Positions 1 through 64,000 of a DNA stretch of 64,000 nt are shown here, piece by piece. The stretch spans positions 6,905-70,904 of the forward strand of contig JAWCSA010000001.1 in assembly GCA_038868975.1 (NCBI GenBank). Direction: 5' to 3'. The translations under genes and the position numbers were made by a program. This stretch comes from Nitrososphaerales archaeon. GTDB taxonomy: Archaea > Thermoproteota > Nitrososphaeria > Nitrososphaerales > UBA213. Position 1 is the first letter of the stretch. Every line of letters starts with the position of its first letter. The notes under the pieces were generated by a model. The model saw only the letters and a list, made by a program, of their open reading frames with translations. It had not been told where the DNA came from and made no database searches.

Positions 1-932
1 ATGCTGAAGCGATTGCATTAAGATTTGCTGGAGTCATCTTGGTTCTTCAATATGCAATATATCCTATAGTAAGAATGTTTGAAGGTATAACTAAAGGAAT
101 CTTCAAGCTCATCGGCACTCACGAACGTCCCCCACCAATAAGCGAGGATGAGGTAAGAGCACTTTTGGATGTTGGCGTAGAAGAAAAAGTGTTCCTGAAG
201 GAAGAAAAGAAATTGATCGAGGAGGCTCTGGAATTTCATGATATACCAGTTCGGGCTATCATGACGCCACGCAAAAACATGGTTGTTCTTAACGCACGTA
301 TGTTGCTATGGGAGGCCCTGCCTTTGATAAACAAGTTTGGGTATTCGCGTATACCAATAATAGAAGGTACAAAGGACAACATAGTTGGCATAGTTCACAA
401 TAGAGATTTGTTAAGGGCGTTGGAGTCAAAGAGCACAGATCTAATGCTCAAAGATATTGCAAGAAAGCCATTGTTTGTATCTCAGGAGAAAAAAATTAGC
501 GACCTTCTCAAGGAATTCCAGAGCAGACGCATTCACATGGCAATAGTTGTTGATGAGTTCGGAGGGACAGATGGGCTGGTTACACTCGAAGATATTATAG
601 AGGAATTGGTTGGAGAGATCGTTGATGAAACAGATATTGAGCGTCAACTGATTACAACGGTGGACAAGAACACTATAATTGCACATGGAGAGGTTGAAAT
701 TGATGATGTGAATGAAGCACTTAACGTAAACATTCTAAAGGGAACTGATTACTCAACGCTTAACGGACTTTTACATGAAATGTTACGTGACATTCCACAG
801 CAGGGAGATAAAATCACTTTGGACAATGTAGTCATAAGTGTGGAAGAAGTGAAACAAAACGCACCCCTGAAGGTCAAAATACAAAAGCTACAGACAGATT
901 ATATAGACAAGTCTGCTATTGAGCAAAATTAA
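1..932 (+). CDS. CBS-pair + CorC/HlyC-domain protein (DUF21/CNNM-type hemolysin / divalent-cation efflux family), 5' end outside the window
   Basis: Frame 3 is open from nt 3 (AEAIALRFAGVILVLQYAIYPIV...), so the gene starts upstream. The product has a tandem CBS region followed by a CorC_HlyC-like C-terminus. Stop TAA at 930-932. Confidence 0.8.
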   Translation, partial: AEAIALRFAGVILVLQYAIYPIVRMFEGITKGIFKLIGTHERPPPISEDEVRALLDVGVEEKVFLKEEKKLIEEALEFHDIPVRAIMTPRKNMVVLNARMLLWEALPLINKFGYSRIPIIEGTKDNIVGIVHNRDLLRALESKSTDLMLKDIARKPLFVSQEKKISDLLKEFQSRRIHMAIVVDEFGGTDGLVTLEDIIEELVGEIVDETDIERQLITTVDKNTIIAHGEVEIDDVNEALNVNILKGTDYSTLNGLLHEMLRDIPQQGDKITLDNVVISVEEVKQNAPLKVKIQKLQTDYIDKSAIEQN

Positions 933-933
933 C

Positions 934-1296
934 TGTAGAGTAGCAGAATTAATGTCCGCTTAGCGTATCAGAATTGTTGTCCGCTCTAGGAGTTGATAAC
1001 ACAAATAAGAATCTCGTCATGGTCACGCTTCAGTCAAGATCTCAGGAAGCTTGATCGAAGATAATGTGTACTTAGCTTCTTCTTGAAATTTGAGGGTTTT
1101 TCACAAAATTCGTGCGTAAAATCACCTTTCACCTAGATACATATGACGATGCCACTACTGGAGGAAACAGCAGATCCATGGGTGGAAGACTCCAAGCATC
1201 TGCAATGGCAAGAAATAGTACAACAAGAGTTCCAACTGACGACTCACGGACATTATCTCTGCTAACAAAAGCGGACATCATTTGTGATACTCTACA
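934..1296 (+). mobile_element. MITE copy 1 (non-autonomous element with terminal inverted repeats)
   Basis: Imperfect TIRs TGTAGAGTAGCAGAATTAATGTCCGC ... GCGGACATCATTTGTGATACTCTACA (21/25 matched). The ATGTCCG(C) motif occurs twice near each end. Flanking direct duplication ATTAAC at 928-933 and 1297-1302. A second copy lies at 37922-38287. No credible transposase ORF inside. Confidence 0.85.
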
Positions 1297-1496
1297 ATTA
1301 ACAACTGCAATCCACAATCTATGCATATCATTTAAGGATCTGAATAAGTTTGGAAAACGTGATAGTTCACTCAAATTTTGATATGATAAAGCAATCTACG
1401 TGGCGAGGATACCTATGAACAACCATTTTATTTGCAGGTTACAAGATGGATGATTCATTCATTAGTATTATATAGTGAGTAACGTGCAACCCATAT

Positions 1497-1856
1497 ATGA
1501 TGTCTAAAGCATCAAACGATATATACGTTGGAAAGAAGCCACTTATGACCTATGTTACTGCAACTCTGGTACAGCTAGCAAACGAGGACAGGGTAGTTGT
1601 CAAGGCTAGAGGGAATAGTATTGTTAAAGCGGTTGATGTTGCACAGATAATAGAGAAGAGGATGGACAGCATGGGATATAGAATAGCCGACACAAAAATA
1701 GGAACCGACCAACTTCAGTCTAAGGATGGTAAGACAAGGAACGTCTCTACCATAGAGATTGCAATCTTGAAGGGACAGGGTTCAAATCCATCAAGTTCAT
1801 CCAGTGAAAAGAAGACAAGTTCCAATAGTCAAAGCAAGAAAGGGAAGAGGAAGTAG
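1497..1856 (+). CDS. albA: DNA/RNA-binding protein Alba with Ser/Lys-rich C-terminal tail
   Basis: N-terminal ~90 aa match the Alba pattern (IYVGKKPLMTYVTA...VVVKARGNSIVKAVDVAQII). The tail is GSNPSSSSSEKKTSSNSQSKKGKRK. Confidence 0.85.
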   Translation: MMSKASNDIYVGKKPLMTYVTATLVQLANEDRVVVKARGNSIVKAVDVAQIIEKRMDSMGYRIADTKIGTDQLQSKDGKTRNVSTIEIAILKGQGSNPSSSSSEKKTSSNSQSKKGKRK

Positions 1857-1871
1857 TAATAACGCTTACTT

Positions 1872-2510
1872 TTATTGTGCTTTGTACTTGCGAAGGATAC
1901 CCATAACTTCGTCATCGCTTATCTGGCAAAAATCTTCATAGAATTCACCTACCGCACCAAATTCAAGGGGCATATGCAAAACCACTGTTTCATCTACAAT
2001 TTCACTTAATTTTCTAACCGTTTCTTTGGGCGCAACAGGTACGGCTAATATTATCATATTTGGGTTTTGCTTTTTTATCCATGCTATTGCTACCATCATG
2101 GTTGCACCTGTAGCTATACCATCATCAACCATGACAACTGTTTTGCTTTTAAGATCGTATACAACATTACCACGGAACAGTTTTAACCTACGTTCAATTT
2201 CCCTAACCTGTATATCTGTTTCCGATTTAACATAATCATTCTCTATTCTTAGCACAGTCATCACATATTCATTAATGTATGAGCTTCCATCATGCATAAC
2301 AGCGCCTATTGCTAGTTCAGGATTATTTGGCGCACCAAGCTTTCGTGGTATTACAACATCGAGAGTCGCATTTAGTGATTTTGCAATGACGTCTGCAACG
2401 ATTACACCACCACGTGGTATGGCAAGGATGATAACATCACTCTTATCCCTCAACCATGACAACTTTGCGGCTAATTGCAAACCAGCGTCGGTTCTATCCT
2501 TAAATCTCAT
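1872..2510 (-). CDS. Phosphoribosyltransferase-family protein
   Basis: PRPP-binding loop VVMVDDGIATGATM and N-terminal FKDRTDAGxxLA, typical of the COG1926-type PRTases. Confidence 0.75.
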   Translation of the reverse strand: MRFKDRTDAGLQLAAKLSWLRDKSDVIILAIPRGGVIVADVIAKSLNATLDVVIPRKLGAPNNPELAIGAVMHDGSSYINEYVMTVLRIENDYVKSETDIQVREIERRLKLFRGNVVYDLKSKTVVMVDDGIATGATMMVAIAWIKKQNPNMIILAVPVAPKETVRKLSEIVDETVVLHMPLEFGAVGEFYEDFCQISDDEVMGILRKYKAQ

Positions 2511-2546
2511 AGCATTTTTAAAAGACAGTATCTTATCAAACTTCCC

Positions 2547-3050
2547 ATGCAGAGGCGGAAGCAGATTCTTGTCATAGGATACAACGGTGATTCATGTACA
2601 AAGAAGGCATATGATATCGCTTATGCTGTAGGCAAGGAGATCGCCAAAAGGAATGCCGTTCTCGTAACAGGTGGTTTAGGCGGAGTGATGGAAGCTGCAA
2701 GCAAGGGTGCAAAGGAGAACAATGGTACTACTGTCGGAATAATTCCATTTGAAGATTTTGACGAGGCAAACAATTTCTGTGATATAGTGATATGCACAGG
2801 AATGGGTTTTGCAAGGGATTTTGTAACTGCCTATTCTGCGGACGCTGTGATAATTGTCGGCGGGGGTATTGGAACTTTAATAGAAACGGGTGTTGCATAC
2901 ATGAAGAAAAAACCTATAGTAGCTGTGCGTAAAAGTGGCGGGACAGCTGATGAGTATGCAGGTAGGTATCTTGACGAAAGAAAACGTATAAGGATATTAT
3001 CGGCCAAGACTCCAAAGCAGGCAGTTGATCTTATCCTAAGACAACGCTAA
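2547..3050 (+). CDS. TIGR00725/LOG-like (SLOG) Rossmann-fold protein
   Basis: Motifs VTGGLGGVMEAASKGA and VGGGIGTLIE. The ATG at 2547 avoids overlap with the convergent upstream gene; the ORF-track start at 2475 is probably too long. Confidence 0.7.
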   Translation: MQRRKQILVIGYNGDSCTKKAYDIAYAVGKEIAKRNAVLVTGGLGGVMEAASKGAKENNGTTVGIIPFEDFDEANNFCDIVICTGMGFARDFVTAYSADAVIIVGGGIGTLIETGVAYMKKKPIVAVRKSGGTADEYAGRYLDERKRIRILSAKTPKQAVDLILRQR

Positions 3051-4195
3051 GATGCATACTCTAGTAGCGTTTTATCTGGTTCATAGAAACTTCCATATCG
3101 ATTTGCCATTGTCTTCAATTCTTCAACAATCTTTGCAAGTCCAAATCTCTCCGCTGTAGGAAACAGCCCTTCCTTTAGACCAAGGCCGAATTTGGTAGCC
3201 CTATCTATGTCCTGTCTATTGCTAACATCATTCGTTATTAGCCAGCAAGCGTTGTTGACAGCCACTCCAAGAAGTCTTATGGGATTGTAACGTTCAGCCT
3301 CTTCTTGCGTTAGGATAATCCTCTCATATGTGGCACTTTTGTACTCGTAAAATCCTTTCCCAGACTTTTGTCCGAAACGGCCTTCATTAAATAATTTCTC
3401 AACAAGAGGATGCGGATTGATTACTCTTTTATCCCTCGCATACATCTCCTGTGTTGCCTTGTGTACAACATCTATACCTGTATAATCTGCAAGCTCGAAT
3501 ATGCCCATTGGGAATCCCAGTTTGAACTTCACTGCCGCGTCAATTTCAGTCATTTTCGCACCATCCCTTTCCAACGACCAGGTCGCTTCATGTATAAGCG
3601 GAATGAAGATCCTATTTACTATAAAGCCAGCTACGTCCTTGTTGCAAAGCACTGGTTCCTTTCCAAGACTCTTAACATATTGCATTGTAGCATCTATGAG
3701 TTCCTTGTCAGTTTGGGCTCCCGGAATCACTTCTACTAGAGGCATCAGTTGTGGAGGGTTGAAGAAATGTATGCCTATGAATTTCTTAGGCCTACTTGTA
3801 ACCTTAGATAATTCTGTGATAGGCAGAGTGCTGGTATTGGAAGCAAAGACAGTCTTACTTGATGCCAATTTATCTAGTTCTGCATAAACCTTCTTCTTCA
3901 AATTCATATCCTCTGGAACAGCTTCGATTACAAGATCTGTATCGGCCAATGATTCCTTCAGATCAACAAAAGTCCTTATACGTCCTAATATCTTCTCTGA
4001 CTCTTGTTTGGAAATCCTTTTCTTTTCAACTAGCTTATCAAGGCTCCACGTGATCTTCTCTATTGCTTTGTCTAGAAACTTCTGATCTATGTCACGCAAT
4101 GCTACTTCATAGCCCGCCATAGCAGAAACTTGGGCAATGCCGTGACCCATTACCCCCGAACCAAGCACGGTTATCTTTCTTATGCTCATAAGCAA
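3047..4195 (-). CDS. 3-hydroxyacyl-CoA (3-hydroxybutyryl-CoA) dehydrogenase
   Basis: N-terminal NAD fold KITVLGSGVMGHGIAQV, the HFFNP motif and a C-terminal dimerisation domain. This family is used in the thaumarchaeal HP/HB cycle. Confidence 0.85.
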   Translation of the reverse strand: MLMSIRKITVLGSGVMGHGIAQVSAMAGYEVALRDIDQKFLDKAIEKITWSLDKLVEKKRISKQESEKILGRIRTFVDLKESLADTDLVIEAVPEDMNLKKKVYAELDKLASSKTVFASNTSTLPITELSKVTSRPKKFIGIHFFNPPQLMPLVEVIPGAQTDKELIDATMQYVKSLGKEPVLCNKDVAGFIVNRIFIPLIHEATWSLERDGAKMTEIDAAVKFKLGFPMGIFELADYTGIDVVHKATQEMYARDKRVINPHPLVEKLFNEGRFGQKSGKGFYEYKSATYERIILTQEEAERYNPIRLLGVAVNNACWLITNDVSNRQDIDRATKFGLGLKEGLFPTAERFGLAKIVEELKTMANRYGSFYEPDKTLLEYAS

Positions 4196-4283
4196 TACAC
4201 CAATAAGGAGAAATAGTTTTTAAAATTGTCTATACCAATTCATTATAAAATTTAAATTACGAGAGAAAGGAGATGCAGATAGA

Positions 4284-4943
4284 TTGGATCTAGAGAAGTT
4301 CACGCGGGACGTGAACGAAGTCGTATATAAGGCATGTGTGAACGAAGACCTGATAGTTCTACAAAGGATTAACTTCGTGAAGCAAAGGCTGATAGACCTC
4401 TACAAGCGCAATCTTGTAAAGATAAATCATTCAGTAATGGAAATTGTTTGCGCCAAGCATCTAATTAAGTATGGCTACGACGTAGATGTAGAAAGACAGC
4501 TATCAGATACGCTGGTTTGTGATGTTTATGCTACAAAAGGTGACAGTAGTTTCATAGTTGAAATTGAAACGGGTTTCACACCTCCAGAGCATGCGTTGGA
4601 TCCTATGACATATTATATTGCTAGAATTGCCAGCAAAATAGCTAGATATAGCCAATTCGCTGATAAATTTGCTCTGGCTGCACCGTTGACCAGCATTCTA
4701 CCTATTCCAGAGACCTTCCTTAAACCACCAAAGTATAGGAAGTCTGGCGAAGTGAAAAAGATCAAGGAGTTGTGTGACAAATATTACAAAAACCCTCCAC
4801 TGGATACGGATACCATACTTCATGCACGTTTGCATTCAATATATTTAATCAACATAGATAATGCAAAGATAACAGAACTTGACCCGGATACGTATCAAGC
4901 ACTTGTGCAGGGGCTAAACTATTCATCAGGCCTTCGTATCTAA
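4284..4943 (+). CDS. Hypothetical protein, possible PD-(D/E)xK-like fold
   Basis: Long ORF with a TTG start and clean intergenic context. The stretch CDVYATKGDSSFIVEIETG resembles a D...ExE/K nuclease core, but weakly. Confidence 0.5.
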   Translation: MDLEKFTRDVNEVVYKACVNEDLIVLQRINFVKQRLIDLYKRNLVKINHSVMEIVCAKHLIKYGYDVDVERQLSDTLVCDVYATKGDSSFIVEIETGFTPPEHALDPMTYYIARIASKIARYSQFADKFALAAPLTSILPIPETFLKPPKYRKSGEVKKIKELCDKYYKNPPLDTDTILHARLHSIYLINIDNAKITELDPDTYQALVQGLNYSSGLRI

Positions 4944-5090
4944 ATTGTGAGAAAATTCTTGTAGCTCTATATATCATATAATACATTTATTGCGTATGAA
5001 CCTAAAGAATTTTCATACCTAATTCAATAACAGTAATGAATTTCACTCGTCTTCTGTTGACTGGACATAATTAGCCGCAACGAAGTTGGT

Positions 5091-5102
5091 AAAAGTTTAT
5101 AT
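5091..5102 (+). promoter_or_regulatory. BRE/TATA-like promoter element for the downstream structured RNA
   Basis: AAAAG-TTTATAT lies about 21-27 nt upstream of the first G of the GC-rich RNA region. Confidence 0.35.
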
Positions 5103-5122
5103 CAAATGAAGTCTATAATATA

Positions 5123-5357
5123 GGATAGCCATCCAGCCGAAAGAGAAGATGCTTCGTCACGAAGCTTCCAGGTCAGGGGAAGCCTTGATCTGCTGTGCAG
5201 GTTGACGAACGGTGATGTCTCATTGTGGAGCTGTGGGGAAACCCACAGAGTCTCATGAAACATCAACGAGGGCGAACTGATGCGACGTGCGGGACGAAAA
5301 ACCACAGTAACGCTGCAGGCAGAAAGCCACATCATCTTCGAGCGCTGGGTGGTCTTT
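5123..5357 (+). ncRNA. Structured ncRNA, most likely signal recognition particle (7S) RNA with a reduced 5' (Alu) domain
   Basis: GC-rich island in an AT-rich spacer. The 5' CCAUCCAGC pairs with 3' GCUGGGUGG, and GAAGAUG pairs with CAUCUUC. There is a small hairpin GCUUCG-UCA-CGAAGC. A long helix (5184-5200 with 5313-5326) encloses two hairpins, one with a GAAA loop (CUGUGGG-GAAA-CCCACAG) and one with an A-rich GAAA-containing loop and an AGUAAC 3' strand. The CCAGGUCAGG and AGGCAGA strings resemble conserved SRP motifs. Ends in an oligo-U tract. Confidence 0.55.
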
Positions 5358-5466
5358 TCATCTAATCGATTGTTCATCTGTTATCGAGGAGTGTTAGAGA
5401 TTATAATTACTGCTTGTTACAGGTATGATAAGTTATATAGGCTGAATCAAGGCAAGAACATCGTAG

Positions 5467-6288
5467 TTGAAAAATGTAGGTATCATTGGTTGTGGCACAA
5501 TCGGTTCTGAATTAGCAAGAGCTATTGATACAGGTAAAATAGAAGACGCAGCACTTCTTTCAATATTTGATATAGCATTCGAGATGGGAAATAGACTTGC
5601 AAGTAAACTACAAAATAAGGCCATGGTTGCAAAGACACTCGATCAATTTCTGCAGAGTAATATGGATATAGTTGTAGAAGCAGCCTCTCAGCATGCTGTT
5701 AGGCAGTATGCTAAGATTGTGCTCGAGAATGACATGGATCTTATGATAATGAGCGTTGGAGCGTTGCTTGACGTTCATTTGTATGACGAACTCGTGGATG
5801 TTGCTACAAAACACGATGTAAAGATTTACCTTCCCACTGGCGCAATTGCAGGGATAGATGCAATCCGAAGTGTGAGACACATGCTGCAAGAGGTGACGTT
5901 GACAACAACAAAAAATGCAAAGGGTCTGCAAGATGCACCATTTTTCGACAAGTATAAGGTTGATCTAAAAAAGATTAGAAAATCAACCGTGATCTATGAA
6001 GGCAACGCTATTGAAGCTGTTAAGCTCTTTCCTGCTAATGTGAATGTAGCAGCAATTTTGAGTTTAGCAGGCATTGGGGGAAAGAAAACGAATGTTAGAA
6101 TAGCTGTTGACCCTCGTTCAACAATGAACGTACATGAGATAATGGCAAAGGGAAAGTTTGGCGAGATGCACTTCACTGTCAAAAACTTGCCTAGTCCTAC
6201 AAATCCAAAAACAAGTTACCTTGCGGTGCTTTCTGCAATAGAATGTTTGCGTTCCATATGTAACGACAGGGTCAATATAGGTACATGA
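5467..6288 (+). CDS. nadX: L-aspartate dehydrogenase
   Basis: TTG start and N-terminal VGIIGCGTIGSELA. Length and pattern fit NadX, and nadA/nadC are adjacent. Confidence 0.8.
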   Translation: MKNVGIIGCGTIGSELARAIDTGKIEDAALLSIFDIAFEMGNRLASKLQNKAMVAKTLDQFLQSNMDIVVEAASQHAVRQYAKIVLENDMDLMIMSVGALLDVHLYDELVDVATKHDVKIYLPTGAIAGIDAIRSVRHMLQEVTLTTTKNAKGLQDAPFFDKYKVDLKKIRKSTVIYEGNAIEAVKLFPANVNVAAILSLAGIGGKKTNVRIAVDPRSTMNVHEIMAKGKFGEMHFTVKNLPSPTNPKTSYLAVLSAIECLRSICNDRVNIGT

Positions 6289-6390
6289 GAGAAGATCTAG
6301 GCAATTATTGTACTATAGTTGAATAATCTTGGCAACTATACCCTGCATTGTATCCCTTTAAATATAATTTTAGAAGGAGATTCAATTGTA

Positions 6391-7368
6391 ATGGGCGTAG
6401 ATTCATTAAAAGACGAAATACTTCGCTTGAAGAAGGAGAAGGACGCAGTGATCCTGGCGCACAACTATCAGATCCCGGAGGTGCAGGACGTTGCAGACTT
6501 TGTAGGTGACTCTTTAGGTCTTTCTGAGCAGGCGGCAAAAACAGATGCCAAGATAATTGTATTTTGCGGTGTCCACTTTATGGCGGAAACAGCGTCTATA
6601 ATATGTCCTGACAAGAAGGTACTCATACCTGATCCAGAAGCAGGTTGCTCCTTATCAGATACCATAGATGCCGAGCAGTTAAGAAAATGGAAAGAAGAAA
6701 ATCCTAATGCTGTTGTTGTTGGGTATGTAAATACTACAGCTGATGTAAAAGCATTATGTGATTATTGCTGTACATCCAGTAACGCTGTCAGAGTCGTTAA
6801 TAGCATACCCGCTGAAAGAACTGTGCTATTCTTACCAGATATGTTTCTTGGGGCCTACGTGGCTGAGGTTACTAAGAGAAAGAACATGCTCATATGGCCA
6901 GGGGAATGCCATGTGCATGCCGGCATAAGGCCAGAGATGGTAAATAATATGCTCAAGACGCACAAGGGAGCTGAATTCCTTATACATCCAGAATGCGGTT
7001 GCACCACTTCTATGATGTATTACTTTGGCAATGGGAATGGACATGGTGTAGGAAGTGGAAACGGTAATGGAAACGGTCATTGTGTAAAGTTCTTCTCAAC
7101 AGAGGGTATGATGAAGTATGCAAAAAGTTCGAGTGCAGACAAACTTGTTGTTGCAACAGAAACTGGCATACTCTACAGGATGCAGAAGGAAAACCCAAAT
7201 AAGACATTCATACCCATAAGTGATAAAGCTATATGCAAGTACATGAAGATGATTACCCTCGATAAGGTTTACAGATCACTGACAGAAATGGTGTATGAGG
7301 TAAAGGTGCAAAGGAGTACGGCAGAAAAGGCAAAGGTGGCAATAGATAGAATGCTTGCAATAAATTAA
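6391..7368 (+). CDS. nadA: Quinolinate synthase A, with a Gly/Asn/His-rich 18-aa insertion
   Basis: ILAHNYQ, VHFMAE and HPEC motifs. The ATG at 6391 is preceded by AAGGAGA; the ORF-track start at 6319 is probably too long. The insertion GNGNGHGVGSGNGNGNGH is encoded at 7027-7080. Confidence 0.85.
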   Translation: MGVDSLKDEILRLKKEKDAVILAHNYQIPEVQDVADFVGDSLGLSEQAAKTDAKIIVFCGVHFMAETASIICPDKKVLIPDPEAGCSLSDTIDAEQLRKWKEENPNAVVVGYVNTTADVKALCDYCCTSSNAVRVVNSIPAERTVLFLPDMFLGAYVAEVTKRKNMLIWPGECHVHAGIRPEMVNNMLKTHKGAEFLIHPECGCTTSMMYYFGNGNGHGVGSGNGNGNGHCVKFFSTEGMMKYAKSSSADKLVVATETGILYRMQKENPNKTFIPISDKAICKYMKMITLDKVYRSLTEMVYEVKVQRSTAEKAKVAIDRMLAIN

Positions 7369-8204
7369 CTCCCACTTATTTCTAGGCTCATATCTATAGC
7401 TTTTACCGAATGTGTTAGACTACCAATTGATATCATATCTATATCTGAAGATGCATACTGCTTAACATTCTTATGCGTGATTCCGCCAGAAACCTCTATC
7501 ATGACTTTTCTCCTTAAATTCTCTTTATGCAACACATCAACGATCGACCTAACCTGATTAGGCGTTAAATTATCAAGCATTATAATGCCTGCACAAGTTT
7601 TTATAGCCTCTATAGCTTCCTCAACGCTCCTTACTTCGACCTCGATTTTGAACCTATGTCTGTGGATCTGCCTTGCTTTTGTTACAGCCTTCGTGACAGA
7701 ACCTATAATTGCAAGATGGTTGTCTTTTATCAAAACCATCTCATCAAGGCGCATTCTATGCGTATCTCCACCACCTATCTTCACAGCTTTCTTATCAAAG
7801 ATCCTGAAGCCGGGAGCAGTCTTCCGTGTGCACGCTATTCGTACCTTATGATTAACTTGTTTAACTTCATCTACAAAGCGTCTTGTTTCAGTAGCGATGC
7901 CACTCATTCGCATCAGTATGTTCAACGCTGTCCTTTCAGCGGATAATATAGCCTTTGCATTACCAGTTACTGTGAGTATAGGTGTATAGGGTTTTACTAC
8001 AGAACCTTCCTTCACCAAGTTCCTGGCTTTGCATCGCACAAGTTCAAATAATAGGCCGGCTTCCTCCAAGCCAGCAACTACTGCTCTCTCCTTACAGATT
8101 ACTTCGGCCTTTGCTATAACATTTGGAAGTATTTCACTTGTAATATCTCCTCTACCTATGTCTTCATGTAAGAATTCAGCAAGTGCCTTTCGTAGCACAT
8201 GCAT
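7365..8204 (-). CDS. nadC: Nicotinate-nucleotide pyrophosphorylase (carboxylating)
   Basis: Typical NadC pattern (DIGRGDITS, RKTAPG, LIKDNH, IMLDN, EVSGGI). Convergent 4-nt overlap with nadA. Confidence 0.85.
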   Translation of the reverse strand: MHVLRKALAEFLHEDIGRGDITSEILPNVIAKAEVICKERAVVAGLEEAGLLFELVRCKARNLVKEGSVVKPYTPILTVTGNAKAILSAERTALNILMRMSGIATETRRFVDEVKQVNHKVRIACTRKTAPGFRIFDKKAVKIGGGDTHRMRLDEMVLIKDNHLAIIGSVTKAVTKARQIHRHRFKIEVEVRSVEEAIEAIKTCAGIIMLDNLTPNQVRSIVDVLHKENLRRKVMIEVSGGITHKNVKQYASSDIDMISIGSLTHSVKAIDMSLEISGS

Positions 8205-8205
8205 C

Positions 8206-8394
8206 TCATGTTACCTTTAAAGCAAACTTTCCTTTCTGTGTTATATTCAGTGTCTTAGCAACCTGCGAATTTTCAGGTTGCACTATTAGCAATATGCCGC
8301 TCCAATCCGCAGTAAGATCCGAAGATTTGCAGACAGGACATACTTTGCCAGTAGTAATTGCCCTACATTTTCTGCAGGCAAGTTCTCTTGCCAA
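8206..8394 (-). CDS. spt4: Transcription elongation factor Spt4 (RpoE'')
   Basis: 62-aa zinc-ribbon protein (CRKC...CPVC) immediately downstream of rpo7/E', the conserved archaeal gene pair. Confidence 0.85.
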   Translation of the reverse strand: MARELACRKCRAITTGKVCPVCKSSDLTADWSGILLIVQPENSQVAKTLNITQKGKFALKVT

Positions 8395-8988
8395 TCACTT
8401 TGCCTCCTTTTCTACTTTCTGCTTCTCCTGCTGACCAGACTCTGCCTTCTTAACCTCTTCCTTTATCCATTCTTCTGCGCCCAGAAACGGCTGTCTACAA
8501 GTAATACCTATCTTCCCCATAGCAGCACCTTTACCCAAACTAACAGCTGTTACCCTTGCCCGCAACCTTGACCCAGTTCTTAATGTCTTCCCAGTCTGAT
8601 TAGCAATTATCATCCCTTGTTTCAGATCACTTCTAAGGTAGTCATCAGTTATCTGTGACAAATGAAGCAACGCATCGGTAGGGCCTATTCTTACGAATGC
8701 ACCAAATTCTGTAATCTCAACAACTTCTCCCTCCACGATCTCTTGCAATGCAGGATAGAAAGTAAGTGCTTTAAAATTGACTCTATGATATGTAGCACCA
8801 TCACCAGCAACAAGCTTTCCAGTAGCATTAACATCAGCATCAATTATCATTATAACATAGCCCAGATCTGGACTTATCATACTCTCATACTTCTCCTTAA
8901 GGATGCTCATAGCTGCTTCTCTTAGTGATGTGCCCAGACGGTTAGGTGGTATTCTAACGACATCTGACATTTCAACAATAGTAAACAT
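8395..8988 (-). CDS. rpoE: DNA-directed RNA polymerase subunit E' (Rpo7) with Lys/Glu-rich C-terminal extension
   Basis: N-terminal MFTIVEMSDVVRIPP pattern, a central S1 domain (GEVVEITEFGAFVRIG) and the tail EEVKKAESGQQEKQKVEKEAK. Confidence 0.85.
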   Translation of the reverse strand: MFTIVEMSDVVRIPPNRLGTSLREAAMSILKEKYESMISPDLGYVIMIIDADVNATGKLVAGDGATYHRVNFKALTFYPALQEIVEGEVVEITEFGAFVRIGPTDALLHLSQITDDYLRSDLKQGMIIANQTGKTLRTGSRLRARVTAVSLGKGAAMGKIGITCRQPFLGAEEWIKEEVKKAESGQQEKQKVEKEAK

Positions 8989-9268
8989 CTATGCGGGAAA
9001 GAACAAAGTATCAATTTATGAATCTTTTGATTAAAATGAGCGCAAATCGCTAATTTTGCAAGCCTACTTGATCTAGGGGCATGAACCAATCGCATGATAT
9101 CGTAGAATAATCTAAACGTCATGACTTCGTTGTATCTGTTTTGATTAGCAGAAAGTATTGAAAATAGGAACAGCTAATTCGCAAAGATGATCTGAAATAA
9201 AGTAGGAAATCGAATAAACCAATATTAATATTTAAATAACGTGCGACAGAATGATAAAATGAACATCA

Positions 9269-10336
9269 ATGGTTACTGCTGATGAAGTTCTAAATACCTT
9301 AAAGACCGTAATTGACCCGGAACTTAACAAAGATATTGTATCTATGGGTATGATCAAAGACCTTAGCATAAATGATGGGAAAGTGAGCTTTACTTTGGAG
9401 CTAACAACTCCTGCATGTCCGTACAACAGCGATATAGAGCGAGAAGTTAGAAATAAAGTCACTGCAATGCGTGATGTTAAGGATCTTGATATGAAAGTAA
9501 CGGCGAGAGTTATGGAAGGCAGATCAATAGGTACGGAAGAGATTTTGCCACAGGTGAAAAATGTTATCGCTGTTGCGAGTGGTAAGGGAGGTGTAGGTAA
9601 GAGCACGGTTGCCGTGAACATAGCGTTAGCATTGGCTAGAACTGGTGCCAAGGTTGGATTACTAGACGCTGATATCTATGGGCCAAGCGTTCCCATGATG
9701 TTGGGTCTTAAACCCGGTCTTGAAGCAGACGGTAACAAGATCGTTCCACAGCAAGTTCATGGCTTGAAGGTAATGTCGATGGGTCTTGCTCCACAACAGG
9801 GAGAGCAAAACGTTGGCATTTGGAGAGGCCCAATAATTTCTGGTATAATTAAACAGTTTCTAACCGATGTAAATTGGGGTATGCTTGATTATCTCATCGT
9901 TGATCTACCACCAGGCACTGGTGATGCACCGTTGACTCTTGCACAAACAATTCCTATTACCGGTGTTATCGTTGTTACGACACCACAAGATGCAGCTATG
10001 AATATTGCGCTCAAGGCTGCACTTATGTTCAAGAAACTTGGGATTCCTATAATAGGTGTTGTCGAAAATATGAGCTACTTCGTATGCCCCCATTGTAAGG
10101 GGGAAACACGTATCTTTGGCGTCGGTGGCAAGGAAAAGGTACGTGAAAAATTTGGAGCTCTTCTACTTGGACAGATTCCATTGCATCATGAAATAATGAC
10201 CGGCAGTGATGTTGGAAAACCTATTTTGATCACAGATCCTGATTCTCCGCAGGCTGACGCCTTCAAGAAGGTTGCCATGATAGCAGCTGGTAGAGTAAGT
10301 GTGATTGCTGCAGAGATGCGGGCTAATGCAGCTTAG
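9269..10336 (+). CDS. Fe-S cluster carrier ATPase Mrp/NBP35/ApbC with N-terminal DUF59 (MIP18) domain
   Basis: DUF59-like VIDPELNKDIVSMGMI, deviant Walker A VASGKGGVGKST and a CPHC motif. Confidence 0.85.
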   Translation: MVTADEVLNTLKTVIDPELNKDIVSMGMIKDLSINDGKVSFTLELTTPACPYNSDIEREVRNKVTAMRDVKDLDMKVTARVMEGRSIGTEEILPQVKNVIAVASGKGGVGKSTVAVNIALALARTGAKVGLLDADIYGPSVPMMLGLKPGLEADGNKIVPQQVHGLKVMSMGLAPQQGEQNVGIWRGPIISGIIKQFLTDVNWGMLDYLIVDLPPGTGDAPLTLAQTIPITGVIVVTTPQDAAMNIALKAALMFKKLGIPIIGVVENMSYFVCPHCKGETRIFGVGGKEKVREKFGALLLGQIPLHHEIMTGSDVGKPILITDPDSPQADAFKKVAMIAAGRVSVIAAEMRANAA

Positions 10337-10829
10337 TGCACAAGAACTGCAGTTATTCAAGAAACCGATAGGCACTCTTCTCAGGAATGACCAGATCACG
10401 TTGAAGACCTTGGCGCCGTACCTAAAGAGCATAATGATAATTAGTGTGGGGGATGCAACGACTGATAAACTACTCGAACTAGGAGTAGTGCCAGCAATTC
10501 AGATAGTGGATGGCAGGGAAAGAAGGGTCGAGAGAGATCTTCCATTAGAAAATTACGCTAAAGCTATCAAGTGTAGCAATCCAGCCGGCACGATTTCAAT
10601 GGATTCTATAAATGCGTTCAAGGAGGCATTGATATCTGAAAAACCAGTAAGAATAATTGTAGATGGTGAAGAAGATCTTCTTGGAGCAGTTGTTCTTGCC
10701 TTGGCCCCCAATGACACTGTAATGTTCTATGGGCAGCCACTGGAAGGGCTTGTTGTTGTCAGAGTCAACAATGAATCAAGAAGCAAGTTAAGAGAAGTAA
10801 TTAATAAGATAAAATTACTATTGAATTAA
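10326..10829 (+). CDS. DUF359 protein, GTP-dependent dephospho-CoA kinase family
   Basis: VGDATTDKLLELGVVPAIQIVDGRERR and IVDGEEDLLGAVVLALAP match the DUF359 pattern. The ATG at 10326 overlaps the mrp stop by 11 nt. Confidence 0.7.
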   Translation: MQLSAQELQLFKKPIGTLLRNDQITLKTLAPYLKSIMIISVGDATTDKLLELGVVPAIQIVDGRERRVERDLPLENYAKAIKCSNPAGTISMDSINAFKEALISEKPVRIIVDGEEDLLGAVVLALAPNDTVMFYGQPLEGLVVVRVNNESRSKLREVINKIKLLLN

Positions 10830-10830
10830 C

Positions 10831-10889
10831 GGGGAATGATGACGTGGTGGCTGGCTGATAGGTGATAGATACAACAGATGTCTGACCCC
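10831..10889 (+). ncRNA. C/D box sRNA (2'-O-methylation guide)
   Basis: GGGG-a-AUGAUGA(C, 10836-10842)-12 nt guide-CUGA(D', 10855-10858)-uag-GUGAUAG(C')-13 nt guide-CUGA(D, 10882-10885)-CCCC. The terminal GGGG/CCCC stem is present, and the RNA starts 2 nt after the upstream stop codon. Confidence 0.7.
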
Positions 10890-11142
10890 TTCAAAATAAA
10901 GAAGCTATACTGGGTAACTTTATAACAAATTACCACATGTTCCGATGCCCTGTAGTAACGAATGCTAGGACAGGATATTAGCGCAGGATGCGTTCCAACG
11001 ATACCGAATCTCATCTAACAAACTTTAGGTATAAAGAATTGGCAATGAAACCAATTATATGGTAATAAGTTGTATTGCATTGTTACTTACACCTAGTTAA
11101 ATTGCAAATGATATTCTGTATCTTTGTTTAGGGTGCTAACCA

Positions 11143-11853
11143 ATGTTTGAGATTCGGCTTATAGCGTGCGCAGCTATGCTTGTAACAGCTTCTATATTGG
11201 ATCTAAAAAACAGAGAGATAGGAGACAGAGTTTGGATAGGCTTTGGCAGTCTTGGAGGGCTCCTTACAGCTATAGAATTCAATTCCAATGCTATAGACCT
11301 GATTCAGTATGCAATGCGAGTCGCCATAACAGCACCAGTAGCATATGCGATTTACAGAACTGGTTTGTTTGGTGGCGCCGATGCAAAGGCACTTGTAGCA
11401 ATAGCTGTGCTGCTGCCATTCTATGATATGCAATTTAAGATGCATGATTTAACAGCATTCACAGTATTGACAAATGCAACAATCCTTACTTTTGCACATA
11501 TATTCCATAATGTAATAAGGAATTCCATAGATCTGGCAAGGGGAAAAGCAATGTTCGCCGGTTTTCAAGAGTCTGCAGCAAGAAAGGCATTAGCATTTTT
11601 AATGGGTTTTAGATCAGATTCTGCAAAGGGCTATCTCTTTGCCATGGAGTGTAGCGAAGGAGGAAGACGTCGCTTTAACTTTCATCCAGCTTCCTATGAT
11701 GAATATGTAGCAAATGCAAAGAATGTCTGGGTTACACCAGCTATCCCATTTATTGTGTATATGGCATTCGGTTTTGCATTGATGATAATTTTTGGAGATC
11801 TACTTGCGTTAGTATTCACTAACATTTGGATTGTATTAGGAATTTTTGCATAA
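11143..11853 (+). CDS. A24-family prepilin/preflagellin peptidase (PibD/FlaK/EppA-like)
   Basis: Polytopic membrane protein with the two catalytic-Asp contexts ILDLKNREIGD and GLFGGADAKAL. Confidence 0.75.
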   Translation: MFEIRLIACAAMLVTASILDLKNREIGDRVWIGFGSLGGLLTAIEFNSNAIDLIQYAMRVAITAPVAYAIYRTGLFGGADAKALVAIAVLLPFYDMQFKMHDLTAFTVLTNATILTFAHIFHNVIRNSIDLARGKAMFAGFQESAARKALAFLMGFRSDSAKGYLFAMECSEGGRRRFNFHPASYDEYVANAKNVWVTPAIPFIVYMAFGFALMIIFGDLLALVFTNIWIVLGIFA

Positions 11854-11899
11854 ATTACAAGAGCGTTTATATATATCACGGAGACTGAATCAGTCAAAA

Positions 11900-13957
11900 A
11901 TGAGTTTGCTTGGTTTGGGCTTGGATTCCACACTATCAATAATAGCATCTATAGCATCACTTGCACTTGCTGGTGCAATGGCAGTATGGGTTGGGAGGCA
12001 GAGTAGCGGTACAGAACAGATGATGGACATAAGCAGAGCAGTAAAAACTGGCGCATCCGCTTTTCTTGCACGTGAGTTTAAAATTATCATACCCATTGCA
12101 GTTGGGCTTGCGATAGCTATATCATTTGCTTCCGGATACTCTAACGGCATAGCATTTGCCGTGGGGGCTGCACTATCTGGCATAGCCGGATTGATTGCAA
12201 TGAAGATCACAGTCAAGGCGGCTGTGAGAGCTGCGCAAGCTACAACAAAAGGGTTGGGACATACGTTAGCTACAGCGTTTAGGGGAGGCGCAACCGTGGG
12301 CCTTGCAATACCTGCTATGGCGCTTATTGGAGTTACAATACTGTTCATTGTATATCCCAATCCTATCGCTATTGCAGGTGTTGGCATAGGTGCGAGTCTG
12401 ATTGCTTTGTTCATTAGAGCAGGCGGTGGGATATTTACAAAGGCTGCAGACCTGGGAGCCGATCTAGTCGGCAAGGTGGAGGCTGGAATGCCAGAAGACG
12501 ACCCTAGAAACCCAGCTACGATAGCTGACAATGTTGGTGATAATGTGGGAGATGCTGCTGGCATGGGCTCCGATGTTTACGAATCCTACATTGTTACCAT
12601 ACTTGCGGCAATGCTCCTTGGTGCGCTGATCATTCCGCAAATGATTACAACCACACAACTTATAGTGTATCCAATAGTTATCGGCGCATCTGGTCTAATA
12701 GCTTCGATCATAGGAGCTCTCACAGTCACGCCAAGGAAGATGACCGATCCCATGAAACCACTTAACACTGCATTCATCGTGAGTGCAGCTATAGCAATTG
12801 GTTTGAACTTCTTATTTACTCAATTCATTTTAGGTGATAGTCAGTTAGCATATGCGTTATTTGCGACCACGGTAATGGGCGTAATACTCGTACCAGTAAT
12901 TCAGCGCATAACGGACTACTATACAAGCTACAAATTCAAACCTGTTCAGGAGATAGGCGAATCGACAAAGTGGGGATACGCATCAAATATGCTTGCAGGC
13001 ATAATAGTCGGTCTGCGTTCTACTATGCCCTTCATGCTAGCAATAGTCATCACACTAGTAGTTTCTTACGCTATTGCATTCCAGATATCAGGCGACCCCC
13101 TGATAGGCATATACGGCACAGCAATGGCTGCAATGGCGATGTTAAGTTTAGCTGGTATTGTTTTGAGCATAGATTCTTTTGGCCCCATAAGTGACAATGC
13201 TGGTGGCATTGTAGAGATGACAGGCATGGGTGAAGCAAATAGAAAGATCACGGATCAGATCGATGCTGTCGGTAACACAACGAAGGCTGTAACAAAAGGA
13301 TTTGCCATAGCAAGCGCAGGTCTTGCGGCGCTGGCAATGATCCAGGCATTTCAGCACGAGGCTGCAAAAATATTTGTTGAAAAAACATTGGAGTACAGCC
13401 TGTCAAATCCCAATGTTATAATAGGTCTACTTGTTGGAGGTCTCTTGCCATTCTTCATATCAAGCCAGCTCATCTCAGGGGTTAACAGGGCAGCAAATCG
13501 TCTAGTTGATGAGATACGTAGGCAATTCAAGGAGGACCCTAATATACTGAAGGGAACATCAAAACCTGACTATGCAAAATGTATAGACATAACAACAAGC
13601 GCTAGTATAAAGCAGCTATTCAAACCGGCGATAATTACCGTTGCCAGTCCAATTATACTGGGCATACTCTTTGGTCCAACCGCAGTTGCGGGTCTGTTGA
13701 TGGGCGCCGTAATCAGTGGAATATTCTTGGCATACCACATGGCAAATAGTGGTGGTGCATGGGATAATGCTAAAAAGTACATAGAGATCTTAGGCAAGAA
13801 GAACACGCCAGAACATGAGGTTGCTGTAGTAGGTGACCTAATCGGTGATCCATACAAGGATACCGCAGGCCCGGCATTAAACACGGTAATAAAACTTCTA
13901 AACACCGTGGCGATAGTATTTGTGGTAATATTCTACGGCATTGTAGTTTTCGCTTAG
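11900..13957 (+). CDS. hppA: Membrane-bound proton/sodium-translocating pyrophosphatase
   Basis: Characteristic motifs GGGIFTKAADLGADLVGKVE, DNVGDNVGD and GDLIGDPYKDTAGPALN. The ATG at 11900 is preferred over the ORF-track 11846. Confidence 0.9.
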   Translation: MSLLGLGLDSTLSIIASIASLALAGAMAVWVGRQSSGTEQMMDISRAVKTGASAFLAREFKIIIPIAVGLAIAISFASGYSNGIAFAVGAALSGIAGLIAMKITVKAAVRAAQATTKGLGHTLATAFRGGATVGLAIPAMALIGVTILFIVYPNPIAIAGVGIGASLIALFIRAGGGIFTKAADLGADLVGKVEAGMPEDDPRNPATIADNVGDNVGDAAGMGSDVYESYIVTILAAMLLGALIIPQMITTTQLIVYPIVIGASGLIASIIGALTVTPRKMTDPMKPLNTAFIVSAAIAIGLNFLFTQFILGDSQLAYALFATTVMGVILVPVIQRITDYYTSYKFKPVQEIGESTKWGYASNMLAGIIVGLRSTMPFMLAIVITLVVSYAIAFQISGDPLIGIYGTAMAAMAMLSLAGIVLSIDSFGPISDNAGGIVEMTGMGEANRKITDQIDAVGNTTKAVTKGFAIASAGLAALAMIQAFQHEAAKIFVEKTLEYSLSNPNVIIGLLVGGLLPFFISSQLISGVNRAANRLVDEIRRQFKEDPNILKGTSKPDYAKCIDITTSASIKQLFKPAIITVASPIILGILFGPTAVAGLLMGAVISGIFLAYHMANSGGAWDNAKKYIEILGKKNTPEHEVAVVGDLIGDPYKDTAGPALNTVIKLLNTVAIVFVVIFYGIVVFA

Positions 13958-14358
13958 CTTACAACTAGTTCCAGTTTGCGAATTATGTTGTCGTAAAGAA
14001 AAACTCCTAACTCATCATTTGTCGTTGACAGTATTATCCATGGAACAGGATTTATCTCCATATATCTAACGTCAGTAGCGGATGGTGTAGCAGATCCAGG
14101 ATGTGAATGAAATATACCCACTATGTCAAGCCCGTCCTTCTCCATCCTTTTATATGTCTCCAACAACTCCGTGGGCTCTATGCTGAATGTGGTTTTAGAC
14201 CGATCTGCATTCTTGGTAAATATTACTTTACTTACTATTACATCATCGCCATCGATACTACCTGCCAGAAGTGCACATGATTCCAATGGTAAAGCATTCA
14301 TGGCAAATTTTTTGATTTCCTTAACATCCTCCGATCTCAGAACAACTCTTCTTATCAT
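13954..14358 (-). CDS. JAB1/MPN/Mov34 (JAMM) metalloprotease
   Basis: JAMM motif HSHPGSATPSATD plus an upstream Glu (PLESCALLAG). The internal Met at 14358 abuts the upstream gene's stop. Confidence 0.8.
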   Translation of the reverse strand: MIRRVVLRSEDVKEIKKFAMNALPLESCALLAGSIDGDDVIVSKVIFTKNADRSKTTFSIEPTELLETYKRMEKDGLDIVGIFHSHPGSATPSATDVRYMEINPVPWIILSTTNDELGVFLYDNIIRKLELVVS

Positions 14359-15500
14359 TACGCCACTATAACCTTTCCAACCATCCACGGATGTACTTGA
14401 CAGAAGTAGGGATATTCGCCCCTTTCCTTAAAAGTGAATTCAAACTTCTCTGCAGGCTGCATAAGAGGAAAACCAGAATCAAAGATCTGACCCCATGAAT
14501 CCGGGTCGCTAACATCGCCACTGGTTACCGTGTGTGCGGCAGTATCAGAATTTGTCCATACCACAGTAGTACCCACTTCTACTGTGATTTCTGCTGGAAC
14601 GTAAAATGCAGGATTGCTTGGGTTAGCAGCGCCTAGAACAATATCAACCACAGCTGCTGATGTCTTCTCTTCTGAAATAGGTTTCTCGATACCTTCGCCT
14701 TCGCTAACCGTAAACTTGCCTGTCATCAAGGGGTGAAAGGTGCAAAAGTACACATAAGTACCCGGTTCAAGTTCAGCCGTATTCAATGACCACTTTCCAT
14801 TTACCCTAATAGATCCAGAATCAAACAGCTCGCCAAAATTAGGTTCCTCTATTGTACCACTGGTTACCGTATGCACAACGTTATCATTATTTATCCATAT
14901 TATGGTCGTACCCTTTGCAACAGTAATATCGTCTGGGTCATATGCTTTTGAACCTGGAACTGAAGCACCTGTAGGTATAGAAATCTCAACTACTGGCCCT
15001 GTTATCTCTGGTTCCTCTGGTGGCTTTGTTTCCTCCAAAAGACCAGCTTCTATAGGCTGCGGTGCCACGTATCCAAATATGGAGAACGCAATTATTCCCA
15101 CAACAGATCCGCTAGAGAAGAGTATAGCAATGGCCTTGAGATGAGGGCTCCTCTTATGCGCAGCCCATGCGATAATTACCGCTGGAACTATGATCAAGAA
15201 AAGAATACCAGTTAATGTAACTAGAACAGGAACCTCAGCAATTCCCACAGCAAAAGCTCCAAGGGTTGCAGCGAAGCCAACTATCACTAAAGCAGCAGCC
15301 TTGGCCTGGTTGCTTCTTGGCAATCCATCTTTAAGGATACCTGCTGCTAAAATGATCATTCCAATAAACATCATCAATGCTGACATTGCATGCATACCTT
15401 CCATGAAGGTCTTGGCAATGCCAGCTAACGACAATGCCATTCCTGCTAGCCCGAGTACAGTTAATCCTATGCCCGGTACCAAAAGTTCCCAGTCAGCCAA
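14358..15500 (-). CDS. Membrane-anchored blue copper protein with two plastocyanin/cupredoxin domains
   Basis: N-terminal ~140 aa with several TM helices, then two type-1 Cu sites (HTVTSG...CTFHPLM and HTVTSG...CQVHPWM). Confidence 0.8.
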   Translation of the reverse strand: MADWELLVPGIGLTVLGLAGMALSLAGIAKTFMEGMHAMSALMMFIGMIILAAGILKDGLPRSNQAKAAALVIVGFAATLGAFAVGIAEVPVLVTLTGILFLIIVPAVIIAWAAHKRSPHLKAIAILFSSGSVVGIIAFSIFGYVAPQPIEAGLLEETKPPEEPEITGPVVEISIPTGASVPGSKAYDPDDITVAKGTTIIWINNDNVVHTVTSGTIEEPNFGELFDSGSIRVNGKWSLNTAELEPGTYVYFCTFHPLMTGKFTVSEGEGIEKPISEEKTSAAVVDIVLGAANPSNPAFYVPAEITVEVGTTVVWTNSDTAAHTVTSGDVSDPDSWGQIFDSGFPLMQPAEKFEFTFKERGEYPYFCQVHPWMVGKVIVA

Positions 15501-15551
15501 TTTGAAGCTACTACAAATTCTGCGCCTAAATAATCTTTCCTTAACGATTAA

Positions 15552-16433
15552 ATGCTGGGTAACTGCCGGAACTGTGTGGGAATTCGGGAATTTGCGGAGA
15601 TATCGAAGTTCAGGATTGTTGCGGTTCTTGATCTTGTGGCTATAACATCACTTCTTGCTGCAAGCAAGTGGCAAGTTCCTGCAGAGACGATATTGTTTCT
15701 CTTCATTTCTGGAACTCTTGCGTCAATGGGTTCAAGCGCACTTAATCATTACTATGATCGTGATATCGATTCCCTGATGTCAAGGACTAGCAGAAGGCCC
15801 ATACCTTCTGGTAGACTGGGTGCTAGAAGCGCTCTAGTATATGGTTTTGCACTGAGCGCAGCTTCGGTGATAATAGCATATCTTACGCTAAACCCTATAA
15901 CAACAGCTTTCATAGGTCTAGGAATATTCTTTTACGTGATAATTTATACTGCATGGTTGAAACGCAGTAATGCATCAAATATTGTGATCGGAGGGTTTGC
16001 TGGTAGCTGCGCTTCGTATGCTGGATGGACTGCTGCTACCGGTACGCTAGACCTGTTGGGATTTCTAGTCGGTCTACTGGTATTCATATGGACACCAAGT
16101 CACTTCTGGTGCTTAGCTATAAAGAGCAAGGAAGAGTATGCGGGTGCAAGGATACCAATGCTCCCAGTTCTTGTTGGTGACAGTGCAGCAGCAAGGTATG
16201 TTCTGGTAAACACACTAGTGCTCGTTCCATACTCAATAATGCTATACTTCTTTGGTTTGGGGCTACTTTACCTCATAATAGCATCAATATCTGGGTCAAT
16301 GATGCTTGCATACAATTTGAAATTGATCAAAAATCCTAGCAAGGACATTGCCTGGAAAGCATATAAGGTATCAAGCCCTTACTTGGCCATAATATTTCTG
16401 GCTCTCATGTTTGATGCTGTGGTAGCTCTTTAG
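15552..16433 (+). CDS. ctaB: Protoheme IX farnesyltransferase (heme O synthase), UbiA superfamily
   Basis: NHYYDRDIDSLMSRTSRRPIPSG motif and a polytopic profile. The start codon is uncertain. Confidence 0.8.
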   Translation: MLGNCRNCVGIREFAEISKFRIVAVLDLVAITSLLAASKWQVPAETILFLFISGTLASMGSSALNHYYDRDIDSLMSRTSRRPIPSGRLGARSALVYGFALSAASVIIAYLTLNPITTAFIGLGIFFYVIIYTAWLKRSNASNIVIGGFAGSCASYAGWTAATGTLDLLGFLVGLLVFIWTPSHFWCLAIKSKEEYAGARIPMLPVLVGDSAAARYVLVNTLVLVPYSIMLYFFGLGLLYLIIASISGSMMLAYNLKLIKNPSKDIAWKAYKVSSPYLAIIFLALMFDAVVAL

Positions 16434-16635
16434 CGTTTTCAATCCTTCTCTTATCCTTCGTGATCCATCCAACCCTGATCAGTCCATAGATCTCCAGATC
16501 CAGTAGTATTTTGTTAAACTGCGTTTCTGTAATATTCACTCCTTCCTTTGCCAGTAGGTTAATCAGCTCAACATCGGTGATGTTCCCATGTTGCTTTATT
16601 TTTTCATATACTAGATTTCTCAAGGGGTAGTTCAT
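16405..16635 (-). CDS. Small hypothetical protein, possible winged-helix fold
   Basis: 76-aa ORF directly downstream of cdc48. No recognisable motif beyond an HTH-like pattern. Confidence 0.4.
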   Translation of the reverse strand: MNYPLRNLVYEKIKQHGNITDVELINLLAKEGVNITETQFNKILLDLEIYGLIRVGWITKDKRRIENAKELPQHQT

Positions 16636-16641
16636 GATTAA

Positions 16642-18819
16642 TCATCCATAGAATGCCTTATCTATAGGCTTGGGCAAAGCGTAGGTTACATTTTTACTTA
16701 CCGACTCGTACCACGCCTCCACATCTGGTGTTATAGACGGTTTGACACGCCTTAGTGCCTTGTCAAAGTCCGAGGAGTTTATCTCTTTTCTTTTGCTTCT
16801 CATTGCATTAAGCGCAGCCTCTCTGCAAACTCCCATGAGATCAGCACCACTGTAGCTCGCAGTTACCTTTGCAAGGTCTTCCAAGATAATGTCTTTCGCT
16901 AAGGGCATCTTCTTGGTAATTATCTTAAGTATCTCCAGCCTTGATGCGTCATCCGGTGGTGGTATGTAGGTTATCAGATCGAGCCTCCCTGGCCTAAGAA
17001 GCGAGGTATCGACCAAATCTGGTCGGTTTGTTATTCCAACAACTATAACACCTGTCGGACCTATATCCTCCATTTCGGTAAGGAGTTGGCTCAACACCCT
17101 CTCACCAGCCGCAGAATCCTCGCCTGCAGCCCCTCTGGGTCTTGCAATAGAATCCAGCTCATCGAAAACTACTATGCATGGTGATGAGGCTCTAGCCTTT
17201 CTGAATATATCCCGTATTGCCTTTTCTGACTCGCCAACCCATTTTGATAAAACTTCTGGTCCCTTTACCATTATCATGTTAGCACCACTCTCCGTTGCAA
17301 GTGCCCACGCAAGCAGGGTCTTGCCGCAACCCGGTGGACCATAAAGCAGTGCACCCTTTGGAGGCGCTATACCTAGATTCTGAAAGTTCTCTGGTTCTTT
17401 TATAGCTGTAATTAGGTTATCATAAAGCATTCGTTTAACATCGTACAAACCTCCGACATTTTCCCATTTTACCCTGGGCGTTTCAACATAAAATTCTCTT
17501 AAAGCTGTTGGAACAACCTCTTTCATTCCTCCGTAAAAATCTCTGTTTGTTATTATCATGCTTTCAAGCACTTCCGGTGGTATCTTATCACTCTCAAAAT
17601 CTATCTCAGGGAGGTAACGTTTCATAGCCTTCATCGCAGCTTCCCTGCAAAGTGCCTTTATATCAGCACCTGTGTAACCATGCAATTCGTTTGCAAGTTT
17701 CTTCAGGTTAATATCATTTGCTAATGGCATTCCCCTTGTATGTATCTGCAGCACTTCTATTCTTCCTTCAACATTTGGCACACCTACCTCCAGTTCCCTA
17801 TCGAACCTTCCAGGTCTTCTTAATGCTGGGTCAACACTTTCTGGTCTATTCGTTGCACCTATCACTATAACGTTACCTCGCTCCGAAAGTCCGTCCATCA
17901 GTGCGAGCAACTGTGCAACCACTCTCTTTTCCACATCACCAAAAGCTTCTTCACGTTTGGGTGCGATAGCATCTATCTCATCTATGAATATTATGCTAGG
18001 AGCGTTTTCCCTCGCCTCTCTGAATATCTCTCTAAGCCTAGCTTCGGTTTCACCATAGTATTTGTTCATAATTTCAGGGCCGTTTATAGAGAAGAAGTTA
18101 GCTTCAGATTCACTTGCTAATGCTTTTGCGATCAATGTCTTGCCACACCCAGGAGGGCCATAAAGCATGATACCTTTATGCGGTTCGATACCTAAACGCT
18201 GGAATATTTCTGGATGTCTTAACGGCAGTTCAACAATTTCTCTAAGTTTCTCTATCTTCTCCTTCAGACCGCCAATCTCCTCATACGTGACTCTTGGTTT
18301 CTTGCTAACAGTAGCATCAGCTAGTATACCAAGTCTAGTAGTGCGTTCTATGGTTACAACACTTTTAGGCATTATCCTCTGCACTTTAAAGTCCATAGAA
18401 TTACCAAGTATAACAACAGATATCTCGTCTCCTTCAACAAGTGGAAATCCTTTGAGCCTGTTCTTGACAAACTCGCAAAATTCCCTATCAACTGTAATCT
18501 TACTACCCATCGGAAGCAGTGAAACATTCCTGGCAATTTTAGTTTCGATCTTTCGTACTTCAACCACATCGTTAATACCAACGCCCGCATTCTTCCTTGT
18601 CTGACCATCTATACGAATTACGTCTTTATCCATATCATCCTCATCTGCAGGCCACGCACTAACAGCGGTTCTGCTCTTGCCAATCAGTTCTATGATATCA
18701 CCTGGGGCAATGCCCAAGGAATTCATTATTTCATGACTTATACGTCCTCGTTTCTTACCAACATCCCTTTGCTTGGCTTCTGCGATACGCATCTGCACTG
18801 GTTCAGCCTTAGGCTTCAC
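16642..18819 (-). CDS. cdc48: CDC48/VCP-type AAA+ ATPase (two AAA domains)
   Basis: N-domain plus two Walker A sites (GPPGCGKT twice) and two Walker B sites (IIFIDEID, VVFDELD). Confidence 0.9.
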   Translation of the reverse strand: MKPKAEPVQMRIAEAKQRDVGKKRGRISHEIMNSLGIAPGDIIELIGKSRTAVSAWPADEDDMDKDVIRIDGQTRKNAGVGINDVVEVRKIETKIARNVSLLPMGSKITVDREFCEFVKNRLKGFPLVEGDEISVVILGNSMDFKVQRIMPKSVVTIERTTRLGILADATVSKKPRVTYEEIGGLKEKIEKLREIVELPLRHPEIFQRLGIEPHKGIMLYGPPGCGKTLIAKALASESEANFFSINGPEIMNKYYGETEARLREIFREARENAPSIIFIDEIDAIAPKREEAFGDVEKRVVAQLLALMDGLSERGNVIVIGATNRPESVDPALRRPGRFDRELEVGVPNVEGRIEVLQIHTRGMPLANDINLKKLANELHGYTGADIKALCREAAMKAMKRYLPEIDFESDKIPPEVLESMIITNRDFYGGMKEVVPTALREFYVETPRVKWENVGGLYDVKRMLYDNLITAIKEPENFQNLGIAPPKGALLYGPPGCGKTLLAWALATESGANMIMVKGPEVLSKWVGESEKAIRDIFRKARASSPCIVVFDELDSIARPRGAAGEDSAAGERVLSQLLTEMEDIGPTGVIVVGITNRPDLVDTSLLRPGRLDLITYIPPPDDASRLEILKIITKKMPLAKDIILEDLAKVTASYSGADLMGVCREAALNAMRSKRKEINSSDFDKALRRVKPSITPDVEAWYESVSKNVTYALPKPIDKAFYG

Positions 18820-18832
18820 CGCTGGTTACCTC

Positions 18833-19117
18833 CTACCCTCCAGCCTGCCTGCTCAAGTTCATGATCTCGATCTCACTCACCCCTTCGGTACCCTTTACTG
18901 TGTTTTCAAGCTTATCCATCTGTCCCTCCCTATCTTCCAGTAAAAAATCCACAATCAACGCGTACAGTCCAAATGCTATGGGCTCCTTTACAGAATTCTT
19001 AATCTGCATGCCATTTGGAAGTGATGTCCTTAGCTTCTCAACTATGCCATCTAGATTTACATCTACGTCAGTAGGCAGCAGCTTTATTCTTGCAACTAGT
19101 CTAGTCATTACGATCAC
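18833..19117 (-). CDS. Translation elongation factor aEF-1 beta
   Basis: About 90 aa with the pattern ARIKLLPTDVDVNLD...EPIAFGLYALIVDF...EIEIM. Conserved pairing with the upstream Zn-ribbon gene. Confidence 0.8.
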   Translation of the reverse strand: MIVMTRLVARIKLLPTDVDVNLDGIVEKLRTSLPNGMQIKNSVKEPIAFGLYALIVDFLLEDREGQMDKLENTVKGTEGVSEIEIMNLSRQAGG

Positions 19118-19300
19118 CTACGGTCCTTCAAACCCACACTTGGAGCACTTGTATGTTCTGGCAAACTCCCTGCAACTTTCACAGCGCCATAAAAGAACTT
19201 CGCCACATCTTGGGCACATGAACTTCACACATTCGTCATTAGGCATTATGGTTCTATTGCAGGAAGTGCAGATCGGGAACTGCAACTGTTTTTGTGACAT
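19118..19300 (-). CDS. Zn-ribbon protein (COG2888-type, translation-associated)
   Basis: 60 aa with four CxxC pairs (CTSC, CPRC, CESC, CSKC). Confidence 0.65.
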   Translation of the reverse strand: MSQKQLQFPICTSCNRTIMPNDECVKFMCPRCGEVLLWRCESCREFARTYKCSKCGFEGP

Positions 19301-19333
19301 TGTTTGTCAGTGAAATTGAATATAATTTATACC

Positions 19334-20482
19334 TTATGAAAAGAGCTTCCTGATTTCACTTCCAAGTACTGTTTTCGCAATCCTTATTGCACCTTCCACA
19401 CTGAGCAATTTAGATAATGCCTGAGAATGGAAATCGAAATCTCCATCTTCTGAAACACTACCTATTGTTTCAGACGTAATCATCTCGAATATCTCGTCTA
19501 TGGCCTTGTTATCAAGGTGCTCCAGTACCCTCCTAGCTAATAACATCCTGTCAAACTCATGCTTGAAAATTCTAGACCAATCCCTTTCATATTTTTGTAA
19601 TAATCTTAAATCGTTATTTATGATTGCATTTGCAATAGATCTTCCCGCAAGCACTCCTGCCATACCGCATGTGTATATGCCGCCGGCTGTGGTTGGTTTG
19701 GTCTGTCCTGCGGCATCTCCAACCCTGACAATTCGTCCTGATACAAAGCGATCGATCGGGCCTAGGACCCAGATAGGCGCGAATATTTTTCTAATTATAA
19801 CGTGCCTTCCTTTACTGTCCAAGAAGGTTTGCACTGCTTTTGAGGAATTTATGGCCCTACCCGCAGCACCTACTTTTGCTGTTCCATTCCCTGTTGGTAT
19901 TACCCAAGCAAAGAATGAAGGGTAGTTCTTCTGATCAAAGTAAACTTCAACATTTCCGCTTGGCCATTCAGCATATACCTCATACTGTGCCGATAGCAGT
20001 ACACCGTTTCTGTTCTTTCCAATTATGGATGCACATCCTCTAGCATCTACCATTATTTTGCATTTAATATTACCGTTAGTGGTTTCAACGTCTACATGAT
20101 CTTCATATTCATGAAAGGACTTTAAGGAACATTTAACCCAGATGTCTGCACCGCACTTGGTAGATTGTTGTGCGAGCTGTTTATCAAAAGCTCTTCTGTC
20201 GATTGCGATAACACCCTGTTTCTCTGCATTCACAGTAAAACTTGATCCAGACGGAGAGAATATCTCTGCTTTCTTGATGTAACGATGCAAGACGCTGTTC
20301 TTAGGAATGACCCCCAAATTCTTGATGCCCTTGAGGCTAACAAGACCTCCACAGTGTTCTGGCGTGCCTATTTCCATGTCTTCTTCTATCACAAGCACCG
20401 ACAGTCCCTTTGCCGATGCCTCCCTAGCTGCAAGGAGACCAGATACACTGCCACCAGCTATCACTACATCAAAGAGATGCAT
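19334..20482 (-). CDS. Geranylgeranyl reductase-family flavoprotein
   Basis: FAD-binding N-terminus FDVVIAGGSVSGLLAA, the later GDAAG motif and length of about 380 aa. Confidence 0.8.
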   Translation of the reverse strand: MHLFDVVIAGGSVSGLLAAREASAKGLSVLVIEEDMEIGTPEHCGGLVSLKGIKNLGVIPKNSVLHRYIKKAEIFSPSGSSFTVNAEKQGVIAIDRRAFDKQLAQQSTKCGADIWVKCSLKSFHEYEDHVDVETTNGNIKCKIMVDARGCASIIGKNRNGVLLSAQYEVYAEWPSGNVEVYFDQKNYPSFFAWVIPTGNGTAKVGAAGRAINSSKAVQTFLDSKGRHVIIRKIFAPIWVLGPIDRFVSGRIVRVGDAAGQTKPTTAGGIYTCGMAGVLAGRSIANAIINNDLRLLQKYERDWSRIFKHEFDRMLLARRVLEHLDNKAIDEIFEMITSETIGSVSEDGDFDFHSQALSKLLSVEGAIRIAKTVLGSEIRKLFS

Positions 20483-20516
20483 CTAGGTAGGTATTTCTAC
20501 ACTTGATATTTAATGT

Positions 20517-20876
20517 ATGACGTTGGAGTTCAAACAGGTCATTGTAATGAGAAGGGATCTGAAGATGGGCACTGGCAAGATCGCCGTGCAAGCAGCACAT
20601 GCATCTGTACTGGGTGTCGAAAGGGTCAAGTCTGAAAGAAGAAGATGGTTCGACGAATGGTATAGCAGCGGCCAAGCAAAGATAGCCGTTAAGGTGAGGA
20701 GCCTAGAGGAGTTGATGAGTGTGAAGAAGCATGCGGAAGACCTTGACCTCCCTGTAGCACAGGTTGATGACCGTGGTTTGACCCAGTTGCCACCAGGCAC
20801 GACGACATGCATTGCGATAGGACCAGCCCCGGCTGAACTGATCGATAAGGTAACGAAAGATCTAAAATTGCTATAA
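20517..20876 (+). CDS. pth2: Peptidyl-tRNA hydrolase, archaeal type (Pth2)
   Basis: KQVIVMRRDLKMGTGKIAVQAAHAS and the C-terminal TCIAIGP pattern. Confidence 0.85.
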   Translation: MTLEFKQVIVMRRDLKMGTGKIAVQAAHASVLGVERVKSERRRWFDEWYSSGQAKIAVKVRSLEELMSVKKHAEDLDLPVAQVDDRGLTQLPPGTTTCIAIGPAPAELIDKVTKDLKLL

Positions 20877-21126
20877 TCTAGTTTATGTACTCTACAAATT
20901 AACATTTAGAGTTAAGCTAATCTATGTACTAGCTAAAAAGATAGTGCCTGCACGAGTTGTTATACGGCGATGTACAATATATGGAACTGCAGATTAGAAT
21001 TGTAATTTTTACCGTGACATTTCGCCTGCATGCTGGGGGAAATTATCAAATGCAGATGTTGAAGACAAAAAAATGTAATACAAAATGCTATGTGGCGTGC
21101 TCTAGTTTCTATATTAGGCAACTTGC

Positions 21127-22581
21127 TCAAGAAACAGAGATCTGCATTCTCTTTGTAAGAGGCAATATTCCTGGTTCATCTATGCTCTTCCATACAAAAA
21201 TTTCAACTTCGTAATCACCTTTACCCTCAGGGGTCCAAGATATTCCCGCATTGAAGGACTTCTTTGCATACAAGTTTCCCTTGATCCATGTTAGCATTGC
21301 AGTAAATTCGTTTTCATCCTTCACTTGCACTATGTAAGTGAACGCTTGACTTTCATTCCAATTGTTAGTAATTGTTGTCTGGATCATTACTGGCTGCTGG
21401 GTATGAACTTCTTTTATAGCCTTGCCTAGCAGATCAACAAGTTTGATTTCACTGATTGAATATGGATCAACCATAGGAATCCCCACCTCTGGTACCTCTG
21501 GTTTTGTTCCCGTTTTTGGTTCCTCCTTTCCTATACTGATATGCGCATCACTTGTTCCCATTCCCGCTGAAATTGACTTGTTAAAATAATCGAATCTGAA
21601 CTGCACATTTCTTTCCTTGGCGAACATATCAGCCCGACTTGAAGATTTGTCAAGATTTTCAAATGCGCCAGAATTGGGAAAAATTTCAATCAGAGCAGTT
21701 GCTGGCACACCATTGATTGTGTTGGAGAATCGTATGCCATTCTTTCCCTGTAATGATAGCATTTGTTTAATATCAAATCCCATGCTTTGCATAGCGCTGG
21801 TTATTTCTGCCGGTGGGAGTGACGTTGAAGGTTGATAGAAAACTGCGGTGCCACCATCGTCAAATGCGAATATCACCCGATCATCTTCAACTGGATTTAT
21901 ATTCCACATGTAGTCTGACAGTCCGAAGATGATTTCTGCATTGATAGGATAGGAATCTCTATCCAATGATAATGCAATCTCATTTGCTGAGGGTCTGACG
22001 TAGTTCAATGTTACAGACTGACCACTATATCGTACCGAAACCTGGTCGTTTTCGCTGAAACTGAAAAGTCTTATGTAAGGCCACTCAACGCAGGTGTTCT
22101 GGTCGTTAACGAGAGAAGGACAATCACCATTCAAATCTAGATTCGGATTGATAAAGTCATTCATGGGATCGTTCCTGAATGCGGTGGGCAAGGTTGGAAA
22201 TAACACATTCTTACCGCTTGGACCTATGATCCAAAAGTTTCCATTGATATTGCCAGGAAAACCCGTTACACCTGCAAGTGTTGTAAAAGTGCTACCATCT
22301 GCAAAGAACCCATACCATCTGCCGTCAGCCAAATGCACCATGGGTAAATTCACTCCGTTAACTATAACCGAACCAGGATTGGTATCAGGATTTCTTATAC
22401 TCGGGCCATCGATCACAACCTGCACTATCTGTGGTCCAAAAAATTTTCCGCCAGTATCCTTAGCTGAAACTGATAGCACTATCTGTTGAGCATCAGCTTT
22501 GTTTATTAAAACACTCGTAGTGAGTAGTGGTGCTAATAATAACAATATGGATAAAATAATTAATGTATGCTTTTTCTGCAT
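21127..22581 (-). CDS. Secreted protein, short paralog of the giant protein at 52634-57970
   Basis: N-terminal signal/TM (ILSILLLLAPLL). Shares FFGPQIVQVVID, FPTLP, D(Y/F)MWNINPVE(D/E)D and the C-terminal YIVQVKD...E(V/I)FVW(E/K)S blocks with the giant protein. Confidence 0.7.
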   Translation of the reverse strand: MQKKHTLIILSILLLLAPLLTTSVLINKADAQQIVLSVSAKDTGGKFFGPQIVQVVIDGPSIRNPDTNPGSVIVNGVNLPMVHLADGRWYGFFADGSTFTTLAGVTGFPGNINGNFWIIGPSGKNVLFPTLPTAFRNDPMNDFINPNLDLNGDCPSLVNDQNTCVEWPYIRLFSFSENDQVSVRYSGQSVTLNYVRPSANEIALSLDRDSYPINAEIIFGLSDYMWNINPVEDDRVIFAFDDGGTAVFYQPSTSLPPAEITSAMQSMGFDIKQMLSLQGKNGIRFSNTINGVPATALIEIFPNSGAFENLDKSSSRADMFAKERNVQFRFDYFNKSISAGMGTSDAHISIGKEEPKTGTKPEVPEVGIPMVDPYSISEIKLVDLLGKAIKEVHTQQPVMIQTTITNNWNESQAFTYIVQVKDENEFTAMLTWIKGNLYAKKSFNAGISWTPEGKGDYEVEIFVWKSIDEPGILPLTKRMQISVS

Positions 22582-22630
22582 TATTTTTTATTACGATGCA
22601 ATGATATTTAAAGTAAAAGATCAATGATGA

Positions 22631-25165
22631 TTATACAAAAGATCTTTCTCCTTCATTTGGTTCCCCAATCTCTGTGCATTCTTTCTTCAATATTCTATCG
22701 TAAACTTCTAGAGCTGCATACTTGTGCAAATATTCATTATTGTTTCCGCATCTATAGGAGTATGTGCATCGCGGGCACCCACTTTCACTATTACATGGGC
22801 AATCACTCAAGATACTCTTCCCTCTGACAAACGCCTTTTCAAGTCTATCATACAGTACCTTGCTTGCTCCATTACCACCAACACTGGAGTCATAAACGAA
22901 GATCAGCCCAGAGGCGCCAAGAGAGATACCTCCAAGGTCCTGTGAAGCACCTCCGGTTATCATGCTGCTGCCTTCGATAACAACATGTTCAGTTGCATGG
23001 TAACTGCTCATCTCTACATATAGAGGATCTTTAGAGGAGTTTATGGAATGCATTGGCCTGGGCGCTCTGAAAACCAGACCCTTTGTGACAAAATCATGCT
23101 CAAAGGGTTCCTCAAGCATGACCTTCTTGCCCTTTGCAACATCAGATCCTATTTCGATGTTCACATACCCTGTTACACGCTTGTTTACGTGAAGGGAGCA
23201 GTATGCGACCTGCACACCAAAAACGTTTTTTGTATCGTGTATCTGGTCTATGTCAGGCCATTCGTCTTTAAGTGCTTTAGTGTAGTACGGGTAGTCCTGT
23301 GGTATGCTCATAATTTCTGCTTTATACTTCTCTAAAGTTAGTTTCTTAACCATATATCTCCTGCCAGCAAGAAAATAAACAGCGCCGTCATGCAGCTCCT
23401 CCAATGCAATCGGTAAATTTCTCTCCCCAACTTTCTTGCGATTAAAAACGATGTCTACGCTTTTACCTACTCCCCTTATACTCAGATCGTGCAGATATTT
23501 CATAGCTTCTTTGTAATTTGCCACATATCTGTTATTTGAAAAGAGTATCAATTTTTTCTCCTCTAGTTTCTTTACAGTTTCCTTATACCCTTCTGCTTCC
23601 TCCACTGTTAGCGGTTTATCGCAGGTCATCGCCAGTACCTGATACTCCTCAACAAATGGATTGGTTGGGTCTGAATAGGCGTATTCAAAGTCATTAAGAT
23701 AGTCTTCTGGATGGTTCTTGTAGTATTGACTTATAGGTTCGTTACCCAATGCAAGAAATGCGTAGCCATGCTGACCACGTCTTGCAGCTCTCCCAAGTCT
23801 TTGCATCAATCTATTGATCGGAACTATGCTGGAAACAATGCCGTCAACTGCTCCTACATCAATTCCCAGTTCTAGGGTCGGTGTTGAGGATAGCGCCATC
23901 AGCTCTCCTCTCTTAAAAGAGTCTTCAACACTCTTTCTCACACTTGGCATCAAGCCAGCTCTATGCACTTTTATGCTAACACCCTGTTTAGATGCATAGT
24001 ATGCCAGTAATTCGGCATTGATGTGCGAATTTGAGAACGAAATTGCTCTATGTGAATTTGAGGTTAACAACTTGACCAATTCAAGCATGAGGGACCTTTG
24101 GGTTCTGAGCGATGGGAATAAAATTGAGAAATGTATCTTGCCCCTTCTTCCCTTGCCGAGTACAAGCTCCATTTCGCAGTCAAAGAGCTTTTCACAAAAT
24201 TCTTTTGCATTTGGCAATGTTGCGGAGGCAGCCACTACCTGTAGGTCAGTGCAGAAGCGTCGCAGGCGTTTTACTATGTAATGAACGTTCGAACCGAAGA
24301 CACCTGTATAAACATGGGCTTCATCAACAACCAGATGTCTTATGTCCCTTAAGGATCGTGCAAACTTTGTTCTATGCATAAGGTGGTAGTGTAGCACATC
24401 GAAATTTGTGACAACTATATCTGGAGGATTTGATAGTATGCCATGGCGCTCTATTGCAGGGGTATCACCATCAAATACCGCAGTTCGTATGCCAAGAGGC
24501 TCTGCAAGTTCCTTTATTTTCGGCAACTGATCCCTTGCCAGTGCTTTTGTAGGATAAACAAAAACTGCTCTTATGACCCCCTCTCCAGTTCTTATGGAAC
24601 CAAAGCGCTGTACTTCATTTGCGATCTTATGAAGTATTGGAACAGCGAAAGCCTCTGTCTTGCCTGACGCGGTGGGCGCAACGATTACCACATTCTTGCC
24701 AGAAAGTATTTTCATGATAGCCTCTTCCTGAAATTTGAATAGAGTGCTAATCCCCTTCCTCTCTAGGGTTTCGGAAAGAACATCGTTTACCAATTTATCT
24801 GCGGAGCATCCAGCCTCTGGTGCTGGTTCCTCCATTATCCTATAATCAACCACATAGTCTCGCCTAGAAGATAATACGCTCTTGATCAAATTGTCGCCGC
24901 CATTATTCCTTAGCATGGCTTCTATCTCTTCTCTCGATCGAATAATCTGCTCCTTTTCAAGAAGTGTTTCCAATTGACCACAAACAACATTCGTCTTACT
25001 ATCATACAGCTCCAAAAATTCCATGTATGCCAGATCCAGGTCTGAATTGAACGGAACCAGCGCATGTATGGAACAAGTGCTGCAGGAGAATAACACTCTC
25101 CCATCATAGATTCTATCAGCTTCCATAGATCCTTTGCATTTTGGACATCGATATTTGGGCATCAT
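22631..25165 (-). CDS. DEAD/DEAH-box helicase with C-terminal DUF1998 Zn domain (YprA/MrfA-like) and N-terminal Zn ribbon
   Basis: Walker A APTASGKTEAF, DEAH box VVDEAH, C-terminal CPCNSESGCPRCTYSYRCGNNNEYLHK and N-terminal CPKC...CSTC. Confidence 0.85.
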   Translation of the reverse strand: MMPKYRCPKCKGSMEADRIYDGRVLFSCSTCSIHALVPFNSDLDLAYMEFLELYDSKTNVVCGQLETLLEKEQIIRSREEIEAMLRNNGGDNLIKSVLSSRRDYVVDYRIMEEPAPEAGCSADKLVNDVLSETLERKGISTLFKFQEEAIMKILSGKNVVIVAPTASGKTEAFAVPILHKIANEVQRFGSIRTGEGVIRAVFVYPTKALARDQLPKIKELAEPLGIRTAVFDGDTPAIERHGILSNPPDIVVTNFDVLHYHLMHRTKFARSLRDIRHLVVDEAHVYTGVFGSNVHYIVKRLRRFCTDLQVVAASATLPNAKEFCEKLFDCEMELVLGKGRRGKIHFSILFPSLRTQRSLMLELVKLLTSNSHRAISFSNSHINAELLAYYASKQGVSIKVHRAGLMPSVRKSVEDSFKRGELMALSSTPTLELGIDVGAVDGIVSSIVPINRLMQRLGRAARRGQHGYAFLALGNEPISQYYKNHPEDYLNDFEYAYSDPTNPFVEEYQVLAMTCDKPLTVEEAEGYKETVKKLEEKKLILFSNNRYVANYKEAMKYLHDLSIRGVGKSVDIVFNRKKVGERNLPIALEELHDGAVYFLAGRRYMVKKLTLEKYKAEIMSIPQDYPYYTKALKDEWPDIDQIHDTKNVFGVQVAYCSLHVNKRVTGYVNIEIGSDVAKGKKVMLEEPFEHDFVTKGLVFRAPRPMHSINSSKDPLYVEMSSYHATEHVVIEGSSMITGGASQDLGGISLGASGLIFVYDSSVGGNGASKVLYDRLEKAFVRGKSILSDCPCNSESGCPRCTYSYRCGNNNEYLHKYAALEVYDRILKKECTEIGEPNEGERSFV

Positions 25166-25208
25166 ACCTACTGCTGCTTTCTCAACCTTTTAAACCAATT
25201 CTTCCAGT

Positions 25209-25577
25209 CTAAAATAAAGTTTTAAGCATAAGCACCACAAAGGTCGTAAAGAGAACACACGATATTCCTACAGGTATGGAATGGCTTATCACTTTCCTGC
25301 CAAGCCAGAACCAGTTTCCAATTATGACAGATGAAACACCAAATAGTATTAGTGGTAGGTAATTTACATATCGGTCAACCAGCATATTTTGAACGCCCTC
25401 CATGCCTTCCCTCATGCCAAGCCCAACGAATTCATTAAATTGCAATAGGGGGTAAAATATAGTGGAACCAAAGTATAGTGCTATACTTACGAAACCAATT
25501 GCTATCAGCATGATACCCAATACTGTTCTTACGCGAGTTGAAGCCTTGACCTCTTCTTCAGGAATATCATCAAACAT
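25209..25577 (-). CDS. Small integral membrane protein, function unknown
   Basis: 122 aa with about 4 hydrophobic helices and no motif. Confidence 0.5.
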   Translation of the reverse strand: MFDDIPEEEVKASTRVRTVLGIMLIAIGFVSIALYFGSTIFYPLLQFNEFVGLGMREGMEGVQNMLVDRYVNYLPLILFGVSSVIIGNWFWLGRKVISHSIPVGISCVLFTTFVVLMLKTLF

Positions 25578-25750
25578 GTTTTATTATAAACACGCTGGGG
25601 TTTAGATAAAAAATAATGTTTGTAACATCAAGGAAATAAGTACTGCAAGATGGAATTTTCGTATATCTTGAACATGCTAATGAAATTTCGTTTATGACGA
25701 ACAATTTGCATGATAAACTTGTTATAATCAATGGTTAAAGTAAATTAGGT

Positions 25751-26437
25751 TTGGGACTGGGCAGCTACTGGCATGAGATCATAGGTGTTCTTAGAAGCAT
25801 CATCCCCGTATATGATCAGGTAAATCGTGCCATATCGTTAGGCAAAGATGCTGAGTACAGGGCTCATGGCATACGTAACAGGATCAGTTCAGGAAATTTG
25901 GTACTCGATGCCGGCTCGGGTTACGGAAATATGTCGAAAGAAGCAATGAGCCAATGCAGTAACTTGCAGATAACAATGCTTGATCCCATACCGGAAATGC
26001 TGGAGAGAGCAAAGGAGGAATTCAAGGGCAAGAATCATTTGGTATCTGCTGTTTTCGAATATCTGCCATTCAGGGATGGCTCCTTTGATGCCGTTATGTG
26101 CGGCTATTCGTTCAGAGATGCTATAAGTATGAGAACTGCCATTGCAGAGTTCCATAGAGTTCTTATGAATAATGGCAGGTTGATAATAGTTGATATAGGC
26201 AGGCCAGATAACGCTTTGAACAGGGCAGGAGTCTCGTTTTATATTAAATATATCATGGCCTTGCTGGCATTCTTTGTAGCAGGAAATACGGGGTTGAAGT
26301 TCAGAGCAATATATGGAACGTATAAAAGATTGCCAAAAAACAGCGAACTGAAGGAAATGTTGAGAGAAAAGTTTGGCAAAGTTGAATTTGAAACAAGGAT
26401 GATGGGTGGTGCTATAATAGTGGCTGCCTATAAGTAG
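25751..26437 (+). CDS. ubiE: UbiE/MenG-family (demethylmenaquinone/ubiquinone) methyltransferase
   Basis: YDQVNRAISLG N-terminal pattern and SAM motif VLDAGSGYGN. TTG start. Confidence 0.75.
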   Translation: MGLGSYWHEIIGVLRSIIPVYDQVNRAISLGKDAEYRAHGIRNRISSGNLVLDAGSGYGNMSKEAMSQCSNLQITMLDPIPEMLERAKEEFKGKNHLVSAVFEYLPFRDGSFDAVMCGYSFRDAISMRTAIAEFHRVLMNNGRLIIVDIGRPDNALNRAGVSFYIKYIMALLAFFVAGNTGLKFRAIYGTYKRLPKNSELKEMLREKFGKVEFETRMMGGAIIVAAYK

Positions 26438-26445
26438 TGCTAACC

Positions 26446-27570
26446 ATGTCAAGAGTTCTCTTGCTTGTTTACATTCAGGCTTGCATAATCGGGGTAGCAT
26501 ATGGAGCACATGCTCCGCTTCTTCCTGTGTTTGCAAAGCAGGAACTTGCCGCAAGCTATGCTGACATTGGGCTCATAGGAATGGCTAATTATGTGCCTTA
26601 CATGTTCATGCCTGCCTTGGTGGGAATGCTGCTTGACAGGTTCAACAAGGGCTCGATTCTAAGTATTGGAATTACCATTTCTATGTTCTCGGTTTACATG
26701 CTTTCCCTTTCTGCCAGTGTTCTTGATGTGATGCTAATTAGAGCCCTTTCTGGCATTGCGCACGCATTCTTCTGGCCATCAGCGGTTGCAATAGTAACAG
26801 ATGCAGTTGGTCAGGAGCAGAGGGTGCAGGTCATTTCCAGATTTACAATGGCGTGGGTAGGCGGCTATATGGTTGGTCCTTTGGTAGGAGCCTTTCTCTT
26901 CGAGCAGTTTGGTTTCAGAGAGCTATTCCAGTATTCTGCATTCATAATGGTTGCATCATTGATGATCTCACTTTCGCTGATCAGGCATGTAAGAGTAGGC
27001 TATGCAGAAGGTTATTCAGTAAGCACTGTTTTTACCATCATAAAGGCAAATCCAAAGTTAAGCACACTAGTTATGTACTACAGCGCTTCATTTGGTATTG
27101 TATTAACAATATTTCCAGCCTATCTAAAGGATAACATGATAAATGAGTTTGCAATAGGCATACTCTTCTTCATCTTCGGTCTTTCGAGGTTATTTACACT
27201 GCCGTTCACACAAAAATTTGCCAAAAATGAGCGATTCAGCATATTTGTTGCAACGGAGAGTATAGCATTTGCTATGCTTGCTGCCTATGCTATAACAACT
27301 ATCGGGTCTTTCTCCTTATCACTGATCATGTTTGGGTTTGCATTCAGTCTATACTTTCCCTTAACTTTAAGTGCTGTTACTAAAGATACAAGGAGGAATC
27401 TGGTGGGAACGACTATTGGAGCATATGAGACAATATTCGGCATAGGATGGGCTGCAGGATCAGTCGTAGCTGGCGTAGTTTCAGATACTTTTGGAAATGA
27501 TATACCATATATCTCCATGTTCGCCATAGGCATTGCTCTGCCTTTACTTGTATTAGCGTACAAGCGGTAG
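26446..27570 (+). CDS. MFS transporter
   Basis: About 12 predicted TM helices and an MFS loop motif (MLLDRFNKG). The ATG at 26446 is preferred over the GTG at 26437. Confidence 0.75.
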   Translation: MSRVLLLVYIQACIIGVAYGAHAPLLPVFAKQELAASYADIGLIGMANYVPYMFMPALVGMLLDRFNKGSILSIGITISMFSVYMLSLSASVLDVMLIRALSGIAHAFFWPSAVAIVTDAVGQEQRVQVISRFTMAWVGGYMVGPLVGAFLFEQFGFRELFQYSAFIMVASLMISLSLIRHVRVGYAEGYSVSTVFTIIKANPKLSTLVMYYSASFGIVLTIFPAYLKDNMINEFAIGILFFIFGLSRLFTLPFTQKFAKNERFSIFVATESIAFAMLAAYAITTIGSFSLSLIMFGFAFSLYFPLTLSAVTKDTRRNLVGTTIGAYETIFGIGWAAGSVVAGVVSDTFGNDIPYISMFAIGIALPLLVLAYKR

Positions 27571-27624
27571 TACACATATGAAATTGCCCGAAAGTTTATT
27601 TTTAGTTTCATAGCATGAACGATC

Positions 27625-27957
27625 ATGATAACAGACCTTTCCCTCTTCATTGGGGGTATAGAATGGTTCATCATAATATTTTTCGGTCTTATCTTACTCC
27701 TTGGCACCAATAGGTTGCCTAAGCTTGCGAGAACTATGGGAAAAACGGTTGGACAGTTCCAGAACGCCAGGAAGGAGATGGAGCAGGAAATCGCTAGGGT
27801 GAATAAGCCAATAAGCATACCAATTAATGGACCAGTTGCAAGTGAGAGGGAGAAACTGGAGGCTATTGCGAAGGCATTGGAGATCAATGTGCAGGGAAAA
27901 ACAGATGACGAGTTGAGGCACCTGATAAGTGACAAAATAAATCCGAAGACGAATTAG
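27625..27957 (+). CDS. tatA: Twin-arginine translocase subunit TatA/E
   Basis: Single N-terminal TM followed by an amphipathic helix (LLLGTNRLPKLARTMGKTVGQFQNARKE). Confidence 0.75.
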   Translation: MITDLSLFIGGIEWFIIIFFGLILLLGTNRLPKLARTMGKTVGQFQNARKEMEQEIARVNKPISIPINGPVASEREKLEAIAKALEINVQGKTDDELRHLISDKINPKTN

Positions 27958-28121
27958 AGCGTGAGAATTTTCTGTGGTCTCATACATTTTAACATAAGCA
28001 ATTGGTTTCAATTCTCAGCGTTTAGACAATATAGGCATAATTTTATGAAGAGCTCAAGGAAACTTTAGCACGACATCCATCGTTTTTGCCATCTTGCCCT
28101 AAATGACTATAGCAAGATGTA

Positions 28122-29210
28122 TTGCGAAAATTGAATCATGCCAAACTGTTACCGTTGCTAATAGTAACAATATCTCCACTTTACGGCATAACATTTTCCC
28201 AACCTGTTATGGCAGAAACTCATTCGATAATTATTAATGATAACGAAACTGGGGGTGACTGCGCTCTTATGGGGAAATGGGACTATTCAAAGAAAACATG
28301 TACTTTGATGAATGACATGAATGGTACTGTAAAGATAGAGAGCGATGGTATAACGTTAGACGGCAAAGGTTATTCACTAATAGGGAAAGGATATGGTACT
28401 GGTGTTTTTATTTCCGGAAAAACCAATGTTACAGTCAAGAACCTGTCTGTTATGAAATTCACCATTGGAATACACCTACAGTCTTCCAGCTCAAACGTTA
28501 TTACGGATAACATAGTAAATGAGAACAAAAAGTATGGAATATACCTTTACTCTTCCAGCTCAAACGTTATTACAGATAACACTACTAATGAGAACAACTG
28601 GTATGGTATCTACTTGGATTATTTGAGTGACAACAACATTCTTTCAAACAATACCGCAAATATGAACAAGAACTTTGGGATCTACATACATACATCGAGC
28701 AAAAACGATCTAACGCATAACATAGCCTACTCAAACATGCAGCATGGCATATACCTCTTCGCTTCCAGCAATAACAACATTCTTACCAACAACATCGTTT
28801 ATAGTAATCGCTACGGCATATACCTCTTCGCTTCCAGCAATAACAACATTCTTACCAACAACATCATTGCTAACAATTACTATGGTGCCTACCTGCACGG
28901 GTCCACAATTAACGTTTTTGAGAGCAACGTCATCATTGATAACAACGTAGGGATGGTTATCTTGAACTCAAGCAATAACGAAGTTTACAAAAACAACTTC
29001 ATCAATAACCCAACGCAGGTTATTGTAAGGAGTGGTGATAGTAATGCCTTCAACCTTGCAAAACCTGTAGGTGGCAACTATTGGAGCAACTACAATAGTA
29101 CTACAGAGGGCTGTGTAGATGCAGATGGAGACGGTTTCTGCGACAATTCCTTTACATTTAATGGTGGGCAAGACAACCTTCCATGGCAAAGGGACGCATG
29201 GGGTCTTTGA
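28122..29210 (+). CDS. Secreted right-handed beta-helix (PbH1/NosD-like) repeat protein
   Basis: Signal peptide, then about 8 tandem 23-aa units (..N.I..N....N..YGIYL..SS.N...) typical of parallel beta-helix repeats. Confidence 0.75.
   Translation: MRKLNHAKLLPLLIVTISPLYGITFSQPVMAETHSIIINDNETGGDCALMGKWDYSKKTCTLMNDMNGTVKIESDGITLDGKGYSLIGKGYGTGVFISGKTNVTVKNLSVMKFTIGIHLQSSSSNVITDNIVNENKKYGIYLYSSSSNVITDNTTNENNWYGIYLDYLSDNNILSNNTANMNKNFGIYIHTSSKNDLTHNIAYSNMQHGIYLFASSNNNILTNNIVYSNRYGIYLFASSNNNILTNNIIANNYYGAYLHGSTINVFESNVIIDNNVGMVILNSSNNEVYKNNFINNPTQVIVRSGDSNAFNLAKPVGGNYWSNYNSTTEGCVDADGDGFCDNSFTFNGGQDNLPWQRDAWGL
28482..28865 (+). repeat. Tandem 69-bp (23-codon) coding repeats inside the beta-helix gene
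   Basis: The 51-nt stretch ggcatatacctcttcgcttccagcaataacaacattcttaccaacaacatc occurs identically at 28746-28796 and 28815-28865. An older pair of tcttccagctcaaacgttattac lies at 28482 and 28551, with the same 69-bp period. Confidence 0.8.
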
Positions 29211-29316
29211 AAATTCAATCTGTAATCATTGTTTGCATTACAAAACAAGAATGATCACGCATTCAAATCATAACAGCAAAGGATTTAAATGAGATTAAAT
29301 TTGCTGATTTGGTACG

Positions 29317-30564
29317 ATGTCGTCTATTAATCCCTACGAGAATGCGTTGAAGCAGCTTGAAGACGCTGCTAGAATATTGAAATTGGATCAAGGTATGCAC
29401 GAGTTTCTACGAACTCCTAAGCGAGTACTTACGGTGTCATTGCCAGTGAAGATGGATAATGGGCGTGTTAGGGTTTTTGTTGGTCATAGGGTGCAGCATA
29501 ACGATGCCAGAGGTCCTTTCAAGGGTGGGATAAGATACCATCCTGATGTAACTTTGGACGAGGTCAAGGCGCTTGCCACCTGGATGACGTGGAAGTGTGC
29601 TATTGCTGACATTCCATATGGGGGAGGGAAAGGAGGCATAGTATGCGATCCTCATAAAATGTCTGTTGGAGAAATTGAAAGGCTAACGAGAAGGTATGCT
29701 TATGCTATATCAGATATCATAGGCCCGTATGTTGACATACCGGCTCCAGATGTTTACACGACACCAAGAGAGATGGCTTGGATCATGGACACCTACAGTG
29801 CGTTGCGGGGTGAAGTCACACCTGGTGTGATCACAGGAAAGCCGCTTCCTGTTGGAGGCTCCGAGGGAAGGGGCGAAGCTACTGGAAAGGGAGTCGCATT
29901 CTGCATAAGGGAAGGCGCAAAGAAGGTTGGGGTAAAGCTCAAAGGTGCAGACGTTGTGATTCAGGGATTTGGTAATGCTGGAACCTTTGCTGCCCAGTTC
30001 ATGGATGAGATGGGGGCCAATGTAATAGCTGTAAGCGATTCAAAGGGTGGTGTATTTAACAAGAAGGGTCTGGATGCAAAGAAGATCATCGAATACAAGG
30101 CAAAGAATAAGAAAGTGGGCGGATTTCCTGGCAGCAAGCAGATTACGAATGAAGAACTTTTGGAGTTGGATTGCGATATACTAATTCCAGCAGCATATGA
30201 AAATCAGATAACAAAGAAGAACGCGCCTAACATAAAGGCAAAATTAATTGCCGAGGCGGCTAACGGCCCAACCACACCGGAAGCCGATGAAATTCTATTC
30301 AAGAAGGGCAAGCTTGTCATACCAGATGTACTTGCTAACTCTGGCGGTGTTACTGTAAGTTACTACGAGTGGTTGCAGAATTTATCAAGAGATTACTGGG
30401 AGCATGACACAGTCATAAACAGACTTGAAAAGAAGATGGTAAAAGCATTTAACGATGTATATAAGACTGCAGAGGAGTACAAGGTGGACATGCGAAAGGG
30501 AAGCACTGTGCTTGCCGTGAGCAGAGTTGTTCAAGCTGTAAAGGACAGAGGAATCTGGCCATAA
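29317..30564 (+). CDS. gdhA: Glutamate dehydrogenase
   Basis: KGGIRYHP, PYGGGKGG and the nucleotide-binding GFGNAG motifs. Confidence 0.9.
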   Translation: MSSINPYENALKQLEDAARILKLDQGMHEFLRTPKRVLTVSLPVKMDNGRVRVFVGHRVQHNDARGPFKGGIRYHPDVTLDEVKALATWMTWKCAIADIPYGGGKGGIVCDPHKMSVGEIERLTRRYAYAISDIIGPYVDIPAPDVYTTPREMAWIMDTYSALRGEVTPGVITGKPLPVGGSEGRGEATGKGVAFCIREGAKKVGVKLKGADVVIQGFGNAGTFAAQFMDEMGANVIAVSDSKGGVFNKKGLDAKKIIEYKAKNKKVGGFPGSKQITNEELLELDCDILIPAAYENQITKKNAPNIKAKLIAEAANGPTTPEADEILFKKGKLVIPDVLANSGGVTVSYYEWLQNLSRDYWEHDTVINRLEKKMVKAFNDVYKTAEEYKVDMRKGSTVLAVSRVVQAVKDRGIWP

Positions 30565-30687
30565 TTTTTTACGGTGTAATTGTAATCTAAAGAATTTCAT
30601 GCAGTAGGTTGATTGTAAATCTTAGACGTTTATGTTTATCAAACAAATCTGTTGCCGATAATCTACAATGTTTTGATTTTTACAGAT

Positions 30688-33366
30688 CTAATCTTCCGAT
30701 TCTCTGAATCTTTCTAGCAATCTGTCAAAGGGCAGACTAATTCTTTCTGTCTTTACCAGCCAAAATACAACACCGCCGATCGCAGGTAACACAAAGATGT
30801 ACGGGTTCTTGGTAAGCAAGTCCATCACACCTGCATTTTCTGAGCCGCCTATCTGGGTATCTAGATTCAAGCCCACTCGTTCCGGCAATGATTCCGTTTG
30901 CATATTAAGTGTCACGGTATTTGTCTTGTAGCCTGGTCCGGAGATCTCTGCTCTTACAACAAAAGGCGAGGCTTCTTTCATCAGGAATTTAGCATTTGCG
31001 TTCCCCTGCTCATTTGTTCTCTGATCGGCAACAACCAAAGTTGCTTTATCACTCGACCATTTTACATTCAAGTTACTCACAGGCGCATCATTAAATTTCG
31101 AGTTAAGCGTTACAGAGAACTGGTTACCTACCTGTACAGTTTTTGAAGAGGGTGTAAGTACTGCTGTTGGCGTCGGCGTGGTAACTTCTGCATTCAACTT
31201 TGTAGACTGGAAGTTGTTGGCAAGTGCCGTGATCTCTGTCTTTCCGTCATTTTTAGCTTCGATCAGAATAGTCGCATAGTACTCACCCTTTGGCAGCATA
31301 ATTGTTTCCGGCGCTGAAATTATGTTTCTTATTGAAGGCACAAACAATATCTCAACATCGCTTACGGTCTTTATGGGGAATCCATTCTTATCCAGTACCT
31401 GTAATGGTACGGTATATTTGGCATTGCCAAGAATGAGATTTGGAACGAAGAAACCCAATTTTTCCGGCAACTGGGTACTCATTGTTAAAGTATTCGTAGT
31501 TGAAAAGAGCATGTCCTTCACAGAGCTCTCTATGGTCATGGTAGAGCTGCCCTTTCCTTTAGATGAAGCATGCAGTAATACATAGGGGGAACCTTTTACT
31601 ATCATGCCCGATTCTATGGCAAGTATTTCAGTTGTAGTCTTCGATGTACCTATCTCAGCCTCCGGTTTGTCAGTCTTTGATATTGATAAGGTCATGTCGC
31701 CAATTGAGTATGAGGAAATACCATTGGAGTCCTTGAAGTAAACCATGTATGGGAAATCCGATCTAGCCATTATCTTTGATATCACCGGTTCCGCTGCTAA
31801 CGATATACCGCTATGGCCGTGTAACTTGAATTGTGTAAATGTTTGCCCAAAGAACTCCGCTATCGAGGCAACCTCGGCATCTCCACCTTGGTATCCAACG
31901 CTTGCCTGCAGCAAAGAGGATGATCTGCCCTTTGGTATAACAGCGGTTTTGATCTCCATCTTAAAGTCATCGTCGGACTCAATAACTGGAGAGATGTCTG
32001 TGAAAGGTATAACAGGACAGGTTGTTCCTATTGCTGGGCAGGGCTCTCCGTTTTCATTAACACCTGCTAGATCGATCTGCCCATCCTGGTTCGAGTCAAC
32101 GAATCTCATTAATTGAACAACACCGATGGGCTTCTCAGTACCATCGCTCAGTATAGGCATGTTAACTACAGGTTCTATGTTCTGTTGGTTAGAATCTATT
32201 GCTATTGAGGTGGGAAAGATGACAGGATCGATCTTTGTGAATGCCGGATCATCAAAACGTGTCTCTGCACTTAGATCAACCCTCGTAACTGGAGTTCTTA
32301 ATTCTATTAGTTGTGACTGTGACTTGAATCCCTTTGCGACAGCAACAAGTTCTATGCAAGGATCGAAATTATCGTTCTTGGGAGCGCGATCTATTCCAAC
32401 GTCAAAGCAGGATTTGTTTGTATTAATAGCCAGTTGCAGTATAGCAGTAGTGGTGCCTTTCTTTATGATCCCGGTGCCGCCTCTAACATCGGAGCTGTCT
32501 GAGATCACGTTGACAGAGATGTCTCTGTCAGCCTTTACGGGAACGCCACTAGCATCCTGTAGCTGAACAAAACCATGTATGATCTGGCCCTGCCTTGCAG
32601 GGGCGATCTGTGGTGCTGCATAGAACTTTAGTTCCAGTGGTGTCTGCGGTTGTGATACAGTTATCTTTGCGCTCTCCTTCCACTTGCCAGGAACTTCAGC
32701 CTGCAGCAATGTGATTCCTGAACCTATGACTGTAAATTCGTTAACGACAAAGTTCTCTCCTTTCTTAATAGTAACCTCTTTTCTTAAATTAACCACTGAA
32801 GGGTCTGATGATGATAAATTGATTACGATGTCCTCATCTGCAAGCACTGGGTTGCCAAAGAAGTTTACAAGCTGTACAGAAACATATCCGTTGTAAGGAC
32901 CAAAGTGTGCGAATGAGGATGGTACTGCCTTTACAACTAGGCCTTCAGGTTTGTAAGCATCGCCAACGACCTCTAGTGTTACACTTGACGAAAGAAATCC
33001 ATTTGCAGCAGCTGTAACTATAGCTGAGCCTATCTTGCCAGCATGTATATCGACCTTCACACTGTTGTCATTCTCGCTTGAAGAAATGTTTTTGATCATA
33101 ACCACCGACGGATCCGAACTGGTTATCGATACAGTTGGTATTCTGACCGGAAGTGGCTTTCCATTATTATCCACAGCATATATGAGCAGACTAGCATCGG
33201 TGTTGTGAATGAGTTTTTGAGGAACGGTCATGAATTGCAGGTGAAATGACAGAATTGCATCCACAGGCTCCGCTTTCTTCTTGGTCTGAGCAAGGGAATA
33301 ATTGGCACCGCCTAGAACCAGTAAGCTAATTAGCAACAGTGCAACTAAAACATGTTTGGTATCCAT
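30688..33366 (-). CDS. Large secreted surface protein with Ig-like repeats and a C-terminal TM anchor
   Basis: N-terminal signal (VLVALLLISLLVLGG), a repetitive beta-rich body and a C-terminal hydrophobic helix (FVLPAIGGVVFWLV) followed by a charged tail. Confidence 0.7.
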   Translation of the reverse strand: MDTKHVLVALLLISLLVLGGANYSLAQTKKKAEPVDAILSFHLQFMTVPQKLIHNTDASLLIYAVDNNGKPLPVRIPTVSITSSDPSVVMIKNISSSENDNSVKVDIHAGKIGSAIVTAAANGFLSSSVTLEVVGDAYKPEGLVVKAVPSSFAHFGPYNGYVSVQLVNFFGNPVLADEDIVINLSSSDPSVVNLRKEVTIKKGENFVVNEFTVIGSGITLLQAEVPGKWKESAKITVSQPQTPLELKFYAAPQIAPARQGQIIHGFVQLQDASGVPVKADRDISVNVISDSSDVRGGTGIIKKGTTTAILQLAINTNKSCFDVGIDRAPKNDNFDPCIELVAVAKGFKSQSQLIELRTPVTRVDLSAETRFDDPAFTKIDPVIFPTSIAIDSNQQNIEPVVNMPILSDGTEKPIGVVQLMRFVDSNQDGQIDLAGVNENGEPCPAIGTTCPVIPFTDISPVIESDDDFKMEIKTAVIPKGRSSSLLQASVGYQGGDAEVASIAEFFGQTFTQFKLHGHSGISLAAEPVISKIMARSDFPYMVYFKDSNGISSYSIGDMTLSISKTDKPEAEIGTSKTTTEILAIESGMIVKGSPYVLLHASSKGKGSSTMTIESSVKDMLFSTTNTLTMSTQLPEKLGFFVPNLILGNAKYTVPLQVLDKNGFPIKTVSDVEILFVPSIRNIISAPETIMLPKGEYYATILIEAKNDGKTEITALANNFQSTKLNAEVTTPTPTAVLTPSSKTVQVGNQFSVTLNSKFNDAPVSNLNVKWSSDKATLVVADQRTNEQGNANAKFLMKEASPFVVRAEISGPGYKTNTVTLNMQTESLPERVGLNLDTQIGGSENAGVMDLLTKNPYIFVLPAIGGVVFWLVKTERISLPFDRLLERFRESED

Positions 33367-33437
33367 TTACAGATAATGCATACACATTATGGATTAAAAA
33401 CAACTGTGTGTAAGATTAACTTACATAGTTCGTGTAT

Positions 33438-33866
33438 TTATTTTAAATACGAGTTTATGATTTCGAGCGCGTCCTCAATGGCATCTTTTTTTGGTAATTG
33501 AACCATGAATATGTTCATGGTAGCATCACCGCCTGTTGTTGGAGCTAATGCAACCATCCCGCTGTGAGCCATATGCTCAAAAAATTGCAAGTTGTCATTT
33601 GCGTAAAGTAGTATCTTCTCCTGCAGCCCAGCAGATGAGAAGTTCAATGTTATCTCAACGAAGACATTTTTTCTGTTGTCATGCAGTATGTTAAGGTTCG
33701 TATCAACTACAAGGGGTTTGCCGTAACATGCTTTAGCTATTTCATCGAACCTTTCGCGTCTAATGAATATGCATGGTATCTTCATATCATTATAATCGAA
33801 GAGTGTAACTCCTTCCTTATGAGAAGCATCTAACAGATCTTCGAATGTGTGCTTCGTAGGTTCCAT
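33438..33866 (-). CDS. Hypothetical protein
   Basis: 142-aa ORF with non-repetitive, ordinary-looking composition and its own upstream spacer. No recognisable motif. Confidence 0.5.
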   Translation of the reverse strand: MEPTKHTFEDLLDASHKEGVTLFDYNDMKIPCIFIRRERFDEIAKACYGKPLVVDTNLNILHDNRKNVFVEITLNFSSAGLQEKILLYANDNLQFFEHMAHSGMVALAPTTGGDATMNIFMVQLPKKDAIEDALEIINSYLK

Positions 33867-34084
33867 ACAATACCTGTATAGTGTATTACAATGTTAAGAT
33901 TTCTATTTCTGACATTAATTATTTGAAACCATATGAGATTGGTGCATGCGCTGAGAACTATTCCTGCGTTAGGCGATGTTTTCGCCATTATCCTTGTACA
34001 TCATATGAAGACAGGACTATATTTGAACCAGTTTTAACAAGTACTAAAGATATTGCATTCCAGTGTTTTGTTAACAGTACATTT

Positions 34085-34732
34085 CTAGATCTCTCTGCTC
34101 TCTATAGGTATCTCAACATTCTCCGTAACGAAATCTGCTTTGAACTCGAACTTGCCCTGTTCCTGCTTTTGTTGCGGAATGAGCACCAATTTCTCTGGGA
34201 TACCATTTTTGGTGTAAACGAGGTAAAAGGAATTGTTGATGCCCACGTTAGCCAATTGAGAAAGTGTTTCCTTTACACCTTTTAGTTTGTCAAGTGTGGC
34301 TCTGAGCTCGTTAACAGCTGCAAAGTATATTTCTGTCTTACCCTGATTTGGCAATCCGGTAAAAATCTGTATATTCCTGTATGTTTTCCATTCTGCCGAT
34401 CTCTTGATTTTTTCTTCTTTCCTCTTCTCCTTCTTCTCCTTCTCCTTCACATCTTTCTCCTTTGCTTCATCCTTCTTTGCATCTTTCTTACTATCACCCT
34501 TCGTTTTATCATCTTTTTGAGCCTGCTTTCCTTGAGCCAGCATATTTTGTACTTCCTTTGCCCATTCAGTGTCTGCAGTACCCTGATCAACCTGCCTCAG
34601 CATCAAACCCAGTTCCTCTTCATATATGGAGAGTTCTGACTTGTGCGTCTGGATCACATTATCTACGAACTTTGCAAATGCATACAACGTTTCAAAGACC
34701 AATATCTGCGAAGGGAGAATGTGTCTTTCCAT
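34085..34732 (-). CDS. Hypothetical protein with central Lys/Glu/Asp-rich linker
   Basis: 215 aa: an N-terminal helical segment, a ~45-aa KE-rich stretch (KDDKTKGDSKKDAKKDEAKEKDVKEKEKKEKRKEEK) and a C-terminal beta-rich domain. Lies 7 nt downstream of the preceding gene. Confidence 0.55.
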   Translation of the reverse strand: MERHILPSQILVFETLYAFAKFVDNVIQTHKSELSIYEEELGLMLRQVDQGTADTEWAKEVQNMLAQGKQAQKDDKTKGDSKKDAKKDEAKEKDVKEKEKKEKRKEEKIKRSAEWKTYRNIQIFTGLPNQGKTEIYFAAVNELRATLDKLKGVKETLSQLANVGINNSFYLVYTKNGIPEKLVLIPQQKQEQGKFEFKADFVTENVEIPIESREI

Positions 34733-34739
34733 GTTGCCA

Positions 34740-35264
34740 CTACCTTAATTTTGCGAGGTTTGGCTCCACACCCTCATCGATCACGTCCTCCATGCTTGGC
34801 TTCTGTTCTTCCTTGAATACCTGTTCTATCTTCTTCATCTTCTTGTTTGCTTCTCTGTATACGGAAAGCCTCTCCTCAAGCACTTTCTTATATGCGCTCA
34901 TGGCATCCTTCAACTTCGGAAATACATCGTTAAGTATGAGCATCAACGTGCCTGAACGAAGGTCGGCAAGTTTCTTGTATACTACCTCATCATCGTTGTA
35001 TGTAATCATTATCCTCCCGTCCTGCAGGAGAACCGCTTTCTTCACATCATCCTTTGGGCCAAGCAGCAGTGTTGATACCTTTACTGTTGTTTTCAGTTGA
35101 GTTAATATCATTCCTATTGTCTCACATATCTTTTCAATCGAGTCCTGTTCCTCCGTGTTGAACTCGTAGATCTGCAGCACTTCTTGCACTAGACTGTCTA
35201 GTGATTTTATCATATCAGATGGCTGGAATTTATTTGAAACCTTACTCTCAGACTCTTCTGACAT
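34740..35264 (-). CDS. Hypothetical protein (helical/coiled-coil character)
   Basis: 174-aa ORF, first gene of an apparent two-gene operon with 34085-34732. Its 5' end and promoter are partly duplicated at 37746-37834. Confidence 0.55.
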   Translation of the reverse strand: MSEESESKVSNKFQPSDMIKSLDSLVQEVLQIYEFNTEEQDSIEKICETIGMILTQLKTTVKVSTLLLGPKDDVKKAVLLQDGRIMITYNDDEVVYKKLADLRSGTLMLILNDVFPKLKDAMSAYKKVLEERLSVYREANKKMKKIEQVFKEEQKPSMEDVIDEGVEPNLAKLR

Positions 35265-35321
35265 TATAGTAATGTTGCCTCGAAAGAAGATAAAGAAGAT
35301 TTGTATGTGTGCATCTGCTAC
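35209..35321. repeat. Imperfect direct repeat, copy A (5' end + upstream region of gene 34740-35264)
   Basis: Core tcagactcttctgacattatagtaatg matches 37779-37803 in 25 of 27 positions (2-nt gap). Flanking gaatttatttgaaa/gaatttgtttaaag and gaagatttgt...tgcat.tgctac blocks are also shared. Confidence 0.65.
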
Positions 35322-35499
35322 ATACTTAACAAGTCACGAACTAGTTTGCAGTACACTAGACTAATGTTATTTGCAAAGACGTAAATGCTTAGCTTGTTGA
35401 AGTTCAGGCACGAATTATCGGGCTTTTTGACACTAGAAATGTGTCTCTTCAGTATTTGCTTGCGTGATTATACCTGAAAATTCTACAACGGTGCTCTGA

Positions 35500-36170
35500 A
35501 ACCCTTTTCCTCTTTACGTATGGTTTGTGTATTTAGATCCTTCCTGAGAATCGAAACGAAAAGATCGCCCTTTCAATAGTATGTTGTGAAGAATCATAAA
35601 CATTGGACGCACTGTCCCCATTATTTCGATCTCTTCAATAGATATGAGCAATTCATGGAGAAGCTGCGTTATTATGAGAGCTACAACCAAACACCATCAG
35701 CAAACTCCCTACTATAGAAGAACCTGAAGGAAGGGTGACAAGAAAAAGAATGATGGTAATTGCGAATCAAATAAACTAGGGAGGAAGAATGGCCATAGCG
35801 GACTATCTCACTCATTCAAACCAATTCAGACTATTGAGCATAAGCTTGATACGTGTAATAGATGTGGCTTATCAGACATCACATCCACCAATAATGATTA
35901 CAGACCAATCGTTGATATTCCAGAGCCTTAACCATAGAGTAACGCTTCATAAGATAAGTATCTATAATTGCAATGATTGTGAGAGGATATTGCGGGAAGC
36001 GGTTATCCATCGCAATGTGAGGGGGATTGTTGAGGAATAGCAAGGGTATGAGCAAGGTTAGGAGTACAAGAGAGACATCATCAAAAGAGGGCAGAACTTC
36101 TATGACTACGTTAGAGTACATGAATGCGAATGGAAGAAATCCATACATACAAGTGTTTACATAGTGACTT
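35500..36170 (+). pseudogene. IS66-family-like transposase remnant (N-terminal region only, with frameshifts and stops)
   Basis: Reading across three frames gives LPENRNEKIAL..., ...NQTPSANS..., KGDKKKNDGNCESNKLGRKNGHSGLSHSFKPIQTIEHKLDTCNRCG...RPIVDIPEP (stop at 35929) then VTLHKISIYNCNDCE. This fits the GxxGHxG / CxxCG...D(I/L)P...YxCxxC layout of IS66-type transposase N-termini. No DDE domain follows. The boundaries are approximate. Confidence 0.5.
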
Positions 36171-36217
36171 AGGTATGCCATTTACGTAGTAGGTTTGTTA
36201 AGCAGAAAGGATGTATC

Positions 36218-37411
36218 ATGGCACCAGATGATTTTGACTGTTACTCGGTTCTTGGAGTAACTCATAATGCAACTGAGGACGAAATAAAACATGCCTATAG
36301 AAAATTGGTACTCAAATATCATCCTGATCGCAACAAGTCCCCTGAAGCAGATACAATTTTCAGAACAATTCAGATGTGTTATGATAGGCTGATAAAGGCA
36401 GATAGTAGGCGTGCATATAATTCCAAAATAGCTGCGCTCACTAAGATCATGGAAGAAAAAATAAAAGTACTCCTAGAAGGTACGGACACTGAAGGGTACT
36501 CATGGGATGATCGTGCAACAATAAGCATTGTTGGCACCGATGAAAGCATAATATTTGAAAACACAATGAGCATACCAACAGTTTGGTTACATGCACATGA
36601 TACACATAGAGGCCTGCAGATACATACAAAGGAAATATTCGATAGGTTCTTCAGAGCGGTCTATGCCAATATGGACGAAAATGATAACCTTGACGATCTG
36701 CGTATATATGGCAAGCCAGAACTGCGAGCGCATTTTGATGCAGCATGGTGGAACAGGGGACAAACAAACGTATCACTATATTGCCACAGCTCTATGACCT
36801 TAACAATAATAGATGGAATCCCCTATCTGTATCTATATGGTGCGAATTTTCATAACAGGCATGCACAAATCACCGTTCCATTTTACAACGCATTGAAAGC
36901 CACTGTATCCAATATGATCTATTTGTCGTTACGAGGGAAAGTCGAAAAACCAGACGAGGAGGTACAAGCTACGACCTTATTCAGTCCCGTCAAAGAAGAA
37001 AGGAATATACAATTACCGCCGAAAGAGGTCTGTTTAATGTTCGTTAATTTGTGCAGAAATAAATCTGTTCAATCAGCCATCGATATGCTTTGTGTCACAT
37101 ATGGCGTCCCTGTCATGAAAACAGTATTTCAGGACAGAGCTCCTATCAATGATAAAGTGTGTCAAAAAGCACTAGCAGTTTACTACTCGAATGAGCTAAC
37201 TGCATACTTCAAACCATCTGGATTTAGTATGCGAACAATACTCCATGAATTTTATCACCATCTCGTGAACTGCTATGGTATAGCACAAATGCTTTCATAC
37301 GAAGTGCTTCCAGATCCAACTACGGGATATTATACACGTAACGATGAAGAAGAGTCAGCAGCAGATAGCTTCGCAAACGTTTTCTTGGAGAGGGCAATTA
37401 GATCGTTATAA
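36218..37411 (+). CDS. J-domain protein fused to a C-terminal HExxH (ImmA/IrrE-like?) metallopeptidase motif
   Basis: N-terminal DnaJ domain with HPD (YSVLGV...[15 protein letters not shown]). A ~250-aa region follows without recognisable motifs. The C-terminus is LHEFYHHL ... [17 protein letters not shown]. Confidence 0.75.
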
Positions 37412-37745
37412 CATTGTCCAATTAATGCCCATAGGAGTCTCAAATCTAATGAGATAGTTCATAAAGTGTCATGCGATCATACTGCCATTCTTATTCCTAC
37501 ACGTTTTTCATAATAGCTGCAAAACAATTACCTCATAGTGAATGTCAATTTGTTCTTCCGACTCAAAAAAGAATGAAACAACAACCAATTATACATAATC
37601 GACTACGTTCCATATCATATAGGATCGGGATAAGCTTCTCATATAATAGGCCGAGGAGGGTTACGGAGTTTTTTTCGTTAACTTAGAGTATCAACTACCA
37701 TTGAACGGTGACCTGCAATACGTCTAAGAACTATCAACTAATTCA

Positions 37746-37834
37746 AGCATATCTGATGAGTTGAATTTGTTTAAAGAGTCAGACTCCTGACATTATAGTA
37801 ATGGTGGGATGGAAGATTTGTTTGCATATGCTAC
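37746..37834. repeat. Imperfect direct repeat, copy B (decayed copy of the 5' end/promoter of gene 34740-35264)
   Basis: See copy A. On the minus strand this copy reads ATG TCA GGA GTC TGA, only a 4-codon ORF, so it is a non-functional fragment. Confidence 0.65.
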
Positions 37835-37921
37835 CATCTATGCATAGATGAAGAATGATAAAAATTATGGTTCATGTTGGGTAAAAATTTGCAATTCATG
37901 TTAATGTGTTTTTTAAGTACA

Positions 37922-38287
37922 TGTAGAGTAGCAGAATTAATGTCAGCTTAGCGTATCAGAATTGTTGTCCGCTCTAGGAGTTGATAACACAAATAAGAAT
38001 CTCGTCATGGTCACGCTTCAGTCAAGATCTCAGGAAGCTTGATCGAAGATAATGTGTACTTAGGTTCTTCTTGAAATTTGAGGGTTTTTCACAAAATACG
38101 TGCGTAAAATCACCTTTCACCTAGATACATATGACGATGCCACTACTGGAGGAAACAGCAGATCCATGGGTGGAAGACTCCAAGCATCTGCAATGGCAAG
38201 AAATAGTACAACAAGAGTTCCAACTGACGACTCAAAACGGACATTATCTCTGCTAACAAAAGCGGACATCATTTGTGATACTCTACA
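37922..38287 (+). mobile_element. MITE copy 2
   Basis: Same orientation as copy 1. By-eye alignment shows 3 substitutions plus one 3-nt indel. Flanked by the direct duplication AGTACA (37916-37921 and 38288-38293). Confidence 0.85.
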
Positions 38288-38359
38288 AGTACATTTATGT
38301 CTCTATCGCGCCGGTTTAATACTAACGATCTGGTATCCAAGCTTAGTACGTATAAATAA

Positions 38360-39745
38360 TTACGGCGGGAATATCTCAAACCCCATGAAGGGTATATTTT
38401 GACCGTATAGTATGTTGTCTTGCATCAATCTTCCAAACATAACGAAATAACCAGCGTATACCGCGCTATTGCCTATTTTCTGACTATCATTATTTCCAGC
38501 AGTTTTGGCAGCAAAAATAACTGTAACCGTTTGAGTGGCGTCCTTCGGTATTGTAATGGGATTTGAGCCGCTTTGATGGAAGGCGTCATATGTGTATGCA
38601 GAAGGATTAGCGTTTGTATTGCATGTTGTTTGAGCAGCTGATGCTAAGAAAAATTGAACCTTATTAGCCGTACCATCAACAGCGTCTAGGAAGAATACTG
38701 ATCTTTTATCTAACCGGATATCATTATCGGGGTCATGATTAGTGATGTTGATTCTAAAAGCTGTCCAACCGGTAGACTGTGTGGGTATTCGCCATGCTTT
38801 AGTCCATGGGCAACTAGTACCGCTTTGTTTCCATTCTAATGACTCGTATTCTATCGTTATAGTACCAGTTAATGAAGCGAAGTTTGTTTTTGATATAGTA
38901 ACCTGTGTAATTGAGACGTCTGATGTAACTAAATTATCTCCGACTCCAGCAGTGAACGTCACTATAGCTCCTGCCGATGTTGAAGACCCGTCCTGCGCAA
39001 TGTTGTATACCCACGTAAATGTTGCGGTGGACCCTTTAGGCAAGGTTCCTACTGATGCAGGGCTAGGGCCACTAACTAACGCTGGATTCGGACAACGGAC
39101 AGGGCCTGAAATATCATTGCAATTTGAAAAGCCCGAAACTTCCAATATCGGAACTATCTCATGCACCGTTTGCGCATTTGGCTCTGAGTTGATTACCGAA
39201 AGTATGATCGTCACATCTTCACCCACGAGTATGGTTGGTGGTACTACCGATAAGGCAACCTGTAAATTGTTAGTTTGAGAAGCAGAAATTGTTCTGAAAC
39301 TAACAATACTTCCCCTCTCAGAAACTGCCTTGACAGTGTAACTTTGCGTCAGAGTCGCTGGTAATGATAGACCCCCAACGGTTCCCTGTCCGACCCCAGT
39401 GACAGTTTCACCTGGATTTAGAATGATGGGATCGGTAACATCATACCTAATCTGTGTGTTTGCAGTTTCATCAGTAACCCAAATTCTGTCTAATTTGACG
39501 GGCAGACCACTGGTATTGACAAACGTGATATCAAACTTGTTATTAACAATCTTTACCTCTCTTATCTCAAGATTTTCCTTTATTCTCTCCACCTCGCTTA
39601 CATTTTTTTCTGTCAAAACCTGTGCAAAATTATTCTGGGAGCTTAAAGCGAAGGTCATCACATTTACCCCTATTATTATTATCATAATCATGAAAATTGC
39701 TGCAACAAGGGTGCTTATACCCTTCTTTTCTTTGCTTCTATGCAT
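38360..39745 (-). CDS. Large pilin-like protein with class III (type IV prepilin) signal peptide
   Basis: MHRSKEKKG/ISTLVAAIFMIMIIIIGV N-terminus, then a ~430-aa Thr/Ser/Val-rich beta region. The start at 39745 forms a TAATG overlap with the upstream gene; the ORF-track start at 39760 is less likely. Confidence 0.65.
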   Translation of the reverse strand: MHRSKEKKGISTLVAAIFMIMIIIIGVNVMTFALSSQNNFAQVLTEKNVSEVERIKENLEIREVKIVNNKFDITFVNTSGLPVKLDRIWVTDETANTQIRYDVTDPIILNPGETVTGVGQGTVGGLSLPATLTQSYTVKAVSERGSIVSFRTISASQTNNLQVALSVVPPTILVGEDVTIILSVINSEPNAQTVHEIVPILEVSGFSNCNDISGPVRCPNPALVSGPSPASVGTLPKGSTATFTWVYNIAQDGSSTSAGAIVTFTAGVGDNLVTSDVSITQVTISKTNFASLTGTITIEYESLEWKQSGTSCPWTKAWRIPTQSTGWTAFRINITNHDPDNDIRLDKRSVFFLDAVDGTANKVQFFLASAAQTTCNTNANPSAYTYDAFHQSGSNPITIPKDATQTVTVIFAAKTAGNNDSQKIGNSAVYAGYFVMFGRLMQDNILYGQNIPFMGFEIFPP

Positions 39746-40314
39746 TACTGTGCCCTCCATAGAATTCTTTCCATCGAACCACGCTCAGTCATGATAGAGA
39801 TATCCAGCGTTTGTATATCTGGATCGTCCCATTCGTAATTAAGATCAACACGCAAGATCTGTTTGATACCTATTACCCCATTGCTATCTTCAGGCAATGA
39901 ATAATGTTGCTCACCAGGCGGGCCTTCACCATCAAATGGTGGACTAGCGGTTACTTCGCTAATACTTACCCCATTGCTATCAAGTCCAATTATTCTAACG
40001 CTCTTGACATCGATAGCTACATCACCAATATTGTTTAATGTTATGTTTACGTAATTTGCAGGACTTCTACTTAGCCAAACATCCTCTATTATGTACCTCT
40101 CCTTCAGAATGTTACTATTCCTTTCATAATCATTGCCTATAGTCTGTCGTTGCCCGTTAAGAGTAGTGTTGGCCCAAATGACCATAAACGAACCGAGAAT
40201 CGATACCGCAGCTATTAGTATCGCAGTTCCTACTACAGTGGTAAAGCCGGATCTCCTCTTTCTCGATGTTATTTTTCTAGTGCGTGAGCTAGCCCTTGCT
40301 GAATCTATACTCAT
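39745..40314 (-). CDS. Pilin-like protein with class III signal peptide
   Basis: ...SRKRRSG/FTTVVGTAILIAAVSILGSFMVIW, followed by a ~140-aa beta-rich domain. Confidence 0.65.
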   Translation of the reverse strand: MSIDSARASSRTRKITSRKRRSGFTTVVGTAILIAAVSILGSFMVIWANTTLNGQRQTIGNDYERNSNILKERYIIEDVWLSRSPANYVNITLNNIGDVAIDVKSVRIIGLDSNGVSISEVTASPPFDGEGPPGEQHYSLPEDSNGVIGIKQILRVDLNYEWDDPDIQTLDISIMTERGSMERILWRAQ

Positions 40315-40404
40315 CCATACAAATTCTATTGATATGGGTATTATGCATTAGTATGTTAGATTAAGAACTTACTAAATGCATAATGCGATTTAATGACTTT
40401 CTGT

Positions 40405-40941
40405 TCATTTGCTCTTTTTTATAGGGATCTCCTCATCATCAACAATGTTCTCTTTCCCCTGTACCTGTTCAGTAGAAGAGATAAGTTCATCTGAAATTTC
40501 ATTAGCGGCTTCATCGCCTCCATCAATCTGTCCCCTTTCCTGACCAGCAGAAGCTTGACCTATAGAAAGTAACTCAGGTGATGGAGATGGCGCATCTATC
40601 ATCTTCGATAGCACAAATATCTGGGCATAAACCTGCTGGTATATGTCATACAATACTATAGGCACCCTTGTTGACGGATGCGCTGTCATGACCTTCTTGA
40701 TATGCTCTGCCCGTCCTTGTATGTCAGCTCTACCCTGCACATGATACTTCACCACTTTTGGCTCTGTTATAATCGTGAATGAGAATCCCAATGAAATACT
40801 GTTGAAACCATGTTCCAGTTCCTCAAGGTTAGCACTTATGTTGAACTTGACAGGCTTGAAGCAGTCAGCTTTTGCATCAAGCTTGGATCCTAAAATACTA
40901 AGAACCTTTACCTGAATTCTAGTTTGTGCTATGGCTTCCAA
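40405..40941 (-). CDS. Hypothetical cytoplasmic protein with acidic disordered tail, first gene of the minus-strand pilin operon
   Basis: 178 aa: a ~125-aa globular part, then GQASAGQERGQIDGGDEAANEISDELISSTEQVQGKENIVDDEEIP. No signal peptide. Confidence 0.5.
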   Translation of the reverse strand: MEAIAQTRIQVKVLSILGSKLDAKADCFKPVKFNISANLEELEHGFNSISLGFSFTIITEPKVVKYHVQGRADIQGRAEHIKKVMTAHPSTRVPIVLYDIYQQVYAQIFVLSKMIDAPSPSPELLSIGQASAGQERGQIDGGDEAANEISDELISSTEQVQGKENIVDDEEIPIKKSK

Positions 40942-41038
40942 TTACACCTTACGTTCATTGCAAAATCAATATATGATGTAGTATGTAGTTGAATGTTACA
41001 CATCCATGTAATTATGGCATGAGTATAGCTACACAATC

Positions 41039-42061
41039 GTGGAGTTTAAGAAGAGAAGCGTTCTCAATGAATCGATGGGTAAGGACGTTCAGCAGGTTAA
41101 GATCCTTGATGGCAATGCTAGCATTAGGGTAACTACTGTTACAAAAAAGAAACACGAATCCGAGCTTGTGCAGAAATATGCAGTACAAAGATACAATCTA
41201 TGTCAGGGCTACTCATTCCCTGACGACCTTTACAATCTCATACCCAAAGACACTCCCATGTATGCTGACAACGGAGAACATTACGTGGAACGCATAATGA
41301 GAGCACTCTACCATTTCAAGCAGTGCGCCCTCATAGGACCGAGTGGCACTGGAAAGACCCACATCTGCTACCTTGTTGCCGAGCTCGCGGGTTTACCAAT
41401 GTGGGAGATAAACTGCAACCTACAGACATCGGTATACGATTTATTTGGCAGATACATAGGTCTGGGCAAGGAGAACTGGATAGACGGTCAAATAGTGTCA
41501 TGGGCAAGGTATGGGGGCATCCTGTACCTAGATGAGGCTAACATGATGAAGCAGGATATTGCAACGAGGTTGAACCCCTTGCTCGACACAAGGGGACATA
41601 TGGTACTAACAGAAAAGGACAACGAGATAATACCGCGTCATCCATATGCATATGTAATAATTAGTTTGAATCCTTACTCCAGTGAATTTGCTGGCACAAA
41701 GCCATTGAACGCTGCCTTTAGAAGGAGGATGAGCGTCTGGATCAATTTCGATTACCTCAGCGTTGGTAAGACTATCAGCCCGCAGGAGGTACAGCTCATT
41801 TGCGAGAAGACTCTCATAGGTGAAGAGATTGCTAAGAGGATCGTGCAAGTTGGTGCCGAATTACGAAGGCAGTACAAGTCCGGTGACATACCCTACGGAC
41901 CGTCTGTTGGAGACCTGGTTAACTGGGCTCAGCTCGTTGCCGATGGCGAGTCCCCGCAAACGGCAGCAGAGGAGACGGTTGTAACCATGACAAGCGATAA
42001 CATGGAAGTTCAGGATATGGTTCGTAGGGTGGTAAAGATGTTTTTGGGCGATCACAGGTAA
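41039..42061 (+). CDS. AAA_5-type ATPase (MoxR / CbbQ-NorQ-GvpN family)
   Basis: Walker A GPSGTGKTH, Walker B ILYLDEANM, sensor region ISLNP and the arginine-containing AAFRRRM. Confidence 0.8.
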   Translation: MEFKKRSVLNESMGKDVQQVKILDGNASIRVTTVTKKKHESELVQKYAVQRYNLCQGYSFPDDLYNLIPKDTPMYADNGEHYVERIMRALYHFKQCALIGPSGTGKTHICYLVAELAGLPMWEINCNLQTSVYDLFGRYIGLGKENWIDGQIVSWARYGGILYLDEANMMKQDIATRLNPLLDTRGHMVLTEKDNEIIPRHPYAYVIISLNPYSSEFAGTKPLNAAFRRRMSVWINFDYLSVGKTISPQEVQLICEKTLIGEEIAKRIVQVGAELRRQYKSGDIPYGPSVGDLVNWAQLVADGESPQTAAEETVVTMTSDNMEVQDMVRRVVKMFLGDHR

Positions 42062-42083
42062 CTTTGCATAAGCAGGTGAACAG

Positions 42084-43802
42084 TTGAAGTTCTATAACCA
42101 AGTGCTAGCACGGACATTTGAGATAACCCAGTCTAGTGCTAGTGATGTAAGGCTACTGATCTCTGAGAAGTTCAGGTTTGCCTCGCTTGAGAAGGATAGC
42201 AATGGAATGATTTTAAGGATACCAAAGCCTGTGAAAACAAAGAAGGGCTTTGTTCTGCATGGCATAATCTTCCCTAACAATCAGCTGGGGCGTGCACTAT
42301 CGATACGAATGATCATGTCATCAGTTGAGCACTTGAGCGTGCACGCAATGATAAGCAATTTTTCAATATATGACAAATGGGTAAAAGGCAAAGACCCAAA
42401 ACTTGCAGCATTTGCAATCGATCTGATAGAAGATCTGTGTGTAAAATATTATGTGCGGTCCAGCCTAAGGGGATTGCTGGAGGACTTTGCGCTTGCAAAT
42501 GCCATATCATATGTGGCAATAACAAAAGCGGAAAAAATCGGCTCAAAACAAATTCTAGTGCAGTCAGCGTTGCTATCATACATAATAGCTAGCAATTACA
42601 GGTACTTTCTGCCATCAGATGTTAAAAATGATGTATTCTATATTTTATCTGAACTTTATAGGTTCGAGAAATTTCTTTCACAAAGTACGTTAGAGAGATT
42701 TTGGTGTAGTGATGATGTTGTAACCATGAAGATGGAACTTGCAGGATCCATATACAGGCGTTTAGAGAAATACGGGTCGCCAAAGAAGGTGCTTAGCCTT
42801 CCCTATACGGACAGTCATGGTATTGAAAGCTTCAATGGAGAACTGGTTCTTAGCATTGCTGAAAGCATGGAGGCCCTGCCGCACACATCCCGTATGCTGG
42901 GGCTTGAGACAACCAATAGAACCGTCGATGAACTGCTAAGCTCTCCGACGATCCATGAGGCATCAAATACTCTGTATGATATTGTGATGGAGCAGCACTG
43001 GAAGGACAGACTGGTGCAAAGATATATGAATATAGCGAAGAACACAGAATTCGATGATTTTGTCTTCCCTATAGAAGATTATGCTATGTACTACAGATCC
43101 TACAGAAAGTATGTGGGTGCAATTAGGAAGATGGTTGATCAGATACGAATGCTGAAGAATGACCTGGATATGAATCCTAACCAGGAGATCGGACAGGTTG
43201 ACATTAATGAAGTGGTTCAGGCAATGGCAGCTAAAAAGATGAATGCAAATGTGTTCACAAAGGACGACTTTCTCAGCAAGGATGAAGCATGGTGCATACT
43301 CTTAGACATGAGCGGCAGTTTGAGCCCGTTTGCATCTAATACGAGGGAGATCGCCCTATGTCTGGCAGAGATGGCCAAGGAGCTCATGCGTGGTAGTGGG
43401 AGCTGGGGCCTTTATGCATTTAGCAACAGATTTACCATCGTAAAGGATATGGAGGAAGAGTATAGTACAAATGTAAAGGCAAGGATCGGAGGTCTTGGCA
43501 AGGGCGGTTTATCATATATGCCAGATGCATTGCAGCTGGGAGCACAGATAGTTGCAAAGAGCGCGAAGGAGCACAACTACATATTTATCATATCCGACGG
43601 GCTGCCTTCTGGCTATCCTGGCATAGAGGAAAAACTTGAGAAAACGATCAAATCCATACTTAGCACCGGTACTACATTAATTCCTGTAGGCGTTGGGTCA
43701 AATGCCTTCAAGAGATACATGCGCAACGCATCCTTGGTTGCTGACACTCCATTGGATCTAGCGAGTAAGTTCGTAAAGATATACTTTGAATTCTCTGTTT
43801 AA
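42084..43802 (+). CDS. VWA-domain protein (CbbO/NorD/CobT-like partner of the AAA_5 ATPase)
   Basis: C-terminal von Willebrand A domain with MIDAS ILLDMSGSL and a later IFIISDGLPSG. The ~380-aa helical N-terminal region has no signal peptide. Confidence 0.75.
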   Translation: MKFYNQVLARTFEITQSSASDVRLLISEKFRFASLEKDSNGMILRIPKPVKTKKGFVLHGIIFPNNQLGRALSIRMIMSSVEHLSVHAMISNFSIYDKWVKGKDPKLAAFAIDLIEDLCVKYYVRSSLRGLLEDFALANAISYVAITKAEKIGSKQILVQSALLSYIIASNYRYFLPSDVKNDVFYILSELYRFEKFLSQSTLERFWCSDDVVTMKMELAGSIYRRLEKYGSPKKVLSLPYTDSHGIESFNGELVLSIAESMEALPHTSRMLGLETTNRTVDELLSSPTIHEASNTLYDIVMEQHWKDRLVQRYMNIAKNTEFDDFVFPIEDYAMYYRSYRKYVGAIRKMVDQIRMLKNDLDMNPNQEIGQVDINEVVQAMAAKKMNANVFTKDDFLSKDEAWCILLDMSGSLSPFASNTREIALCLAEMAKELMRGSGSWGLYAFSNRFTIVKDMEEEYSTNVKARIGGLGKGGLSYMPDALQLGAQIVAKSAKEHNYIFIISDGLPSGYPGIEEKLEKTIKSILSTGTTLIPVGVGSNAFKRYMRNASLVADTPLDLASKFVKIYFEFSV

Positions 43803-44146
43803 CGCAGTAGCATTAAGGAAGTATCAATAATTATTGGAAGAATATGTGTTTGTTCATTCCATTTGTGTTATGTTTGAATTACTGGGTGTGTCTAGAAATC
43901 CTAGTTTCCTATGCCATTCCTGATCCGCAGTAAATTGACTATACAGCTGATATTATGGCGCAAGGCAACTATTCTCACTCTTGGAAAAGTATGGATAATC
44001 CGTTGGCTAAGAGATATTGCATGTGTTTCAGGGCTCTACAACCATGAGAACATATGGTGAATGAGATTGTGAGGTTATCGTGTATGTATTGGCAAAGCAC
44101 ACGCTACCGTTGATAATTTGCGCCTAGTTGTTATTGCTAGGGAAAA

Positions 44147-44791
44147 ATGACGACCATAATAAACAGAAGGAAGAAAGGTATCAGCACAGTACTAACAACA
44201 CTGATCATCGTCGTAGCCTCAGTGGTTTTGGGAACAGCAGTAACATTGTTCGGAACCTCACTATTCCAGACAGGTGCTTCACAGCAATCAATTGACGTCA
44301 CGGGTCAGAACCTGTGGATTAATACTGATGTTAACGGAGATGGCACTGCAGACGATCCACTCGTTGTAGGTTCGGTAGCAGTAAGAAACACTGGAGACAA
44401 ACTGATTGCCATAGATAAAATATCAGTAAGAGGTGCACTTGTACCATTTACACAATGGTACGCTTCAAATCCAGATCCTGCAGTCACTACTCCTCAACAT
44501 GTGCAGTCGCAATTTCTATATGATGACGAACTAGAAGCCTACGATCCCGTTGCCCGAACACCAGCCTCAATTAGTATACCGACTGCTGCGGGTAATCTCA
44601 ATTTAGGCATTCAAAACGGTCCAGTAAGTCTTGATCCAGGTAAATCTACGATCATATACTTCGTTGTTCCTGGAGACTTCACAGGTGTTGTAGACGTCAT
44701 AACATCAGCTGACGTAGGTGCGGCAGCAACGCTAAAGGTAAATGCTGGACAACTCACATCAGTGCAATCAGTAACTGTTGCAAAAGTATAA
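44147..44791 (+). CDS. Type IV pilin-like protein (class III signal peptide), candidate major pilin
   Basis: MTTIINRRKKG/ISTVLTTLIIVVASVVLG, then a ~180-aa beta-rich domain. First gene of the pilin-ATPase-platform operon. Confidence 0.7.
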   Translation: MTTIINRRKKGISTVLTTLIIVVASVVLGTAVTLFGTSLFQTGASQQSIDVTGQNLWINTDVNGDGTADDPLVVGSVAVRNTGDKLIAIDKISVRGALVPFTQWYASNPDPAVTTPQHVQSQFLYDDELEAYDPVARTPASISIPTAAGNLNLGIQNGPVSLDPGKSTIIYFVVPGDFTGVVDVITSADVGAAATLKVNAGQLTSVQSVTVAKV

Positions 44792-44810
44792 ACAAATGAT
44801 GGTGGTGTTA

Positions 44811-44845
44811 ATGGCGCGCCATCACATCCCTAATCTTTTTGTTTT
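44811..44845 (+). terminator. Possible attenuator/terminator between the pilin and ATPase genes
   Basis: Perfect 12-bp GC-rich palindrome ATGGCGCGCCAT (44811-44822) followed by the T-tracts TTTTTGTTTT (44836-44845), 20 nt after the pilin stop. Confidence 0.3.
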
Positions 44846-44854
44846 AATATTAAG

Positions 44855-46477
44855 GTGATAAACTTGCTATCGTTCAAATCAAAACCAAAAAAGGGAGACA
44901 AAGACAAGGATAAGGATAAGGACAAAGAAGAGAGTCAAAAGAGTAATGATCTAGTATCCGTGCTAAAGATAACACACTTTAGCATTCCAGAGGGTTTTGA
45001 GGAGATAACAAAATACCCCTTAAACCCGCCGTTCAGTTACGCAGTGATAGCTCAAAATCCAAGCACTGCCGAATCACTTTACCTCGTCGATGAGCTACCA
45101 ATGAGTGCAGACGAGAAGGTGCTTTACAATATACTAAGAGATCTCCTGGAGCGCAGGCTCACAAAGCCAGACGAGGGGTCTGAAGAAAGCAGTTTCAATA
45201 AACATCTGGAGCAGTTGCTAATGGATACAAAGGAGCAGTTTGCAACTTTCCCAAACACCAGCATGGAGAAGGTAAAATACTATTTGACACGCGATATAAT
45301 GGGCTTTGGCATCATAGATCCATTGATGCACGATCCCATGGTAGAGGACATCAGCTGCGGAGGCATAAAGGTTCCAATATATGTGTGGCAGAGGAACTTT
45401 GAGAGCATAAGAACCAATATACAGTTCGGCAATGAAGACGAATTGAACGACTTTGTCATGAAGATGGTCCATAGGTCTGGTAAGCATGTGAGCGCAGCGT
45501 TCCCTGTAAGCGATGTTGCCTTACCAGGAAACCACAGAATGGCCATATTGTATCAAAAGGAAGTAACCCCAAAAGGCACGAGTTTTACGATAAGAAAGTT
45601 CAAGGAAGAACCCTATACAATCGTTGATCTCATAAACTTTGATACCTTGGATATCAACATTGCCGCATACATATGGATGATCATGGAGCATAAGATGTCA
45701 TCGATAGTGATAGGATCAACAGCAAGTGGAAAGACCACACTTTTGAACGCAATAACCACACTTGTAAACCCAACATACAAGATATTCACCGTAGAGGATG
45801 TGGCAGAAATAAACATACCCCACGAGAACTGGTTCTCGCTAGTATCAAGAACCGGTTTCGGTTTGGAAAACCAGGGAGAGATAGGCCTCTTCGAATTGAT
45901 CAAGGCAGGGCTAAGGCACAGACCGGACTACATGGTAGTTGGAGAGATCAGGGGTGAAGAAGCATACGTGCTATTCCAGGCATTAGCAACCGGTCACAGC
46001 GGTCTAGGCACAATGCACGCAGATAGTGTAGATTCTGCAATGAAGAGGCTGATGCAAAAGCCCATGAACATACCGCCTGCTTACTTGCCATTGATGAACT
46101 GTGCCATAACGATAAAGCGTGTTATCCCAAGAGCAATAGTAACGCCAGGAGGAGTGGTGTCAGGTACAAGAAGGGTCATACAGGTATCAGAGATAATAAG
46201 TGAGACCAAGCTAAACCATGTGTTCACATGGGATTCCAAATCCGACGCATTCAAGAGCGATCTTACGAATAGCATGCTTCTTCATAAGATAGGCGAGGAC
46301 AGTGGGCTCTCAATCGATGAAGTTATGGAAGAATTCAGGAAGAGGGTTCTAATACTGAAATGGATGATTGAGGAAGGCATACGCGACTACAGAAGTGTCA
46401 GCTCAATAGTAAGAACGTATTACCAGAACCCCTCGCAGATCATGCAGAGGGTAACGGCGCTGGGAGAGACGGTATGA
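44855..46477 (+). CDS. Type II/IV secretion-family ATPase (FlaI/TadA/PilB-like)
   Basis: Walker A GSTASGKTT, Walker B/Asp box DYMVVGEIRGEEA and His box GHSGLGTMHA. N-terminal Lys/Asp-rich tract KKGDKDKDKDKDKEE. Confidence 0.85.
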   Translation: MINLLSFKSKPKKGDKDKDKDKDKEESQKSNDLVSVLKITHFSIPEGFEEITKYPLNPPFSYAVIAQNPSTAESLYLVDELPMSADEKVLYNILRDLLERRLTKPDEGSEESSFNKHLEQLLMDTKEQFATFPNTSMEKVKYYLTRDIMGFGIIDPLMHDPMVEDISCGGIKVPIYVWQRNFESIRTNIQFGNEDELNDFVMKMVHRSGKHVSAAFPVSDVALPGNHRMAILYQKEVTPKGTSFTIRKFKEEPYTIVDLINFDTLDINIAAYIWMIMEHKMSSIVIGSTASGKTTLLNAITTLVNPTYKIFTVEDVAEINIPHENWFSLVSRTGFGLENQGEIGLFELIKAGLRHRPDYMVVGEIRGEEAYVLFQALATGHSGLGTMHADSVDSAMKRLMQKPMNIPPAYLPLMNCAITIKRVIPRAIVTPGGVVSGTRRVIQVSEIISETKLNHVFTWDSKSDAFKSDLTNSMLLHKIGEDSGLSIDEVMEEFRKRVLILKWMIEEGIRDYRSVSSIVRTYYQNPSQIMQRVTALGETV

Positions 46478-47994
46478 TCACGCTCAAGGATAGGCAAAGG
46501 CTAGAGGCAGAAAGGAAAAAGGCATCAAAACAACCAAAGGAGTATGCGAAGAAGATAGACAAGGAGTTACCATATTTTATCACACTCATTACATTGATGG
46601 CATCCAGCGGCATAAGTCCCTATCACAGTTTGAAGAAGATCATGTCGTATGATATCCTGCCTGTCATGAGGAAAGAGGCACAAAGCATGGTAAAGCAGGT
46701 AGAGATTCTTGGCGTGGATCCATTGTCTGTTATGAACAAGAAGGCTGATGAAACTTCCTCCACGCTATACCAGGACTTTCTGGCAGGTTACGTTTCTACT
46801 GTGCAAACTGGAGGCAGCATAATAAACTTCCTGAAGAGCAAGATGTGGTCCATTTTTGATCTAAATGCAGCTATGTCAAGGCAGCTTGTAATGAAGCTAG
46901 CAGGACTTGTTGACGCCTATATGATCATTCAGGTGGTTATACTAACAATGTACATAATGTTCGTATCACTTTCAGCCACGCCATCCATATCATTATCATT
47001 TGTCCCAGATGCACAGTCTCTCTCTCGCGGTATCGTAATGTTCCTCATAATACCGCCGGTCATGGCTGCGATGCTCATGTTCATATCGCACCAGATGACC
47101 CACTCTACTTACATGGGGACAGAGAAGATAATCCGGACAGGCCTTATAACAACGGTTGTAAGCGTTATACCAGTTATAGTGTTGTCTGCTGGTGGGTTCA
47201 CAACTAACCTGGAGTTTTTTGGACTGCCATACATGGTTGCTGCAGCGCTATTGGCAGCATCGATCAAGCCCATACTGGATTACCAGAAGATTCACAGAAT
47301 GAATTCAGCAGCAGAGAGATCAACGCCAAGCATACTTAGGGATATAGCAGAGGCAAGGAAGACGGGTCTTTCTCCTGAAAGGTGCATAATACATGGATTC
47401 AAGAGGAAGGGCTATGGCGTATTCAGCACAGTGCTGGATCGCGCGGTGAGCCAGCTGGGCTGGGGCGTACCGTTAAGGAAGATACTTGATAGCATAAGGA
47501 GGGAAGTTAGCAGCTGGTTCGTTTTGATAAATATGAAGATACTTATCGAAGTAATAGAGTCCGGCGGGGGATATTCAGACGCCCTTGACACGCTTGCAGA
47601 GGCGAGCGAAAAGGCACACAACGTGGAAAAGGAAAAGCAGGCGATGCTCAAGCCATACATACTCGTTGGCTTTATGATAATGGGCATAACTGCGTTTACG
47701 ACCCTTATAGTTATCGACGCATTTAGCGGAATTGCAGAAACTGTTGCACCTGGTATATCTTCATCAGGGTCTTTAATTACAAAGGATATGCGGGATCAGT
47801 TTGCATCTAGCATCATATTCCAGTCCTTTCTAGTAGGCCTCTTCTTGGGTAAGATCACCAATGGAACATTTGCTGCTGGCTTCAGGTATTCGGCCATGCT
47901 TGTAATGACAGTGCTCGTTGCGGTTATGTTCGTGGACTATGCACCTATAGACCTGAACATGCTTTTTACCCCACCTGAGCAAGTAAATAAATAA
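46474..47994 (+). CDS. FlaJ/TadC/PilC-like polytopic membrane platform protein
   Basis: ATGA start/stop overlap with the ATPase gene. Two repeated T2SSF-like halves with multiple TM helices. Confidence 0.75.
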   Translation: MITLKDRQRLEAERKKASKQPKEYAKKIDKELPYFITLITLMASSGISPYHSLKKIMSYDILPVMRKEAQSMVKQVEILGVDPLSVMNKKADETSSTLYQDFLAGYVSTVQTGGSIINFLKSKMWSIFDLNAAMSRQLVMKLAGLVDAYMIIQVVILTMYIMFVSLSATPSISLSFVPDAQSLSRGIVMFLIIPPVMAAMLMFISHQMTHSTYMGTEKIIRTGLITTVVSVIPVIVLSAGGFTTNLEFFGLPYMVAAALLAASIKPILDYQKIHRMNSAAERSTPSILRDIAEARKTGLSPERCIIHGFKRKGYGVFSTVLDRAVSQLGWGVPLRKILDSIRREVSSWFVLINMKILIEVIESGGGYSDALDTLAEASEKAHNVEKEKQAMLKPYILVGFMIMGITAFTTLIVIDAFSGIAETVAPGISSSGSLITKDMRDQFASSIIFQSFLVGLFLGKITNGTFAAGFRYSAMLVMTVLVAVMFVDYAPIDLNMLFTPPEQVNK

Positions 47995-48089
47995 AAAGTT
48001 CAAAATCTGTCTTCAACCATTCGATTCTGAGACTTTGTAATATCTCAGTATTACAAATATATTTTAAATCCACAAACATGTAAAAGTTT

Positions 48090-48395
48090 GTGAACAGAAG
48101 ATCTAGGTTAGAGATATACATGGACATAATGCTGGCTCTTGCAGATGGGCCAAAGAATCCAACTAGGCTAATGTATTCTACGAATCTATCATGGGCGCCA
48201 TTGCAGGAATGTCTGAAATCACTGATCTCGCAGGGAGCGGTCGTAGAATCGGAACGCAGCTCTAACAGGAAGGTCTATTCGCTTACACAAAAGGGTAGCA
48301 GCATTATCAGCAGATACCAGGAATTTGCAAAGGAACTTATTCCATTGTCAGACCTAAAACTTGAAAGGGAACGCGACATCGCTATGTTGTATTGA
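48090..48395 (+). CDS. Small winged-helix transcription regulator (COG3432-like)
   Basis: EIYMDIMLALADGPKNPTRLMYSTNLSWAPLQECLKSLISQGAV...YSLTQKG matches the archaeal wHTH family pattern. Confidence 0.6.
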   Translation: MNRRSRLEIYMDIMLALADGPKNPTRLMYSTNLSWAPLQECLKSLISQGAVVESERSSNRKVYSLTQKGSSIISRYQEFAKELIPLSDLKLERERDIAMLY

Positions 48396-49077
48396 AGCTA
48401 ATTGTAAAGGTAATCCAAGCAACATCCATATTTCTCGTGCCTTTCCAACAGTTCTATCAATTTGTTTTCCTTATCTACATTATTGCATAGATGAGCATGG
48501 TTAATTCGTGACCACAGATCGGTGCACACGCCACACTCCTGCTCGTTAACACTATTGCCTGCATGTAAAGACCTTGATTCACATATTTTCGATATTCCAT
48601 TGTATTGATGCAGTTTCATGCTCATCACTCACATATCAAACTTGAACTGCTTTATCGCCGAGAATAGCCTTGCTTTCTTGTTGAAGGTTCTGAGCTCAAG
48701 TTGCATTCTCACAACCTCTTTCAGGTTTGTCCTGTTTGTATTCATACCACGAGTTATAGAATTTTAGTATTAAAGTCTAGTGCAGGTTTCATAAAGATTT
48801 CACATGCGTGAATAACTTTTCTCATTTTCCATTTGTGGGGAAATCGCAATATCATTTCGTTGTAGCAGGTTACAAAAAAGATCACTTATGTAAGTTAGAA
48901 TTGATAATGACAATTCTGTATCATTATTTACATGTCGCGCGCATCTTAATTTCCTTGTAATGTTTCAGAAGGACTTACTTTTATGAAAGGGACTGTTGTA
49001 AAACATGTTACGAGAACATATGCCAGAAATCCATATCATAAATAAGCCGATGGTTCAACTGTATAATTACAATATCG

Positions 49078-49974
49078 ATGACTAATGACAGGAATCGTGA
49101 GCATATATTGAAGAAACATGTTGTATTGCTGATCACGCTAGCAGCCCTGCACTTCATATCTACTTCATTTCATGCTTATGGGCAGGCAAGCCCAGTAACA
49201 TGCGTGGTAATAAGCAATCCTCCTGAAACGCAGGTAGTATCAGATTATGCTGTGACGGTAAGTCCATCATACGTGAAGGTAATGCCTGGAAGCACAACCA
49301 CCTTTGAAATCACAGTATCATCAGAAAGCAAGATCTCAGATGTTATATCTCTAGGCATAGTAGGTTTGCCTGATGGCATAAATGCCGTCTTTGATCCTGC
49401 TAGGGGGACTCCAAACTTTACATCAAAGCTTACTGTTTCTGTAGACGAAATGATCTGTCCAGGCACTTACAGACCTGCCATAATTGCACAGAATACAGGT
49501 ATGGAACTGGTGGACTTTAAGCTTGAAGTAGACAATGCAGCATCTGTACGGAAAGCGATGGAGACCCAGATCGCAGATCTGCATTCTAGAATAGATGAGC
49601 TTGAACGTGCAATAAGGGAAGATAAGGAAGCCAACACGGGATATATCACGATAACACTGACCGCAATGATAGGCAGTTTTCTGCTGGCAGCTTTTGCTTT
49701 ATATGTGCTATATAGACAGCAAAAAAAATCTGACAGCGATTTCCGTGTGCAGGAATTGCTTGATCGCTTAAGGCAGCTGATAGAGATTTCTAAACAGGAG
49801 TCTAATGTTCAGACCAAGAACAGAGCAGAAGAGGTAACAACAAAGGCCGCTGAACATGACATAGGAGATGTTTGGTATGCCCATTGTCCTATATGCGGCC
49901 TGCGAACTGAACATATCAGAGACTATGAAGGCGTACGCTGCACGAGATGCGGCAACCCAAGTAAGTTGGGTTGA
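49078..49974 (+). CDS. Single-pass membrane protein: extracellular beta-sandwich-like domain, coiled coil, TM helix, cytoplasmic Zn ribbon
   Basis: Signal/TM (VVLLITLAALHFI), a beta-rich ~130 aa, a coiled coil (QIADLHSRIDELERAIRE), a TM helix (ITITLTAMIGSFLLAAFALYVLY) and C-terminal CPICG...CTRCG. Confidence 0.55.
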   Translation: MTNDRNREHILKKHVVLLITLAALHFISTSFHAYGQASPVTCVVISNPPETQVVSDYAVTVSPSYVKVMPGSTTTFEITVSSESKISDVISLGIVGLPDGINAVFDPARGTPNFTSKLTVSVDEMICPGTYRPAIIAQNTGMELVDFKLEVDNAASVRKAMETQIADLHSRIDELERAIREDKEANTGYITITLTAMIGSFLLAAFALYVLYRQQKKSDSDFRVQELLDRLRQLIEISKQESNVQTKNRAEEVTTKAAEHDIGDVWYAHCPICGLRTEHIRDYEGVRCTRCGNPSKLG

Positions 49975-50727
49975 AGATTGTCATACTCTTCTTACTTACA
50001 GCACTCTTGTTTCCATTACCGCATTTGTCATTTGATCAACTCACCTGCTGATCTGTTCTCAAGACCTTTCATAACTTGTTTGAATATGGTAACATGCTTG
50101 TAAAGGTATTAGCGAGACCATACCATACATAAGGAAAGGCTAACTTCATTCCATTATTGAGGAAATTGCAAGATTAGCAAAAAGTATGCGCAAATAATGA
50201 AGAACAGCAAACATGGCAGCAGTAAAACTTTGACATACGGCCAGCTGGCTATTTGATCGGGAGGCTAAAAACATGCTGCATTTGCGCATAGACTATTAAA
50301 AGGGTAAAAAGTGGATAAGTGAATATAAACAAAGATTGCATCAAGTGAAATATTGTAATGCTATCAACTTCATGTATGAGGATCTCAAGTTGCTATATGG
50401 GTGTCATTGAACTTTTGCATGTGTATGAGCAATAATATATTGTTCTTCTCATAGATTCTTTATATTGTTCCCCTCCCCCCTTTGCCTTCACACACGCGCG
50501 TGTTTGTTGAATAGCAAATGATGTCAGTGCCAAACCATGAGATGTTGTATGAGATTGCATATGACCATCTCAACCTATAGGAGATATCCATTAAAGCCAA
50601 ACATTGATGAGATATCAGTTGATCTGGTTAACATAGATGTTAAACTAATTTTTCCAGCCCTATTTTCAATTTCATTAACGTTTCTTGCTCCCATACATCA
50701 GATCTCTAAACTATCTGTAACTATATA

Positions 50728-50766
50728 ATCTGACATCAATTTATATTGTAGACAGGAATGTCAGAT
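50728..50766. promoter_or_regulatory. Perfect 9-bp inverted repeat spanning the trmB-like gene's promoter and start codon
   Basis: ATCTGACAT (50728-50736) and ATGTCAGAT (50758-50766) are separated by 21 bp containing TTTATATT. The right arm includes the start codon. Confidence 0.3.
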
Positions 50767-51648
50767 CAATACATGTCATATACTAAAAGCGATGTGTATG
50801 AAATGCCGGATGAAGACACGTCAGGTACTAACAACACTGCAGCAAGCAAGGTTCAAGCAGAACTGGTCAAGTTTGGGTTGACACCAAATGAAGCAAAGGT
50901 GTACATTTACCTTGCGAAGTATGGACATAGACGAGCTGTAGAGATCGCAAAATCAATTCACATACCTAGAACAGAAACATACCACCTGCTATCAAGTTTG
51001 CAGAACAAAGGACTTGTAACTGCAACATTCCAGCACCCAATAAAGTTCAACGCAGTACCGTTTTCAAAGGCACTGAAGATCCTTATAGACATAGAAAAGG
51101 ATAGACTACGCACATTTGAAAGGAAGGAACAGGATCTGTTGTCAGTGTGGGAATCCATACCGGACTTTAAGATGGAAGACGACGATTCAACACAGGAAAA
51201 GTTCCAGATACTGGAGGGACAGGTGCAGGTTTATTCTAGAGCACGGGACATGAGGGCCAAGGCAGAACAGGAGGTTATTGTGCTGGGTTATGAACGGGAC
51301 TACATGAAGCTCTACCATTATGACTTTATGGACGGACTAAATGAGAAGATAGAGAAAGGAGTTACAGTAAAGCTTCTCACCACATTCTCTGCAAACTCGC
51401 TTGACACGATTAAGGAAATCAACCCTTCAGTGATAAAGCACATTCCAGACAACATGAATGCTCCCCTGTGCTTTGTAATGACTGATCGTTCTGAGCTGCT
51501 CTTCTTCATAAAGAATACAGGCGTTGGTAACAAGGGAGTTCTTGCCATGTGGACTGACTGCAAGCCATTCATAGAAGCAATGCACATACTGTTCTCGGAA
51601 CTCTGGAAGAATTCAATTGCCTTCAAGGATGCTGCCAAGAGATTGTAG
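50758..51648 (+). CDS. TrmB-family transcriptional regulator
   Basis: N-terminal wHTH LVKFGLTPNEAKVYIYLAKYGHRRAVEIAKSIHIPRTETYHLLSSLQNKGLV, then a coiled coil and a TrmB C-terminal-like domain. Confidence 0.75.
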   Translation: MSDQYMSYTKSDVYEMPDEDTSGTNNTAASKVQAELVKFGLTPNEAKVYIYLAKYGHRRAVEIAKSIHIPRTETYHLLSSLQNKGLVTATFQHPIKFNAVPFSKALKILIDIEKDRLRTFERKEQDLLSVWESIPDFKMEDDDSTQEKFQILEGQVQVYSRARDMRAKAEQEVIVLGYERDYMKLYHYDFMDGLNEKIEKGVTVKLLTTFSANSLDTIKEINPSVIKHIPDNMNAPLCFVMTDRSELLFFIKNTGVGNKGVLAMWTDCKPFIEAMHILFSELWKNSIAFKDAAKRL

Positions 51649-51713
51649 TCAGTCAATAGGATAATCAAACATTTATTTCATTTTCATTTCTTTCAACTAT
51701 CTTAACTACATGG

Positions 51714-52457
51714 CTAGGGAATGACTTTGGGTCTAAGAACCACGAACCCCGTTTCAGTAAGCTTTGCCGGGTAGATCTGTTCACCATGTCTCATACCTCT
51801 CATCTTCAGCACCTGTATAGCTCTTTCCATGACATCACCCCGCCTACTGTAATGCAGCAGTATAACGCCAGGTGCAATATACCATTCAACAGGTGTTTTG
51901 CCTTCCTCTTCCGAGAATTCAGAGATAAGCAATGAGGTGCATTCTTGGTTTGAAAGCGCCTGCACCAAGCCCATAAGGCCCTGGCGTATGTAAAACCTGT
52001 TGGTGTACTGCATGGCCAGTATCGTAATCGAGTCAATCACCAGCCTCCTAGCATCCACTTTGCGTATAGCTGCAAGCACCATATCTGTGAGGTGTGAGAA
52101 TGGCAATGCCTCACCCCTGTAAAGGGATTCGTTTGGGGTCACAAAGCCCTCTTCTGATATAGAGAAAGGCCTTGCGTCGACAAGAAGTAACTTTCCGTCC
52201 CTCTCCAGCTTGAGTATATCCCAGCTATACGACTTTACATTATTCCTTATATCGTTCGGGCTCTCTGAGAGTGTAACGTAAACGCCTGGCTCTCCATAGT
52301 CCTTAAAGCCTTTATAGAGAAACTGCATGGCAAACGTACTCTTTCCGCTGCCAGGCGGCCCAGATAGGACTATTGAACGGCCTTTTGGCAGTCCTCCTAA
52401 AAGGATATCATCAAAACCTTCTACACCAGACCTTGTCTTTACAATAGCCGTTTCCAC
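51714..52457 (-). CDS. KaiC/RecA-superfamily ATPase (single domain, COG0467)
   Basis: GVEGFDDILLGGLPKGRSIVLSGPPGSGKST Walker A and Walker B RLVIDS. Confidence 0.8.
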   Translation of the reverse strand: METAIVKTRSGVEGFDDILLGGLPKGRSIVLSGPPGSGKSTFAMQFLYKGFKDYGEPGVYVTLSESPNDIRNNVKSYSWDILKLERDGKLLLVDARPFSISEEGFVTPNESLYRGEALPFSHLTDMVLAAIRKVDARRLVIDSITILAMQYTNRFYIRQGLMGLVQALSNQECTSLLISEFSEEEGKTPVEWYIAPGVILLHYSRRGDVMERAIQVLKMRGMRHGEQIYPAKLTETGFVVLRPKVIP

Positions 52458-52633
52458 AACGTCTCAACGAACAGGTTACAAGTTATTTAATCTTTAGTTG
52501 CCTGCAGTCTGTAATTCATGCTACACCTCGCCTTTATTTCATTTTCTTGATCTAATTATGCAATTTTTTGTCGAATGCTCGCTATATACTGTTGTCTAAA
52601 AGAATTTTTGAGAATGAACAGGAGGAGAACTGC

Positions 52634-55600
52634 ATGTCTTATCTTTACACGTTTTTGGCTATAGCCATGATGATCATGATCACGATCACAAACTCATTTA
52701 CTAACGCAAGTTGGTTCTTGAGCGTGGAAGCTCAAGGCTTGCAGTTAAGAGTATCTGCAGCTGAAAGGCCGCAGTTCCAGAACCACTTCTTCGGCCCGCA
52801 AATAGTGCAGGTTGTCATAGACGACCCAGGTGCAACTGACCCTGACGAATCTACTGTAGGTTTGCAGGTAAAGGGTACAACAGTACCCAGGGTGCACCTG
52901 CAAGACGGCCTATGGTACCATTACTTTGCTGAAGAGAACACATTTGGCATATTCATGGACGTTATGACAGATGGTATAAGGGATAACAGGATATCTGTTA
53001 TATCTGCTGGTCCTGCAGATGCAAACCATCCATCTCCCATTACAATAGGTACAACATCATATACCATAGTCTTTGGTACAGGCACAGCAACAGGTAATAC
53101 ATTTGTTAGAGAGATAACAAGGATAGGCGGCACAGGCCCTGTATTCGTAGAAGTAGCACAGGATCTGATATTCCCAACGCTGCCAAGGCCGTTCCAAGCA
53201 GCTAACGCATTAAATGATAATGTTGTACTTGGAGATGGAGGCAATGATATCGCCGTTGGTGCAGGGGCATGCATTGTCCAATCGGATCAGGTTTTTGCTA
53301 CATGCGACTGGCCATTCATAAGATTAACAGGTATAAACGAACTTGACATTGTAGGAATAAGGGCAGGTTCAGCATCTGTCAATTTAACATACGACGATTT
53401 TAATGAGTCTATATCATCAAGGATTGACAGATCAGCTGCATACCCTATAGATGCTGAAGTTATAGTATCATACAGTGACTTTATGTGGAACATAAACCCA
53501 GTAGAGGAGGATGTTGTTAGTTTTGTTTTGGATAAGACAAATGGAAACCCAACTAGTGTGATCTATAGATTTACCAGATCGTACACACCTGCATTTGCAA
53601 CTGATCTGCTGCCAATACTGTTCAGACCAAACCTGAACTTCGATACCAGACAGATCTTGGAGGTAGATGTAGAAGGGCTTAACTCCTTAAGATTCTATGA
53701 ACAATTTGATTCTGCTACGGGATCAATTATACCTGTTATTGGAGGAATGCGAGTATCGGAAAATGCTAGGCCCGTGTTTGCTCCGGAATTTGCACCATTG
53801 AACAAATTTCCAGTAATAACAATGATAGAGAGTGATCCAAACACCTCGTTCTTTGAATCTTTAGATGAGCAAGAGGGAAGCAGATCTACCATATTCACAG
53901 GTTTAAATGACAGGGTCGCTAACTTTGATTACTTTGATATCATAAACAGCGCATCGATGACGTCTCATGATGGTTTTACAACCGTTGACAAGGAATTTTA
54001 TGACTCAGCCGATAGAGCAGTGTTTACAGTTACCGACGCTGATCTGAATCTGAGGAGCAGGGTAAGCGAGCAGCCGCCAGCAAGGGAATCAAGAACATTT
54101 GTTAAGGTTGGCAATCCCTTTCCATTAAGCAACAATCCCGCACTTGCAAAACTGTTTCCTACCAGCGATCCGAACAGGCATACGTTAAAGAACCTTTTTC
54201 CAATAACTGGCTTCACGTTTGATACAGATTCCATTGAAGTCGCTGCATTCTTTCTCGTTAACGATATAACTGCAGATGTAACTGCAAACCCTAACATCAG
54301 GGGCATAATTAACTTTGCAGGTGGTGATACTGCAGCAACTAGAAATGGGATTGCATCTGCTATAAATGATTTTTTTATTAATACTGATGACATCGTGTCA
54401 GCGTCACCATCAGACAGTGAACTGATAGCATTGCAGTTCAACAACCCTGACATGGTGCCTGCTGGTGTGTTCGACAAGGCTAGCGGTATACTAATAAACA
54501 CATCTATTAGACTACAAGATCTATATTCTTTTGAAAGGTTCTCGCTCACAAGAGGTCAGATCCTTAGAGATGCTACCGCCCCTTCAGGTTCTACGCCGGG
54601 GTCTATACAGGCATTTGACATAGACCCATTTCTTTCTGCAGTATCAATATACAGGACTACTGGCGTCGCTCCTGCTACAGTAACCGACCTCACATCGCTT
54701 GCTGGAAACCCAATGGTAGACGTGTTCTTCCCTAGGTATAATTTGATGCAGGTTGATTTGGCAGGATTTAATATTGGGATGGAGGATGTAAGTGGAGATA
54801 GGCTTAACAGCGTGGCATTACAGGTTGAAGCCTTTAGAGATCTTGACCAGAACGGAAAACTGAGCACTCTAGCTGAGCTAGCTACATCAAGAAGAACGAT
54901 GGTCGATTTCAATCCCTTCCAGGCATCTGATACTGACGGTGATGGCATACGCACAATAACAAATCTTGCCAGTACCAGAATAGGGGTTGGCAGCTTCAGG
55001 GTAGTAGATCTAATGAACTTTGATTGGGATGGTGATGGGAGCACAATATTTGAAGGTGATGTTGATGATCTTAGAACTACCAGTGACGGCCCCATACTTC
55101 TCAGGGTATCTGTTGTATTTGCAGATAACAATGTGCCTGCAGAGCCAGTTGAGGTTCTTGAACGGGGCTCGCAGATAGCGGTAATAGATTTTGGTGGGAT
55201 CGGGTCAGTAGTAACACAGGATCCTGACGGCTTGGGAAAAATTGATCAGATCAGGCTAAATGCTTTTGAGAACATGGTATACAGAATACAGGTTAAGGAG
55301 CAGGGCTCGAACTCAAATGTGTTTACAGGTAGAATGGACTTTATGACTGCAAACCAGTTTGATACGGCTCAAAGAGTTCTGGGGGATATCGTCCTGCAAG
55401 GCGATCCTGCAAGAGCATGGCTGGCAAACAGGTTCATACCTCCAAACAGGCTGGCATTTTCTTATTCAGACATTGACATAGTGCGTTCTTTCAGGGCAGT
55501 ATCTGTGACATTCATTTACGAAACATCTGATGGGAAGGTATCATGGGACAGTAAGACATACAAGTTTGGTTCCCGTGCGATAATTACGCTGGAAGATCAG

Positions 55601-57970
55601 GATCTGAACAGAAGGCCTGATGCGGTTGAGAGATACGATCTACCTTTGGCCGGATTCATATTTTTCGAGTTGGGCAAGAAGAGGGTAGATGATACATGTA
55701 CGGCAGCTGCTAACGCGTGTTTTCTGAGGCAGATAGATGCTACCCTGATGGAAACGGGACCAAACACAGGCATATTTCAAGCGCAGATCCAGATGCCTCC
55801 AACTATACGCCTTAAGGACGGTACCGTTGCTCCAACAAGGCAGGACGATCTTGAGATCAATTACATTGATGTTAGAGACAGATCATCGATAACGCAAGAA
55901 TTCGATGATATAACAAACATCAGAACGAGCCTTGGACAGGTTTTGCTTGACCGAGATGTTTACCCGCAGGGTCCTAGACTTCCGCCAAACCAGCCCTTAC
56001 TTGGTGCGATAATGTACATATCCATAGTGGAGGGTGCGGTGAATGTTGATCCGGAGGTAAGAGAGGCATTTGACCTGACTAGCACAGTCAATTTCAGCTC
56101 AGTTACCGGAGATCCGAATGACATACGCGATGTTTTTGAGATAAAGATATTCAATGGCGGAGGAAGTGACCCTATAATATACAGTGCGAATCCAGCATCA
56201 AGCATCCTTGCAGGGGGCAAGGCTTTCCCAATATTGGATAGAAATGGCAATGAGGTAACAAAAGCACTAGAAACAGGCCCTAATACCAGCACATTTGAAT
56301 TGGAGTTTATGGTCTACTGCCCAGACTCTACACCGTTGCAACCATTTTTGTCCAAGTCAGTATGCGTAGACACGATCTTTGATGATTTCACTGGCGCACT
56401 CGGGCTACCTCCTATATTGACATTCAAACCAAACTCGCCGATAATGGTTACCTTCAACGATCCTGCGGATGATTCCGGTGTGCCAAGAGATGTCAATGCA
56501 CATGCGGTTATACAGGGAGTTACTGCACAGATAGGAACAGATAAGATGGAGTATGATGTTGGCGACCCCATTACTTTCTTCATGATAGAGCCTGACTTTA
56601 ATTTCGACAGCAGGGCAGTTGAGCAGGTTGATTTCAACGTTGTCGGTGTCACGACAGACAAAACACCATTCGATGAAGTTCCGCTACAGATACTTTTGAA
56701 CGCATTGCATGCCTTTGGAAGTTTCTCCTCAACAGAGGCAGGGTTCCGTGAGAGCGATGTCAATTCTGGAATATTTGGGGCTATTGGCAAGCCAGGTCTC
56801 CTTGATACACTGGTTGCAAATAGGGGCAGTAAGATTGAACTTGTTTACAGGGATAACACACCATCTGGGGGAGGGAATCCTATAAGAATTGAACATAACA
56901 TATTGCTGAAAGCCAACATGCCTGAAATAATATTTGACAAAGAAGAGTACACACCGTTTGACGAGGTATTCATATCCATAATCTCTCCGGATTCTAATGT
57001 AGACCCGTTCAAGATAGATACAATCGCACCATTGATATCCACATCATCTGAGAGCGGCTTTAGGCTGAAGATGAACGAAATAGGCCCTGACGGCAGAATA
57101 TTTGAGAAGGATATTACTTTAACACCAGACAAATCAAAGTTTCCGGGAGATATTCTAGCAAAGAGGGAGGACGGTCTCACGGTGGAGTTCAGAATAGATT
57201 CGAAGACAGTGGTAGCTAAAAGTGTTTTCATAAACTATCATATAGGAAATATCATGTTTGACAGGGACCTTTTCCGTATAAATGATAGAGGTATTGTGAG
57301 GGTCATAGACCCTGACGAAAACAAGAATCCATTTGCTATTGATACTGTAAGCGTTAGACTGTGGTCCACGACTGACCGTGGAGGAATGTTTATGATATTA
57401 AGGGAAACGGGTGACAGAACCGGAATATTTGAAGAATTCATTACATTTACAACAGATGAAGAGAGTAGCGGTAGCAGATTAAGAGTTTCTAACGGGGATA
57501 CAATAACAGCTAAATATACAGATAGAACATTGCCGCCTCCAGCAGCGCTTGATGCTGACGGAGTGTTTACTGTAGAAGTGGAGGAGTTGTTTGCATCCGC
57601 GTTGTTTGGATCAAGGGGTCCTCCGATAGAAAGGGTTGCAGTCACAGATCCATTACTTGTGGATCAGAAAGGTCAACCGTTAGAAGAGGCAAAAATTCAT
57701 GATAATATATTAATAAAATCTCAAATAGCAAATGATAGAAACATAGGCCAAAAATTTGCTTACATAGTGCAGGTGAAAGATTCTGATGGTATAACAATAT
57801 CACTATCATGGATAAGCGGTGTGTTATATGCAGGAGATTCTATAGCGGCAGCACAAGCATGGATTCCAACGAACAAGGGAAAGCATTACATAGAGGTGTT
57901 TGTATGGGAGAGTTTGGATAACCCAGTAGCACTTTCACCCGTTAGATCTACATACATAATGGTCTCATAA
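52634..57970 (+). CDS. Giant secreted protein (about 1779 aa from the preferred start) with DxDxDG-type motifs; termini paralogous to 21127-22581
   Basis: The ATG at 52634 is preceded by GGAGGAG. N-terminal signal/TM (LAIAMMIMITIT). Shared N-terminal blocks (FFGPQIVQVVID, DFMWNINPVEED) and a shared C-terminal ~100 aa. The central ~1200 aa are unique and include DTDGDGIRT and DWDGDGST. Confidence 0.75.
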   Translation: MSYLYTFLAIAMMIMITITNSFTNASWFLSVEAQGLQLRVSAAERPQFQNHFFGPQIVQVVIDDPGATDPDESTVGLQVKGTTVPRVHLQDGLWYHYFAEENTFGIFMDVMTDGIRDNRISVISAGPADANHPSPITIGTTSYTIVFGTGTATGNTFVREITRIGGTGPVFVEVAQDLIFPTLPRPFQAANALNDNVVLGDGGNDIAVGAGACIVQSDQVFATCDWPFIRLTGINELDIVGIRAGSASVNLTYDDFNESISSRIDRSAAYPIDAEVIVSYSDFMWNINPVEEDVVSFVLDKTNGNPTSVIYRFTRSYTPAFATDLLPILFRPNLNFDTRQILEVDVEGLNSLRFYEQFDSATGSIIPVIGGMRVSENARPVFAPEFAPLNKFPVITMIESDPNTSFFESLDEQEGSRSTIFTGLNDRVANFDYFDIINSASMTSHDGFTTVDKEFYDSADRAVFTVTDADLNLRSRVSEQPPARESRTFVKVGNPFPLSNNPALAKLFPTSDPNRHTLKNLFPITGFTFDTDSIEVAAFFLVNDITADVTANPNIRGIINFAGGDTAATRNGIASAINDFFINTDDIVSASPSDSELIALQFNNPDMVPAGVFDKASGILINTSIRLQDLYSFERFSLTRGQILRDATAPSGSTPGSIQAFDIDPFLSAVSIYRTTGVAPATVTDLTSLAGNPMVDVFFPRYNLMQVDLAGFNIGMEDVSGDRLNSVALQVEAFRDLDQNGKLSTLAELATSRRTMVDFNPFQASDTDGDGIRTITNLASTRIGVGSFRVVDLMNFDWDGDGSTIFEGDVDDLRTTSDGPILLRVSVVFADNNVPAEPVEVLERGSQIAVIDFGGIGSVVTQDPDGLGKIDQIRLNAFENMVYRIQVKEQGSNSNVFTGRMDFMTANQFDTAQRVLGDIVLQGDPARAWLANRFIPPNRLAFSYSDIDIVRSFRAVSVTFIYETSDGKVSWDSKTYKFGSRAIITLEDQDLNRRPDAVERYDLPLAGFIFFELGKKRVDDTCTAAANACFLRQIDATLMETGPNTGIFQAQIQMPPTIRLKDGTVAPTRQDDLEINYIDVRDRSSITQEFDDITNIRTSLGQVLLDRDVYPQGPRLPPNQPLLGAIMYISIVEGAVNVDPEVREAFDLTSTVNFSSVTGDPNDIRDVFEIKIFNGGGSDPIIYSANPASSILAGGKAFPILDRNGNEVTKALETGPNTSTFELEFMVYCPDSTPLQPFLSKSVCVDTIFDDFTGALGLPPILTFKPNSPIMVTFNDPADDSGVPRDVNAHAVIQGVTAQIGTDKMEYDVGDPITFFMIEPDFNFDSRAVEQVDFNVVGVTTDKTPFDEVPLQILLNALHAFGSFSSTEAGFRESDVNSGIFGAIGKPGLLDTLVANRGSKIELVYRDNTPSGGGNPIRIEHNILLKANMPEIIFDKEEYTPFDEVFISIISPDSNVDPFKIDTIAPLISTSSESGFRLKMNEIGPDGRIFEKDITLTPDKSKFPGDILAKREDGLTVEFRIDSKTVVAKSVFINYHIGNIMFDRDLFRINDRGIVRVIDPDENKNPFAIDTVSVRLWSTTDRGGMFMILRETGDRTGIFEEFITFTTDEESSGSRLRVSNGDTITAKYTDRTLPPPAALDADGVFTVEVEELFASALFGSRGPPIERVAVTDPLLVDQKGQPLEEAKIHDNILIKSQIANDRNIGQKFAYIVQVKDSDGITISLSWISGVLYAGDSIAAAQAWIPTNKGKHYIEVFVWESLDNPVALSPVRSTYIMVS

Positions 57971-58057
57971 TCTATGAGAATGCATATGAATCAAAAAGAG
58001 TAATATTTCTTTATGACAAATATTTCTATTATATATTATTAATTCAGATACTATCTT

Positions 58058-58942
58058 ATGATGGACGCTGAGGTCTTTGAAACCAATGGTTTGAACCTCT
58101 GTTATAGATATTGGCCAGCTGAAGGGAGGCAGGAACGCCCAATATTATGCATACATGGTCTTGCTGGCGATTCTAGAATCTTTAATTATTTTGCTAAGAA
58201 ATCTGCTGCCTTGGGCCATCATGTATACGCTCTGGACCTTCCGGGGTATGGAATGTCTGACGGTGATAGAGGCGATGTTTCATTCGATCTTACGATCAAA
58301 TGTCTGCATGACGTAGTTTCACAAATATGCAAGAAGCATGAGAATAGGAAGATATTTCTTTTAGGATTCAGCCTTGGAGCATTGCACGCGTTGTGGTATG
58401 CGAGTATGTACAAGGATTTGCTTAACGGCGTAATTGCATTGAGTCCCCATCTTAGAATTAAGCGTGTGAAACGGGATCCGAGAAGCGAGCCATCTAAAAA
58501 AATATTACTTGTTGCTCTCCTTAGGTATTTGGTTACCCCTAGCGAAAAAACAAACCTCAGCAAAGCTGTTCCTACGGCATTCGGTAAACTTGCTGGCGAT
58601 GAGTGGAACTACATGATGAAGGATCCCTTGTGCAATTTTAATTATAGTTATCGCTATATCTTTAACACCCTTATTGGTAGAGCTGAAAAGATTGAACCGT
58701 TATACAAGTTACAGGTTCCTCTTTTAGTTATGCATGGGAAGAATGACTTCAATGTGGTGGTAGAACAATCAAAGACATTAGTAAATAGACTTGATCATAC
58801 GGATAAGGAGCTGAGGATCTTTGAATGTGACCATTGGTTCTATCATACATTTTTTTATACACAATACCGATATTCTGAGAATGAAAGGTCAAGTATTATT
58901 AAAACTATAACTGAGTGGATCGAAAGAAAAAGTGCGGGTTGA
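58058..58942 (+). CDS. Alpha/beta hydrolase (lysophospholipase/monoglyceride lipase-like)
   Basis: HGLAGDS oxyanion region, nucleophile elbow GFSLGA, and late MHGKND and CDHW residues. Confidence 0.75.
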   Translation: MMDAEVFETNGLNLCYRYWPAEGRQERPILCIHGLAGDSRIFNYFAKKSAALGHHVYALDLPGYGMSDGDRGDVSFDLTIKCLHDVVSQICKKHENRKIFLLGFSLGALHALWYASMYKDLLNGVIALSPHLRIKRVKRDPRSEPSKKILLVALLRYLVTPSEKTNLSKAVPTAFGKLAGDEWNYMMKDPLCNFNYSYRYIFNTLIGRAEKIEPLYKLQVPLLVMHGKNDFNVVVEQSKTLVNRLDHTDKELRIFECDHWFYHTFFYTQYRYSENERSSIIKTITEWIERKSAG

Positions 58943-59007
58943 GATGGTAAAATGTTTCTTCGGTTAAACATATCGATAACTTTATTTTCTAAAGTTTTAA
59001 TAAGAAG

Positions 59008-59811
59008 ATGAAAATGAAGTATGCCTTAGGGAATACTAATAGGGAAGTAGAAAGACTTGATATTCAAGCGTCAATTTTCGAAAAAGAAACTACTCGGACA
59101 TTAAGGTATGCTGGGATTAAATTTGGTATGCAATGCCTTGACCTTGGTTGTGGTACTGGTAATACTACTTTATTGCTAGCTGATCTGGTAGGTAAAAGTG
59201 GTAAGGTTTTTGGCCTCGACATAAACGAGAACAGCATAAATATATGCAAAAGAAAGGCTGCAAAGAAGAGGTTCAAAAATGTTAAATTTGTAACAGGAGA
59301 TGTTTACAATACCAAATTTGAGAATTCAATGTTCGATTGTGTATTCTCTAGGTTTCTGTTTCAACATCTAAGAGATCCTCAGAGAGCCTTAGAGGAAATG
59401 ATCAGAGTAACTCGTAGAGGTGGAATCATAGCAGTAGAAGAATTGGATCACGGTTCATGGCTATCTTATCCTTATGACCATAACTTAGAAAAACTTCGAC
59501 GAAGTTATGTAAAGATATTAAAGCATAACGGATCCGATCCATATATTGCCAGAAAACTTTACAAATTTTTTCTAGAAAAGAATTTGAAACCGAAGGTTGA
59601 AGCATATTCCGTATGTGTTCCAATGAGCAATAAAGCTTACAATATGGTTGGCGTATTCATGGCAGAAGTCCTTGAAGAAAAAATTATTCAAAATGGAATT
59701 ATGTCTAAGGTAGAATTTAAGACAATGCTTGAAGGGTTAAGGCAATATACTAGAATACCCTATGGTATGGTTCTTTACGCCCTCTCATTCAGGCTTTGGG
59801 GCAACAAATAG
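59008..59811 (+). CDS. Class I SAM-dependent methyltransferase
   Basis: Motif I CLDLGCGTGN and post-I FGLDIN. Confidence 0.75.
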   Translation: MKMKYALGNTNREVERLDIQASIFEKETTRTLRYAGIKFGMQCLDLGCGTGNTTLLLADLVGKSGKVFGLDINENSINICKRKAAKKRFKNVKFVTGDVYNTKFENSMFDCVFSRFLFQHLRDPQRALEEMIRVTRRGGIIAVEELDHGSWLSYPYDHNLEKLRRSYVKILKHNGSDPYIARKLYKFFLEKNLKPKVEAYSVCVPMSNKAYNMVGVFMAEVLEEKIIQNGIMSKVEFKTMLEGLRQYTRIPYGMVLYALSFRLWGNK

Positions 59812-60012
59812 CAACTATACATATTCTATGGTCAGTTGTAATGTCTCATCGCAGTTTAATGTTTCTGACAATATGGTAAATATTCATTAATTTTACTAAA
59901 AATAGGAAATACTTTATTAGTCACGAGGAGAAAATCTAATGAATGGAGAAGTTAATATAGATTTCTCCAAATAAGGGAACTCAAATGGGGCTATTGGTAC
60001 AAAACAGGAGGG

Positions 60013-60927
60013 GTGTATCTGATCAGGAATATCTATTATGAATCTAGAGATAATACTAATTTTAGTATTCTAATTCGATACTTTAGAGTTCTGCTCTATT
60101 ATGCGAAAGCACGTTCAAATGTTTACATATTTGCATTTGCAACAATGGTATCACTGATACTTGGTTCGCACGGATCCTTGGATCCATTTGTCGCACTGCG
60201 TGCGGTGCTAGCTAGCTACTTTTTGGCACTTGCAACTTATACCTACAATGATATTACTGATTTTGATGTGGATAGGATAAATAGGTCAAATCGACCGATC
60301 GCTGCTGGCAAATCTACAAAGAATGAACTAGTCATCGTAGTGTCCTTTCTATACGGTTCTGCGTTGATACTGGCACTTTCCATAAACTTGAACACCGCTT
60401 TAGTTGCGTCAATTTTCACGGCACTAGGTATTGCATATTCACATCCTTCAGTAAATCTAAAAGACAAGTTTCCATTGAAAACAATGGTAACATCTATAGG
60501 AGCTGCATTGTCATCGATTATAGGAGGAATTGCTGTTTCAAATATTTCTATACCTGTAATATATGCTGCACTGCTGTTCTTTGCATTCTTTTTCATTTTG
60601 GGGCCTCTAGGGGATATTGCAGATTTAAGAGGAGATAGAGCTGTTGGTAGACGTACTTTTCCTATAGTAATTGGAATCAAACAAACCATTATGTTAATGA
60701 TGTCAGTACCAATTGCAATAGCAGTAATGACTATATCGGCACATGATATAATAGGCATGCATGCACTTGGGGCCTACGTTACTGTTGGTGTATGTTTTGG
60801 TACGATGGCGTTGCTTTATTATGTAAGCAAAAAAGCAGAAGATACTGCTAGGGTTATATCTATCAGACCTAAGATGAGATTCTTTTTTGTTTTGCTGCAG
60901 CTGTCACTGCTGTTAGGATTCCTGTAA
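60013..60927 (+). CDS. UbiA-family prenyltransferase
   Basis: Asp-rich motif YNDITDFDVDRINRSNRPIAAG, a second motif DIADLRGD and a polytopic profile. GTG start is uncertain. Confidence 0.75.
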   Translation: MYLIRNIYYESRDNTNFSILIRYFRVLLYYAKARSNVYIFAFATMVSLILGSHGSLDPFVALRAVLASYFLALATYTYNDITDFDVDRINRSNRPIAAGKSTKNELVIVVSFLYGSALILALSINLNTALVASIFTALGIAYSHPSVNLKDKFPLKTMVTSIGAALSSIIGGIAVSNISIPVIYAALLFFAFFFILGPLGDIADLRGDRAVGRRTFPIVIGIKQTIMLMMSVPIAIAVMTISAHDIIGMHALGAYVTVGVCFGTMALLYYVSKKAEDTARVISIRPKMRFFFVLLQLSLLLGFL

Positions 60928-61944
60928 CTTTTGCGACTGTTCGGCGAATTTGGTACCCACTATTCGGGCAACGTTACTGTCTACACTGCTTTCTAGAACC
61001 TTCGCAATATCGTCTGACGCATTACTCCATAGCTTTTGATAAAAGTTCGACATTAAACTGCAAGTATTTTCATTCTTTATGAAGATAACGCTATTGAAGC
61101 TACGCGGGTTATTCCAATCTATCAATTCTACACCTACTTCTTGCCCATCAAACATTATCATAGAGAAGGGGATTTTCGTTAATCTCCTACTAACGCTACC
61201 TGGATACCATGGATTTGTTGCCACAGTCATACGTTCATCTCTATGTTTATCTATCATCATTAGACGCCGGTTCTCCATCTCTACATATTGTTTCACCAAA
61301 CTTACATCAGCTAATACTTTGACGTTAACGCCAGATTTCGCCTTACGAAGAATGTTGTTTATTATTATTTCATTCATAAACCTGGTGGCGAGTAAGATTT
61401 CGTTTTTACAGAATTCAGCTCGTTCGACAATTGCGGAAACCATATCTTCATAGGTCCAAATTATTTCAATCTTTGTTGACGTATTAATGGCAAGACTCGA
61501 TCCTGTTAACTTGCTAACAAAATTAGCAATCTCGTCCTCAGAGAACTGTTTCGTCTGTTTTAACGTATCAACCATCTTCAGCTGCTTTGCATTCCTTACC
61601 TGTTCCAACAACCCTATCAGGTGTTGTGTATGTACAAAAGTTCCCAATGTAGTATGGATATACATATCTCCAGACTTGTCAATAAGGCCTACATCTACCA
61701 GCTGCTTTAGCCTAGTATAATATTGCTTTCTTGTAAGCCCTATCTTTTGCGGAGTATCGGTTTCAGCCTTCAAACCATCTTTGGCAAGCAGGAAAATTGA
61801 GAGCGCATCTTTCTTTGATAGTATAGACAGCAAATTAACGGTTTTATTCACTAATTCATGGTCTAATACCTGTTCCATTGACCTTTCCACGACATCCGTT
61901 ATCTTAACATGTTTATAAGATTTTGTCTTTTCTGTGATCAACAT
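60913..61944 (-). CDS. wHTH transcriptional regulator with TrmB-like C-terminal domain
   Basis: N-terminal wHTH (KIGLTRKQYYTRLKQLVDVGLI). The C-terminal region resembles that of 50758-51648 (EILLATRFMNE...GVNVKVLAD versus EVIVLGYERDY...GVTVKLLTT). Confidence 0.6.
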   Translation of the reverse strand: MLITEKTKSYKHVKITDVVERSMEQVLDHELVNKTVNLLSILSKKDALSIFLLAKDGLKAETDTPQKIGLTRKQYYTRLKQLVDVGLIDKSGDMYIHTTLGTFVHTQHLIGLLEQVRNAKQLKMVDTLKQTKQFSEDEIANFVSKLTGSSLAINTSTKIEIIWTYEDMVSAIVERAEFCKNEILLATRFMNEIIINNILRKAKSGVNVKVLADVSLVKQYVEMENRRLMMIDKHRDERMTVATNPWYPGSVSRRLTKIPFSMIMFDGQEVGVELIDWNNPRSFNSVIFIKNENTCSLMSNFYQKLWSNASDDIAKVLESSVDSNVARIVGTKFAEQSQKLQES

Positions 61945-61948
61945 TTCT

Positions 61949-61994
61949 TGTTTACAATTTGTTTACAATTATTTTTAAGATCAAGTTGATCTTA
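61949..61994. promoter_or_regulatory. Candidate operator/promoter of the regulator 60913-61944
   Basis: Tandem 11-bp repeat TGTTTACAATT x2 (61949-61970) lies 5 bp upstream of the start codon, next to an A/T-rich TATA-like stretch and a 9-bp-arm inverted repeat TAAGATCAA-G-TTGATCTTA (61976-61994). Confidence 0.3.
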
Positions 61995-62162
61995 GATCTA
62001 TATTTCAAAACAGTGTTTAATGCTTTATGCAAAACCTCTGTAGTTCGTGATCAATTAAATCCGTAATTCTTGTAGATATTGTTGATTATATAACAAAAGA
62101 TATGTAATATATCCTATCGAACAGGTTATGCTTTTATTATCACATTCTGCAGAGTTAGCAGA

Positions 62163-62780
62163 TTGGACGCATTAAGCAAGATAATGCTTTCATCGATCTA
62201 TGCACATACACTTGACGGTAGGGATGTGTTCACTAGCGTTAGGGAGCGAACAGAAGCAAGCAATGATGTATTGGGTAAGCGATTAACTGAACTTGCTTCT
62301 TTGGGCATGGTAGAGGAAGATACAATGTGCCTTACTGATATTGGTAGAGACGCATTGAAAGTTGTATTTGCTGGAGGTGTTTTTGATATTATACACCCTG
62401 GGCATATTCACACGTTGAGATCAGCAAAAGCACTGGGAGATATCTTAGTGGTAGTAATTGCAAGAAATACTACTGCACAGAAGAGCAAGGGCACTCCTCC
62501 TATACATGATGAAAAGTTGCGGCAGGAACTTGTTGCCTCGCTCAGATTCGTTGATATAGCAATACTTGGGCATGAGGAAGATATATTCAAAACTGTGGAA
62601 CTTGTTAAACCAAACGTCATTGCCCTAGGATACGATCAGGTGCATCAGGAGAAACATATAACTGAGGAATGTAAGAAGCGTGGTCTTAACATACAGGTAG
62701 TTAGGTTACAATCACCCGTACCGGATCTTAAGAGCTCATCAATCAAGAAAGATCTCGGGCAGTCTCTTTACAAGATCTGA
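62163..62780 (+). CDS. ribL: Archaeal FAD synthetase (RibL-type cytidylyltransferase fold) with ~65-aa N-terminal wHTH-like extension
   Basis: Nucleotidyltransferase motif GGVFDIIHPGHIHTL, plus an N-terminal segment with an HTH-like pattern (VLGKRLTELASLGMVEE). Confidence 0.75.
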   Translation: MDALSKIMLSSIYAHTLDGRDVFTSVRERTEASNDVLGKRLTELASLGMVEEDTMCLTDIGRDALKVVFAGGVFDIIHPGHIHTLRSAKALGDILVVVIARNTTAQKSKGTPPIHDEKLRQELVASLRFVDIAILGHEEDIFKTVELVKPNVIALGYDQVHQEKHITEECKKRGLNIQVVRLQSPVPDLKSSSIKKDLGQSLYKI

Positions 62781-62804
62781 CTAGATGCCATGTATTAAAT
62801 GGGT

Positions 62805-63506
62805 TTAATTCTTATTGATTTCTTCCTTAGGAATCTTCACTGTTACCTTGACCTTATCGCCATCATCAATATTTACAGCGTCTTTTATCTTGGAAGGAGC
62901 AATAACCTCAATAACGCTATCATCATGATGTGTTCGTTCAAGTATTAGCACTGCGCCATCTACCTTATTGTTAACAGTTGCCGGATAGCACTTGACCCAT
63001 CCATAGGTTCTATTGCCGTCACTGAAACCATCTATAAAGATGGCAGGATATTTGTCTAGCTCTTTCTTTGCTTCAACGTATACACGTTCCGAAAGTTTAA
63101 TGTTCAAAGTTCCAGGATACGGTTCAAAACCAAGCTTTTCAATGAACTGCTTCTTATACCCTGCCTGCGTCATGTAGTATGCACCCTCACCCATCCCAGA
63201 TATGGCTACTCCGTTGAACTCGAGATGATCTGGAGCCGAGTCAAGTGCGGATTTCAATGATAGAAATAGTTTTGACATTTGCTCATATCCCTTCTCTGTC
63301 ACCTTGACACGGAACCCTTGCCCCTTCCTTACCCTGTGAACATAGCCATCGCTTTCAAGGTCAAGAAGGTGTTTTGATGCTGCCTGCTGGGATCGGTCGA
63401 TGGTTTTTCCAAGCTCCTTGGTCGTTATCTCTATGTAGTTGTACCTTGCTCCTCTCAGCAGCAACTCAGCAAGCGTAAGTATGTGCTGGAGTTTCATCTG
63501 GGGCAT
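62805..63506 (-). CDS. ribK: wHTH + CTP-dependent riboflavin kinase fusion (RbkR-type)
   Basis: N-terminal wHTH (ITTKELGKTIDRSQQAASKHLLDLESDGYV) and a C-terminal archaeal riboflavin kinase domain (EPYPGTLNIKL). Confidence 0.8.
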   Translation of the reverse strand: MPQMKLQHILTLAELLLRGARYNYIEITTKELGKTIDRSQQAASKHLLDLESDGYVHRVRKGQGFRVKVTEKGYEQMSKLFLSLKSALDSAPDHLEFNGVAISGMGEGAYYMTQAGYKKQFIEKLGFEPYPGTLNIKLSERVYVEAKKELDKYPAIFIDGFSDGNRTYGWVKCYPATVNNKVDGAVLILERTHHDDSVIEVIAPSKIKDAVNIDDGDKVKVTVKIPKEEINKN

Positions 63507-63515
63507 AGTCTATTA

Positions 63516-64000
63516 TCAGTTAACACCAAGCTCGTTAAATGTTCTCAGCGTAATATCATGTGATTTCTTCGTCTCTGTTATCCTATGCCCGACAACATAT
63601 TGAATTCCAGCCTTGGAAGCCGCATCTACCAACCTCTGCGTTATTATTCCATCGAGCACAAGATATTTTGCACCATCTCCGTCCTGGAGTTTCTGCACAA
63701 GTTCGCTAACCGGCACCCTGAATACCTGATTTAATGAGCTGTCCAGTGCAACCGCCTCTAGAGTTTCATTTATTTCAGAGAAAATTTCTCTAACCTTGCC
63801 TGTGATGTTATCACTTTGCCCTTCAACTTTAATGGCACCTCTACTCACTTCTATCTTAACAACATCTTTCAGTATGTCAACGATCTCTTGAGGAGTAAGC
63901 TCTTCAACTTCCCTACCTGGCGGAGCTCTTAACACAGTGTCTATCTTTACTGCACCTTCTAGTTCCTTAAGTATAAGGTCGCCTGCTCTGTCACCATCCA
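63516..64000 (-). CDS. dnaG: Archaeal DnaG primase, C-terminal part (5' end outside the window)
   Basis: The frame stays open to the window edge, reading DGDRAGDLILKELEGAVKIDTVLRAPPGREVEELT. This is the Toprim DGDxxG motif and the conserved ARAPPGKEVEEL-like block of archaeal DnaG. Confidence 0.85.
   Translation of the reverse strand, partial: DGDRAGDLILKELEGAVKIDTVLRAPPGREVEELTPQEIVDILKDVVKIEVSRGAIKVEGQSDNITGKVREIFSEINETLEAVALDSSLNQVFRVPVSELVQKLQDGDGAKYLVLDGIITQRLVDAASKAGIQYVVGHRITETKKSHDITLRTFNELGVN

What the first reader, a model, noticed from the sequence alone, without database searches (positions are those of the whole stretch)
36218..37411. J-domain fused to a HExxH metallopeptidase-like C-terminus, inside a mobile-element junction
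Seen: the N-terminal ~65 aa form a canonical DnaJ J-domain with an intact HPD motif (LKYHPDRNK). The last ~70 aa contain LHEFYHHL (HExxH plus an extra His) and, about 40 residues later, [17 protein letters not shown]. The ~250 aa between them have no motif I recognise. The gene sits between an IS66-like transposase remnant and a MITE, inside a segment bracketed by a duplicated gene fragment. Known: J-domains recruit Hsp70 to specific clients. The HExxH ... E..A..FA..fL layout is reminiscent of ImmA/IrrE (M78-like) peptidases, which in mobile elements cleave repressors. Inference: this may be an Hsp70-coupled protease or anti-repressor carried as mobile cargo. I do not know this domain combination as a described family.
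Basis: partly seen in the sequence, partly recalled or inferred. Interest (0 to 1): 0.55.

Follow-up and report, generated by a model that had tools for sequence, protein, structure and literature searches.

The report
J-domain fused to novel zincin-like module
A soil ammonia-oxidising archaeon encodes a chromosomal protein that joins an Hsp70-recruiting J-domain to a small, previously undescribed HExxHH metal-protease-like module, whose stand-alone relatives sit beside integrase genes in archaeal viruses and mobile elements; this suggests a chaperone-coupled protease, but it is not the mobile-element cargo it was flagged as.

Summary
The ORF (36218-37411, +, 397 aa) is real. Residues 7-68 are a canonical J-domain (PF00226, E=1e-20, HPD intact).

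HEFYHH (343-348) and E379-x2-A-D-x-F-A are essentially invariant in about 45 full-length homologues. They are also invariant in about 60 distant stand-alone relatives (23-50% identity).

AlphaFold2 places HExxH in a helix that follows a 3-stranded sheet and precedes a Glu-bearing helix. That is a minimal gluzincin layout.

No Pfam, NCBIfam, PHROGs, PADLOC or PDB family matches residues 70-397. Similarity to ImmA/IrrE (M78) is only suggestive: hhalign P=0.005 against 9e-9 for a positive control, and Foldseek prob 0.84-1.0 with weak E-values.

The middle 170 aa form an orphan tandem beta-sheet+helix domain.

The mobile-junction story mostly fails:
- There is no IS66 remnant.
- The "duplicated gene fragment" is a 365-bp MITE (TIRs plus 6-bp TSDs) lying 510 bp downstream.
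- The 37 kb between the MITE copies is ordinary chromosome.
- Homologues lie among housekeeping genes of a subset of Nitrososphaeraceae MAGs.

The stand-alone module does occur in Thermoproteota viruses and elements, directly after tyrosine integrase or Cas1 genes.

Best reading: a class-C J-protein coupling DnaK to a novel zincin-like peptidase. Function is untested.

The parts
36218..37411 (+). Complete gene, 397 aa, three-domain protein (J-domain / orphan beta-rich domain / HExxHH zincin-like module)
   Evidence: ORF list. An identical protein is in public MAGs, annotated 'J domain-containing protein [Nitrososphaerales archaeon]'. There are about 45 full-length homologues at 53-76% identity.
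36236..36421 (+). J-domain (aa 7-68), with HPD at aa 35-37 (nt 36320-36328)
   Evidence: PF00226 E=1.1e-20. J-domains in PDB match at E down to 1e-13. Foldseek superposes it on J-domains at 0.7-1.3 A rmsd. HPD is conserved in every homologue that keeps its N-terminus.
36428..36937 (+). Orphan middle domain (aa ~71-240): two repeats of a 5-7-stranded antiparallel sheet followed by a long helix
   Evidence: AF2 pLDDT is mostly 85-95. A profile search finds only this same family. No PDB sequence hit. Only weak Foldseek matches to FABP, Polo-box and IFT-like folds.
36938..37003 (+). Low-confidence, poorly conserved linker (aa ~241-262)
   Evidence: pLDDT <50 in both models. The region is variable and gapped in alignment A1.
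37004..37408 (+). HExxHH zincin-like module (aa ~263-397): two helices, a 3-stranded sheet, the HExxH helix, a hairpin insert and a C-terminal Glu helix
   Evidence: AF2 secondary structure and pLDDT 75-95. The profile finds 62 relatives in 1.84 billion representative proteins, mostly 100-170-aa stand-alone proteins. No Pfam, PDB, PHROGs or PADLOC family matches.
37244..37261 (+). HEFYHH motif (H343 E344 H347 H348), the putative metal-binding and catalytic residues
   Evidence: Invariant in alignments A3 (24 sequences) and A4 (48 sequences). It lies in helix 338-352 of the model.
37346..37396 (+). [17 protein letters not shown] (aa 377-393). E379-x2-A382-D-x-F385-A386-x2-F-L is the putative third metal ligand helix
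   Evidence: E379, A382 and A386 are >=90% conserved in A4. The motif lies at the start of helix 376-396. hhalign aligns it with E-x-E-A-N-x-F-A-x-x-L-L of ImmA and CapP.
37922..38287 (.).
   Evidence: 98% identical to copy A at 934-1296. TIR pattern gives 4 matches against 0 expected. TSDs are AGTACA and ATTAAC. Contigs from other samples break at this point.
35265..36217 (.). 953-bp upstream spacer with no detectable coding potential (the claimed IS66 remnant is not found)
   Evidence: Six-frame translation is full of stops. No Pfam hit at E<=1. No Rfam hit.

Best explanation
This is a lineage-specific class-C (type III) J-domain protein found in a subset of soil Nitrososphaeraceae.

Shown:
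- A canonical J-domain with an intact HPD loop.
- An orphan, well-folded tandem beta-sheet/helix domain.
- A flexible linker.
- A C-terminal ~135-aa module with the topology of a minimal gluzincin metallopeptidase. It has an invariant HExxHH in a helix, preceded by a small beta-sheet and followed by a helix carrying a conserved Glu.

This module belongs to an undescribed family spread through Thermoproteota (Nitrososphaerales, Bathyarchaeia, Acidilobaceae, Geothermarchaeota). It also occurs in their viruses and integrated elements, where it is often encoded directly after the element's integrase or Cas1.

Inferred mechanism:
- The module binds zinc through H343, H347 and E379 (or H348), and hydrolyses peptide bonds using E344.
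- The J-domain docks ATP-bound DnaK and triggers its ATPase.
- DnaK then clamps and unfolds a client held by the middle domain, so that an extended segment can enter the small peptidase.

This would be an Hsp70-coupled protease, analogous in logic to AAA+ zincin proteases. The gene is chromosomal cargo-free DNA, not part of a mobile element.
For: - J-domain: PF00226 E=1e-20; PDB matches; rmsd about 1 A to solved J-domains; HPD conserved.
- Module conservation: H343/E344/H347/H348 are invariant and E379/A382/A386 >=90% conserved over 48 sequences down to 22% identity.
- Fold: AF2 pLDDT 81.8 with the order helix-helix-beta3-HExxH helix-Glu helix.
- The only non-trivial fold neighbours of the module are zincins: the PrpR ImmA/IrrE-like domain at prob 0.85-0.93, IrrE at 0.84, deuterolysin at 0.85, and 120-aa phage 'IrrE N-terminal-like' proteins at prob 1.0 with TM 0.54-0.57.
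- hhalign aligns strand, HExxH and E..A[ND].FA in register with ImmA (P=0.005, 68 columns) and with CapP (P=0.001). An unrelated HExxH peptidase (M32) aligns over only 13 columns.
- Full-length conservation at 53-76% identity across at least 7 species-level MAGs implies purifying selection on all three domains.
- The lineage carries DnaK/DnaJ/GrpE (PMC3564930), and canonical DnaJ homologues from Thaumarchaeota or Nitrososphaerota appear.
- The fusion occurs only in the DnaK-bearing lineage. DnaK-independent stand-alone modules occur elsewhere.
Against: - There is no biochemical evidence of metal binding or proteolysis.
- There is no statistically significant sequence, profile or fold match to any characterised peptidase (best Foldseek E about 0.01; hhalign prob <=20%).
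- The nearest solved fold neighbour, PrpR, is not known as a protease.
- DnaK could not be checked in this particular genome; it is not in the 64-kb window.
- No conserved neighbouring gene points to a substrate.
- The gene is patchy within Nitrososphaeraceae, and no cultured species appeared in the genome scan, so it is dispensable.
Confidence: 0.45

Rival explanations
1. It is an ImmA/IrrE-type regulatory protease. The module is a very divergent M78-like anti-repressor that cleaves one specific regulator (site-specific, not degradative). The J-domain makes its activity depend on free DnaK, so that proteotoxic stress is transduced into a transcriptional switch. The gene would be a domesticated version of an integrase-linked regulator of archaeal mobile elements.
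For: - The motif layout HExxH...E-x2-A-[ND]-x-F-A-x2-[FL]-L matches ImmA and CapP in register.
- Best viral fold neighbours include 'IrrE N-terminal-like domain' proteins, and PDB neighbours include IrrE and PrpR.
- Stand-alone relatives are encoded directly after tyrosine integrase (L009/L010) or Cas1 (L011/L014), with an integrase nearby in L013.
- This resembles the repressor-immA-int arrangement seen in phage phi105.
Against: - PF06114 does not match any member at E<=10.
- hhalign probabilities are 3-20% against 96% for a true M78 pair.
- No HTH or XRE partner gene is adjacent to the window gene or its homologues.
- The Bathyarchaeia-type stand-alone genes lie among housekeeping genes.
- The extra invariant His (HExxHH) is not an M78 feature, to my knowledge.
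Confidence: 0.2
2. The module is non-catalytic. The HExxHH/Glu site binds a metal or small ligand as a sensor or structural centre, or acts as a protein-interaction surface. The protein would then be simply a specialised co-chaperone adaptor that brings DnaK to a particular client or complex, with no proteolysis.
For: - The closest solved fold neighbour, M. tuberculosis PrpR (6cz6/6cyy), is deposited as a transcriptional regulator, not a protease.
- Most class-C J-proteins are adaptors (established knowledge).
- The extra His and the conserved Cys272 and Cys315 could serve metal sensing.
- No peptidase family is matched.
Against: - The catalytic Glu of HExxH is invariant in every relative, down to 22% identity. 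That is not expected for a purely structural metal site.
- The overall topology, including the beta-sheet edge strand next to the HExxH helix, is that of active zincins.
Confidence: 0.2
3. One reading: the gene is cargo of a mobile element (an IS/MITE junction) and acts for that element, for example as an anti-repressor or anti-defence factor.
For: - A real MITE lies 510 bp downstream.
- Long non-coding spacers flank the gene.
- Distant stand-alone relatives are in viral or MGE contigs.
- The distribution within Nitrososphaeraceae is patchy, and one MAG has two 74%-identical copies.
Against: - There is no transposase, integrase or IS66 signal around the gene.
- The two MITE copies are independent insertions with different TSDs, and they bracket 37 kb of housekeeping genes.
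- Homologues sit next to tRNA synthetase, M32 carboxypeptidase, thermosome, HflX-type GTPase and an MS channel.
- No hit in PHROGs, PADLOC or sequenced phage genomes.
Confidence: 0.05

Closest known systems
Class C (type III) J-domain proteins, e.g. thaumarchaeal DnaJ-Fer (PMC3564930), E. coli DjlA and HscB
   Same: A canonical J-domain with HPD is fused to an unrelated specialised domain. The G/F region, Zn-finger (PF00684) and DnaJ C-terminal domain (PF01556) are all absent. The presumed role is to target DnaK/Hsp70 to a particular task.
   Different: The partner here is a zincin-like HExxHH module plus an orphan beta-rich domain. No such combination was found in Pfam architectures seen or in the searched literature.
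ImmA/IrrE metallopeptidases (Peptidase_M78, PF06114): phi105 ORF2, ICEBs1 ImmA, Deinococcus IrrE, CBASS CapP
   Same: - A small alpha/beta domain.
- HExxH followed about 25-35 residues later by E-x2-A-[ND]-x-F-A-x2-[LF]-L.
- Weak fold similarity and register-consistent hhalign alignments.
- Stand-alone relatives sit next to integrase genes in mobile elements, as phi105 ORF2 does.
   Different: - No significant HMM or profile match.
- An invariant second His (HExxHH).
- Different N-terminal helices, with a conserved PPxxxC motif.
- No HTH repressor partner.
- The window protein is chromosomal and fused to a J-domain.
Unfoldase-coupled zincin proteases (FtsH AAA+/M41; Wss1/SPRTN with Cdc48/p97)
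   Same: The functional logic is the same: a small HExxH peptidase that needs an ATP-driven machine to feed it unfolded substrate. This is inference, from established knowledge of those systems.
   Different: There is no AAA+ module. The proposed motor (DnaK) would be recruited in trans through a J-domain. No sequence relationship exists: no Pfam hit to Peptidase_M41, SprT-like or WLM.
CbpA, 'curved DNA-binding protein' (the name given to several homologues by JGI)
   Same: Only the J-domain (NF007618 partial match, 35.8 bits against a cut-off of 403).
   Different: It lacks the DnaJ C-terminal domains that define CbpA. The annotation is a J-domain carry-over and should be disregarded.

Membership tests
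J-domain proteins (PF00226) | Match to the J-domain HMM above the curated threshold | tested here: met
   73.9 bits against a gathering score of 27.8, E=1.1e-20, aa 7-68, full model length 1-63/63.
J-domain proteins (PF00226) | Intact His-Pro-Asp loop between helices II and III | tested here: met
   H35-P36-D37 in LKYHPDRNK. Conserved in all homologues that retain the N-terminus.
J-domain proteins (PF00226) | Four-helix J fold | tested here: met
   The AF2 model superposes on solved J-domains at 0.7-1.3 A rmsd over 62-65 columns.
J-domain proteins (PF00226) | Stimulates the ATPase of a cognate Hsp70 encoded in the same genome | not testable with these tools
   No dnaK in the 64-kb window. The lineage has DnaK/DnaJ/GrpE according to PMC3564930. 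Activity needs biochemistry.
Canonical DnaJ/Hsp40 (class A/B) and CbpA | G/F region, Cys-rich Zn-finger domain (PF00684) and/or DnaJ C-terminal domain (PF01556) | tested here: not met
   No such Pfam hits. All NCBIfam DnaJ and CbpA models match only aa 7-72 and fall far below their cut-offs.
Peptidase_M78 / ImmA-IrrE (PF06114) | Match to the family HMM | tested here: not met
   No PF06114 hit at E<=10 for 14 members of A2, or at E<=1 for 24 members of A3. The genuine member phi105 ORF2 scores E=2.7e-18.
Peptidase_M78 / ImmA-IrrE (PF06114) | Profile-profile homology to bona fide members | tested here: inconclusive
   - hhalign module against ImmA profile: prob 2.9-6.9%, P=0.015-0.005.
- Against a CapP fragment: prob 20%, P=0.001.
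- Positive control, ImmA against CapP: prob 95.7%, P=9e-9.
- Negative control, M32: prob 0.15%.
- The register is consistent, but the result is not significant.
Peptidase_M78 / ImmA-IrrE (PF06114) | HExxH followed by a Glu in an E-x2-A-N-x-F-A-like helix | tested here: met
   H343-E-F-Y-H347 and E379-S-A-A382-D-S-F385-A386-N-V-F-L (sequence; conservation). The M78 motif is seen in A7 as E96-x-E98-A-N-x-F-A.
Peptidase_M78 / ImmA-IrrE (PF06114) | Fold similarity to IrrE/ImmA structures | tested here: inconclusive
   - Foldseek prob 0.84 for IrrE 3dti (E=0.17).
- Prob 0.85-0.93 for PrpR (E=0.04-0.1).
- Prob 1.0 for 120-aa phage IrrE-like models (E about 0.01, TM 0.54-0.57 on the target).
Peptidase_M78 / ImmA-IrrE (PF06114) | Adjacent cognate HTH (XRE/ImmR-type) repressor gene or fused HTH | tested here: not met
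   No HTH protein flanks the window gene. None is consistently adjacent in homologous loci; isolated HTH_45 genes lie 1.6 to nearly 5 kb away in L001 and L002 only.
Zincin / gluzincin metallopeptidase fold | HExxH in an 'active-site helix' packed against a beta-sheet, with the third ligand Glu on a following helix | tested here: met
   In the AF2 model, strands 301-304, 320-323 and 328-331 precede helix 338-352 (HExxH) and helix 376-396 (E378/E379). Local pLDDT is 75-95. This holds at the level of predicted topology only; ligand distances were not measurable.
Zincin / gluzincin metallopeptidase fold | Zinc binding and peptide-bond hydrolysis | not testable with these tools
   Requires purified protein.
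SprT-like / WLM (Wss1) proteases | Match to PF10263 / PF08325 | tested here: not met
   No hit in any Pfam scan of the protein or of 38 module relatives.
IS66-family transposase remnant (context claim) | Detectable similarity to a transposase domain in any frame | tested here: not met
   Six-frame translations and ORFs of 35265-36217 give no Pfam hit at E<=1.
MITE (context claim) | Short non-coding element, terminal inverted repeats, target-site duplication, multiple copies | tested here: met
   - 363-366 bp, two copies at 98% identity.
- The 28-nt TIR pattern is found 4 times against 0 expected, and IR arms extend to 55 nt.
- 6-bp TSDs differ between copies.
- No Pfam hit for its 81-aa ORF.

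The most novel reading that the evidence does not exclude
The protein is the first example of an Hsp70-powered protease built as a single polypeptide. The J-domain recruits DnaK as the unfoldase for a minimal zincin that cannot handle folded substrates itself. The zincin module was domesticated from an integrase- or Cas1-linked regulator of archaeal viruses and casposon-like elements. That would define both a new peptidase family specific to Thermoproteota and their mobilome, and a new mode of chaperone-protease coupling in archaea.
Probability: 0.25. Interest if true: 0.75.

Novelty: new variant of a known kind. Interest (0 to 1): 0.55.

Why it matters
J-domain proteins determine what Hsp70 works on. 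A J-domain hard-wired to a protease-like domain would be a direct physical link between Hsp70 and proteolysis, and I found no description of this in the libraries or literature available here.

Independently of the fusion, the HExxHH module is an unannotated family. About 60 clusters were detected among 1.84 billion representative proteins. It runs through Bathyarchaeia, Nitrososphaerales and other Thermoproteota, and through their viruses. There it repeatedly sits immediately downstream of the integrase or Cas1 gene, the position ImmA-type anti-repressors occupy in bacterial elements such as phi105. It is therefore a candidate lysogeny or induction switch for archaeal mobile elements, about which very little is known.

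For genome annotation, the 'CbpA' label on several homologues is wrong.

Tried and rejected
- Pfam, NCBIfam, PHROGs and PADLOC scans of the protein, its C-terminal module and up to 24 relatives returned nothing beyond the J-domain.
- PDB sequence and profile searches with the module and with the middle domain gave only chance hits, such as thymidylate kinase and malic enzyme His-tags.
- Foldseek against the PDB with the full model was swamped by J-domains. Re-modelling residues 70-397 with a deeper alignment improved pLDDT to 81.8, but still gave no hit at E<0.01 in PDB or BFVD.
- hhalign against phi105 ImmA, alone and as a 24-sequence profile, and then with a 62-sequence module profile and controls, was suggestive but not significant.
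- tblastn of a stand-alone relative against 50,697 sequenced phage genomes gave no match.
- Rfam on 33-41 kb gave nothing. No tRNA is present in the window, so there is no tRNA-linked island.
- The IS66 remnant is rejected.
- The idea of a 37-kb island bracketed by direct repeats is rejected. The repeats are separate MITE insertions with different TSDs, and the interior is housekeeping.
- Conserved synteny as a functional clue was sought. The only weak recurrence is Peptidase_M32 with DUF892 downstream in two close relatives, and it is absent in the window.
- Literature searches for J-domain plus HExxH or metalloprotease fusions returned 0 papers. The ImmA/IrrE/archaea search returned only term noise.
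Full report
**Observation**

The ORF at 36218-37411 (+) exists and encodes 397 aa. An identical protein is present in public Nitrososphaerales MAGs, annotated only as 'J domain-containing protein'.

- Residues 7-68 match the Pfam J-domain over its full length (PF00226, 73.9 bits against a cut-off of 27.8, E=1.1e-20).
- They also match solved J-domains (best E=1e-13).
- The HPD loop is H35-P36-D37.
- NCBIfam models for DnaJ, CbpA, DjlA and similar proteins match only this segment, far below their cut-offs.
- No Zn-finger or DnaJ C-terminal domain is present. By architecture this is a class-C J-protein.
- LHEFYHHL is at aa 342-349 and [17 protein letters not shown] at aa 377-393.

**Family**

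About 45 full-length homologues at 53-76% identity were found. All come from Nitrososphaera or Nitrososphaeraceae-type MAGs and soil or sediment metagenomes.

A scan of one genome per GTDB species found the full-length gene in only seven MAG species. One of these has two copies that are 74% identical, either paralogues or a mixed bin. No record titled with a cultured Nitrososphaera appeared. The gene is therefore conserved where present but patchy.

All three regions are conserved across the family (mean column identity 57%).

**The C-terminal module**

A profile of aa 258-397 was searched against 1.84 billion representative proteins. It found 62 relatives at E<=1e-3, mostly 100-170-aa stand-alone proteins.

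- All of those looked up are unnamed or 'hypothetical'.
- None matches Pfam, PHROGs, PADLOC or PDB sequences.
- In a 48-sequence alignment reaching 22% identity, P267, Y295, Y322, H343, E344, H347 and H348 are invariant. E379, A382 and A386 are >=90% conserved.
- Three Nitrososphaerales proteins (P0044-46) carry the module behind a CxxC...CxxC N-terminus instead of a J-domain.

**Structure**

AlphaFold2 was run on the full protein (pLDDT 75.6) and on aa 70-397 with a deeper alignment (pLDDT 81.8). Both give the same picture:

- After the J-domain come two repeats of a 5-7-stranded antiparallel sheet plus a long helix (aa ~71-240).
- A disordered linker follows (aa ~241-262).
- Then come two helices, a three-stranded sheet, a helix carrying HExxH (338-352), a low-confidence hairpin insert, and a long C-terminal helix starting at E378/E379.

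That order is the core of a minimal gluzincin. Domain orientation is uncertain (pTM 0.52-0.58), and I could not access coordinates to measure ligand geometry.

Foldseek finds nothing significant. The only coherent neighbours of the module are zincins:

- PrpR's ImmA/IrrE-like domain (prob 0.85-0.93).
- IrrE (prob 0.84).
- Deuterolysin (prob 0.85).
- In BFVD, 120-aa phage proteins including an 'IrrE N-terminal-like domain' protein (prob 1.0, TM 0.54-0.57 on the target, E about 0.01).

The middle domain has only weak matches to FABP, Polo-box and IFT-like folds. Its sequence profile finds only this same family, so it is an orphan domain, plausibly a client- or partner-binding unit.

**Test of the ImmA/IrrE idea**

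I fetched phage phi105. Its ORF2 lies between the immunity repressor and the integrase and is a bona fide Peptidase_M78 (E=2.7e-18). I then built a 24-sequence ImmA profile.

| hhalign comparison | Probability | P-value | Aligned columns |
|---|---|---|---|
| Module profile vs ImmA profile | 2.9-6.9% | 0.015-0.005 | 62-68 |
| Module profile vs CapP fragment | 20% | 0.001 | 54 |
| ImmA vs CapP (positive control) | 95.7% | 9e-9 | 79 |
| Module vs M32 (negative control) | 0.15% | 0.4 | 13 |

The module-ImmA alignment always pairs the preceding strand, HExxH, and E379-x2-A-D-x-F-A with E-x2-A-N-x-F-A. M32 is an unrelated HExxH peptidase.

As a calibration, the ImmA profile finds IrrE itself only at E=0.04. 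The resemblance is therefore real in layout and better than for another zincin, but membership of M78 is not demonstrated.

**Context of the window gene**

The mobile-junction description does not hold.

- The 953-bp upstream spacer has stops in all frames and no Pfam or Rfam signal. There is no IS66 remnant.
- The 'duplicated gene fragment' is a MITE of about 365 bp, at 934-1296 and 37922-38287 (98% identical).
- It has imperfect TIRs (28-nt core pattern, 4 matches against 0 expected; arms extend to 55 nt) and different 6-bp TSDs, ATTAAC and AGTACA.
- It lies 510 bp past the stop codon. Contigs from other samples that carry the identical gene end 200-600 bp after it, as expected for a multi-copy repeat.
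- The 37 kb between the copies encodes Alba, a PRTase, Mrp/NBP35, H+-PPase, cupredoxins, Cdc48, a helicase, MFS, a NosD-like protein and GDH.
- Downstream is a type IV pilus-like locus.
- Homologues lie next to an aminoacyl-tRNA synthetase, M32 carboxypeptidase, thermosome, HflX-type GTPase and an MS channel. Synteny is not conserved beyond close relatives.

**Context of the stand-alone module**

Here mobile elements do appear.

- P0129 overlaps by 4 nt the 3' end of an archaeal tyrosine integrase gene (PF16795) in two samples (L009/L010).
- In two IMG/VR contigs the module starts 10 bp after a Cas1 homologue (PF01867, E=4e-46), with no CRISPR array in the fetched stretch (L011/L014).
- L013 has an integrase 2.5 kb upstream.
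- P0180 lies in a ~91.4-kb contig of small co-oriented ORFs, recovered at nearly identical length from two samples. This is probably a viral genome (L007/L008).
- A 117-150-aa form in Bathyarchaeia, Geothermarchaeota and other Thermoproteota lies among housekeeping genes.

**Mechanism**

Shown: the J-domain, the invariant HExxHH/Glu signature, the zincin-like predicted topology, the chromosomal location, and the lineage restriction.

From the literature: Thaumarchaeota possess DnaK/DnaJ/GrpE and another class-C J-protein, DnaJ-Fer (PMC3564930).

Inferred:
- The module is a Zn peptidase.
- The J-domain loads DnaK onto a client held by the middle domain.
- DnaK then presents an unfolded segment to the small peptidase, or alternatively gates it.

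Rivals:
- An ImmA-like site-specific regulatory protease whose activity reports free DnaK.
- A non-catalytic metal or ligand-binding adaptor.
- Mobile-element cargo, which is largely refuted.

I put 0.45 on the Hsp70-coupled peptidase reading, 0.2 on each of the first two rivals and 0.05 on cargo.

**Novelty and verdict**

J-proteins with specialised partner domains are a known kind, and zincins are a known fold. But this partner module is an undescribed family, the middle domain is an orphan, and I found no description of a J-domain-zincin fusion.

I rate it a new variant of a known kind, interest 0.55. The M78 assignment is unproven and the mobile-cargo framing is wrong for this gene.

Noticed in passing
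window 934-1296 and 37922-37949..38287: A ~365-bp MITE is present twice at 98% identity. It has imperfect TIRs (TGTAGAGTAGCAGAATTAATGTCCGCTT against TGTAGAGTATCACAAATGATGTCCGCTT) and 6-bp TSDs (ATTAAC; AGTACA). It carries no transposase, and assemblies from other samples break at it. The autonomous partner element is unknown.
   Followed up: partly
L011 3951-5312 and L014 3951-5312 (IMG/VR contigs): A stand-alone HExxHH module gene starts 10 bp after a Cas1 homologue (PF01867, E=4e-46). No CRISPR array is in the fetched 6-7 kb, so this may be a casposon-like or virus-borne Cas1 with a linked zincin-like gene.
   Followed up: partly
L009 13-1355, L010 149-1491: The stand-alone module gene overlaps by 4 nt the end of an archaeal tyrosine integrase gene (PF16795), followed by many small unannotated ORFs. 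This is a putative integrated element or small virus, and the arrangement recalls immA-int in phi105.
   Followed up: partly
L007 / L008 (contigs of 91,375 and 91,361 bp from two samples): Two nearly identical ~91.4-kb contigs from different samples carry a module homologue (P0180). They are packed with small co-oriented ORFs, several glycosyltransferases, a RecA/Rad51-like ATPase and sugar-modifying enzymes. This is probably a complete viral or plasmid genome of an uncultured archaeon.
   Followed up: no
L015 895-1719: Immediately downstream of the module gene lies a second small ORF (121 aa) with its own HExxH-like motif (LLHELVHW) and no Pfam hit. This may be a tandem pair of divergent zincin-like genes in a viral contig.
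   Followed up: no
window 35265-36217 and 37412-37921: Unusually long non-coding spacers (953 bp and about 510 bp) flank the gene in a compact archaeal genome. A weak inverted repeat (28 nt, 71%) at 35296-35323 / 36130-36157 brackets most of the upstream spacer. It could be a decayed element or chance.
   Followed up: partly
window 38360-47994: A type IV pilus-like locus. It has two pilin-like genes with class III signal-peptide-like N-termini (38360-39760 and 39745-40314, minus strand), a PilB3-type ATPase (44855-46477) and a T2SSF membrane protein (46474-47994). It is interrupted by a CbbQ/NorQ-type AAA+ (41039-42061) and a VWA protein (42084-43802).
   Followed up: partly
window 52568-57970 and 21127-22581: A very large ORF of 1800 aa, and a 483-aa ORF, both without any Pfam match at E<=1e-5.
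   Followed up: no
L016 6001-7176 and L019 6001-7167 (MAG mag.109f): One MAG carries two full-length J-zincin genes that are 74% identical, on different contigs. They are either true paralogues or a bin mixing two species.
   Followed up: partly
homologues P0003, P0007, P0013, P0021, P0022, P0028, P0033: JGI annotates several family members as 'curved DNA-binding protein CbpA'. This is an over-transfer from the J-domain alone, because the CbpA-defining C-terminal domains are absent.
   Followed up: yes
L001 13116-14651 and L006 11405-12928: In two close relatives a Peptidase_M32 carboxypeptidase gene follows the J-zincin gene on the same strand, directly in L006 and after one intervening ORF in L001, with a DUF892 gene further downstream. 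This is not seen in the window or in more distant relatives.
   Followed up: no
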